The notes beneath the pieces are model-generated. The model saw only the letters and a list, made by a program, of their open reading frames with translations, did no database searches and had not been told where the DNA came from. From assembly GCA_048013815.1 (NCBI GenBank), contig CM106586.1:15686001-15750000 (forward strand): 64,000 bases of DNA, given 5' to 3'. Positions 1 to 64,000 of the stretch are shown one piece after another. The translations under genes were made by a program, and so were the position numbers. Position 1 is the stretch's first letter; each line of letters starts with the position of its first letter. The stretch is from Setoptus koraiensis (lineage: Eukaryota; Animalia; Arthropoda).

Positions 1-3000
1 GCTGGCCCAAGAGGCCGTCGCCGGTGTGATTGTACCACTGCTGGCCGAAATTGGAGGAGGCCCGGCGCTTGGCGGCCGCCAGTGCCGCCACAGCCGCTTC
101 CTCTTCTCTCGTTTTCGCCTGGCTGTTGAGACACATTCGCAGCTGTTGGCTCAATTTTTTGCTTGCGTCCATCAGATCCAGCAGCATCGATTGCAGCGGA
201 CTGGAGCACAGTTTTGCCTGAATCCATTTGTAGTTGAACAGCACCAACTGGAACAATTCCTGGTAGCGGCCGCACTGCATCAGGTGATAGGGCAGCTCGA
301 TGAGTTTGCGCAAATTGTATCGCCGGGTGGACAGGTCGCTGTTGCACAGCGAAGCCGTTCGCTTCTGATCGAGCATTAACTGACCGGAAGTGGTCTGGTG
401 CTGCTGCTGCTGTTGTTGTTGCTGCTGTTGCGTGTTGCTCGTGGACGCGCTGGCCGCCACCACTTGCACGTGGTAGAACAAGGGCTGAGCCGGAAGTCGC
501 CGGTCGGCCTTGGGACAATGGAGCGCCGACTGAGCAACTGTGGACTGTTTTGGTCTGGTGGATGAGGCGCTCGCTTGCTGCTGCTGCTGCTGTTGCTGCT
601 GTTTCATGGTGGCCGCCAGCAGTTTCACCTGGGCCTTGGTATAGGTGAACGGCTTGGGTTTGTCGGCCCATTTTCCGATGAAATAATCGGCCATAATGGA
701 GTGAATATAATTGAATTGTTGCGCGTCGCTCAGGTATCGCTCGTGCACAACGGGCGCAAATTGTTTGTGGTACCATTGTAGCACGATGCCGTCTGAGTCG
801 CGTTCGCTCAGGTAATTGGGCAAATCGTTGCAAATGCGCGTCCACAACAGGGGCGGAATACGTCTGACGGGCGGCAAATGATACTGATACACATCGTTCA
901 GCACAATGTCGTCCATGGACAATAGATCCTCGAGCTCGTTCTCGCTGATGCCAATTTTGGCCGCCGTCACGTAAGACAGGCTGTGCTTGGTGAGCAAGTG
1001 GCCGTGTTGCAGCTCAATTCTGGCAAACAAACGATTTATCGACTCCTCCACGTTACTGGACAGATAATGGGCCCCGCTGTGAAAGGCCCGACTGCTCATG
1101 TGAAACTGGCTGGCACTTGGCGACCTGGCGTCGGCCTGGCCGTACGTGGAGGCCGACTGTATCGAGATGCTGTTCATGACATTGACGTGATCGCTGAATT
1201 GCTGACGCCACATCAACAAATCCGACGAGTCCGATCCGTTGTATTGGGCGCCCCCGGCGCCGGTCTCAAGCAGCAGCGACGCGGCACCCAGTTGCAGTTG
1301 ATTGGCTAACGAGGGCCGAGGCGAGCTGCGGGGCCCCGCCTGTTGGTGTTGCTTCTGTTGGCTGGTGCTGTAAATTCGTGACGTATAAGATTTCCACTCG
1401 CTTATCTCGCCAAAGGCCAATTTGAGATAGATGGGCAGGCCGCAATTGTTGAGCGCGTCGCCCACAATGGACCACTGCGACTCGGTAAGAGTGCGGCCCG
1501 ACGCGAGCAGCCATTCTCGCATCACTTCTACGGCCATATCGCCACTGAGCGATTTCAGATGCAGCATGGAGGCCCGAACGAGCCGCATTGCGACGCTCTG
1601 GCCGCTTGTCAGCACTTGGGCCCCATTTACTTGCTTGGTTGTCTTATTGGCCGCTTGCAGGCACTTATGGAACAGCTCGGATAGCAAGAAGGCGAATTGC
1701 GTTGTGTCGGCGCCGGCGGGCGCTGGCTCTCTCTCTGGCACCTCTGCGTCGTGCAGATCCGCAGAGGTGCACGATATTATGAGGCGCACATTGGGCGGAA
1801 AATAGCTCTTGAAGATCCAGCAAAACTTCAGTTCGAGATTGTGCTGCTGCGGGCCGCTCAATTGGTCCACGCTGTCCAACACCAGAACGAACAGGCGCTT
1901 CCGGTGCAGCGGGTGCCAGCAATTTTGCAGGAGCTGCTTAAACATGAACACCAGGCGCACGAAATCCTCGGGAATGGGCTCGATGGCGAACTGGGGCCGC
2001 GCGTTTTCGCCGCTGCCGCCGCCGTCGTCGTCACGCTCGCCGCTCTCATCACGGGCCGGTGAATGCGGGCCACTCGATTTGCCAGCGACCGGGCCGCTCG
2101 ACATGGCGACGCTCTGGTCGTACTGGTAAAAGTTGTACTGCAGTTGCTGGCAGATGCTGGTCAGGGCCGCCGTCAGCGACGAGCTGATGGGCGTCGTGCC
2201 CAGGAAGCGCATCATGATGCAGGGCGCAGTCTGGCCGACCGGGGCCCCCTTGAGCCAGTGCGGCATCAGGGTGATGGCCTTGGCCAGCAGCGAGGTCTTG
2301 CCCGAGCCGCCGGGCCCGAACACGAGCATGGGCAAGTTGGGCGGGTAGTTGTTTTTGGCCTGCTGATTGGCCTGCCTATTGGCGATATCGCGAGTTTCGG
2401 GTTGGTCGCTTGACGCGTCTTCCGCCGCCGCCGCATCGTCTCCCGTGGCCGCTGCCGCATCGTCTCCCGTCGTGGCCGGGCCGGCAATGCCCAACACAAA
2501 GCGACGTATGTGCTCTAATTCGCGCGTGCGACCCTGGAAACTCTTGGCCACTTGCAGACAGTAGTGCGAATGTTGCAATATCTCGTTGATTAGCGCTGAT
2601 TTGCTAATTAGCGACTGTTTCTTTTGTTCCTGTCTGCTGGCGCGCCTAATCAACTTGACCATTCTAGTGTAGAAATGCTCCAATAAAACCTTGATGCTGG
2701 CCTCGTTTTGGCTGCCCTCTGGCGCCCCCAAGCCGCTGGCGTCGTCCCACTCAACCAGGTAGCTGCACATGTTTGCCGGCGCCCTGGCGCTCATCCACGG
2801 GCTCAGTTTTGCCACCTTTAGCTCGGTGAGGGCCTGGCGAGCGGGCTCGTCGAGCCGCACAAATTTGTCGGCGTGCTGCTGCAAGTCGACATACTTGCCC
2901 ACCAGACTTAAGCGTTGCTCTCGCTCCTGAGTTTGCTGTTGATGGTCGTCATCGGCTGCTGGCCTCGCTGCAGACGACTCTTGGTCGCCAACAATTGACC

Positions 3001-4544
3001 CATCGAGCGAGTCGTCGTCGTCGTCGTTGTCAGCGTCTAGCAGCATCTTGTCGTCTTCATTATTCGTCTCACTGCTTTCCTGTCTGCTTAAATTTCCACA
3101 AGACGGCGTGAACGAGCAGATTTGCGGGGCCCGCTTGCTGCTGCTTTGGCTTGTTTGGCCCTCATGTCGCCACAATAATTCCAGGCAATCGTCCAATCCC
3201 TTGATCGTTCTCAAATAGGCCAAGCAGTGCAATTTGGGCTCTTGCACAGTCAATATGCCCTGGGCCACCTCAATTTCCGTCACGGACAGCGTGTACTTGA
3301 GTTGATCGCCCTTGGACATTTTGTTTTGTTGCACCAGTCGATCTGAGGCCACGATCAGCAATCGTTGCAGGCGCTCCTGAACAGTGAACCATTTTTGCTG
3401 ATCGGTCGTCTGCAATTCTGGCTCTAATTTGTTTGTGAAGTTGACCAGTATCGACGATATTGGCTGCAACAAATACTCTGGCTCTAAACAATTTGTATCC
3501 TCCTTGTACCAAGTGTCCAATAGATTTGTGTTGATGTCGCTCTCAATGAGACACCGACGCATCGATTTAAACTCGTGCGATTTTATTCTGTTGCACAGCG
3601 GCCTAAAGCCGTATTTGTCGCCCAACAAAACGACAAAATTTGGACCTAGAGACATTCGTTGACAATTGAGAATTTCCCTGCTGCACAGAGCGCTTGTTTG
3701 ATGGTCGTCGGTGGCCTCGTCGCGAACGCCCCAGCGCATATCCACAACTTGATTGAGTTAGGTAACGTTACGATTAGTTGTAACTATTATCATTTGACGT
3801 GAGCACGAGCTACAGGCTACAGGCCGGTGGCTACAGTGGCCGGCAACTATGCACAATCGACAGCGGGTCTGGGTAGTTTCATCAGCGTGCACTTTGTGGA
3901 ATTGGTCTGGCGTTTTTTCTGGGGAAATCCTCGCAAATCCTGTCTCCGATTACGGGCTAGATCACGTCGTGCGTGTCGCCATTGTTTCAATTCCATTGCA
4001 ATTCATCATGTTTCGCGCTGCCATCATTGTCGGCACCGTGATGAGGGCTCCCAAAAATAAAGCCGAAGCCTTCTGTGACAGAAGTTGTGTCGCAGTGATG
4101 AATAAACATTAACTACTCAACACCAGCATTACATTGCAAATGTATGTATGTGTACCGCTATGAAATGGATTCGTTCCGCGAAACGTGTTTGTTCTTTTGA
4201 TTTTGCTTCCAGTAAGTGCACTACCCAAAACGAAATACTCATGATGAATGCTCGTGAAACGAGAATATCATCATGAGTGTCCCGCTGTGTCTGTCGATAG
4301 TCTGCCGATGCCACTGCAACGGCACTTTAACGGCATATTACCTATACTTACCTTGAAACTCGAGACCGTGCTTCTCGCGGCAATACCGCTTGAGGCGCGG
4401 ATACACTTGCTCCATGAGAGCGTTCCTCTCCAGGCTCATATCGGTGAATGTGGAGCTTATAAACAGGCGCACAATTTTCTTGTTCAATTGGGGCAAATTG
4501 TGCAAGCTGCCCGAGAACAGCCTATCCAAAACCTCGTCGTCCAT
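1..4544 (-). CDS. NWD2: NACHT and WD repeat domain-containing protein 2-like (NWD2/KIAA1239 family), 3' end beyond the left window edge
   Basis: Exon 1 is 4544-4352 (MDDEVLDRLFSGSLHNLPQLNKKIVRLFISSTFTDMSLERNALMEQVYPRLKRYCREKHGLEFQ). A GT-AG intron spans 4351-3748 (gtaagt...aatcaag). Exon 2 runs from 3747 and continues VVDMRWGVRDEATDDH...GPNFVVLLGDKYGFRPL. It contains a Walker A motif (VFGPGGSGKTSLLAK, ~2330-2285) and the later motif LPNYLSERDSDG..WYHKQF..RY. I found no stop in the stretches I translated (3747-2342 and spot checks down to base 2). It is missing from the ORF track, probably because it has no stop codon inside the window. Confidence 0.9.
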
Positions 4545-4569
4545 CTCTATATACGGGCTATATCCGGGC

Positions 4570-4669
4570 AACTCGACAATAACTCGGGACAGTAACTCGA
4601 CGATAACTCGGGATAGTAACTCGAGAAAATAACTCGAGAAAATAACTCGAGGTAATAACTCGAGACAAT
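4570..4669. repeat. Imperfect tandem array of 8 AACTCG-cored units (11-13 bp)
   Basis: aactcgacaat aactcgggacagt aactcgacgat aactcgggatagt aactcgagaaaat aactcgagaaaat aactcgaggtaat aactcgagacaat. It starts 26 bp upstream of the NWD2 ATG. Confidence 0.9.
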
Positions 4670-7600
4670 GAGCGGGACAATGACAATAATAATAGTTGCG
4701 GGCTCTGTCTGCACATATGTCCAACTGTATCTAACTGGGCGCGAACAGAAAGTGGAGGCCCAATTTCTGTTGGGCCGCGAATGGAGCCTGGCGGCCGGAC
4801 AAGGGAATTGCTGCAATCCATGCAGCGCCGGAAGCCGCTGCCGCTGCATGGAGCCGGCAATCAGACCGAGTGGCTTCGGCGGGCCTGATTGGACCGGTGC
4901 TGTTCGACAACATCCGAACAATGGCACTCAAGTGGCAATCAGGCGACTTGTGGACCGTTGTTCGCCAACTGTGCAGCGGACAGTTGACTTATGTCGAGTC
5001 TCACGCCGGCGGAAGCCCGGCGAGTCTCACGCCAGCGGAAAGCCGGCAAGACGGCCGGTGGGGCCGAACGATTGTTGTCGTGCATCGATTGCGCGCCGCT
5101 CAAATGGGAGTTTCACCATGAGAGCGCCGGTGAAAGTTGATTAATCTTGTCGAAATTCACAAAATCGCGTAATCATTCGGCCTGCGTCTGTTTGTGTCAT
5201 GGCGAGTGGCTCGTTTTATGTCCAGTCGCGAGTGGCCAAAATATGAATTATTGTTCGAGCAGCCGTAATGCGAATAACGCATTATTACGCAAATGCAAAT
5301 CAGGATCCCAAAGCAGATCTGGCCCGGCGGCAGTCGGCTCGCTGCAAACGCCGGCTCGCTGCGCAAATCGGTGCGCTCCCCGTCGGACGAGGGCACCGCT
5401 GAGGGCTAATTTATCTGGCTGGCGCACGCAAACAACCGATCGATCTATCGTCCGCGTTCGCCTCATCGCCCCGTCCAATCGGGCTCGGCATCGCAAACAT
5501 ATTAACAATATCGATAATGTTGAGCGTTGCGATAATTGGCGCTGGTAGCCCCCATTTGCTCATAGGGGGCCAATCTGTGTGTGTGTGTGTATCCATCTTG
5601 CGCCATATGTAATCAGCACAGCGGCATGCGGCCCAGATAAGGAAAATTCCGAGAATTTGTGGGCCCGAGAAAACTGTTGGAACGCGCCTACATTGTGCGC
5701 GCACTGTGCGTACACGTATATCACAATGTATCAACGAACCAAACTAACAATAGATTTGGTAAGCTGGGCCCATTTCATTGCCAGCGGCCATCCAATTTGT
5801 TAGCGCGGCGCGGTGCGGTGCGGAGCGGTGCAGCCAATTCGCTCGTCGCCGCCGCCGCCGCGACCAATTCGCTGGAATTGGAGGCATATTAAGACATGTG
5901 ATGACGCAACAACGTTAATAAACACGCAACAATGTTGTGAGGCGCTGCAAGTTGGCAATGTGCCCACCATGCAAGTGAGCCCGAGTGTGCGGAGGAAATT
6001 ACTTTGTCTTGTCTTGGCATGACCTCATTAACTGCATAGAGCCGAATTGCCGGCTCAGTGGGCACGCAGTTTGTCCGTTCAGATTTGCGCTCGGGCCCCT
6101 CATCGTGCCGGCCCGCTCAGTCGGCGCCACCCGCTCTGCTTGCGGGTACGGCATCGCTACCCGTCGTCTGGTGGGCCGCGGTCGTCGCCGTTGGCCAGAC
6201 CGCGCCCGACCGCCTATCGTCCGCCGCATGTGTGTGTTTGCTCCATTGGGATTTTATTTTTAAAATGTCAAACAAATATTTGCGCAGTCTCCGCTCGCCC
6301 AACCCAAGCAAATATTTATCTGTCCGTTTCATCTGCATAATTTGCATAATATTGATGCAAAAACCAAAATAATTGGGCTCGCCGCCATGCCTGGCAAAGG
6401 ATCGATAAAGCCAGCCAGTCAGCCAGCTGCCACAGTATTACGCTAGTGCTAGTAACGTCTCGACTCGGAGGCTCCGGAGTGTCGCACAGCTTGAGCCATT
6501 TATTTGTGCGGTGTGCAGATATAGTTCGAGATAATACACATATCCCAGTTGGCGCTTATTGCGTCATAATGCGCTCAAGAGCAAGCAAGATACTTTGTCA
6601 TTATGTAAGCCCGATGCCATGATGTAAGCCGGCCAGCCACGTCAAACGCTACGGTGCATTGTTGACGGCGTCCATGTTGATCTGCTGCATTGTGCCGATT
6701 TGTGCCGGCCGGCCGGCCAGCAGCTATTACAGCGTGTCTATACACAACCAAACAATACTGTTAACAGAGTATTAATACAGTTTGTATGACACACTGTTCC
6801 AACATTGTTGCCAATGTCGATGGCAGCCAGCGATTAGCTGCCACTTGTCTGCCCCCGCCTGTATGCGCGTACCTGTGCGCCAGGCGGGGGCCCCCGACTG
6901 AATTTCAGCGACTGAAACGCTAATGCGAAGCTCGCGCGCTTCGCTCGCCCGTCTGGTTAGCCGGACCGAGCCGGGCCGGGCCGGGCGACACTTTGCCAAG
7001 CTCTTGCATGTCTGTCTGTCGGTGTGTTAGCACAGGCTAAACAGCCTGCCCCGGGCCCCAATGCAAGCAGATTTAGCGGGCCGGGGGTGGGAGATTTATG
7101 GCAGGGGGCGCCGACAGGCGCTGATGGTGGCGTGCGTCTCTAGTGCCGAGAATCCATCAGCGTCGCATTAGCGGCGCTCCATCGGCCCCGGATTGTGCGG
7201 ATTGGCGCCAACTACGTAGGAGCGCGCTAATACCGCTATTTATGCGCACATAGTGTGTACATACATAATTCAGGCTCATAGTAAAATAAATAAAAGGCAC
7301 TGGTCCTTCTGGCAATAATTTCATTATTATTTTCTCGGCTCGCCAAGGGAAACCCTCCAACTAGCGGCCGTCTGGCGGCTGTCGGCGGCAAAGCGCCAAG
7401 TGCCGACACCGCGTTCGCCGACGTCGAGCGGGGCCCGAGTGACCGGAGCGGCCGAAGCCGCTACAGTCACAACAACAACAGGCAACAATATTCAGCAATG
7501 GGCCCATTGATCCGGTTACGAGCCGAAGTTGCCGAAAGTGCACGCGCCAAATCGCGTGCCTGCCAACCGCCCAACTGCGCCGCCCAGCCAGCCAGCCAGT

Positions 7601-8311
7601 CTGGCACGTCTGGCGGCGGTCTCGGTCGGCGGGCCTCGCCAACGGGACCCCGACGGGCCGACACACCTGGCCAGACAAGGGCACTTAGGGGCGCGCACGC
7701 AGCGTCACAGGCGAGCATAAAGGAGCCACAAATGCGGCACAAATGCGCCACACAAATGCATGCTCGCTCTAGGGCGCCCCGGCCGGGTCATATGCAAATG
7801 GGCTGCAAGTGGCGGTTCGTGTGTCGGCCTACGAGCTCGCCCGACTAGAATCATTCGACTCGAATGGGCGCAATAAGAATAGATCGAGATAAAGATGGCG
7901 CACACACACACACACACATATTACATTACATAATAATACCTATTGCATAATAGGCTGCATAATACGTTTCGTGGAGAGGCAAACAACAACCACAAATAAG
8001 TGTGCACTATCAATCATCTGTTTCTTGTCACTACCATTTCTCGTTGGCTGCCGGCTGTCGGTCGGCCGGCAGCGGGCCGGCTGCTGGCTGGCTGCGGGCT
8101 AGCCCGCCAACTGGCTCGCCAACTGGCTCGCCAACTGAATTGCCGACCGGGTTGCGAGCCTACAATCGACAATCGACCATCGACAATGCGCGGCTCACTG
8201 GCGCAGCTTAAAATCTTGTTAATGTTATTAGCATATTGGCGCCTGAGTGGCAGCTCGCCGTCTACCGCAACCAATATCCAATCCACGGTGTGGCTGGCAC
8301 GGCCGAGCTAA

Positions 8312-8454
8312 GCAGCTCGACTATTGAATCGCAGGCAGCTCGACTATTGAATCGCGGGCAGCTCGACTATTGAATCGCGGGCAGCTCGACTGTTGAATCG
8401 CGGGCAGCTCGACTGTTGAATCGCGGGCAGCTCGACTATTGAATCGCAGGCAGC
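8312..8454. repeat. 23-bp minisatellite, 6 copies
   Basis: The unit GCAGCTCGACT(A/G)TTGAATCGC(A/G)G is repeated six times, followed by a partial unit. Confidence 0.95.
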
Positions 8455-8704
8455 GCAGTATTCACTTGACTGCACATTGAGCTCGCCTCGCTCCACGAAA
8501 CCCTGAGAATTTTTTACATGAACGAGGCTTGGCGAGTAACCTTTGCCAGTGGCCGTGTGAGATCGGGCCGTTCAAGGTCCGATCGCACTCTCGCTCTGTT
8601 GCGGCGGCTCTGTTGCGAGCCAGAGTCTCATCATGAGACAAACATGGCCAACACCGGTTTGCGCACTCAATTGTCCGACGAGAGATTTAATTGTGCTACC
8701 TCGG

Positions 8705-8788
8705 CAGCAGCAACAGCAGCAACAACAGCAACAACAGCAACAACAGCAACAGCAGCAACAGCAGCAACAACAGCAACAACAGCAACAA
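8705..8788. repeat. Mixed CAG/CAA trinucleotide tract (28 units)
   Basis: Read directly from the sequence. It accounts for the poly-C, A/T-rich and V/A-rich ORFs in the track. Confidence 0.9.
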
Positions 8789-10347
8789 CGACACACATTG
8801 TGAGAACGGACAATGACGTCCGCTCAGGTGCGGCGCTTACGTAACAGCGCGGCACATGCGCAGCATAATGCTGCAAAACTCGCCTACTCTGCTCGCCGGA
8901 ATCTGACGAGCACTTTTTTCGCCGGCTGCACAGGCCGGCTCGGCCCATATTGAGACGTGGCCAGTCCATGCGACCGAGACGCCCGTGTCTCGGGCCCATG
9001 TCTGAAAATCTTGTCCCCTGAGCTGTCTGGGGGACCCGTGCGTCCGACGTGCCCCGCTGGCACACATCCCGAACACTCGATGGGCCCGAGCACTCGATGG
9101 GCCCGAACAGTCAGCGGGCGCGCCGAGCGCTAATGCACGTCGATCCTCAAAGATTAAGCGGGCAGCCTTTCGGGGATACAGCCCCTCTCTTGGCAGCATT
9201 GAATTTGAGCTGCGTGAGACCGGCAACTGCCAAGTGGGAATTTTCCCCGGATAGAGGGAACGGGCCAACGTTTGAATCAATCAGTCAACCCCATCACAGT
9301 AGCCATTTGTTGGGCTGCCCGAGCCCGACAAATTCTAATCCAATCCACTTGACGAGTGTGCGCCCCGCTCGTCAATTTCGTGACTTATGAGAATGAAAAT
9401 GTGCCAAAGAGACGAGCGAAGAAAGTGCGTCTGTCCCACTCGTCGTGCAAGAGCGCCGAAAATGATGAGAATCTTATGGAAAAATATATATATATATATG
9501 TGAAAAAATACTAATGTAGCAATGAGCACAACAAAAGTTATGTTACATAACACGATACAACACACAGTACGACACAGCATAAGTTACAACATAAGTGTTA
9601 CATAACACAATGAGATCGGCGCGCTCGCGGCGCAAAATCTGCTGCGCACCGAGCGCGAGACGGCGAGCCAAGCGGACCGGCGCATGCATCGGACCGGGCC
9701 GGCGAGCCAAGACTGGCGGGCAACAGCGACGGGCAAGAGCGGCTATTTTTGCTGGCGGGCTGGCCTGGCGTCGGTTATTCATTAAAGGTCAGTGGTGGCA
9801 GCATGCTTGCATATGTCCTTTGGAACCAGTCTGACCAGGCTGCCTGAGAATAATCTCACTCGATCTGTTCACTGGGGCTGCTGCGGTCAACAGCGCAAGC
9901 CGCGCTGCAGGGCCTATCAATTATGCATTGGCCGGCCGAAAGTTGTCGTGATGAACTCTTGCGTAATCGCTGTTAGTGTGCGCATCGCTACAAACTGTCT
10001 ACTGCCAGTCTACCACTGACTGGCCGGCTTGCATGAGCCGGCCTGTTCGTAGCTAGCTCGGGCAAGCTCGCCACAAAGTAGGCATTCGGCCGGCGCACTG
10101 TTGGCGAGCTTGGCCGCACAGTATTACTATTACTATATTGTAGTGTGTTTGTGGGCGAACGGGGCTGTGCTTGCGTGCAAGCGCTAAGTTGGCACGCGGG
10201 TGCCCGGCGCTCATTAGTGTGTTTGTGTGTGACGACGTATAAACGTATAAAATTTATAAAAGTTGCACTGTCGGGCATTGGTTGTGTGTCGCCAGTGTGC
10301 ACAGTGGCCGCGTCGAGTTGATTGCGATTCATCCGTGAATAGCCGGC

Positions 10348-10397
10348 AATCGCTCGAGGGAATCGCTCGAGAGAATCGCTCGACGTAATCGCTCAAC
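10348..10397. repeat. 13-bp tandem repeat, ~4 copies
   Basis: aatcgctcgaggg aatcgctcgagag aatcgctcgacgt aatcgctcaac. Confidence 0.85.
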
Positions 10398-10447
10398 AGA
10401 GAATTGGTCGGTGTCCGTTGCGCAGCGCACCGCAAAGTTGGCACTGC

Positions 10448-10527
10448 AACAGCGACAATCGAAAACAGCGACCATCGAAAACAGCGACGACCGAAAACAG
10501 CGACCGTCGAAAACGGCGACCAGCGAA
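10448..10527. repeat. 16-bp tandem repeat with a variable 3-nt centre, 5 copies
   Basis: AAC(A/G)GCGAC-NNN-CGAA with NNN = AAT, CAT, GAC, CGT, CAG. Confidence 0.9.
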
Positions 10528-11908
10528 AAGGCGCACTCCAAAACGAGCGAATTGTGCTCACAAAACGGGGCGAGCGTGTCGTCGAGACGAATGCGTTAAC
10601 ATGTTGGCGACGGCGACAGAGATGAATGTGCGCGACAGGTTCAATAATGATAATGCCATCATTATGATGGTGACAACATGAGCCCCTCGACCGTGTCGCC
10701 GCTGTCACAGCGAGTGTATGTGCAAACAGTTGGGTTAAACTGACAATTGTGAATCACTTTTTTCGCTCGTCTTGCCAAGATTGCTCTTGCGTCACCAGCG
10801 AGTGTCGCTGTCTGTGTTGTTGTTGTTGTTGCGAGCGGCGAGATTGCTGGCGAGAGTGTGCGCTGGCCTGTGCGTGTGTGTGTGTGTGCGCATCTTGTTT
10901 GGCGTGTGTGCGTCTCTCGTTTGTTGCGTCGTCGTCTCGCCGGTTGGGCAACAAGCGGACAAATTAGAAAGCAGTAGCCAGCTCGCTGCAGTGCAGCTTG
11001 TGTGAGTGGCGCATTAAAATAAACTGGCAGCCACCAGTGACTAGTCACTGGCAACTAGAGGGCCTATAGTGCCGGCCGCCACGCCAGCATGATAAGCCAG
11101 TGTGTGTGTGTACAGTGTATTACTATTGTTGTTGCCACTAGTCGTCATTAGTTGGCTGAGCACGGCATACACTCTGGCACAACACACTGTACTAGTTTGC
11201 GCGCACACTGGCATCCTTGACTCACAGCTCACTCAGGCTCGAGCCTCGAGCCTCGAGAGCACGGCATTCTCCGATCTGCCGTGGGCTCGCCGTGGCTGCC
11301 ACTACACAGTCTACTACTGTAGCACTAGTCTACTGTGGCACTACTACACTGTACACTATGTACTGTACACTATGTACTGTACATGCGGTGTAGTGCGCAG
11401 CTAGTAGCTACACTAAATGCTACACCTACGGGGCCTGTAGTTCAGGCATGTGCATGGTGGCCATGATGATCGTCGTGTCGAATCGCAGTGCGTCCAACAC
11501 ACACTCGACAGAATGTGTCCGACTCACAAGCCGCGACTCAGCGACACTTGAGTCGCTGAGCGCCGAGCCGCGCCGAGCCAGCCGGCGAGCCGCCGGCCTG
11601 GCCGCTGCCGGCTGTGAGTCGCGCTGAGCCGGATCGAACAAAACGCACACGGCCGGCACAGCTAATATTAGAACTGTGTGCGGTGTGCATTGCAACCAGA
11701 CTCTAGCCACAGTACTACTACTGTGACAGTAGACTGTAGCTCTACAGTAGACTCTACTGAGTAGAGAGACTCTCTAGTAAATAGCGGGCAAATATGGCGA
11801 TGGACACACCGAGAGAGAATTCGCTCGAGCGACACCAGCATCAGAGTAAAGTTCGATCGACACATTCGATACCAATAGTGGCCATTCATCATAGTTCGAT
11901 CAAGCCAT

Positions 11909-11910
<2 letters not shown>

Positions 11911-11946
<36 letters not shown>
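11911..11946. repeat. (AC)18 microsatellite
   Basis: Perfect dinucleotide run. Many shorter (AC)/(GT) runs occur throughout 5-30 kb. Confidence 0.95.
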
Positions 11947-11949
<3 letters not shown>

Positions 11950-14155
11950 TGTTATATTAGGCACTGTGCCGCTCGACACTGCAGTACACGCTTAGCTGGC
12001 TTGTAGCGCAATAGTAGACACTTGTGCACAGATCGTACGCTTTTAATTCGCATTTGAACACACATCGCTGGGTGTGTGTGTGCAATAACAACAAGCGATC
12101 TGTTTCATCATCATTATTATTATTATTATTATTCTATTTAATCCTATCGAGTTATACAAGCCCGCAATTATTGATTATATATTACATATTACATACACAC
12201 ACTATTGGTTATTACATACTGTAGATTAGCACGTATCGAGTCGTATAACAATACCAGCAATACATCAGTTAGCATTTATAATATATATATATTAATGCCA
12301 ATAAAAGATAATAATAACAGATAATAGCAATCGTCACAGTGAGTCGGATAAAGAATCTTGTCAGGGAGACACACAGAGAGAAAGAGAAAGAGAAATTGAT
12401 ATCGTCAACGGCGCCGCTCACACAGCACCAGATAACACAGCAGCAACAGCAGCGCCAACAGCAACAGCAGCGCCAACAGCAACAGCAGCGCCAACAGCGC
12501 CAGAAGCAGCGTTTTGTTTCACATATTTCACATATATCTATCTATTCACCCAAGAGTCAGATCATAAATAACTAAATTCTACACTACACAACAATCGCAC
12601 AGTCCGCCACAATTGGGACGCCACCACTGATAAGTCAGCGCACACTCATTTAGATACCATACCACACAATATATCACCACTGTTATCACACTACCACAAC
12701 CTTCATTATTGGTATATCACCACTGTTACTACCACTAAAAGAGATATTGTTAATGTTACTATATGAATATTACTACTATTTAGATATTGCCCATGTTGAC
12801 ATGTTAATAATCTAGAGATAAATTTCATTAGACACACACAAGAGAAGAACCCCCTACTTCACCTCAAGACGACCAACCATAATTAGTTATATATAATTGC
12901 ATATACCACACATCTGAATATAAATATATATATATATACATATAATTATATAATAATAGCAAGTATTCACATAGCCTGTACTCCACGTGATCAAGCGGAT
13001 AATTACTGTAGCTGCTGTTAAAAAGAGATCGATGAGCGAAAAGACAAAAGCCATACCCAATATTGTTACCATAAGTGAGTTACGCACAACACACACACGC
13101 GCACTCCTTTAAGCTTATTAGGCGAACATCTATAGTGAGGCACCGTCAACATTATCGTAGTCAAGTGAAGTGGGCAAGCCATCAGAGGTGATAGTAACGA
13201 CTTGACATTTATTCTAAATACAACAAAAGCGAGAGAAATAACGACAGAGAGTTAGAGAGAGAGAGAGCGACAGAGACAGCGAGAAAAATAGATAGAGAGA
13301 GAAAGGACGACCAGCGCATTATATGGAGGCATCTCAACACATCTAACAAAACAGCGAGCATTAAAAAAACATTTATAGTTGTTATTTTAGACACAGTGCC
13401 GAGCAACAACAACCGTAGCAGGCACTAAAAATCGATAGCAACAACACAGGCAACAACAACACCACTGGTAGATAAGCAACATCCAAAAAGCAGGTCCAAT
13501 AGAGTGATGAGCTTACGTTTGATAAGTAAAAACAAACTAATTATGTAACAGTAGTATTCGAGGAAAGACATGATTAGTATCCGCTAGTATAACTTGTTTA
13601 AACATTATGTTTATACACTAACATCATCCCACAGCAACCCTTCAACACTTACACGTACATTTCAAGAGTGTACAAGTGTTAGTGTATGTGTGTGTGTTAT
13701 TTTTGCTTGTTCGTCGATGCTTTATTGCGAGATATACACTTTAACACACTACCCCAAGAAGGTATATCACAAAACTTGATCAGAAGCGTATAAACACTCT
13801 AGTATTATACCAAAACACTTACTAGTTACACCACGATCATCACCATTAAGGCCGGCATCGATTGTTATCTTTGCCACCATTTGTTATTTATATCTATCTA
13901 AGTATCAATCAATATATACGTGTATTGATTATATATATATATATATATACAGTGGTATTTATAAATATATATCAGCGTAGACATACAAATGCACACACAC
14001 ACGAATAAACAAATATATCAGATGTACACACCTATCTTCGCATAGTACGTCGAGCATATCCCTCAGTCCTTGGAACAGGCTAATCAATTATCAATGATGC
14101 CTGTTTTGTCCAAGTCTCTGTTACTGTTGATATTGCTGTTTTAGTCGCCATTATT

Positions 14156-15891
<1,736 letters not shown>

Positions 15892-18800
15892 TCATTGAGG
15901 TCATTCTTATTTATTATATCACTATCTGATTTATTCGTAATCTTAATTGGATCGTGCAGCGCATCATTACTTAAAAATTGAGCCACTTCTCGGAGCAGAT
16001 AACAGATAGAATCTTTCTCAAACTACCTCTGCACTTAATAGTGTATCAAACAAGATGTATATAATGAGAAAAATGGCAAATTAGGTTAAATATTCATCCC
16101 CTAACGAAAAATAAATCGTTCGAGGGACGCACAAGGCCGTCGAAATTGACGAACAATTCCAAGAACAAAACACTTATAATCAATACTATTAAACTTCAAA
16201 GTCGATCAGCATACTACCGGAAACGCTATTGCAATATAGACATCATCAATGAGTTGCCATAGGATGAGATCACCATAAGCACACAAGTTATGGTCCAGCG
16301 AGAGTCTTGTTGATTTGCCAATAGTAAAAGCACGCTCTGAATTTAACCACCTAGAAGATAAAATTACACAAAGAAGCAAATGATCAAATTTGATTGAACT
16401 TATTTGGGTATCACATTTAATCCATATCACTACACTAGCATTGTTATACTCAATCGTTTATGTGAACTAATGATTGAATATTGATTACTATCATGATTTA
16501 GCCCCCAAAGATGTTATCAAAGGATGTAAATAAATCATTTTAGGCGGCTATGAACATATTGAGACAGTAAAAACATTTTTAATTAGCCGAAGCGCTGGTC
16601 GGATGTGTGCTCAAAGTAGTTTCAAGCAAGCAGTAAGCCTCGGCCAGTTTTTTCCCTCTTCTTGGAAAATGTCACAGAACTTATCATATACAGATATGTA
16701 TTGATCATCGATTAGTAATCATGCATTGGTGTGCATGGTCCAAATAATCATATCAATAATTCTGAATGGCTCAATCCTAGATGAGTAGAAGAAACAATGT
16801 GTGAATTGCAACTACTTTGCATAGGAATAGATTCAACAAATCAAACTGATCAATCTATAAAATCGAGTTTTGTGAGGGAGTAATTCAGTTCAAGAATTCA
16901 GACTTTTTGATTTCGAGAGTCCTAGTTTTGTCCATCTCACATTTGATTATTTGATCCCCAGTTGGTACTATTCGATTTCCTTTAAATGAAGCAGAGGAGT
17001 GGTATAGAGTGAAATAGCACAATTGGAGTTTATTTGTTCGAATTAAGGCAGTGAGGTGTGTTCATAAATAATTCATCATCGGCAAACAAGAAGCGACAGA
17101 GCTCGCATACTTATAATAAGCCCGAGCTGATTTGTGTCTCAATTGAGAGCGACACGCTTTTTTCATGATATACTAGTATCGGTGAACATAACTACATACA
17201 TCGATTGATTAATGTCTATTGCATGCTATCGACATAATGTATTCATGGTGCTCATTTATCTAATTGGACTTTAGTCCCCTTTCCTCTCTTTCTCTCTCTC
17301 TCTCTCTCCCTTCATTTATGTACCACCAATGGTATGTATACATTGATGTATTGCTATCCGTTTCGATTGGTATGGATGGCCTGCAGACATTATTGTTCGG
17401 ATGTAGAGCAGCAAGCGGCATTGATTTGGTCTCAATACATAAATTGCTATATAGCTACAATACAAAAAGAAGGCCGGAACTGCAACGAAACCAACAAGTC
17501 TCTGCGGAATTGCAATCAATATATATTATTTTTCTGCAATTGAAACCCATTGGTTCATCAATAGATCTATTTTAGCTTATCTGCCCATGGGCTTGCTCAC
17601 GGGGGGCGACATTTATTTATCATTAATTCAGAAAAAAAAGACAGCTATCGATACAATGTTGTCCGGAGGTAGTGGTGACGGTATCAAGAATAACAATGCT
17701 CGGCTATATTTTAATTTATTGCACGATATCAATTTCCTACTTGCTTGTCCACAGTGAATTGTATACCCGAATGGTATATAGGGCTCGCCAGAGTGTCACA
17801 TCAATGACGAAGATGGCCCTCTTTTTTGGGCGCGCATCGTTGTTAGCATTGCTTGCTAACTTTTCTAATAGCCAATGGCTAAATAATACTATAAATAAGC
17901 CGGATCCATTAGATACAAATACAGCCTTTGATCACTAAAGAGGCAACACTAAGAGGGGGCTCATAGATAAATAACGAAGGATTGGACGTTTGACAGGAAG
18001 ATAAATTTCGAGTTAGGGTAAGAAAAGTGAAGCTAACCCAAGGCCTCGCAACAACGAATAGAATTGTTTTGAAATTTTGTTGCTCGGCCTTTTTCTGGAT
18101 TGGAAGCCCGAAATAATTATAGCAATGGTCGTTAGAGAACTGGCCACTTTGTAGCGGTGTGTATCGCGCAAGACGGATATAGCAAATGCAGCACTTACAA
18201 CACTTGCAGGCCTCATGTAGTCGAACTTATACTAGAACAAGAATACATTGTAAATACTTTGTCGCAAGTGTGGCCATTGCGTGCGATTGGCACTCGTTCT
18301 CTCTAGAATATGTTGGGTCCTGCAAGGCGAGCAAAAGTATTCAGTTGTTGTCATTGGGCAGTAAGTATAATGGATGGGGGCCTTAAATCGTTCAATAATG
18401 CGTCATATATATCAACTGTTCATGCGATATGGGAGATTGTCGTCGTTGATACACAGCTTGAGCTGAAATGTTGTCTTTGTTATTTTTGTAAGTATTGTTG
18501 TTGTTGCTGCTACTGCTTATGTTGTTATCTTCGTATTATTGCGTTCCATTGTATCCATTTGTGTGTGCCTATTGTGCCACCACATGGGCATTATTTTCTA
18601 TTATCTGTCGGGCCTTTGGAGAGGCTCCTAAGGCATATACATTGTGTTGTAATCTACAGCACGCTTTTGTCGCGCCGATGGCAGCAATGGTCTAAAACAC
18701 AAAATGAAAGCCAGCCAGCCAGCCAGTCAGCCAATGCCAGCATGGTTATAAATCCCGAGACTCTCGGGCCGAGAGTGTGCCGGCAAGACAGTTCATTTTA

Positions 18801-21800
18801 AAGAATTGCGACTCGAAGCTATGCGAGCTCCAGGCAGTGTCCGATAATGAAGGCCAGCCACTCAAGAGCGATGTCGGAATTAATAGAATGGTAATCGCAC
18901 AAACGCTGCTTGTATATTGTGTATACATTGTGTTATGCTTGTAGATTATTATTGTAGTGAATCCATCATCAATTTACCGAATATATACAATATAGGCCCT
19001 GTGTGTCTGTCAGTTTATAGGGTGGTCCCACCAAACTACAGCCGCAACAACAAATGTATGGCTGATTATCCGATGAAGCAAAAATCAAGTTTGTAGGGTC
19101 TCGTTAGTAGAGCAGACAAACATTAGGCCAGCCAATGTGCGGCTGCAAGCCCGGGGCTGATTTCAGCTAGACCTCGAGTTGAGTTCGGGAACTCTCATAA
19201 TTTTGTGTGTCCGTTGAACTTGCCGTGCCTGTTGCCAAGCGAATTTGCCTATTCAATGTGAAACGAGGCATTGATATTTTAATCTGCGCCTAGCTAAATT
19301 GCGACCGAGCAACATAAAACCGTCTGATGTCTAGACCACCGTTGTCGGTTGCCAATAAATTTTTTCACTATTATGGCTGTCTTTTTTTTTAGTGAAAATC
19401 AAATAGGCAGAACGCCTAACAAAGAGGTAACACGAGACGAGCTTGATTGGTTAATAAATTCCATTAAAACAGAGTGTGTCAAAGTTGCAGGGCAAGAGCT
19501 CACACCAGAGGTGAGCTGATTGGCCTAGGATAGTCGGCTGACCAGCTACATCAAGGCCCAACTTTGTGTGTTGTCGTTGGTGGTTGATTGAACGACGAGC
19601 CACGCGATTAATTTGGCGCTGTCTCGTGGCCCTCATCAGCTTGTTTTCCATCGAAAATTCTACGATGCCGTTGCCGGTATCTATATCGAATTACCGGTTA
19701 AATTGTTGCAGTCTCTACCCAATTTCCAATCACTTCCACAGAATCGCCTGCCTCTACATGAGCTCGTGTGTGTGTGTGTGTGCGAGTGTTCAGTCAGGAA
19801 ATAGGCGACCCTTGTTACTTTGTTGATAGACGAATAGCATATCTTTATTTAGATGTATTACACCTGTACTAACACAAGAGGATTAAACCGAATGGAGCCC
19901 TTATCGTCCGGATCAAATTAATTCTATTCGTGTCCGTGCGAGCTCTAAATCTCAGTCATAGTTTGTGCCCCGAATTGGGGCCTTTTCAACTGACTGACTG
20001 CGCTTAGGTCTCGGTTACAGTGGCGTTTCAGCGTCTAAAAACGTTGTAGCAACAATGGTGGCCAATTATTGAATTTGCTTTATGCCCAGCGCATTAAGCA
20101 GATTTAATAATCATGTCAGAGCGCCACAAAGACACGAAGATTGGGGGGGGGGCATAAAAGGATTTAATTAGAACATTTTATCCGCTGTATACACACAGAA
20201 CAGATATACAATCTATCTACTGCTATCCACAAGTCAGTGTTAGCCAAGCTGCTGGTTGTGCTGCAGCAATTTGTAATGTTGTCGCTTGCATGCCATTTAT
20301 TAAGCTTACACAACCACTACATATATTATCGAGAAACATTAGCTGATTGGCATCGAGCACCAATGAAATTTTATTAACTTTACAAGGTCGACTCATCATC
20401 GGCGCTAGTGCGCCCACTGTGAGCCAATGCGTTTGTTTGACGCCAGTGACGACGATTTATCTGTAAGCACTCAGAATTTTGTCAATTGATGGGAATATTT
20501 GCATTGGCTACCATTAAGATTTTGTGTTGTTCCAAATGCCAGCTGACGATCCAATTTGTCCAGCCAGAAAGCTCCGTGCTGTTTACAGATGCCGAGCCCA
20601 CCGGCCGCTTTAACGAGGCTCAAGTTGATTGGGCAGAGTGTATTAATTAACTACTGGATCTATTTTACGACCACCTCTTTTCCAGCGACCCGCTTCGTGC
20701 CATAAAGACTAGGGATAAGTATAAATGGGGATTATGGCGGCCGGTCTATATGGTGCGCAGACGGTGTGCAGATGAGCAATATCACCAGACACTGGAATGC
20801 ATGAATATATAAGGAAATCACGCTCGCCAGTTACTTGGCCAGTGACTGGCCAATAGCAACCCGACTGGCCCGTCCCCTGGCTTCTCAGTAACGGTCGGTG
20901 GTGGCTCATCAACGACCAGAAAGAATCATCAGCACCCAACAGATATCAGCAGCCTGTTCCGGATTGCGTGCCCTGTTTGTGTTTACTTGGCCTAATGCTG
21001 GTCCGGTCCTGGCCGAACCAGACCGTGTTTAGCTATCATTTCCGGCTTTCATCGACGCCAGAATACGCCAGAAGGCAATAGAAACGTGTGCGCTTCTGGA
21101 CAACCCACAGGCTAATCATAGTGTCATCAGTCGCTATCGTCGTATCCGCGTGCCATGGTGAATCGCTGCCGCATGACACACCGACAGAAGTGAGCTAGAA
21201 CTAGTCAGGAATATCATTATTATTGATGGTGGCGGCCAGTAGAAATAGTTTTGATGGACCAGAGTTACCGAGAGTCATGTATAGTTTCTTTTTTAGCAAG
21301 CTATAACTGTAATGGCTCGACAAATGCCACTCTCCTGGCCTGAATTACGTGCGCCTTGGGACTCGGCGTGATTGCGCCATATTGGCCGAAGTAGAGTGAA
21401 CGTTTTGTTATATGTTGACCATAACCATATTGCACATGGTGCACGTGCATAACCACGTATGGCTCTATAGCTCACAGGTGTATGACTGCTATATTAGTGA
21501 TGTGTGTCCATTAACAAGTGCCAACGACGTGTCCTTTGACAGGCTCCCTAATTGCAGCCGGTGTGTCGGCCGGCTGCAGATTTGGGCGCAAACAAACAAC
21601 AAACGCGATTTGAGATGTGTCGTGGCACGGGACGGACAGGCCACTACTGAGCACATAGACAACAGACAGAGTTTTGTTGGCGAAAACAAACAAAGCTCGT
21701 CCAATTAAGAGTGATTTGGCTCGGATTGGAGCCTCGAAGGCAAAAATACTTGTCACGTGATTGGGCGATTGACTTGAAAAGCAGGCAAGCGTAGTAGATG

Positions 21801-23536
21801 AGCGCTGTCGTTTGACGCAACACCAACAGCAACACTTTCGCGGCACAAACAACAAAAACTCTTCTGACGTAGTTGCAAACTTTTGATGTGTCGCCAATTA
21901 TCCGCCGACCAGTTAAACTTAATTAAATGTATTACATTGTATCGGATGGGTAGCGCTAGAAGGGTTGCACATAGTGTCAAGTAACTGTAATAATGCGTGC
22001 ATTGCGTGTGTTAAGCTGGCCGGCTAAAACAAGCAGCGGATGTTTAGTTTGGTTGTGAGCTCATGCACACGATTTGTTGGCAAATGTTAATGGTGAAATG
22101 TAATGGGCAACAATGGGAACAGTGTGAACAGTGAGCGATTTACAGTCAATCATAACAAGCTGGTGAATGGCAACAATGACAATGGTTGTATCTAGTCAAC
22201 AAGTGTAACACTTGTATGGGACATGGCATGATTATTGACCTTTTTTTAAGGCAGCTCACTAGTGGATAAGTCTGGTGGACTATGATAATGGCGATGATGA
22301 CGGACGCAATAATAATCTTTCGACGATCGATGGACGGTGCAAAGACGATCGAGATTATTGATTAGTTGTCTTAACAGGTTACGCAACACGAACAGAGTGA
22401 CGGCGCACTGACTCACAGGTGGACTGGTCATTTCTAATAAGCATCTAATGAGAATCTTCATTCTGGTCGTGGCCGGATGAGACGAGCTAGAGTGGTTATG
22501 TGAGCGCTGCCAAACAGGTGGACAGGCAGCCGGCAGGCAGCCGCCATAAAGGCAGAAAGCCGGCTGGACAGGTGAGCTCGATGATTGGTGGATAGAGCGG
22601 CCAGATGGAGTGATACAGTGAGACAGTGCGACCGAGCTGACAGTTTGAAACTGGTGGCGGTCAGTGTACTCATAAAGTTGTTGCCTGCGAGTCAGCCCAT
22701 TGCCTTTCAGCATTGTGCCTGGCTAACCCTTTATCATCATTCAGTCACTGAATTCCAGCCAGTGTGTGTGTGTGTGTGTGTGAGCATCCGGCGGCTATCT
22801 ATAGAGCTGGCCGGCACACAATCACTGGCCGGCCGGCAAATACACAAGCAAACGCAGAGGCAAACACACGGGCAAACAGGTGAGCGGGTGAGTCGGCCTG
22901 CCGGCTGATGTAAGCCGTTGATGCTGACCATCGAGCCCGTTTCACTCTTTACTCTCTCGGCGTTACACGATGATGATTTCTCTCATGCGAGACACCATCG
23001 TGGTGCAAGTTGTGTGCAAGTTGCAAGTTGCAAGCGTCGAACCAACCGATTGGACACACCACCGATCGAAGGAAACGCAGAGTGAGCGAGTGAGCACAAA
23101 CAACAAAATAAATAGTTTTAATAGTTGGTTGACAAACCACCGACAGCGGCGTCGAGGCGGCCAAGCCGAAGCCAATGCCGTGCTGGCCGAGGGGATGCGC
23201 TTGCATCAGCGCCTCACATTGTGTTGCGAGTGGCGACTTGCGACAGCGAGCAAGAGCCAACGACAGAGAGAGAGAGATCTATCGACTGTCATTGTGTCAG
23301 ACGGCGAGACAGATACAGAGAGAGAGAGAGAGGGGCAGCAGTGTTTGACGGCGAGCCAAACACTGCGGCACACAATACACAAAGTGTAACAAAGTGCCCA
23401 GTTTGCACAACAGCCAAGGTTGTGCCCGCGACCTATAGTAGACACATTTATGACAGCGCTGGACGGCCGGCTCAGATCCGGCTGCGGATGAGAAATATCT
23501 GATTTGATTAATTGACACTGCACTACAAGTTAGTTA

Positions 23537-23602
23537 GGCTGGCCGAGCTTGTCGGGCTGGCCGGGCTTGTCGGGCTGGCCGGGCTTGTCGGGCTGGCCGA
23601 GC
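23537..23602. repeat. 18-bp tandem repeat, ~3.6 copies
   Basis: ggctggccg(a/g)gcttgtcg repeated. Confidence 0.9.
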
Positions 23603-24591
23603 CCAACGAGCTTTTGTTGGGCGGCGGGCGGCGAGCTGCGAGCGACGCTCGCAGCCACAGGCCGGCCGAGCCCGAGCGAGAGGTCCGACCGGCTCCAGCG
23701 AGCAGCTCCTGTCAGGGGGCAAATAAAAGGGAAATTAAATAGTGCGAGGGCTCGCCTATTGCAGCGACTCTTGGGCCATTCATCTTGTTGCGTCATCGGG
23801 TCGTTGTGGCTGTCTGCAGAGGTTGTGGCTGTCTGCAGCGGTTGCTGTCGTTGCTGGTGCCGCCGTCGTGGCTGGTGCCGCTGCGCCGACCAGAGTGGCG
23901 CGCCGGTCATCCTCTGGCACGACGCCGATCTGTCCAAATCTATCTAATCAGCGGACGACGAATGCGAATGGCGCATTTATAGTCGGGCTCTAGAAAAGTT
24001 ATCATCATCACTGGCTAAGTGTGTGTGTGTGTGTTCGGCAAAATTGATTATCTATCGGTGACACGAACATTAGCCGATTAGTGGCCGGGCGCGCAGCCAG
24101 ACGAGCGGCCGATGATGGTATTAGCCTAAACGCGGCGCGCCAGTCTAGCCCGTCTAGCCCGTCTAGCCCGTCTAGCCGGGAGGAAGTGGGCTTAGTTTGT
24201 GTTTGTTATGTGTTTGTGCTGGCTTCTTTGTTCTCCGGCTGGCGCGACCTTGGCGACTTGACAGGCTCGTCGTAGCTTTTAGTTGGCTACTGCGAGCGGC
24301 ACGAGATTAGACGCAACAGCAGCGATTCGCAATTGAACGCCAGCGAGCCACAGCGACAACAGTTGTGAGACAAACGACAAAAATGACTAATCTAATGCAA
24401 TAATGTGAGTGATGCTGATGAATGTGTACTCGTTATTGTTGTCGCTGCCGCTAGCCAGCCAGCCAGCCAGCCAATAAACGCGCCAAAAGAGCCTATACGC
24501 CAATTGTGTACGCAAGCCGCGCACACACAGCCTAGCGTAAGTCGCTATGTCCGCGTCGCGCCGCGCCGCGTTACGTCACAGGCCGACAAAT

Positions 24592-24634
24592 GTAACTGTT
24601 ACTGCGCGTAACAGTTACTGCGCGTAACAGTTAC
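24592..24634. repeat. Three near-palindromic GTAAC(A/T)GTTAC units separated by TGCGC
   Basis: gtaactgttac tgcgc gtaacagttac tgcgc gtaacagttac. Confidence 0.9.
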
Positions 24635-26385
24635 GTCTGTCTTGGCTGCTGCTGCTGCCGCTGCAGCGACAACAATTGATGGGAGCTTGTTTTGCCCGTC
24701 GCGAGTCGTTGTGCAACAACCCCGAGACAAATCAAGCTGCATTATTGTTGGCGTTGCTGTTGTCGTTGGCGGCGAGACACCCGACGGCCGTTCAATGTTG
24801 AGACCCGTTCGGGGGCGTCGCGTTCAATGTGCGCCAGTGCGACTAGTGCGAGCATGCATTTGTTGGGCTTTGCCACCCATTGAATGTGTGCCGGCGAACG
24901 AAGACGACGCTGTTAATCGCGCCATCATACATGGGATCGCTATTGATTTGATATGATGGCGAACGCCGACAACAGCAACGAACGCAGCCGACTGGCTAAC
25001 GGCGACGACAACAGCAACTCAACAGCCAGCCCGAGCAACAAACTAAACAGCTCACAAGCAAACAATCTATCTATTCAAACAATCTACGCAGCAACGGCAG
25101 CAACGGCAACATTTTCTCGCTTGCCGTTGTTGGCCTTAAAAAGCAGCTTGCGACTGCAATGACACACAAACTCTATTTCAAGGAAGTGAACACACAGCAT
25201 TAATCAGGCAGCGCCAGCAACAAGCAACGCTGCCCATTAGTCATGATAAGCGCCGAGCGCCCGTTTTGGGGTCTCGCCCATCGCGCCGCCGAGCCAACTG
25301 TGTCGTCGTGCGCAAGCCGGTCTCGCCGAGCTCATCGTTGTTTTTGTCGTCGTCGTCGTCGTCGTCGTCGTCGTGGTTGTTGCTGTTGGCACCCTAAAGT
25401 CTGAAAGTTGCTCCGAGTTTGTTCCGAGTTTGTTCCAGTATCCGCCGCTGCCGCACTAAGCGCTGACAATTGTGAGCAATGAGCTACGGTAATTGGGCAG
25501 AAAGGGTTCAGAGGGCTCTGCCGGCATCGAGCGCCGAGCGCGCTGGTCGGGGCGCGCAGTTGCGCAGTCATTATATTATTATCATTGGGCCGCTTATGCC
25601 CATACAAGGCCCAATGATAATAAGGCGCCCAATGATCCGTTGCTCACGAGCGGCCGGCCGGTCACAGTCACAATAGGCTCGCCGGTACCTGGCCGAGCGC
25701 CACTGTCAAGCTGCGTCGATAGGGCTCTCGGGCTGGCAGCCCGTCGCAACTTTGGCCCGGCTCAACCGGGCCGCCTGTGTCTTCAATGTGCCTCTGTCTG
25801 TATACTATACAGTGTATACTATACAGTGTATAGTGTGCGTATTATGACAACTAATTAGCGCCACCGTCTATGCAACAACCGCTAACAATCACTTACAGTT
25901 TGTTAGGCGGATTGCGTGCGCTTACACACACGCTATCGACATGTTGACATTTGCTGACGCTGTCGTTGTTGTCGAAGCTGTCGTTGTTGTTGAAGCTGTT
26001 GTTGTTGTCGCTGCTGCCGCCGTCGTTAATTAACGGCACAGCGTCGGGCAGCAAAATGATGACTGCCGACTTTTGATCGATGGCCAAGAGTGTGTGCCGA
26101 TCGTTTGCCGATGAAATAAATGTATCAAGTGGCCGGCGCTCAACCTTTTATGCGCCCTCAATGGCCGCTTTAGTATTGAGTGGCGCTTTAATTCTGAGCG
26201 GCGCTGTTGAGCGTATTTTGTGCCTAAATTGATCCGCTGGCTTTTGTTGCCGGCGCAACTATCGCTCGATGCTGGCTCGACTATTGCGTCGCTAAATGCT
26301 GGCTCGACAGCGCTCGTCGGACAGCGGACGGCGCGACACACGATGACGTAATGATGACGACTGCCGGCTCACAAGTTGCCGGCCC

Positions 26386-26386
<1 letters not shown>

Positions 26387-26426
<40 letters not shown>
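26387..26426. repeat. (AC)20 microsatellite
   Basis: Perfect dinucleotide run. Confidence 0.95.
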
Positions 26427-26429
<3 letters not shown>

Positions 26430-26916
26430 GCGCTGCTTTAGCCCTTTTATCACCGGCCTGCAACTTTAAACGGACTGTGCGCCGGTTTGTCCAAACACTG
26501 ACGTGACGACTGGACGTTTGGCTGTGCCAAACACTTACCGAAGCCGTACCCTGGCTGTCGCAGTCCGACAGTCGCCGTTGAACAGTCGCCGTTGAACAGT
26601 CACTGTTGAACAGTGTGTGTTACCGGTGATGGTGCGTTGCCGGCTTGCGCAACACAAAAACTGTCTAACCGATTGTCACACCCTATGGCGTAATGATTGT
26701 GGCAAGGTAAATGTGAGCGAGTGTGTGTACAATGTGTACAAGCTAGAAACAACAATGTTACTATTTATTTGTGCACAATGTTCGGATGGGACACACTCGA
26801 CTCGCTGCCAGCCACTGTCAGCCACTGCCAGCCACTGCCAGCCACTGCCAGCCACTGGAGACAGGTGCGCCGCCATAGGCACGCCGCGGTGCAATATGCC
26901 ACACGATATCCAGCCA

Positions 26917-26962
26917 CTAGACTCTAGTAGCTAGACTCTAGTAACTAGACTCTAGTTACTAG
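26917..26962. repeat. 14-bp tandem repeat with a CTAGACTCTAG near-palindromic core, ~3 copies
   Basis: ctagactctagtag ctagactctagtaa ctagactctagtta ctag. Confidence 0.8.
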
Positions 26963-27176
26963 AGCCTGGCTGCTAGCAGCGACAGTCTTGCCGCTGCAGT
27001 CTAGCCACAGTGTTGTCAGTGTGCTGCTCATGCGACAACACTACCGGTGCACGGCGGCGATCACCTTAGCGCGCACACAATGTAACTACTCGCGAGCGCC
27101 TGACGGGGGCGCTGCCGGCCGGCGCAGACCGTCCGACGCCTGGCCCCGCTCTCTCTCTACTGACACTACTCTCTAC

Positions 27177-27364
27177 TTGTGAGTAGAGTCTACTCACAAC
27201 GCACAAGGCATTGTGAGCAGAGTCAACTCGCAATGCCTTGACTCACTGTTGCAACAACAGTGCTGTTGTCTGGCCGCCGTCTGGCCAGCGCCAGTCCGCG
27301 GACAATTGTCGGCCCGGCGGTCTCAGGGCCGCCGCCACAGATCATTGCACGTCGTATTACGACG
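27177..27364. other. Chain of consecutive short inverted repeats
   Basis: ttgtgagtag/ctactcacaa, caaggcattg/caatgccttg, cactgttg/caacagtg, ctggcc/ggccag, gacaattgtc palindrome, cggccc/gggccg, cgtcgta/tacgacg. Confidence 0.8.
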
Positions 27365-28957
27365 GTCGTAATGTAAGCCTTTGGGCACACGATCACTGTG
27401 CACGGTAGACAGACGCACCACTAATCATAACTCAAGGCAGCAAGGCGTTATTATTGCAAGTGTGCACATTGTATAGTTGGCGAGAAGAAGAGGAACAAGA
27501 AAATGGATAAGCGCCCTCGCTTGTCTGAGCCTAATACTTATGTAATGAGCGTTGTAAGCTGTTAAGCCAATCAGGCTGTGTGTGTATTTTTATAAAAGTA
27601 AAGTATTATTACGACGTACAATATATATATATATCCACTGCTGCCGCTGCTGCTACAGTGCAAGTCATGATTTGCAGTTTGCAGCCATTACACAACAGGC
27701 TATCCAAACACACACACACAGCAACAGCGTCTGCAAGCGTGCCTATCATCTGTGACCTGGAGCGCAGTGTGTGCGCGGCGTAGCCGGTTCTACAATGTTC
27801 GGCCATGTTCTTGTATGCTGAACATGGTAAATGTTGCATGTTGCATGTCGTGTGTGTGTGTGTGTAGCGCAGTGAGAGTGGAACAGCAGCCGAGGGTTAA
27901 CCCTTTGGCTGCTGCCTATAGACTCTGTAGTATAGACGCTGTAGTATGGACGCTGTACTACAGCGGCTGTAGTATGGACGCTGTAGTCGGTAGTATAGAC
28001 GCCGTAGTATAGAGCCTGTTTAGAGGCAGCTGAACGTCGCACAAACGACGTCGAACAAAGCCAATGGCACACACGCCGGCCTCTGTGCCAATGGCGGCTC
28101 GTCCTCGTTTAGCTCGTTGGTGGCGGCTAGCCGCGTTGTTGTTTCATGCGTTGCTGTTGCTGTTGCTGCTGCTGCCGGCGCTGCCAGTTATCGCTATACG
28201 AATGGCGATGCAAGCTGTTATATAGTATCCAGTGTGTGTTCGCAGGCCGACTTATTTCGGTCTGACAACGTTCACACTGCATGCACAACTGACATAAAAC
28301 TGGCTGCAATACACAATGTAGTATTATTTGTGCACACACACTGCACAGCCGTGTTGTGTCGCTGCCGGGCCTGGGTGGCTGACTCAAGCCCAGCAACATG
28401 ACATTTACGCTAGCGAGGCTGGCCTTGTTGCGTTATGGTCGGCGCCGTAGTTACACAATTTTTCCTCAAGGAGTTGGCCCACTTGCTGGTGCCGTGTGTA
28501 CAGCTTGTGGCGCACACAAGCAGCGCACCCGAGCTCCCTCTATGCGTGCTGGCCCAACTATAGTTGGCGTATGTTTGAGTTGCCAGGCGCAGGTTGGCGA
28601 GCGCAACGACACAAGTTGTGCCTGACACACAAGTTGCGAGCCGGCGTCGACTATTGCGATACAACACAACGCAACCAAACTGCACGCTATTGTGGCCAGC
28701 TGTGTGCCTAATTGTGATTAATGGGTTCAGGCACAGGCCGGTTTGAGCGCAACATTCCTACTAATGTGCAGCACAGATTGGCAAGCCAGCGGTGATGTAG
28801 CCTACATCATGTAGGCTGTGTGTGTGCGGTTGTGTTTCGCTCAACGGCAACGCCAGGCCACAACACACACACTCACATATTTCCCCCTTTAGTCGCCTAT
28901 CGCAGGAGTCCCTCTTTTAGTCTTTGTGTGTGCGCTACTTCTGTGTGTCTGCTGCTG

Positions 28958-28989
<32 letters not shown>

Positions 28990-31417
28990 TCGTTCGTTCG
29001 TTCGTTCGTTCGTTTGCCGACGTCGAATGAACGACGACGACGACGACGACGAATTTAGTCTCAAATTCGATTACGACTCTCCCTGTGTTTAGTGTGTCTC
29101 TCTCGCTAGCAACAACATTGTTCGCTAACCACCAAATAGTTGGATGGCTGGCACTTTTCCTCTCTCCCCTCACAACTGCTTCCTCTATTGACACGAAACC
29201 AACCATTATTATTCTAATTACTCCGTTGTATCACACCACCAATAGCACCGATATCGATATTGCATCATTACTATTATCACCATCGTCACCATTAGCTTGA
29301 TCACCGTTGATAGGTGGCCAACGGCGGCGCCGGCAGCAGCAGCAACAACAACAACAATATCAGTGATATATATTACAATTGTTGTTGGTATTACGACGAC
29401 AATTATTAGAGAATATAAATATTACCAACTTAGCGATATAGGTTTGTGACCAGATAGAGCGAAAAGAATCAAGCGATTGTCACACACACACACACTGTCG
29501 ATATTGATAGACACACATCACAACTTATATAGTTTTACACTGATCTGATCTTCACTATTTATAATCTACTACCGACAGCAACCACGTTTCACCAACTGGG
29601 ATATCTTTATCGTCGTGCCCACAATGAACGACCACGATAATATTCGTCGCCACTATCATCATGCCACTTATTTTCGATGACGACCGTCGTCATTATCACC
29701 ACACACACACACACACACACCCATTTACAAACCTTAATCTATCCACCACCACAAACTGATTTATTGGGAATGGCACCAAACTGTAAATATCGACACAACA
29801 ACATTATACCAACATTCACTTCAGATGACTAGTACCATTGAAATAATCCAACAATTATTATTATTATGAAAATATTCCATTACAATTATCATCTATCAAT
29901 TATGCTGCAACATATACACATCTTTGACAACTAATCATCGATGCCATCACCATTTTCATCATTTATACCATCTGCAATTGTGATCATAATCAATCCACTA
30001 TCAATCGTCATTTAAAACTTCATGGTCGTATCGACAAAATAAAACAACTTTATTTGCACTCATACACCGACCAACTATATACACTAACCAAACAACATCC
30101 ACCCATGTTCATATATTTCAGCTTCCATCATTTTCGCAAATATACATAAAGTCAAGTATTTCTTCTAGTAGTATGGTCACACAAACGCACCCAGACATAC
30201 AACACACCACTAGCAATTATAATTCTAAATCAATTCGAGATTTTCAATCTTGTTTAGATTGTTGGATATTCCAATGACAATCATCTCGGATCTATTGGAT
30301 GTAACTTACAGTAGTGACTCGACGATCGCCTTATTTATGTTTCAGGATTACACTTGAATATATATATAACAAATATATATATATATATATATCATAACAA
30401 GAAAACTCATCAGACATGCATCTTAAAAGATTCGGTCTCTAAATATTAGCCACTCTATATCTCTGGCTCTAATTATATCTACACATGATAGAAACAAACA
30501 AAAGAACTATTGATGATATTATAAAAGATCCTTAAGAAACTATTTGGTCCCCATTTGGAAACTATTATTATTTTTACTTTTATTGTCTAACAATATATTT
30601 TAGCATACTGATTGCTACCAAACTCTGTTTTCAGGACTTTAATTGATTTGGCCAAGCCAATTTCAAGCTCAGATTGACTGTTGAATTGCTCAAAAGTACT
30701 AGGAAACAAAAACATGCAATCATAATATACAACTGTATCGATGCGGTTCTCTTAATGAACCTCGCTATTGATACTCAACTGAATCATATTTTCAGCAATT
30801 GTCTGCAGTATCAATAGTAATTTAATTACTAAGACACAAATTTAAACCTATTGAGATTCAACCAGTGTGACAACCTAAATTCTACAATTTATTACACTTT
30901 GTAAATATATATTGCAAGACGACATTCAGTGATCGCAGGATTTGTCAGTGAGACCTCTCAGAATATTAATGTTATTTTGAATCACTGGCACTTACCAAGA
31001 AAAAGGAAAACACTTTTTTTAATTCCAGCACAAGAGCAGCATATAAGTGTAGGAAATTTGGTATTTCGCAACTTTTCATCCAATAGAGCATTCGTTCCTT
31101 GAACGCGAGCCCGACCTACAAGCTCAAAAAGTGCACACTAGAAAACAAAAACTCAGATCTTTCAACAACGAAATTTGGTGAATGAATAGCATCAAAGTTA
31201 CTTCGTTTGTCTTCACCCATGAAAGAAGCCCTCTCTATTATGGTACATAGAGTTGCTTTCTTCATCTTGAAGCTCTTTCTAATAAAAGACTGACTAGGCG
31301 CGCATTAAACGTTAGGAGCGCCAGGCGCAACACCTTATCCACTTTTCATCGGATGGGAACCGCGCACCTTCAAGCTAAGCGAAATCTAGACGAGATTTCA
31401 GGCACTCTCAAATACAG

Positions 31418-33651
31418 ATGGCCGTTGTGGCAAGTGATGAAAGGGTTATTGCTTCAGATATCCATAGTGGACAACACAGAAATGGACCTGATTTGCAGCC
31501 ATTCTCTTATCTTTCTCTACAACAAAATCAGCAGACACTAAGTATCACGACTCTGGATGTTCTCGATCAAAACCTCTCTCAAAGAGTTCACATAAATCAA
31601 GTTCAAAACATGAATACTAATAATGTTCCTATGAATCAAGAAGACCGAGTCAACATTGGTGATCCTAGTATTGATCAATCACGCTCTCTAACGACTGATG
31701 GTCCAATATATCACCAATCATCAACTAATGAAAGCTCAGCTGTCCATACTTTGATGAATTTAGGAGATTCACAATCATCAAAAGGCACTGAGTCGAGGCT
31801 ACAAAATCGTTTACAGCACATACAACAAACAAATCAAGCAACACAGAATAGGCAATACTCCACCATGAATAAGAATTTACCTCTGAAAAAAATCAAAGTA
31901 GATTTTAGTAGATTTGTGCAGCCAGAATTGGCCCTGGTCGTCTCATCTCAGTGTGATAATATCATCGATAATGTAACTTGTACTCCGCAAGTGTCCTCGG
32001 CGAGGGTGGACTCTAATCTGGTCCCTCATATGAACCCGACTCAGGTCTTGATTGTTACGAATAATGGATCTCAACAAGAGCAACAGCAACAACAACAGAA
32101 CACTGGTTATCTGTCTAATGAATTCAATTCTCACATGCAGCAACAAGTCAACTCTAGTCTTAGATTAAATCTTAATAACAATCCATCAGACACCGATCGT
32201 ATTCAAGCTCAAGTGAGCAATCATTACAATGAGAAAAATGTCGCGCTCAATTTTAGTCATGATCTAACTCAACCTGGGATTGCCCACCAGGTTCATCCAA
32301 CCCAAATGAATCAGCATCATCTTTTACATCAGGATACAACAAGACTACTGTGTGAAAATGGTCAATTCAGTGGTGCATTACCTGTTGGTAGTAGTTGGAG
32401 AACGAGCCATGAATCACTGAGTCCTATGAAACACTCCGATGTGATCTATCAAAATGGATGTAGCACTTCCGCAGGCCAAGCGCCTTCACAACCTTGGAAT
32501 CATCATGATACATCCAATCAATCTAGTTTAGCGGATCAAGCAAATTGCTATCGTCAGAATAGGACATCAAATATTCCAAGTCAATTTAGTAATCGGAGTA
32601 ACATGACCTCATCGGAACATCAAAACGCAGCATTTTCTTACAATGTGCACCATCAACTCGCGGCTGGACATATGGGCTATAGGTCTTTAAGCCATCAGAG
32701 TCATCATCAGCCACTTACGAGTCTGAATCCACATTCTTCCATGACGAGTAACCACCATTATGATTCAAAGTCTAATAGCAGATCGCAGACTACGACACCC
32801 TCGGTGAATGATGCTCAATCGTCTATAGGACCCATAAATTCTGATCAATCGTCAAGCTTCCATTCGAATCCACAATCGAATCCGTCTGCAAGTCAGCCCT
32901 CAACATCCAGATCTTCTACTATGAGTCAGAAACCTCACAGTTTTGAATGCATTACTTGTGGAAAGGTCTTACCATCTAGAAGTCTTTACCAGATTCACAT
33001 CAAATCTCATTCCCAGGATCAGGGCAAGTATTTTCTTAGAGGTTTCTTAGGTATAAATAGGTCTGTATAACTTTAGCTCAAGTCTAACTTTTCTTTTGCG
33101 TTCATTTATTTTCAATCCTTAGGCTCCAAGTCCAAGTTCAGTTGTGGAATATGTGGGCACAGTTTTTCGCAGAAAACATCACTTAACCGTCATATGAAGT
33201 CGCACACGGGTAAGCTTTCTGTCTTCAATATACAAATCACATAATTGCTTAGACCCATTCTCATGTTTTCTGCCAAATCATCTTTTCATCACAATATCAG
33301 GGGAGAGACCATTCCCTTGTGAGATATGCGCTAAATCTTTTTCAGAGAAAGAGAGATTAAAAATCCATATGCGTACGCACACTGTAAGTTTATAGACATC
33401 TACTTTGCTAGTCGATTCAACAGAATTTACTCATCGTCATACTAACAATATTGTGATTCTCTTCCAAGGGTGAAAAGCCGTTCAGTTGTCATGTCTGTGG
33501 TAAATCATTTTCTCAAAAGTCAACTGTCAAGCGACATCAAACCGTGCATACAGGCGAAAAGAAGTTTCGATGCGATTGCGGAAAAGGTTTTGCTAATCGA
33601 GGCAATCTAATTGCTCATATCAAGACACGTGGTGCCAATCATTCGGAGTGA
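31418..33651 (+). CDS. Kruppel-like C2H2 zinc finger protein with a long Q/N/S/H-rich N-terminus and 5 C-terminal fingers (the last one degenerate)
   Basis: Exon 1 runs from 31418 to ~33023-33050 (donor ambiguous) and ends with finger [23 protein letters not shown]. Exons 33123-33209, 33301-33383 and 33469-33651 join in frame through AG acceptors and gtaagc/gtaagt donors. They give [112 protein letters not shown]. Confidence 0.88.
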
Positions 33652-36431
33652 TAGGTGGACACAAATTTAAACAGTTCTACGTGATTGTGTTATCCAGCTA
33701 ATATTTTTGGAGCAAGCTACTAACATCAAGTGAGACAAATCAACAAATAGCAAGCCAAATATTGATTATCGAGCCTAGCTTATTTCGAAGTGCTCGATTC
33801 TAATGTGTTAGCGCTCTTGATCTGGTACCATTTGATATTTAGCAACAATGAACATTGTTGTGATACTTATATTAGTGAAAAAGTTTTGATCTTAGGCAGT
33901 GTGAGGAGTATAAAATGAACGAGATCTTCGCATAAGAGAAATGTAGCCTTCAAAAATGAATGATAACAGCATTAAATGATGAGAACGTGAATGTATGTGA
34001 TTGATCGAATTTCAGGAATGGTGGCTATGATTTAGTTTCTTTTTTCCAGGCGAAAAAGGACTATCATCACCTAACAGATTGTTGAACTAGCTAAGTTTAT
34101 GAATGATCAATGTGAACTTTTATCCAAAATATTTATCGGATCGATAAAGGACAGACACATGGCAATTTTAATACGAGATCACCGTCAGTGACTAACCATG
34201 TTTAGCGAGTGGTAACAGAACGTGAGATAAAGCAGTGAGGATTTGCATTTTGCGATGAAAGACAAGAAGTGAGGATTTTAAGCTTGATTTTCGGATTATT
34301 GAGAGCAAAGCGAATGATTGATGTCTATATTAAAAAATTGGTTCAAACCAGTAGACAATTTTCAAATTCGATAAAGAAAGTTAAAATATAACCAATGTGA
34401 TTATAGGTAACACGCAAGCAAACGTTTGGATATGTTGAACATCTCATAAAATAGTTCATGGAAAAAGTTGTCCAAAGAAAGAAGGATTGAGTAGGAATTT
34501 TACAAAGAAGAAAAACAAAAGACACTGGGATATCTTCCTTAAACATCAGGAAATTAACATAGATGATAGAATATTTGTTTCTTTCTTTTGGATACATTCG
34601 GAGACATTCAGAAGTCGATGGATTTCTAAAGTATTTATAGAGTATTAGAAAATGGAAGAAACAAATCTTCAAACAGCTACAACAATATGGAATGTAAATT
34701 GCATCGTTTACATTCAGGATCTTCGTTACAGCAAGCGACCGGTGTTTGGACTAAAAGCCCGAGCTGGATAAGGCTTAGCCGCGCGAGCTAAAGAATAAAA
34801 AAATTGATTGACAAAATTTCAGTGACCTATACAATATTTTCATGATAAGTGCTTAACAACAGCGTAATCAATGACATTCAGACCAGTTAGAGCACTAGCG
34901 TACCAGAACTAAGGGAACGCAACTTTAAATTAATACTAAAAAACTAAGCAGTAGGAAATTATTTTGGCTGCTCAGGAGAGGTTTGAAGCTATCTGAGCTG
35001 CGTTGAATATTTTTTGTACTCACTCCAATTAATAAATTTCAGGAGTAGACAAACATGAGTGAGTGAGTAGGTGATTGTTCAAGTGAACAAGAAAAAGTGA
35101 AATATAAATATATAAGTAATAAAATAAAAATCAAATCTAGGTTGATATTAGACTCACAGACGAGAGCGAGAAAGAATAAGTGTTTTTATGATCAACAATA
35201 AAATCATTCAAACATTACTAGGGACCATCATCAGATCACTTTTGAGGTCGCACAGTACGATAGACTTGGTTAGGCGCTGTTTTTTCAGTCTGTGCTATCT
35301 GATGTTGGTTCGTTCTGATACAATTTTGATCGCGAGAAAAGTCATATAGTCCCGATAGAATCGTTTGTAATCGAAGCGAAGCACTCATTGAATGCTAGAG
35401 CCTCACAAGCGGTGCTTTACCACGAGCGGTATCTGTTGGTATCGAGAATACATGACCGTAGAACAACATGAGCGCCATGATTGTTGTAGCCCTGGTGATT
35501 CTTTGTACACGTACCCGGCTCTTCACTATAGTATAGCCTTTTCAAAATGATAAGCTCTCTATGCCCGATAAAATTTGTCAACGATATGTTAGCTGTTAAC
35601 CAGTAAGTCAGTTGCTCCATCAAGATACACATGAGACGTGATATTAGCGACATTTTTATCTGAAATATAGGAGAGGTTGTTACTTCTGTCAGGTAGGCTC
35701 TGTTGCTCATGGTCACAAAAGCAAGATTCTAAAAATGAATCTCTAGTGTAGCCAAGCAAACGTTTCCACAAACATACACGCACACACACACACACACACA
35801 CACATACTCAAGCACACACAAAGATAGAAACAGTCACACGCACTATCGTACTATCGCACTATCGCACGCAGACAATGCAAGCGCGATTCAATCAAAGGAT
35901 GCTGAGATATTAGTGCTAATAGGAAGTCCTTCCAACTGGTCAATATATTCCTGCGTCACCTGGCTGGGGGATCAACACTATGCTTTAGCCATATTGATCT
36001 CACTAAATATTCATTATTTTTTATTAATTATCATCGTTTTTTATCTCTACCATTACAACAACTGCAAACACCGAATTATTCATTATTTATAATGCCCATC
36101 GCCAGCATTGAATATATAGAGGCCATAAATAGGAATCGAGAGCGATAGAGAGAAGAAGAGCATTAGCATCGACTAAGCGTACAAGCGGCCGATATAAATT
36201 TATACCGCATCACATCATCTCATTAGCATTCCATCGTTTTTCTCTTTTTAAATTGAGAACATAAACACATTTTGTCCACAACTGTTTAATTTATTTATTT
36301 GATTTTTTTCATCAGTATTATTATTATTATTATATTCATCAGTATTGGAATAACCGAGCTGAAACTCGATCAAATTATTGCTCACTCAAACCATTACACA
36401 CATTTTGGACAATTATTTTTTTCTCTACATT

Positions 36432-38123
36432 ATGTCGAATCAAATTAGAACAGCAACAAGGGCCGACAATGAGCCAGCAGTGTCCGCAAACAACAACAAC
36501 AATGACCACAACGACCAAGACGACGATATAGACATGAAACAAATCATCATCGATCCAAGTGCCGGTATACCTGTTGGTCAGGTAGTCTATAGGTGTGCTT
36601 TGTGTAGGAAAATCTGTGAATCGCCTCATGTGGCCACATTACACTATCAGGTTGATCACATTGAGGTTCTTGGTGTCAATAACAGTCATGCGGGCGGTAG
36701 GGCCGGCTCAACAAGTGTGACATCGTCCAAGACTGTTTCGGGAACATCGTTGTTGGCCAACAACAATAATAGTCCCCAAACATGTAATGTTGCCAGTAGG
36801 GATCATGGTGCCACTACAACTTCCTCAACCCACCAACGTAATCACACTAACAATAATTCATTTCACAGCAACAATAGATCATCAAATCAGCATCAACGCA
36901 GTTCCACTGGTTACAATACTCACGCTACGAGGCCCATACAAAATCGTCATGTTGGCAGTAGCATCAATAACATCAACAACATGAACGATAGAAACAGCGT
37001 ACATAATTCGTCTGTCAACAATATAGGTAACAACAATAGCAAAACCAATAGCAACAATGATAGAGCACAGCACCAATCTCAACTTGCACGCTCAATCGAA
37101 TTGGCTAGACGAAACATTTACACTAATGCTAACAGTCCGGCCAACTCCAGAGCGACAGCAAACGCGAGGACCGCCTTAGTGAGGCCAGATAAGAAAAAAC
37201 TCAATGTTAGCCAATTGCAACAACATGAACAACAACCAACTTATGTGGATAGTCTGGTGAAAGATTCCGCCTCGAACCAACTGACTTCTCTTAATCAGAG
37301 ACGACCCACCAGCGTTCAATCAACGGAACAACAGACTCAACCTGGCGAGGCCAATATCAATCAATCATGTTCAGTGGCCACTAGTAATTCTACCCCAATG
37401 GAGAAACAAAAATCCAATGCACCGACTAACAAGAACAAGGAACAGGTCGCAACAACGACAACAAACACTCCACAACAGTCGAGGCGCACCACAAAGAATG
37501 ACCAGGAATCAGCTACGAAGAGTGCCGTTGTTAGTAAGCACGCCACCAGATATTCAACAAGTCGAAATAACCAGACTGCACCATTAAACGATATAGTTAG
37601 TAGTGATACTGTCACTGTTGGTAATGCCACGAAGACACTTCGCACAAGAAACAGTGTTTATTCTTTGGAAAAGAAAACCAATGAAGCTACTAACCATATT
37701 GTAGATAAAAACGAAGAGCCCTCTGGCACTCAATCTACTTATCCAATAAACCAGGACGATAGTAAACCTATGGCCGATCAGCTACAACAACAGAGCAAGA
37801 CTGAGGCCAATAAATCGCTGAGAAGTCAATCTTCAAATCGAGTGATTGATAAAGCAGACACCACCAAAAATTCCACTGTTGTTTCGCCAACTACTAGCGC
37901 CGACTCTACAAACCGTAAGAGATATTCGAATAGATCCTCCTCCCTAAATTCATCACGAAGAAATTCCACAGAATCTGCAAATGGTACCGATGCCGCCAAC
38001 TCCAGCCTTCTGACGATTAATCAGTCGAAGAATGCGACTGTTGCAGAGAAAGCCTCTCCCGTCAAACGACAGAAACGGAAAGTGGGTAGAAGATGGACGG
38101 TGAAAAGAAGGAAAGCCGACTAA
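36432..38123 (+). CDS. Orphan low-complexity (N/S/T/Q-rich) protein with one C2H2-like finger and a C-terminal basic NLS-like tail
   Basis: 1.7-kb ORF in AT-rich DNA, first ATG at 36432. It contains YRCALCRKICESPHVATLHYQVDH (C-x2-C-x12-H-x4-H) and ends KRQKRKVGRRWTVKRRKAD. No family recognised. Confidence 0.7.
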   Translation: MSNQIRTATRADNEPAVSANNNNNDHNDQDDDIDMKQIIIDPSAGIPVGQVVYRCALCRKICESPHVATLHYQVDHIEVLGVNNSHAGGRAGSTSVTSSKTVSGTSLLANNNNSPQTCNVASRDHGATTTSSTHQRNHTNNNSFHSNNRSSNQHQRSSTGYNTHATRPIQNRHVGSSINNINNMNDRNSVHNSSVNNIGNNNSKTNSNNDRAQHQSQLARSIELARRNIYTNANSPANSRATANARTALVRPDKKKLNVSQLQQHEQQPTYVDSLVKDSASNQLTSLNQRRPTSVQSTEQQTQPGEANINQSCSVATSNSTPMEKQKSNAPTNKNKEQVATTTTNTPQQSRRTTKNDQESATKSAVVSKHATRYSTSRNNQTAPLNDIVSSDTVTVGNATKTLRTRNSVYSLEKKTNEATNHIVDKNEEPSGTQSTYPINQDDSKPMADQLQQQSKTEANKSLRSQSSNRVIDKADTTKNSTVVSPTTSADSTNRKRYSNRSSSLNSSRRNSTESANGTDAANSSLLTINQSKNATVAEKASPVKRQKRKVGRRWTVKRRKAD

Positions 38124-38408
38124 TCTTTTTTCTGATTCATGACGATATCAAAACTTTAAGAAAGCGACTAATGTACAATCAAATACATTTTTTAATTTTT
38201 TCGCGTTACAAATTTTCATTTGAGCCGATACTCTTCTGAAAACAACTATACAACTTGACGTCAACAATATCCACTATGATCTTGGAGTTTCCATAGAGGT
38301 GGATAAGGCGGGCGACCTAGTAGTTAAGACTAGAATTCTACCATGTTTAAGGGTAATCTCGGGGTCAGCTCAAGAAGTTCAGCTCCCCTTGGATATAAAT
38401 AAACTGTA

Positions 38409-38915
38409 TTAATCATCATCATCAACAAACTTAAAAGTTTTACCATCTTTAACGTTATCCGCTCGAACGTTTATTCTGACCGTATCGTCATCGATTATCT
38501 TAGCCTGCATCACATTTTTGCGTAGGTATTCTTCGGCTAGCTCCGCAAACTCTATGGACTGAAAAGAATTAACGGAGAAAATTTGAAGCATTTATTAATA
38601 GTGGCACAGTTCTAGACTAATGAGTTGCAGCAGTTTGATACGATCGGTTTAGCAAACACACCTTCATTATTTCGGCTTGATCCTGAATGTGCCTATTCTT
38701 TTCGAATGCTTCTTTGATGGCTGAACGCGATTCTTTGATAGCAAAGTCGTCATCTGCAATAGTTAGTGTGACAATTTTTGATTATATGATGGAGATATTA
38801 CCAATTCAGAATTTAGTTCGCTGTGATGATTGTGGGACAAACCTTTGAAGACAACCTTCCTTGTTCTTAGAAGCTTTTTATAGCAATTCAAAACTTGCCG
38901 GCGTGTAGATAACAT
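38409..38915 (-). CDS. LYRM7: Complex III assembly factor LYRM7/MZM1-like (LYR motif protein)
   Basis: Exons 38915-38843, 38753-38662 and 38558-38409 join through GT-AG introns of 89 and 103 nt. The product is MLSTRRQVLNCYKKLLRTRKVVFKDDDFAIKESRSAIKEAFEKNRHIQDQAEIMKSIEFAELAEEYLRKNVMQAKIIDDDTVRINVR..., which parallels LYRM7 (VLQLFKTLHRTRQQVFKND..). Confidence 0.8.
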
Positions 38916-39627
38916 CAGATATCAATGTGGATCTTGAGTAAGCGATAGTAGATACGATCTTTGGTTGAGACTGTGTAAAATTTATTTATTGTAACCCATA
39001 GCACATGTAGAGTGGAGAGAATTTGGATAATCCGTTGAAATTGTACATGAGGTTCGAGTTATTCATCAACAAATAGCATGTGTTAGCCAAGACATATTTG
39101 TGCCCGTGGGCGTGTCTTCGACGCTCTCTATGCGGATAGTCTTGCCTCGTTGCAAGTAGAGCATAAGCGCTTCAATTTGTTTTCAGAAGTGATCAGTGCT
39201 TTGGGCAGAGACATGGGCGAACGGGCATGCCCAGCTGGGCGAGCTCTCTGTCCGCAGCACTAACAGTGATGCGGTTAAGTTTTTTACAGTCCATGGTTTC
39301 AAATTCATCTACTGTAAAAATATCTTGGCACCATTCATACAGGCTTGAAGTATTAATCATTCATCACCATTGGGGACTTAAGGAATGCTTACTGTGGTTA
39401 ATCTAGTCACCATGAGATTTCAATGATAGAAATCAGATCACCGTCAAGAAGTAATTTATATAATAGAAGTTTGTCTCAATAGTGTTGTTAGTAGGATTGG
39501 GTTCAATAGAGGTAGTTCTGTTGTCGATTGAAATATTATAATACCTATTAGAACAGGGATCAAGAAAACCACAACGTCAATAGAATAACAGATACACCGA
39601 GGAAACGATATAGAAATAGGCAGTAGG

Positions 39628-40944
39628 ATGGACAATCAAGGACGGAAGATAATTGTTTGTGACAATGGGACCGGCTTTATAAAATGTGGCTATGCCGGCT
39701 CAAATTTTCCCCTTAAAACCTTTCCTTCACTCGTAGGTAGACCAATAATTAGAGCAGTGAATCGTATTGACGGTATTGAAGTCAAAGATCTTATGGTAGG
39801 CGACGAAGCAAACAAATTACGTTCCTTATTAGAATTGTCCTATCCTATGGAGAACGGTATTGTTAGGAATTGGGAAGATATGTGCCATGTGTGGGATTAT
39901 ACCTTTTTTGAGAAAATGCAAATTGATCCAACCGACTGTAAGATACTCTTGACCGATCCACCCATGAATCCAATATCAAATAGAAGAAAAATGTTGGAGA
40001 CCATGTTCGAGAAATACGGCTTCCACTCGGCATACATTGCCATTCAAGCTGTACTCACTCTTTATGCTCAAGGTAAATCAACCCTCTTTTCGCACTGATA
40101 TTCTGTTATTCAATGTTTTCCACATTATTCAATATTATCTTCAACGTCTTATCATGTTTCTCATATGTATATACGAATGGTAGGTCTTCTAACTGGAGTT
40201 GTCGTGGACAGTGGCGATGGAGTAACTCACATTTGTCCTGTCTACGAAGGCTATGCCCTACCGCATTTGACCAAAAGACTAGATATAGCTGGACGTGACA
40301 TAACCAGATACTTGACCAACCTATTAAGGCTTCGTGGGTACGCCTTCAATCACACAGCAGATTTTGAGACAATCAGAATGCTAAAAGAGAAATTGTGTTA
40401 TTGTGCTTATAATGTGAAACAAGAGCAACTACTTGCAACTGAGACAACCTATCTCACGACACAATACACTCTCCCTGATGGACGAGTGATTAGGCTAGGA
40501 GGGGAAAGGTTCGAAGCAACAGAGGCTTTATTCCAGCCACATCTAATCAATGTAGAAGGCCAAGGCATTGCAGAGTTATTATTTAATACAATTCAAAGCG
40601 CTGACATGGATATCAGGAGTGAATTATACAAGCATGTAGTATTGAGTGGGGGCTCAACAATGTATCCAGGTCTCCCTTCAAGGCTAGAAAAAGAACTAAA
40701 GCATCTGTATCTAGACAGGGTCTTGAATGGGGACTATGAGAGATTGCAAAAATTCAAAATACGTATCGAAGATCCTCCAAACCGCAAAGATATGGTATTC
40801 ATTGGTGGAGCAGTATTAGCTGAAGTGATGAAAGACAAATCTGAATTTTGGTTGTCCAAAGAGAAATACGAAGAGATCGGCATTGAAAGGCTCATGTTTC
40901 TGAAATATGGTACCGCCAATGCACATAATACTAATGTAATGTAA
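39628..40944 (+). CDS. ACTR2: Actin-related protein 2 (Arp2/3 complex)
   Basis: Exon 1 is 39628-40072 ([28 protein letters not shown]...[11 protein letters not shown]). A 111-nt GT-AG intron spans 40073-40183. Exon 2 is 40184-40944 ([23 protein letters not shown]...[21 protein letters not shown]). The Arp2-specific motifs are intact. Confidence 0.97.
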
Positions 40945-41308
40945 CGTGATTTGATTCATAGATCGATCCGTGAAGGCCTAATCAAAATGACACACATTCA
41001 CTATTTTCCAGCATACATCTATTCTGTGATGCCTCATTGTGGAGTCCGAAACGCAATCAGTCGTCATCAAGAATTTATATATATATATATATATATCTAC
41101 ATAACTGTATAACAGATCTACACATGTGTGTATCTTTTTTAACAGATTTTTCTAATACATCTTTAAGAACATTATCTTAATGTTGCTCTGATGAGATAGT
41201 CCAATATAAACCTAGACCTTTTTATCTTATATTCAGGTGCGATTCGCGTAATGAACTTGAAGGAGGCAATTGTACAGTCGAATGAATCAAGAAATAACAT
41301 TTGATTAA

Positions 41309-42250
41309 TCAATCTTTCTTGCCTGATTTACTTAACGAATCCAGTTTACCGTTACGAGAGTCGGCAGTCTTTCCAACTAGATGATGATGATGATGATGAT
41401 GATCCCCACCAATCGCGGCCCTACTACCTGGGGCCGATGAGGTGAGCATTTGTTCTAGAGCATCCCAGATTCCTCCGAAGAACACTGCACAAAAAAGATT
41501 CTCAAAAGGGCCGAAAGGATTCTGAATTCCCAATAAGATTGAGGACAACTTGAAGTATATTAATACAAACACCACAACTGAATATACGAGTGCATGTGGC
41601 GCTGATAAAAGGTCCGTTTTCTTGTCAACTAAAAATAATATCGAGGCTGCAATAGATGCCTTGGTAGCGAAGGTCGGTTGCATAAATTCTATGGCATTCG
41701 GTGTCCATAATCCGCGAAACATTCGTTCAAGCACTTTGAGAAAACCAGAACCGTTACCTTTGACTGCGCCAATCAAGACTATTATGAAATAGCTGCTTGG
41801 ATAAATGCGCGCCGCATGTAGAACTCCATGGTGAATCTTATGACATCTATTGATCTCTTTCATGCTTGACAATATTAATTTGATTGGCAAAAAGTTGCAT
41901 AATTTATAAACCAGATCGAAGGGCGAATAGAATATAAGGTACCAAACTGCTGATGCGATTAATACTTGTTGTGTGTTCTTGAAAGCTCCTACAATTGGTT
42001 CATTAAGTAGAAAATTCGCTAGTATAGTGCCAGAAAATGTAGAAAGCATACAGGAAAGCCAACACGATAATGGATGTTTTCTAGAGAAGAGAATGGCCGG
42101 CTTATTCTGATGACTAGCTGGTCCAAAATCTGCTTTGATGTACATGCAACAAATGATTACATGACAAATATCGAAATATGGAAACATCTCCAATTTGTAT
42201 AGGCGATTTGCGTAATCTATGACCTCCATTCTGCTGTCTGTGACCTCCAT
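41309..42250 (-). CDS. TMEM38B: Trimeric intracellular cation channel (TRIC/TMEM38), intronless
   Basis: The first ATG is at 42250. Motifs: MFPYFD..H..., FSRKHPLSCWLSCML..FSG..LANFLLNEP, WYLIFYSPFD, KEINRCHKIHHGV, VKGNGSG, LGIQNPFGPFENLFC. Confidence 0.93.
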   Translation of the reverse strand: MEVTDSRMEVIDYANRLYKLEMFPYFDICHVIICCMYIKADFGPASHQNKPAILFSRKHPLSCWLSCMLSTFSGTILANFLLNEPIVGAFKNTQQVLIASAVWYLIFYSPFDLVYKLCNFLPIKLILSSMKEINRCHKIHHGVLHAARIYPSSYFIIVLIGAVKGNGSGFLKVLERMFRGLWTPNAIEFMQPTFATKASIAASILFLVDKKTDLLSAPHALVYSVVVFVLIYFKLSSILLGIQNPFGPFENLFCAVFFGGIWDALEQMLTSSAPGSRAAIGGDHHHHHHHLVGKTADSRNGKLDSLSKSGKKD

Positions 42251-43234
42251 TCCTAACCAATTTTTCAATTGTTGTATAAGTGACGGTGTCTGACTCGGAA
42301 ATCGAATGTAGCTATTATTCGAGAACTGTCTTGATAATAATAGCACAGATTTTGATTAAGTCCATACACGCCCGGTTGGAGTTGGTTCTTGTGTATTCGA
42401 CATATACACGCCAAATTGAATCGATTAACACAACAACAATGATTATATAACATTCATCGTGATCAAGCTTAAATTAGCATCTATACAAAGTAACAATAGT
42501 GCTTCTTTGTCCATGTAAGACAAACACACAAATTTAGCCTTTCGCACGCAAAAAGCACAAACATTTATAGGGGGCATATAGAGCTCGCGATCTAGAAATT
42601 CCTCTATATCCCTTTAACAAGCAATCTTGCGGCTTGTCTTATATGTCTATCTTCTTCAACAGCCCCACAGCCTTTCAAAGTTGGCGCTTAACATTTAGTC
42701 TAAGGTAAATGGGAAGAGCACAAAGTCTAAGTGACAATGGATAAACTGATTTATAGAACCTCTGACGTTAAATGAACCATGTTGAAGTAGCTTAAAAAGA
42801 GTAACTTACTCGAGCAGTATACTCAGTATAGCATAATCACGCGGTTGAGCAACAAACATCTCCTTGTTAATAAGCATGCATAGAATATGATGAAGGCCCT
42901 AGTGCTGGGCCACGCTTCCAGAGTTTGACCTACAATACTGAATACATTTAATACGGGTTACATGTAGATCCTCGTTGCGTCATTCTCAGGACTCAATCAT
43001 CCGATTTGATCTTAGCCCTACAAGATTGATTGAGAACTTCTTAAGGGGAGTTGGCAATCAGAATTGGCAGCAATTTTTCTTCGATTCTTTCACTTAACAC
43101 CTCATTATGCATCTAACAGACTGCGATTCATCTCAAAACTCGAGTTATAACGAAATCAAGCAGAGATAAACAGAAATCCTGTTTACAGATTCGCATTATG
43201 AACTGCTATGTTTTTTGATCAATTTTCTGTCGTT

Positions 43235-43543
43235 GAATATTGACAAATAAAGTACCGACTTTATATTGAATCTTGTTTCATTGAAGTGACACCATGGATA
43301 TCGATGATATCAAATAGGAATGAGTTGAGTGTCAATTCATCGATTTGAGTAGAAAAATTTTCGAATGCAGCAAGTCAATCTTGGTCTGAAATTCAGGGTG
43401 TCAATTGAAACAAAATTCAATCTAAAATCTCAAATAGATGAATTGACACTCAACTCAATCCTAATAGATATCATCGATATCCAAGGAGTCACTTCAATGA
43501 AATAAGATTCAATATAAAGTGGGTACTTTATTTGTCAATATTC
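43235..43543. mobile_element. 309-bp foldback / MITE-like inverted repeat
   Basis: Arms 43235-43341 and 43437-43543 are reverse complements at 100 of 107 positions, and pairing continues imperfectly into the spacer. No target-site duplication is obvious, so mobile origin is uncertain. Confidence 0.55.
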
Positions 43544-43772
43544 TATGTACACTCTGGTTCGTTGTAATTCGAAAACCCGCGCCACGCATTATTGGTGCCT
43601 GGCTAACAGGTGGCGCTCTTACAGATTTTCGGTTCAGAGTGACCGACATGAGCCGCACGCGGGCCCATATGCAAAGTAATTGTTCAACGAAACAATACAT
43701 TCATTCAGTTATTTTGTATTATATATCAAATAGTATTTATTAGTTATTAGTGTCAATTGTCACCGGTTCTAA

Positions 43773-45167
43773 ATGCATCCTCACGCTCATCAGCTACATC
43801 TGATGACACAGCAACATGCCGGGCTACCGCCAGCGCCTCCGCCAACATTTGTTGAACAATATTCTCATTTATCAACAGTATTATCCGATCATGGAGGCAG
43901 GCAAGCCGCCACTGTTCCCATACCTGTGTCTGCTCTTAAATTTGACGAATCCGAAGAGCTCCTTTGGATGGGTAACACATTTGGCCATGTTACATCTTAT
44001 TATAGTGATCAGTTAACAAAATACACCTCATTCGCCGTAACCCAAAGTGAACCTATTTTGCAATTAATCACTGGCGATTTTGGTCTATTGTGTCTCGCCA
44101 AAGACGAGCTTAAATTGAAACACAGGAGGGGACCGCCAATATTCTCATACAGCTCAACAACATTGCGTGATATGTTATGCATGTCAAGGCAACCTTCTCA
44201 GATGATATTGTTAGGTGGACAATCGCAAACATTGATTGAATTTGATTTGGAACGTATGCGTCAAGTCAGAAGTACAGATCTTGATTCTAAGGAGAACGGT
44301 TGCTGTATTATTCATCAACATCCAAAATTTGTCTGTTGTGCCGATCTAAGTGGTCGTATAACATTGCGTAGTACTAATAATTTGAACATCAATCACTCAT
44401 TTGCGACCCATTCCGGGCAGATCTCAGATTTTGATGTTCATGGCAATTATCTCGTCACTTGTGGCTATGCTGCCGGCAGACCAACACCCGATAGACTCTT
44501 AATGGTATACGACCTGCGGACTTGCCGGCTTGTCACGCCTATTAGATCACCATTTCCTCCAGTTCTATTGAGATTTGTGCCAGCTTTTACATCGAAATTT
44601 TGCCTTGTATCACCCATGGGCGAATTTCAGCTGCTCGATTGTGCAGCAAGTGCCGTCGACAACTGTACAGTCTACACACATCAAGTTCAGATGGCACCCG
44701 AGGCAACCATTACCTGCATGGATGTCTCTTCTAGCGGTCAAACCATTGCATTCGGTGACAATCTTGGCCTCATCAATCTCTACGGCACCACCACCAATGC
44801 TAGTTTCAATCAATATAGCCGGCCAACAGAATTCCCTGATCCACAGGACCCTGTTCCACCCATAGATGCCAATGATTACATAACTCCTCTGTCTATTGTG
44901 CCGCAGACTTACTTTGATCCATATGATAAATTGATCTCAGAAACTATGCGCGATTATGATACCGGTAAACATTATAGAGTACCTAAAATAGATCCGAAAA
45001 TACTGGAATCCATGCACAATCGAGGCGATGTCGGTTACGCTGCAAATCCTTTCAAAAACCAAGGACGCATCTCTTATATACGAGGAAGAATCGGCGTTGT
45101 GGGTTTGACAAAAATCTCGGATGATGACTTCGAAACTGTTACCGAGCCAGTCGAAGACCACGATTGA
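43773..45167 (+). CDS. PAN2: PAN2 deadenylase subunit, N-terminal WD40 plus PAN3-interacting linker only (no UCH-like or DEDD nuclease domain)
   Basis: 464-aa intronless ORF with PAN2-like motifs: FDESEELLWMGN..GHVTSYY, HSGQISDFDVHGNYLVTCG, L.VYDLR, LLRFVPAFTSKFCLVS..GEFQ, DVSSSGQTIAFGD..G.I.L, F..YSRPTEFPD, PKIDPKILESM...GDVGYAANP. It stops at ~aa 464. Confidence 0.85.
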   Translation: MHPHAHQLHLMTQQHAGLPPAPPPTFVEQYSHLSTVLSDHGGRQAATVPIPVSALKFDESEELLWMGNTFGHVTSYYSDQLTKYTSFAVTQSEPILQLITGDFGLLCLAKDELKLKHRRGPPIFSYSSTTLRDMLCMSRQPSQMILLGGQSQTLIEFDLERMRQVRSTDLDSKENGCCIIHQHPKFVCCADLSGRITLRSTNNLNINHSFATHSGQISDFDVHGNYLVTCGYAAGRPTPDRLLMVYDLRTCRLVTPIRSPFPPVLLRFVPAFTSKFCLVSPMGEFQLLDCAASAVDNCTVYTHQVQMAPEATITCMDVSSSGQTIAFGDNLGLINLYGTTTNASFNQYSRPTEFPDPQDPVPPIDANDYITPLSIVPQTYFDPYDKLISETMRDYDTGKHYRVPKIDPKILESMHNRGDVGYAANPFKNQGRISYIRGRIGVVGLTKISDDDFETVTEPVEDHD

Positions 45168-45210
45168 AAACCGATACTTAAATGCGCAGCAAATAGAACT
45201 CCGTATAAAA

Positions 45211-45564
45211 CTATTATTAGTAAGACAGTTCTCGAATAATAGTTACATTCGATTTCCGAGTCAGACATCGTCACTTATACAACAATTGAAAAATTGGTTA
45301 GGAATGGAGGTCACAGACAGCAGAATGGAGGTCATAGATTACGCAAATCGCCTATACAAATTGGAGATGTTTCCATATTTCGATATTTGTCATGTAATCA
45401 TTTGTTGCATGTATATCAAAGCAGATTTTGGACCAGCTAGTCATCAGAATAAGCCGGCCATTCTCTTCTCTAGAAAACATCCATTATCGTGTTGGCTTTC
45501 CTGTATGCTTTCTACATTTTCTGGCAACCATGCTAGCGGATTTCATTCGTTCATTGAGAAATGA
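45211..45564 (+). pseudogene. Inverted 5'-partial duplicate of TRIC/TMEM38
   Basis: 45211-45526 is the reverse complement of 42343-42028 with 5 mismatches in 316 bp. The copied ATG is at 45304. Homology then breaks with a 1-nt insertion and the frame stops at 45564 (NHASGFHSFIEK*). Confidence 0.92.
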
Positions 45565-45714
45565 TTTCTCTTCTCAATGAACAAATTGAATCCTCAAGTA
45601 GAAAATCCAGACACTGTATTAGCGGGGCGACAGCGATTAAAGGAATGGCTTGCTCATTCTAACGACTAGCTAGTCCAAAATGCTTCGGTATACATGCAGC
45701 AAATGTTTGCATGA
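45390..45714 (+). ncRNA. Candidate long hairpin RNA (hpRNA / endo-siRNA precursor) derived from TRIC
   Basis: The outer stem pairs 45390-45464 with 45642-45714: 61 Watson-Crick pairs, 5 G:U, 7 mismatches and a 2-nt bulge. The inner stem pairs 45538-45560 with 45571-45593 at 21 of 23 positions around a 10-nt loop. Expression cannot be shown from sequence. Confidence 0.45.
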
Positions 45715-46192
45715 GTATGCTCCCCGACTGAGCAATGGATAATTCTATCGCTCCGTCTCGGATTTCTCAGATCACTCTGGGGCTTTACTCTGTATATACT
45801 GGTCATATTCCAAAGTATCAACTATTAAATGACAGGCTTAATCGAGGTTTTTAGCCAAATTCTCTTCATGAACGTCGTCCATCATCAAAGTCACCGATCG
45901 AATGTTTTCCTACACTTCATAGAGTAGTCTCTCTCATTTTGAGTCCATCTCGAGGCATCTGTCGAAAGTAGTTAAGTCAATAAGTCAAAGGAGCACAAGT
46001 CACTCTCGCTTAGATTTAAAGTCGGTGCATTGAATGAAGAGGAATTTATCTTGAAAATAAGAAAGCAACATTTGAAGGAGTTTTACTGTAGACCAATCTT
46101 TGGAATGCTATATGGCATCTATGAATGGCATCATTATGTGTCTTGTCATGATGGCTTGATAGATATTAATACTTGGCATGAGGTAAAAAAAT

Positions 46193-47566
46193 TCAGAGCT
46201 TTCCAACTAAACCGCTGACCAGAGTAATTGCTCTCTTTCTGTTCTCGGGAAGCTGCATCCTCTCACTGATGGCCTTCATTTTGACCGGAATATCTTTATC
46301 TGACAGTAGTTTTTCAATGGCTTCCAATAGTTGTTCCTTTGTACAGTTATATGGATCCAATCTTATTCCGAGACCTTTCTCTTGAATGCGCTGAGCATTA
46401 TCGAATTGGTCAGCAAATAATGGACAAATAATGAAACCTGGCACACCTAGGAAAAAACACTCTGTAATAGTATTGTTTCCACCGTGTGTAATGACTAGAT
46501 CTACAGACTTTAATACTTGGAGTTGTTTCACAAACTTTTGGCCCCACATATTTGGCGGTAGTTCATACTTGTCATGTAGGGGCCCTTTAGTCACTATGAA
46601 TCTGTGAGGGCAATCGGCCAGCATGGATGTCAGTCGTTGCATCAGGCTCACCTCGGCACTTGCCAATGATCCTAATGATAGGAATATCAGCTTACCTGGC
46701 TTATCTTTTAGGCAATCTGGTAACTCAAATTTAGCCTCGTTGACAGAGTCGCGAACCATTGAATCGCAGCGTTCCCAATCCTTCAGTGGATACTCTATGT
46801 GATAATCCAATTCTTCTGGATACATGTAAAGATTCAACCAAGGCGATAAAGGTATAAAGCTCATAGGATTCGTCGGTAAATCCTTATCCTGGCCATTGGA
46901 TCTCCAATAGGCATTGTATTCGTCGTAGATGAATTTTTTCGCTTTATGGGCCCTCTCAACCATTGACTGTTGGTTCTCATCATCTTTGTTCCAGTTGGTG
47001 GGTAGGCCCAAACAAGCAGGAGGTAAATTTGGATTGTCATGTAATGACAAAGGCGTTGCTGAAAATATCCGTACCCAAGGTGTCGAATGCTTGAACAATG
47101 CTGGAATGGCGAAATAATGGTCAATCACAATCAGATCCGGTTTCAATAAGTCTACCTTCTTCTCTATGATACTATTGTATTTGTAAATGTCTTTGACCAT
47201 CTCGTAAAAACCCAACTTGATCTCTTGCTCGTAATTAGCAATAACATCGCCTGATTTCCAAATTTCTCTACAATTCATTATGACTGTATTCCATTTATCT
47301 TGGGCTGTATCGATTGATTTTGATTCTTCTAAGCCATCCGTAGTACAATCATAGACTTCGTGACCATTTTCTTTCAGGTTGTTCTCAATGGGATCTAAAA
47401 ACAAGAATACAGTGCGATGTCCAAGAGTTTTCATATGGTTGGCCATACTCAAGAGGGAGTTTATATGGCCCAAGGAGTCAAGTGGCGTAAAAAGAATAGT
47501 TTTCTTCTTTTCACGTTTATTCTTCTTGAATATGTTTTGTAGTTTTTCTTTCAAATTTGAGAACAT
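46193..47566 (-). CDS. UDP-glycosyltransferase (GT1), bacterial MGT-like / mite-type, intronless
   Basis: It has the catalytic His motif TILFTPLDSLGHIN, DLIVIDHYF, LIFLSLGSL, and the UGT signature WGQKFVKQLQVLKSVDLVITHGGNNTITECFFLGVP..PLFADQFDNA. It lacks the signal peptide and C-terminal TM helix of canonical animal UGTs. Confidence 0.93.
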   Translation of the reverse strand: MFSNLKEKLQNIFKKNKREKKKTILFTPLDSLGHINSLLSMANHMKTLGHRTVFLFLDPIENNLKENGHEVYDCTTDGLEESKSIDTAQDKWNTVIMNCREIWKSGDVIANYEQEIKLGFYEMVKDIYKYNSIIEKKVDLLKPDLIVIDHYFAIPALFKHSTPWVRIFSATPLSLHDNPNLPPACLGLPTNWNKDDENQQSMVERAHKAKKFIYDEYNAYWRSNGQDKDLPTNPMSFIPLSPWLNLYMYPEELDYHIEYPLKDWERCDSMVRDSVNEAKFELPDCLKDKPGKLIFLSLGSLASAEVSLMQRLTSMLADCPHRFIVTKGPLHDKYELPPNMWGQKFVKQLQVLKSVDLVITHGGNNTITECFFLGVPGFIICPLFADQFDNAQRIQEKGLGIRLDPYNCTKEQLLEAIEKLLSDKDIPVKMKAISERMQLPENRKRAITLVSGLVGKL

Positions 47567-49231
47567 TTTCTATTCTTTGTTTGTTGATCCAGTTTTATTC
47601 TAGATCTGGACGAAATTTTATTTAGGCACCCTACTATTTGAATGGCTGGAATATTTATATGATTGGAATACAACTGAATCCACACAAGGAATGATCGGTA
47701 AAAAGCAACTGACAGCAAATACCATTGTGACACACGAATCGAGTTTCAAGTTATTGAGTTTCTTATCGATAATTGATTGCGATCTTCTTAACTTGCACCA
47801 CTAGTCGGTGCGTGAGCAACTATGCGAGTAATTCTATAGTGATCAACTCAAGATTGCAGTTGATCGTGAATGAGTAATACTAGAATAAATAATCGCGTAC
47901 ACCATTGTTGCCTTCTTATTATATTCTTGGGATGGTTTGGATGTCACACTGCTGTCACTGAAATCGTTATCGCTGTCACGTCTTATCATTGTGTCTCACC
48001 GGCCAACTATATAGCATATGCAAGTTCACTCAATATGCCAGAGTTATCACACAATAGATGTTTTTATGTTGCGCGAAGTATCCCAACTTGCCTCGGAAGC
48101 GTTAGCTAAATAGAGGCTTCATGCTAGCTTGCCATACGAGGCGATGTTGCACATTATGAGCATTTAAATGACTATATCCTGTGAGCTCACTAGATAGTTG
48201 TGTGGTCGCAACCCATTATATGTATAAAGCTGATCACAATCTGACGACACTCAAAGTGATGTGTATGCGATAGACTGTGTCCAATATTCTAGATGGTTTG
48301 CATCGAACAAATATTCGAACAGAAAGATTTATAGGATGGCACATTGAAAAGAGAGTTCGGGGCTGAATTTCAGAACTTGACAGGGTGACGATTACGCATG
48401 CTTTTCTCACAACTAGCCTCAGCGAGTTGGTGATAAGCTTCTGAATAACTAAAATAGTATTATAGGAACGTTAGAGAATGTTCCAAAACTACTGTAGATA
48501 GTCAAATGACTATATAATATTAAATATGCATGTAGTTTTATGATCGTTGGATCGATATAATAAGCCCATATGTCTCTGGCTACAAGGCATACTGCAAGAG
48601 TAGACCCAAGTATCCATCATGTCATGGGTTAGCATCGACCATATGGGATTGCTAATTTATTCTGAGCTAGCATAGATTCTCTCAACTTAATCGTTCGGCC
48701 TGTGCTACCGAGAACACTGAATAGCTTGGCAAAAGAAATGGCATGTTAGAAAGTCCCACTTGATGATTGGGAACTCTGTCCAAAGGTGAGTTTGAAGCCT
48801 CGGACACCTACCCGAGCTAAAAACAGAAAAATCAAAGCGACGTGATTTTTTTTTTCGTGCTCGGAAAGATGAAGAGGTTTCAACCAATGAGGACTTTCTC
48901 TCTTTTTAGGAACGGGGTGCTCTCTGAATCACTGAAACTTTTGTTGATTTCAAATTTCCCTCTCGAAACTATCATAATTCGAGGTCTGCGCTTTCGAATA
49001 TCTATTGCCATGGATCTCACAGTTATCAGGAGTCCTGATACAAACATGTGTCAACGATAGTCATTCCTTTTACATGAATTAAATCATAACCACCATAGAT
49101 GATCCTTATCATGACACATATGTCATCGATAACCAAATTATTAACATATTAATACCGACCAAACATTGAAGCCATTATACAATAATTTATAGACACTCGC
49201 CCATTTGTAGGCTCAATACATACTGGCCAGC

Positions 49232-50122
49232 ATGATGGAACAAAGAATATGTCAATATTCTGGTTACAGCTTACAATTTTACTCATGTTTCCCTCTTATT
49301 TTGTTAGCTAACACGTATTTCAAGTCAAACTTTTATACCTATATCTGTGCCATAGGAACTGCACCCTCTGTAATGTATTTGCTTGCCCAACTGGCGGATG
49401 CTGGCCATCTAAAGCTAGAGAAACATTCTGAAACTGATCATATTCACTCTAGTCAACAGACCCTGGGCGTGATATGGAGATCTCTTTTACTTGGTTTACT
49501 TCTCACGATAGGACTGGCCATCGTTATCCAGGGTTCCTCAGAGTTCCTGAGCCTAGGATTGTATTTGTGCACACTATCATTCTTTCATTTCAGCGAATAC
49601 TTCATCACATCGCTAAGCAATCCGGCCAATCTGTCCACAGATATTTTCCTTATCAATCAATCAAATGCTTACACTCTAGCTACCCTGGCCAGTTTTGCTG
49701 AATTCTTTCTAGAATTCTACTTTCTGCCACATAACTGGTTTGGACAATTCAAGAAATTAACATTGTTTGGACTACTAGTCTGTTTAATTGGTGAATTAAT
49801 GAGAAAATCAGCAATCCTGACAGCCGGCCAAGGTTTTACCCATATCATATCTACAACTCGTCACCCGGAGCATGTACTGATAACTCATGGTGTTTATAGC
49901 TTGATGAGACACCCGTCTTACGCTGGATGGTTTTATTGGGCATTAGGCACACAGTTAATTTTACTAAATCCTGTCTGTTTTGTTCTATTTATGGTTGTTG
50001 CATGGAATTTCTTTCAGGAACGCATACCATACGAGGAGGACATTCTGATAAAATTTTTTGGCCAGTGTTATCACAAATATAGAAATAAAGTTCCTGTTGG
50101 TATTCCATTCATTAAGACTTAA
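49232..50122 (+). CDS. ICMT: Protein-S-isoprenylcysteine O-methyltransferase
   Basis: 296-aa multi-TM ORF with LSFFHFSEY, FLINQS.AY, GELMRKSAILTAG..FTH, HVLITHGVYSLMRHPSYAGWFYWALGTQLILLNP and ERIPYEE..LIKFFG..Y..Y...VP.GIPFI. Confidence 0.95.
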   Translation: MMEQRICQYSGYSLQFYSCFPLILLANTYFKSNFYTYICAIGTAPSVMYLLAQLADAGHLKLEKHSETDHIHSSQQTLGVIWRSLLLGLLLTIGLAIVIQGSSEFLSLGLYLCTLSFFHFSEYFITSLSNPANLSTDIFLINQSNAYTLATLASFAEFFLEFYFLPHNWFGQFKKLTLFGLLVCLIGELMRKSAILTAGQGFTHIISTTRHPEHVLITHGVYSLMRHPSYAGWFYWALGTQLILLNPVCFVLFMVVAWNFFQERIPYEEDILIKFFGQCYHKYRNKVPVGIPFIKT

Positions 50123-50603
50123 ATAACGCTGTTGTAATAGAATCGCTCTCTTGTATAAGAATCTTATTTTTATCCATGTCCACTCGAATGACAGGACTTT
50201 TTCTAGGTGTCTTGCTGTTGGGTGGTTCCAGACATGAGGCCAATTGAGTAACTTGATGAATCACTCCAGACATTGATTGCACAGCGCGACCTTCAGCTAA
50301 AATACAACAGATTGATGAGGATAAAGGTCAGATCTCTGTGCTGCTTAGCTTATAACCGTTATATAGAGGGTAGTGATTAATTTGTTCTCGAAAAGTTCTG
50401 CCAATCTTACCTACTAGACACAATCCCTCTTGATCGATGCATATATAACCAACAACATCAGGCTGATTCATTCTGCGTGTATGAGTAGAGGATTTTTTTA
50501 GATAGGTCGTTTGAGTGTCCGATTTCACATAAGATAAAAACGGAGGGAGCTAGGAAAGCTCTACTTACGCAAAGTCGGCCACTTTTTTTGTTTCACTCTC
50601 CAT
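50112..50603 (-). CDS. LAMTOR5: Ragulator complex protein LAMTOR5 (HBXIP)
   Basis: Exons 50603-50569, 50472-50411 and 50296-50112 join through gtaagt/gtaaga GT-AG introns of 96 and 114 nt. The product is MESETKKVADFAMNQPDVVGYICIDQEGLCLVAEGRAVQSMSGVIHQVTQLASCLEPPNSKTPRKSPVIRVDMDKNKILIQESDSITTALFKS*, which parallels human LAMTOR5 (MKNPSIVGVLCTDSQGLNL...[26 protein letters not shown]). Confidence 0.88.
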
Positions 50604-50774
50604 TATGGCTTTTAATCTTGGTTCTAGGTGCGGGAGTTAGTCAATCTTGGTTGAATCACAAAACCACCAACTAATGCGACCATTTGTTCCTGGGAACTGT
50701 CAGATCATGGGGCGGGAATTTCAAAAACTTTTTTTTTCTTTTTTATAGAGAATCAGCCAGAGACAGTAGTGTTG

Positions 50775-50844
50775 CGAAGCGATCGCTCGCTCCGAGCGAG
50801 ATTTTTCTCTCGGAGCGAAAACTATTCGCTCCGAGATCGCTTCG
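50775..50844. repeat. Nested inverted-repeat element in the LAMTOR5/USP3 divergent intergenic region
   Basis: Outer CGAAGCGATC/GATCGCTTCG encloses three alternating copies of CGCTCCGAG / CTCGGAGCG / CGCTCCGAG. Confidence 0.8.
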
Positions 50845-52219
50845 AATGTGACTTTTAACAGCCGTATAGTTCGATGAAATTGTCACATTGGATCAGTCTT
50901 GGATTGTAAGTTTGTGATATTGTTATCAAATTATGATGATTGAAATGATTGAATCGATGCCGATTATTGTTAGACAATAAATTAGCTTATATCTGCATAC
51001 CAGAACACAGAGAACAAATACCGAGACCAGAATCAATTTATGACTTTACGGGGGTTCTCGCAAGCGCGTCGCGTACCCCGCGGTACCCGAGTGAAGAGGA
51101 GCGACATCTAGCGACAACCGAGATCCCTAACTCACTGAGCCTGCAGATAACACACATCTGCCGCACATCGCTCACTCGATCTCACTCACACAATAAACAG
51201 TGTACAAAAAGCGACCTCGAACGGATTTTTCTTGAACTAGAGCCAAAGACATTGGCAGATTTCCACCCGGTACGTCTTCGAATCAATTTTCGATGAATTG
51301 ACTTTCGATGAAATGATCGTGTTTAGATGAATTGGGCAGTCGGTGAACTGGGTGAAGGTAAATTGAATGTGTCGATGAAATGATAGGGACCCAAATCACA
51401 CACACACACGCACACACACACACACAACGACGACTCGTCGTCGACGAGAGTTCTCAACAACAAAATATACATGACATGCATTTGTTGTATTGTGTGCGTG
51501 CGTGTGCAGGGAGAAAGTATAGATGTTGTATGGAGAAGAAAAATATATATAAACACACATCAGCTTGGAAAACCTTCTCCCAAGAATTCATCCCACGCCA
51601 TTATACATCTCATTCCAGAGAGCCCAATTATTTAACGGGTTTCCCATCGGAGCCTATTCAACAAATACACACAGTGGATTTTAACATGTTACTGGCACTT
51701 ATTTTAGGTTGATTGACACGTGCTCACAAACACAGTCCTACTGGACACGACAGGCTCTTCGTTCGTTTTAATCCGAAGGAGATTAGTAATTTTAGATCGA
51801 CGATCTCAGTATTAATTACAATTAACAAGATAAGTCTGTCAAGGAAGCGTTCGGTTCTAATCGCTAACTGCTACACGCTTCAAACAGTATCGACTAAACG
51901 CCGATTGTTGTATTGCAATTGACGACCATCAACTCAGACCATTGATAGCCATTTAAAGCCGGCGTGCTATACTCGCGAACATAAATATACCTCTGACGCC
52001 ACCCTACTTATTATTGTCCTTACAACAAGAGACAAAAAGAACACAACTCAGCAGACAGAACAAGCATACTGCTCTGAGTCTCTGGCTAGAGAAATTAACT
52101 CATCATATTTATGAACCATCACTCACATCATAGCCTGCAACTGATCTTAATATTGGCCCTATTATCACGACGAAGCTGATAGCTTGAATTTGATCTTAGT
52201 TTGTGACATATTGCTTGTT

Positions 52220-54390
52220 ATGGAATGCCCACATCTTTGTAAATTTGATAAGACATTAACCTCACCCAATTTGAGAATTCTCAATAACATTAAAACCATA
52301 GGCAAAAGTAACAAGACTACACAGAGTAAACGTTCTCAAAACAACATCCAGCATTGTTGCAAAGGTAACACATACATATAGCAATTTATTTCAGCGAATG
52401 ACTCTCTTGTGACACACACATGAGCAACTGATCAACTTAACTTCCTCTTTTCACTTTGCTTAGTTTGTAAATCGGACAGATCCCCATGGATGTGCGTTAT
52501 TTGTGGCCAAATTCACTGTGGAAGGTATATATAACCATATCTCACACAAGCTATAGAATTTTCCACACTAACATGTGTTAGACGCTAGCTCATAAATACC
52601 TCTTCTTGAAATCCCATTGTCACCCCAGATATGTGAATAGTCACGCCAAGGCTCATTATGAAGAGAATGATGGTCATTTTTTGGCGATCTGCTGTCATAG
52701 TAGATCTGCATTCTGGTAAGTGCTTGTGAAATGAAGAAGCCTCTTTCGAACCTTCATTCTGACTATTCTCGCTAAACGTCATCTTATAATTTCTATTTTC
52801 ATCATATTCTCCTATTCTCATACAGCTATGCATGTGATGATTATGTGATCAATGAAGTACAATCCAAAAGAATACAGCTCACGCTTGATCAATTACAGAA
52901 AAGTGATCCAATAGAAAATTCTAGTAATAGTGATGATCCTCAAAAAATACCAGTTGACGATCAAACTCCAAAGGTATATATCTTTCTACTGATTAGTCAG
53001 AGCATACTTAGCTATATTTGAATTGCTAGACAATCATCATTTGTATTATCCATTTACTTTCAGAGCTCTGCTTTAAAGACAAGACGTCTCAAACTGACTG
53101 GGATCAAGAATCTTGGAAATACTTGTTACATGAATAGTGTCCTACAATGTCTTAGCAAGATTCAATTGTTCACATCGTCGGTTGGACAACTCAGATACTT
53201 CAATGAGGACAATGTTGTAAATGATAGTAAAAAGAGGAAGCTAATGTCAACCACAGCCTCAAATGTTCCAAGATCCGAGTTGTGAGTATCTTGAACATAT
53301 CCAAGCTGATTCTCCGAACAGCGCTTTTTGTTTGTCTAAGCAAACTGACATTTTTCAACTTATGCTTGTTACTTCCATCCATAATAAGACTTTTCGAGGC
53401 TTTAAGGGACACATTATATTTGATCAAGAAGAGCGGAAAGTCCACCATCAAGCCTGAATCATTATTTACGATGGTAAGACAATATCGAAGAATTGGGCTC
53501 AATTTATAATTTACACCAATACTCTTCATTCACATCTTTTTTTATTTTTTTTTGTTCACCAGTTATGTAAAGTCCCCAGATTCAGAGGCTATCAGCAACA
53601 AGATGCTCATGAATTTTTGCGTTATGTCCTCGATCGCCTACATCAAGAATGTCTGGAAAATTGTCCGGTCCCTGAGAAAAAGGCTAATATGTGCTTCAAT
53701 GGTGGGATCGAAAGTAAAAAGGCCTCAATAATTGGAAATATTTTCGGCGGAATTTTGCAGAATGAAGTTAATTGCCTTGAATGTGGTTTCAAATCTCATA
53801 AATTCGACCCATTCTTAGATTTGTCTCTTGATATCCCAGTGCAACGAGCTACAGCAAATTTTGATGCAACATCATCAGACAACTCCAATTCATCATGCTC
53901 GTTGACAGATGAATGTCATCTTATCGACTGTCTCTCAAGCTTTATAGAACTTGAGGAATTAACCGAAACTGAGCTCTATTATTGCTCTAATTGTCAACAA
54001 AAACAGCGCTCAACCAAAAGGTTCTGGATAAGACGTCTACCCGATGTATTGTGTCTGCACCTCAAGCGCTTCAGATGGAATAATTATTTGCGTACGAAAT
54101 TGGACAATTACATAGAATTTCCAATTCAAGGTCTAGACATGAAGCGATTTGTTATGTCTAGCAAGCATGAGACCAGAGGCAGCTCTTGTGGGCCAACTAC
54201 TTACGATTTAGTTGCATTTATAGAGCATCATGGTTCGGGAGCCGGCTCAGGCCATTATACAGCATACGCCTATCATGACAAGTTCTGGTATCACTTTGAT
54301 GATTCCAGTGTCACTCCATGTGATGAAAGCCAAGTAAAACAATCAAAGGCCTATATTTTATTTTACAGTAGAAGAACGAATTTAAGTTAG
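52220..54390 (+). CDS. USP3: Ubiquitin carboxyl-terminal hydrolase 3-like (ZnF-UBP plus USP domain)
   Basis: Seven exons join in frame: 52220-52364, 52464-52524, 52629-52715, 52826-52973, 53064-53281, 53389-53473 and 53563-54390. Motifs: N-terminal MECPHL, ZnF-UBP ([34 protein letters not shown]), Cys box [31 protein letters not shown], and His box [22 protein letters not shown]. Confidence 0.92.
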
Positions 54391-55332
54391 GGTTTAGATA
54401 GGAAGTATGCATTTTTTAAGCATTGATTATTGAGTGTCGCTGAAAACTAACTCGAAAGGTTTTATGAAATTGTATGTACAGATGGACAGTATCAAGAAGA
54501 AATCAATCCGTACTGCTAACTACCAACTCGAATACTAATTAACTAAATGAAATTAAACTTAACAACAGTACAATATTACCCATGCCCCGAGCTTATCTCC
54601 AATCTTCAATCTGATAGAGCGGCACACATAATCGTGCCACAAATCTACTCAAAGTATGGTATTCATAGCTCTCACCTATCTACTTTTCGGTGCCTTTCTA
54701 TTTCTACTTCATATATACTGGATCTTATCACAGGCGACCTCTTGCGCTTCGGATCCATTTCAATCTCCTCACTCTAGGCTGTACCACTATGAAAGCAAGT
54801 TGCACAACCACATGACTCGTGCACTATGGGTTGAGGGCACTGTTGCTTTTGTCATAAATTGATGCACTCTTGGAGCCGTTTATGATATCTTCGAACTCTA
54901 CTCTCAAAACTTTCGGCCAGTCTCATCGAGCCGTCAGCACAGAGGAAAATATAAGATCCAGTTTGTTTCAAGCTGATCGACAGATTCTCAACCTATCAAT
55001 ATCAATTATTTATTGTGAATATGAATAGAAAATCAACAATCAACTATATCAATTGACCGCTTCCTATGGTGCTGGTCCCGGTGGTGACCAAGATTAGGCT
55101 TGAAGCTCATGGGTTGCCATTGCTCGGATGATCTGTCCTTCGTTTTCCTATGTATCGATTCCCAAAACTTCAGATTCTGGTGGGTATTCAAAAGTTTTAT
55201 CAAAGACTGCTTGCAATTGAACCCAGGCTTCTGTTACAATCTGTGAAAATATATTGAGTACCATGGACGATCAGACATTTCTACGTCTACAAACTACTGA
55301 GTGTGTTCTCGGCTTGATCTGCATTCGGCATC

Positions 55333-56016
55333 TCACGCCGCTCTAAGATGGATATAGTTTCTGGTAACACTTTCTAGTTTACTTACTTCTTTCACAGACG
55401 GATCTTTGTGCAATCTGTGCTGGCGGATGATTTCCCTGAAAATCCTCGCTGATGCAATCGGATTCATGTTCTCCGGTGCGAGAGAAACAGCTACTCTCAT
55501 TTTTACTTTGAGAGATATGTCTCGTGCAGTCGCAGCAGCTTCAAACATCTTGACTGCTCCCTTTCTTGCTGTTATGCTCATTTTATCATACTGATCTAAA
55601 TGTCTACTGTAGTGTTCATATAGCATGAGATAAGATTCACCGAACAGAACAAGCGTGTTGGCGTCAACGCCCGACTCGCGCCCCATCGCTACAGTTGTGT
55701 AATGTCTTAACTGATTGTAATGGCTATGGAATCCATCTGATGGCTCTCTAAACAGTATCGCGGCCCACTTGCAGACATAAGCATCAGTGGGATCCAGCGT
55801 AGCAGCAAGATGAGCATATTTCTGAGCTTCGGTGAGAAACTCAGAATTTTCCGCCAGGTTATGCATATACCACCTGCACCTAGCTAAGCGCCACAAAACC
55901 TGCGGATTGTGTTCATAATCGAGTGCCTTCAAAAGGTCATAAACTTTGCTATATTCTTTATCAACAGTAAGGATATCAGCATCATATATAGTTTCTTCTT
56001 AAATTCCGGTCATCAT
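55333..56016 (-). pseudogene. RMDN/FAM82-like TPR protein, divergent, with an in-frame TAA near the start (pseudogene or unresolved 5' exon)
   Basis: EETIYDADILTVDKEYSKVYDLLKALDYEHNPQVLWRLAR...EAQKYAHLAATLDPTDAYVCKWAAIL resembles the RMDN1 N-terminal TPR segment (LEQADYLY..LYQLL..DAELLWRLAR..EALEYAKRAL..HKWYAI). The in-frame ATGs at 56016 and 56013 are separated from the ORF by TAA at 56001-55999. Confidence 0.5.
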
Positions 56017-58013
56017 GGTCGCAAATTACAAATTTGTCACATCACTAATATGCACAATGAGCGCTTTCGCTGTAAATAGCAAAATGTTTGCGACGGAATG
56101 TGCCACCCATTTAATAGGCTCACGTGTTTGACACAGCTATCTACTGTGTGCGTTTTTTCCAATGGCTTTTCTCCCATCACTGCACTCACCACTCTGACGG
56201 CAGTTCATCACTGGCAGTTTACTCGCAAAACAGCTATACTGCATCACGGACTGCAACTCACGCCCACTCACACTCCATATGAAAATCTGAGTGCGCCGCC
56301 CTGGCGGCTTCTAAAAGAAATAGGAACAGTACACTATCGATCAAAAAAAAAGAGATAAGGAGCGTTTGGATGGATTGGATGACGAAATAATCGATCTAGA
56401 CGATCAATTACTCCCAGTGACGCTGGACACATGACGATATCTTGTGGTGTTACTGCTCTGGTTGACTTTAGAGCGACCTCAAACAAAAAGCAAACCTAAC
56501 CGCCTAATTTTCTATTTTGTAATGGCACCATTGACTGTAATGCTGTACGCAGACTGGAAGATTCGCTGGATCAGTTTGCACCACCAGAGAGGTTAATCAG
56601 CGAATACTGAACAAAACAAGAAGCGATGATCGGGGCGATTTCTATGCAAATCAAGAGGAGTTTATAATCTTACATGTAACATGTTAGCATGAACTCCGGC
56701 ACAACACTTGTTGATCGGATGTCAAACATCATCAACCTTCATTGTATTCTCAACTCGCTCGTGCCGGATGAAATGTTTCAGTGCCTCCTCGTTTCTAGAT
56801 TAGCTAAACCTCAGCATGGATTTATCTGTAAGCTGGCGTTAACGGACACTAGATCTACGCACCTATAAGATGCGTGCTATAAGATCATAGTCGGTAGACA
56901 GTTAGCTTCTCTTATCGTACGTAGAGCTTCCAATCTATCGATAAGAGTTGTTATAAACGATTCCATTGCAATATATTCTGATTTGCTCATTGTGTCCGAC
57001 GCAGAGATGCGACAGGCCAGGTACGGTGCCGGTATTCGACGCGGCTTTCGTGTTTGTGCGATCAGTGGCCATCACAAGGGCAGCTATTCTGTTTTGTATT
57101 GTGTATCATTCCAGGATTCCAAACACACATAGCCTCAACCGCGGACAGTGAGATATGTGTTGCAGATTGTTATAGAATCAGACAAACAACAATAATCGGA
57201 CAAAGTTCAGATTATATCACACGGAATCACACCTCTGCTTGGTGAGCCACTTCAGCTTTCAAATAGTTTGGGCAGGCGGGAAACAAGTAAGTCCGTTAAT
57301 TGCTTTGAGATTAGTCAAATTGAAGGTCAAGCTGATTCGCACTCGAGACTATTGCACATTCAATTGAACTGCAAAAAATCAAAAAAATGTTGATCGAATC
57401 ACTCTGGCATTTGTAAAGAGAGTTTCTGTCCATTCCTTAGTTATTTGCAAGGTTCTTTTGAACTTGACTAGATCTTCTTGTTCAGCGCTCAAACGGACAC
57501 AACAAGTTATGTTCTCACCAGTTATGTTCGGAACGCTAGTTATCGATTGGAAACGATAAAAAATTATAAAGTAAGTCCTGAACTTCAATGAACACTCATA
57601 TTTAGTAGTTCATATTTAGTAGTAGTAAATGGTGGTTGAATGAAAACAACAGAGACAATCAATGTCAAGAGTTTTTGGTTGAATTGTTTGTTCAGGTCAT
57701 TTCATTGTTTGAAGTCGACTCGAACAGCAGTTATTTGCGTTCTAAACAAAAAAAAAACTTGGGCTGTAGTTGATGGTCATTTTCCAATCAGTAAAACTTT
57801 GAAATACGTCCTTTTCTAAAGTAGTAATCTACACGTAAAATGACCAATTCGTTTCAATATTCACTCAACGCTTTCAATATTCGTCGGTTCGATTTTCAAA
57901 ACGATCTTTCCTATGAGGAGCCGTATCATCTCGACTATCCAATAATCAAGTAATAATACTTAATATATCTCCATTTTTTGACTGCAGGAGAGCTTGCAGA
58001 TTAAATCTATCAA

Positions 58014-58670
58014 ATGGGGAGCATAAATCGTCAAGAAGTATTTGAGTCGGCCGTGAACACAGTTCGGAGTATGCCAAAGAATGGACCATTTAAACCATCG
58101 GACGAAATTAAATTAAAACTCTATGCCTATTATAAACAAGCTACTTACGGATTCAATTATACACCAAGACCACGATTCTATGATCTGGTCAATATTTATA
58201 AGTGGAATGCTTGGAAAAAGCTTGGTTCTATGTCTAAAGATGATGCCAAACTAGCTTACATCCAGGAACTCAAAAATATTGTTCAATCGAAACTAATTGA
58301 TGGCGGGCAGTGCCCGCAGGAATTGATTGATATAATGGGTCCATTCTATGAATTTTGCCAGGCTGACAATCCTTCGATGTTTAAGACCAAACAAGATCAA
58401 AATCAACCAGCTATCAAAGGCACCATATATGAAATGAAAGAAAATTTGATCAAAGGCCACAATAATAAGAAGATTACCCACGACAATGAGCCAGTTTCAT
58501 CATCTCAAATCGATGAATATAATAGCGGAGTCGTGAGTGGAAGTGATAGATCTACCAATGGGTCAATTACTATATCCCCCAAAATAGATCTACAAACTAA
58601 CGGTACGTTCAAGCAACAATCAAATTTTCTACTCTCAAGGCAAGCCAACAATTGCTATGTTAACAGTTGA
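58014..58670 (+). CDS. ACBD5: Acyl-CoA-binding domain protein, ACBD4/5-like (3' structure uncertain)
   Basis: FESAVNTVRSMPKNGPFKPSDEIKLKLYAYYKQATYG...PRFYDLVNIYKWNAWKKLGSMSKDDAKLAYIQEL. The LPKNG..QP..E.L..Y..YKQAT pattern is typical of ACBD4/5. Confidence 0.8.
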   Translation: MGSINRQEVFESAVNTVRSMPKNGPFKPSDEIKLKLYAYYKQATYGFNYTPRPRFYDLVNIYKWNAWKKLGSMSKDDAKLAYIQELKNIVQSKLIDGGQCPQELIDIMGPFYEFCQADNPSMFKTKQDQNQPAIKGTIYEMKENLIKGHNNKKITHDNEPVSSSQIDEYNSGVVSGSDRSTNGSITISPKIDLQTNGTFKQQSNFLLSRQANNCYVNS

Positions 58671-58815
58671 AATAAATACTGACAAATCGACCGAATAATG
58701 CAAGATAACGGAGTTTTGGGAGGCAAATTCCTCAACACGATTCCCCCTGAGAATATTTCAACAAGTTGGAAAGTTCACATTAACATTTGTTTTCGTTTAT
58801 AGTTTCTTTTGGATA

Positions 58816-60233
58816 TCAGTCAGCCGAACTGAGCCTAGATTCTAATGAGAAGGTGGGAATTTTACATTCGAAGATATGACGATCTTCACATCTTTGCATC
58901 TTATATGTGCCCCACATGTAGCCACTGCTGGCCTCTAGATGCACATTACTACAATATTGAAAGGCAGACTCATTTTTGCTAAGAATGGGCTCGACGCCAG
59001 CGACACCTCTTCCCTCTACTTTTTCTATTGAATTTGCACCTTCCGCTAGATGGCTACGTATCCTCCAGCATCTCTCAAGTAGATGAACATCTTGATCGCA
59101 AAGGTTTTCTAGTCTCACGCAATATCTCCACCAGTTCTGACATCTAATGGGTCTACCATTTTCCAATATCTCCTGGCTTCCAAGGTAGAATGGTATAACA
59201 GTGACACGAATATTTTCTGTTGTTTCTTTATAGACGCCGGACAGATTAAGCCAGGGGAATCTGTTTTTCCAAGCAGTGAAAGATTCCGTAGGCTCGTACT
59301 TATGGTCGCCACTTGGACAACTTTTATATTTGAAGAATTCTTGAAATAACTCATGTTTGATGGGTATTTCCTCATGACTTGTGTAGGGCAGAACATCCTC
59401 ATGTGCAACATAGTCGGTACAAGGGATTGGCGCAAGGGAATGGTGGTGATATAAAAATGATACATTGTCGGTATGAATTCGTCGAGACTAAACGATAAGC
59501 GGAATAAATAAATAATGTTTGAAGAGTAAATATGAAATCACAGTTGTCACACAAAAGAGATCTGAGATGATAAGTTAGGAAGGTACTTACGACGTATTTA
59601 CAATCATCGGCGTGCATAAGGACTTGATAGTAAGGATGAGAGGTTGAATTTGGAACATGATTTACGGGGGGCTTGTAAGCCGTGTCAAAAGTTAATCCAT
59701 CGGACGGAGTTTCAGAGCTAACAAATTCAGAGAGCGGCTTGAAATTTCGTTTTTGAGTATTAACGCCATCGGTACTGTCGACAAATTGTGAACTTTTGCC
59801 TTGTTGGCTATCATGAACTTTGGCAAGCCATGGAAACAAAACCACCCCTCGGTAGCCGAAAATTCGGTGCAAGAACAGCTGACCAGTTTCGTATTGGCCC
59901 TCCAATTTGGGAGTTTCCAGGGGTCCTACTTCTATGAGCCTATAGATGCGAAATGTGTGTTATGTATTATGTAAATTATGTTTACACAATGACATTAGTA
60001 TCGGTTTGCGTTCCTTTTGTCAACACTCGATATCGAATGACAACTGGCCACTGGCTATTGTTAGCTTACCTGGTTGAATAGGCCCTAATGACTATATTGC
60101 CGTGGTTTATGTTTCCATTGTGACTAATAGCAATTTTGATTGATTTCGCCAGGCCATCATGATTGCACAACAAGTTTCGTTTCAAATAACAACTGGTGAT
60201 CCTCGTGACCATCTTGTTGCTAATTTGGAACAT
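58816..60233 (-). CDS. POLDIP2: Polymerase delta-interacting protein 2 (YccV-like plus ApaG/DUF525 domains)
   Basis: Exons 60233 (or 60212)-60070, 59939-59591 and 59487-58816 join through GT-AG introns of 130 and 103 nt. Motifs: YETGQLFLHRIFGYRGVVLFPW, YYQVL, DYVAHEDVLPYTS, ETTENIRVTVIPFYLG, WWRYCVRLENL, GRGVAGVEPIL..AFQY.S.V.L.ASSGYMWG, IPTFSLES. Confidence 0.93.
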
Positions 60234-61337
60234 AATAAAAAGATATTCAGGAGCAGTGATATAACAGTTGCCTTGAATCGTCCTGTTTTCCAATCAATCC
60301 AAATGCTGTTAGTTGATAATTAGTTAATTCTTGCCTTATACATAAATAAACAATAAATAAATGAGGTCAATCGAGAATAACAACAACAAATGTTTTCAAG
60401 ATCGCACGCATATCAAGAACCATATGTGGACCGTTCCTTCAACCTTTCGAGTGCTGCCACCTGGAATTGTTCGAACGAACATCCTAGTTCGCCGACAATT
60501 CTATTCCGTGGTGCGAATTCGAATCACGAATGTTTCTCAGAGAACATTCTAACAAGCCTATGTAGACACAAGCGAACACTTGCATAAGGTTCAGTCGAAC
60601 GCAATGTAATAAATGTGTAATAAACACCGTTGCATAGCCACTGTTTGTTACCACATCCAGCAAGAGTCTACTGTCGGAATTGTTTGTTTGTCTGCGAAAA
60701 ACAAATAATCGCGGCTTTCGTATTCATTTGTCAACTACCGAAAGCGTTGCAACAGTATCAACGAAAAGTTTGGTAATGAACAAACACAACACTCAAATGA
60801 CACATTTGTCCACATGTCATGCTGCTGCTTTATTGGACAGTGGCGAGCCAATAAGATAACGTAAAACAAACAAAAACAATGTTTGACAGCTAACAAGTTG
60901 TGAGCTAATAAGAGAAGTTTTATTTTTCAACTTGTGATTATCATTAGTGTATTTAATCTTAAACAAATATATTCATCAAGCTTATTATTGATAGTTTCTT
61001 GTCGGCCATGTCTCAGTTGTTGCAAGTTAGATTGTCATAAGCTCAAATTGAAAATCTTGTTCCTAGATCCGTCTTAGGTTTCAAACAAAATAAAATAACT
61101 TCAGAACGAACATAAGTTTTGTAACATGATAAACGCAAACATTGATGATGATGATGCCGATTGATTGTTGAATGTAGGTTGTAGAATGAGTGCTCAGATA
61201 TTAGTTGCATGCTGGTCACATTCACTCCATATAGAGTCAATTGATGCAGATCAATAATTCTAAGTGTGAGATGTGTATCGACGCCGATGCTGATTGGGTG
61301 GTCTGGCATCAAGATTCCTGACTAATTTACGGCTTAA

Positions 61338-62420
61338 TTAAGCCTTTGGTGTTGACAAGGTATGCGAACCTGAGCCCTTTCTTCGATAAATACAAACTTG
61401 GCATAATATAAGAAGATCTATGGTCACTTGTAATGTACCGCACAACCAGAATTGTTTGGGTGTGTTGCGTATAACAAAGTAGGCTGTCTTGTAGAGATCA
61501 CCCAGCAACCACATGAAGACCATACCCAAACTCATGCCTAAAACTGACTTCTTGCGAAAATTCTTGTACAACTGGGGCACACCTAACATAGACTCTATAA
61601 GCACCGACGCAAAACCGATCGCCTCAATCATGGCATTTTGATTGTTAATAATCAAAAGATACATTATACCAGACAAAATTATAGTAAATAAAGCTAGGAA
61701 CTCTAGAAAGCTTATGAATGTTGTCCATCTCCAAAAGTAACGAAAGTTGAGGCCTGTGTTGTGATGATGAGCGAAATTTTCATGCGAGATAGGACGGTTT
61801 TGTTAATGTCATGTGTTATATATATTATTACAGCTTCTGTCAGAAAGAATATTGCTGTGAAACTTTATCCATGTTTACTTACTGAAAAAATGATGTTTGC
61901 ATCTGCAATATGATTTAACTCTCACACATAGCTCCATTAAGAGAAGTTGACCAATGATCATAACGATACTTTGAATGAGTAAAGGAATCTCGAATGGACG
62001 ACCAACCCAGAAAGCTATTCTCAATATATTTGCGATTAGTTGAGTTAAACAAACATATGTAGAGAAACCAGAGCAGCTCTGGTTGCGATAAATAGTGCGG
62101 TATTGGGGAACATAGGGTAATAAGCAACCTATTATCACAGCGGTGGAACTAGAGTAATCTAATATCGTATAAAGCAATTTGATATTGTCAGGCGACATAA
62201 GAAAGTTTGATGATCCGTCTGTCGTAGATGAACCATTGTTGGGGTTTGTTGTTTCATATAGTGAGGAACTTAATGTTTGATTATCAAATAAATCTCCTGT
62301 TCGGGTTCCATTGATTGGTCCAAGTTCTGGTGAGGGCAGTATATCTAGAATTGGATTATCGCCGGATGTACTATTAATAGTTGTTGGTGAGGTATCATAA
62401 ATAGTCTCCTTTGAGTCCAT
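61338..62420 (-). CDS. SLC66A2: PQ-loop repeat-containing protein 1 (SLC66A2)
   Basis: Exon 1 is 62420-61883 (LPYVPQY..GFSTYVCL..LIANILRIAFW.G.PFEIPLLIQS). A 129-nt intron spans 61882-61754 (gtaagt...acacag). Exon 2 is 61753-61338 (FWRWTTF...IGFASVLIESMLGVPQL..MWLLGDLYKTAYF..PKQFWLCG.LQV..DLLILCQ). Confidence 0.92.
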
Positions 62421-64000
62421 GTTGAACCCAAATTTCGCCTGCGAGGTTCAACCAGTAATTGCCAGTAGGATGATGGTGTCTAGTGAGTGATGATGTGGTA
62501 AGTGTGTTGTGATGATAAATTACAAATAATAGTAGAATGGCAAATCGTGACTCATTTCCGACATCATCGATGATACAGTTTTAATAGTGTGCTAGTATGG
62601 CGATTATTGGCAACATAAAATGCCAAGTCTATCAATCCGTGATATGTGTGTGTGTGTAATGCGCTCTAGATAGTGTCTTTTTTCACTAGTTTCTGTAAGA
62701 TTTATGCTTAGTCACTATTGGTCACAATACTGAGGATAGTAGGTTATTGACAAACGAATTATTCGAAGTAAGATTCTCCATTAAATGATTAGTATAGTTT
62801 GCAAACATGTTTGATGAGTAGTTGTTGTAGTGTGTATATGTTTATGCGTGAGTGTGTGTTGGTGTGTATCTCTATGACGGATAACTTTCTGTCAATAGCA
62901 TCTGGTGATTGAGTTGTTTGTGTGTTGAGTAGTAGTCACAGTAAAAGTTCAATTATCCTTGTCCAAACACTACAACTATAAATCGTGTATTAGCCGTGAT
63001 TATCTGTTTGTAGCCAGTTAGCTAACAGTTTTTTGTTTCACACCGTGTAGCAATGGTGTTGCTGTTGTCGCAAATATCGCAATGTGTTGGCAATAGTAAA
63101 GTCAGTCTTTGACAAGCATCTGTGTCTATTTGTATGTGTCTATTGAATTTTTACAATACGTATAGAATTTCCAGTAGTAGCAATGGCACTGGTAATAGTA
63201 GTGGTGATAGTTTTTTCTCCATGATACATCAGCCGTGATACATTGGATTGGTTTGTGTTCTATTATTAGTATTTCAGTATTGTTGTCGTTGTTGTTGTTG
63301 TTGTTGACTAGAGTGTATATTTCTGAGAGTGTAATCGGCCTAAAACAATATTGTTGCCGTTGTTGTTGTTTTTGCAGCAATAAACGAAATGAATTTTTCC
63401 CTCTAGGAATGAAAGGGTACCTGGGCGACCTTGAGTTTCGCTTGAGCTTTCAATAAAATGTGCTCGCTGATTGATACATAGTCGTGAGAATGCCGTCGGA
63501 CCAATGTAATTACATAGGTAGGTGACTTTTCTTTTCTTCTTCTCTCCTTTGTCTAAAATAGCATGTATCGTGCGCTGGTCGGCCTATCAAGTGTCCGCAC
63601 CGAATAAAGCTGAAGCTATTTTAATCCGGCGGCACGTCGCAGCGTTCAGTGTTTAGTGTGTGTGTGTGTGTTGAATAAATGTTGTGAGGTAAATGCCAGA
63701 ACGTCACGTTGGATGATGGTGTCTGACAACCGCACCGATGATTATTACCTGGCGACAAACGTATAATGGCCGGGGAATAACCTCAGCTATTACTATTTTG
63801 TTGTTGTTGTTGTTGATTTATTTATTTTTTATTCTGATTATGGCTGCTAATACGACGATAGGTTGCTCCTGTTTACCAGACAGGCTGTGTGTGTGTGTGT
63901 GCGTGATAACTGTTGTTTGTGCAACTCACTTGTTAGTGCTCGATATCTGTCTATGCTCGTTGGTACGTCCGTTCGCTCGCTCGCTCGTTTAGCCGTGTTC

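Follow-up and report, generated by a model that had tools for sequence, protein, structure and literature searches.

Fold-back inverted duplications are seeded at short inverted repeats, with later revision of the centre and homogenisation of the arms by gene conversion. In Drosophila, hairpin RNA (hpRNA) loci are defined by Dcr-2-dependent 21-22 nt siRNAs and by a primary transcript whose level increases in dcr-2 mutants, and the hpRNAs described give siRNAs that are fully complementary to their targets (PMC10317233). The de novo hpRNAs of D. simulans are young and species-specific and sometimes lie beside the progenitor gene; one of these, Dsim-hp58, comes from exon 2 of CG17385 and was born one gene from its progenitor (PMC10317233). 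As to eriophyoid mites, the genome paper on Aculops lycopersici reports neither a clear AGO2 or R2D2 nor any RdRP, and its authors suggest that the siRNA pathway is missing or non-canonical (PMC7738191). The unit analysed here, built from the 5′ end of a TRIC channel gene, had been taken in a preliminary description for a candidate hairpin RNA directed against TRIC. Our analysis favoured another reading, which we consider probable though well short of certain, namely that the unit is an ageing fold-back copy of a TRIC fragment, one arm of which was recently overwritten by gene conversion, and that it is an ordinary DNA relic.

The unit lies in a window of 64,000 nucleotides (the whole stretch of DNA that was analysed), which is eukaryotic and comes from a 48.7-Mb assembly of two contigs with nearly intron-free genes. 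These genome features and the homologues of the neighbouring PAN2 gene fit an eriophyoid (gall or rust) mite. The elements surrounding the unit are as follows.

39628-40944, plus strand: Arp2-like actin gene (open reading frame list and Pfam search)
41309-42250, minus strand: TRIC (TMEM38-type) channel gene, the parent, a single exon (Pfam TRIC, E 7.6e-78; open reading frame)
42012-42343, minus strand: segment of the parent TRIC gene that was copied (93 nt upstream of the ATG and the first ~80 codons)
43235-43543: MITE-like fold-back, between TRIC and PAN2
43773-45167, plus strand: short PAN2 gene, WD40 domain and linker only, 464 aa (Pfam PAN2_N, E 5.5e-56)
46193-47566, minus strand: UDP-glycosyltransferase (UGT) gene, convergent (open reading frame; Pfam UDPGT, Glyco_tran_28_C and EryCIII-like_C)
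49232-50122, plus strand: ICMT gene

The ATG of the parent TRIC gene is at 42250, and the listed open reading frame extends to a GTG at 42346. Three other TRIC paralogues are present in the genome, and these were rejected as the source of the copy, being only ~50% identical to the parent TRIC in amino acid sequence. Paralogues were located at G000:C1:19248613-19253522 and C1:12036354-12037318; two of them stand in tandem 4 kb apart, and one has a stop-interrupted N-terminal piece immediately upstream. The UGT gene faces the hairpin with its 3′ end, at a distance of 479 nt, and it matches the bacterial-type families Glyco_tran_28_C and EryCIII-like_C besides UDPGT. A bacterial origin has been proposed for spider-mite UGTs. 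Elsewhere in the window, positions 1-12000 and 22000-28000 form blocks of 52-57% G+C against a background of 37-41%; these blocks hold no open reading frame of at least 200 aa and have (GT)n/(CA)n runs at their flanks, and the G+C-rich stretch 23500-26000 is single-copy in the genome.

The best named match of the PAN2-like reading frame was a 481-aa entry from Aceria tosichella, at 67% identity; dozens of (eriophyoid) assemblies gave homologues of 437-542 aa that are 60-69% identical. In the closest relative, PAN2 (L022:7935-9530) also ends just before a convergent UGT gene. Because of these homologue lengths and the position at which the relative's gene ends, the short protein of WD40 domain plus linker is, judged by the predicted proteins, the normal form of PAN2 in eriophyoids, and the gene is not the recent fragment that it had been called; only its last residues are clipped. 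The sequence ceases to be homologous to that of the relative at 45148, which is 19 nt short of the PAN2 stop (45165-45167), and the conserved C-terminal tail, including a motif kept in other eriophyoids, is missing here; thus, the rearrangement clipped the 3′ end of PAN2. A search of the 48.7-Mb assembly with Pfam UCH_1, RNase_T and PAN2_N found no UCH-like/exonuclease half of PAN2, and the predicted gene content suggests that the lineage has lost the catalytic part of this deadenylase. The best candidate loci were USP36/42-like, USP7-like, DUSP-USP, REXO-like and ERI-like, none of them PAN2, and a downstream UCH reading frame (53617-54387), considered as the remainder of PAN2, proved to be an ordinary USP.

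The unit itself was resolved into the following segments.

45149-45210, no strand: filler between the break in PAN2 homology and the TRIC copy, holding the last PAN2 codons and the stop
45211-45526, plus strand: young sense copy of the TRIC 5′ end, 98.4% identical to the parent
45527-45543, plus strand: old sense-arm remnant that continues the register of the young tract (14/17 identical to the parent)
45544-45562, plus strand: small secondary inverted insert, antisense-like (shuffle p ~0.03)
45563-45588, plus strand: second old sense-arm remnant, 21/26 identical to the parent sense sequence, a score reached in 0/2000 shuffles
45584-45714, plus strand: old antisense arm, equivalent to parent 41993-42164, with ~15-19% substitutions and ~41 nt net deleted

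Both arms of the hairpin descend from the TRIC 5′ end, and in this sense the structure is derived from its supposed target. The sense copy, earlier described as near-perfect, is the reverse complement of parent positions 42028-42343 over 316 nt (98%, 5 differences) and spans 93 nt upstream of the TRIC ATG plus ~80 codons, its portion 45390-45526 forming the 5′ arm of the hairpin. Its identity to the parent is 99-100% up to 45526 and then falls abruptly to ~80%, still collinear: the last 137 nt before 45526 carry 1 difference, and the 18 nt that follow carry 3 substitutions and 1 indel. Since this abrupt drop occurs in register with the parent, position 45526 would mark the edge of a recombination tract, as opposed to an independent insertion. 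The old sense pieces that remain have diverged as much as the antisense arm, and the second of them, 45563-45588, terminates at a copy of the parent's CAATTG palindrome (6 nt, in the TRIC coding sequence), where it overlaps the antisense piece 45584-45606. The meeting of diverged sense and antisense arms at CAATTG points to a fold-back inverted duplication.

On the antisense side, 45643-45681 matches parent 42091-42129 at 85% and 45584-45606 matches 41993-42015 at 83%. The diverged antisense copy with a deletion, placed earlier at 45571-45714, is thus present, but its borders had to be revised: it starts at 45584 rather than 45571, because 45563-45588 is a diverged sense piece, and it ends opposite parent 42164 and not ~42175. 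Within the small inverted insert, 45545-45558 repeats part of 45571-45588 in reverse complement, including the base that is derived there relative to the parent, which argues that the insert is a later, local template-switch copy. The near-perfect inner stem and its 10-nt loop, both of which are present as described (loop 45561-45570), exist because of this insert.

A test of the flanks 45149-45210 and 45715-45900 as diverged continuations of the copy showed no TRIC similarity (p 0.69-0.91); the filler 45149-45210 resembles neither the region upstream of the parent (p 0.69-0.80) nor the relative. The assembly contains a single instance of the TRIC-derived structure. A transposon with a captured gene fragment was considered and rejected: no terminal repeats surround the unit, and both it and the DNA on its right are single-copy. 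An Rfam scan of 44800-46300 matched no family.

The history of the unit was examined against the closest relative, on whose syntenic contig (L022) PAN2 and TRIC are 96% and 98% identical in amino acids, respectively. This contig is collinear with the window from Arp2 to ICMT, on both flanks of the hairpin, and its 973-nt spacer between PAN2 and UGT contains no TRIC-like sequence and no such insert. Divergence of the two genomes at 4-fold degenerate sites is p 0.35 and K 0.48, which corresponds to ~0.24 for each lineage. Of 140 aligned positions, 26 distinguish the old antisense arm from the sense arm or the parent (K ~0.21; overall ~0.17-0.21), a value near the neutral 4-fold rate; the changes in this arm are rich in transitions and accompanied by several deletions, and within the outer stem the two arms differ at 11/72 positions. 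Every difference that could be polarised by the relative is derived in the antisense arm. The young tract, by comparison, is 1.6% (0.016) different from the parent. The K of the old arm, which is below 0.24 per lineage, fits an origin after the split, in agreement with the lack of the insert in the relative, and these values fit an old palindrome that dates to somewhat after the split and a young tract roughly ten times younger. Of the earlier view that two duplicates of different age had been combined, the difference in age stood, the arms being ~tenfold apart in divergence from TRIC, but the data are better described by one old fold-back whose sense arm was later converted.

The relative also bears on a site at which both arms share a variant (GTATA/TATAC) that is absent from the parent and that had been presented as preserving the pair. 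The variant does exist in both arms. T is found in the sense copy, in the antisense copy and in the relative's TRIC, and C occurs only in the parent; the shared T is ancestral, and the C of the parent is a derived, synonymous TAT>TAC change. Since the relative's TRIC also has T, one change in the parent explains the site and compensation is unnecessary.

Either strand folds into a ~325-nt hairpin with z of about -13 to -15. The plus-strand RNA of 45380-45724 gave -138.6 kcal/mol versus -77.8 +/- 4.5 for shuffles (z -13.4), and the minus-strand RNA gave -148.8 kcal/mol (z -15.5), which is better by 10 kcal/mol. The fold strength is far beyond chance, yet the pairing reflects the shared descent of the arms. 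The outer stem, 45390-45463 against 45643-45714, contains 61 Watson-Crick and 4 G:U pairs, 5 A.C and 2 transversion mismatches and a 2-nt gap, close to the 66 of 73 pairs (5 G:U) counted earlier. At 85% identity it is better preserved than the arm's middle portion. The transitions that separate the arms appear on the plus strand as 8 G:U versus 7 A.C, and nothing in the G:U counts or in the folding favours the plus-strand RNA. Near the original centre, the arms diverged independently. With the shared variant ancestral, the G:U and A.C counts at 8:7, the relative devoid of the structure and the arms independent at the centre, no selection on pairing was detected, nor was any found on the matching of hairpin and target.

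From these data we infer the following order of events. Once the lineage had split from its closest sampled relative, part of the TRIC 5′ end would have been copied as a fold-back inverted duplication, in which copying turned at the CAATTG palindrome and the product landed behind PAN2, replacing its last codons and 3′ flank. Both arms would then have decayed freely, and a secondary, local template-switch copy would have made the tight inner stem. At a far later stage the intact TRIC gene, which lies at a distance of 2.9 kb, may have overwritten the sense arm up to 45526 by ectopic gene conversion, possibly through synthesis-dependent repair that copied past the outer end of the old arm. Such a course would leave the sense arm 98% identical to the parent and the antisense arm still old, with the hairpin as a by-product that may ride passively on PAN2 or UGT transcripts and is most likely inert.

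The weak point of this scheme is that the young tract exceeds the surviving antisense arm by 179 nt, which calls for an original that was asymmetric, for deletion afterwards, or for repair synthesis that went past the homology and was end-joined at 45210/45211. The persistence of the hairpin over ~0.2 substitutions per site in a streamlined genome also counts against an inert reading, as do the better preservation of the outer stem and the position of the locus, where read-through from PAN2 (plus strand) or UGT (minus strand) could transcribe it.

We also estimated how often such structures occur in this genome, by a blastn self-comparison of evenly spaced samples of the other contig, 200 kb in all, together with the window. 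The sample holds several local inverted duplications, among them head-to-head genes for papain/cathepsin-type cysteine proteases (L027:1214-4195, arms ~1.1 kb, 92%) and head-to-head polyubiquitin genes (L034:2404-7168, arms ~1.3 kb, 83-89%). Local inverted duplication is a common class of mutation in this small genome, and the TRIC unit adds to the evidence for it; conversion of inverted duplicates after their formation appears to be a mutational process that recurs here. Two further repeats were observed. The fold-back at 43235-43543 (~320 nt, with 115-nt arms that are 93% complementary and a 79-nt spacer) recurs at least 4 more times on its own contig, including a 98% match at G000:C2:1465996-1466317, and resembles a low-copy MITE. 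An ERI/3′hExo-like exonuclease gene has a partial duplicate in direct orientation 2.3 kb upstream of the full copy (L018:1548-1871 and 3889-4641); this duplicate comprises the first 14 residues and a later stretch of ~82 residues, without the ~53 residues between them.

Among the alternatives, two independent duplications, in which an old antisense fragment was joined later by a separate sense insertion beside it, would account for the ~tenfold difference in divergence between the arms and for the 179 nt by which the young copy runs past the old arm, a stretch that has no trace of an old counterpart on the right. Against this, the young tract joins the diverged sense sequence exactly in the register of the parent, and a diverged sense piece reaches the CAATTG centre with a match that none of the 2000 shuffles attained; since that piece extends up to the palindrome, a sense arm already existed. 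It is also improbable that the same 330 nt of one gene should land twice, adjacent and in opposite orientation, in the absence of homology. We therefore consider two separate duplications quite unlikely, and retain a single fold-back with one converted arm.

A silencing role for the hairpin, with both strands taken together, is unlikely; its only evolutionary support is lost with the ancestral variant, and the unit is probably inert. Of the two strands, the minus strand would serve such a role better, and still this is distinctly doubtful. Here, read-through from UGT would yield a hairpin or antisense RNA, one arm of which is 98-100% antisense to TRIC, and conversion would maintain the match between guide and target. 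Over 316 nt, the reverse complement of 45211-45526 is indeed 98% complementary to TRIC mRNA, and exactly so over ~113 nt (45414-45526), the minus strand has the better fold, and neither AATAAA nor ATTAAA occurs on it between the UGT stop and the hairpin. However, read-through from UGT is purely hypothetical, recent conversion explains the high identity more simply, and the 10 kcal/mol difference between the strands rests on the near-even 8 versus 7 transitions. The relative, moreover, is without the locus, and TRIC, 98% identical in amino acids to the relative's orthologue, gives no sign of conflict-type evolution; it is a conserved, housekeeping-type gene, unlike the young conflict-type targets usual for hpRNAs (PMC10317233). 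A stronger version, in which recurrent conversion from TRIC refreshes the minus-strand guide arm (the first ~80 codons) while the passenger arm decays, as an hpRNA-like system in eriophyoids that lack AGO2, R2D2 and RdRP, strikes us as a long shot.

The plus-strand version proposed in the preliminary description, in which the hairpin is the 3′ UTR of PAN2 and is diced so that small RNAs of the 3′ arm silence TRIC, is very improbable. Several of its premises were confirmed. The fold is stable, and the unit begins 44 nt past the PAN2 stop on the same strand; downstream of this stop the plus strand has no AATAAA, and its first ATTAAA is at 45636, inside the 3′ arm, with the next at 45824. Since no earlier poly(A) hexamer is present, PAN2 transcripts may include part or all of the hairpin. 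The genome contains three Dicer-size reading frames and ~10 Argonaute/Piwi-domain genes, counted at family level, and the architecture resembles that of Dsim-hp58 (PMC10317233). The siRNAs from the 3′ arm, proposed to be antisense to TRIC mRNA, would match it poorly: all 21-mers of 45561-45730 have at least 3 mismatches to this mRNA, and no exact antisense stretch exceeds 11 nt. In addition, the supposedly compensatory site is ancestral, the G:U counts show no bias for the plus strand, the relative lacks the structure, A. lycopersici is without clear AGO2 and R2D2 (PMC7738191), and no RdRP that could amplify weak triggers was matched in the genome in a search that had no positive control.

An assembly artefact, from a chimeric or fold-back read or a mis-joined haplotype, is scarcely credible, for even though the locus occurs once in the assembly and no second sample of the species turned up among exact look-ups of six reading frames or in an exact 26-mer scan of metagenomes, technical fold-backs are near-perfect and these arms differ by 15-19% with several indels, the sense copy departs from the parent at 5 sites, and the flanks are collinear with the relative on both sides.

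If the unit produced TRIC-directed small RNAs, target-derived hpRNAs would gain their first example outside insects, from a mite lineage presumed to be without a canonical siRNA pathway, and with conversion keeping guide and target matched. Read instead as an aged fold-back with one converted arm, it is a clean and datable case in which a fold-back, a revised centre and a conversion tract combine to look like a "designed" hairpin that seems to carry a compensatory change, and in which polarisation by an outgroup removes that apparent signal.

Set beside the hpRNAs of Drosophila, the TRIC unit, like Dsim-hp58, is a young, species-specific inverted repeat from a fragment of a protein-coding gene one gene away; it forms a long intramolecular duplex, and its arms are homologous to such a gene. 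As the de novo hpRNAs of D. simulans are also young, youth alone is no evidence against function. The Drosophila loci are defined by siRNAs and transcripts, whereas the TRIC unit is defined here by sequence. Their siRNAs are fully complementary to the targets, whereas the plus-strand guide arm of the TRIC unit has at least 3 mismatches per 21 nt, and a near-fully complementary guide would arise only if the minus strand were transcribed. The Drosophila hpRNAs act on young testis or conflict genes, in contrast to the conserved TRIC. With palindromic fold-backs the unit shares arms that meet at a 6-nt palindrome, a centre with a small inverted insert, and one arm with a sharp-edged tract of high identity to a nearby homologue. 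It differs from them in its arms of ~0.13-0.38 kb and in the putative donor of conversion, which would be the parent gene 2.9 kb away and not the other arm.
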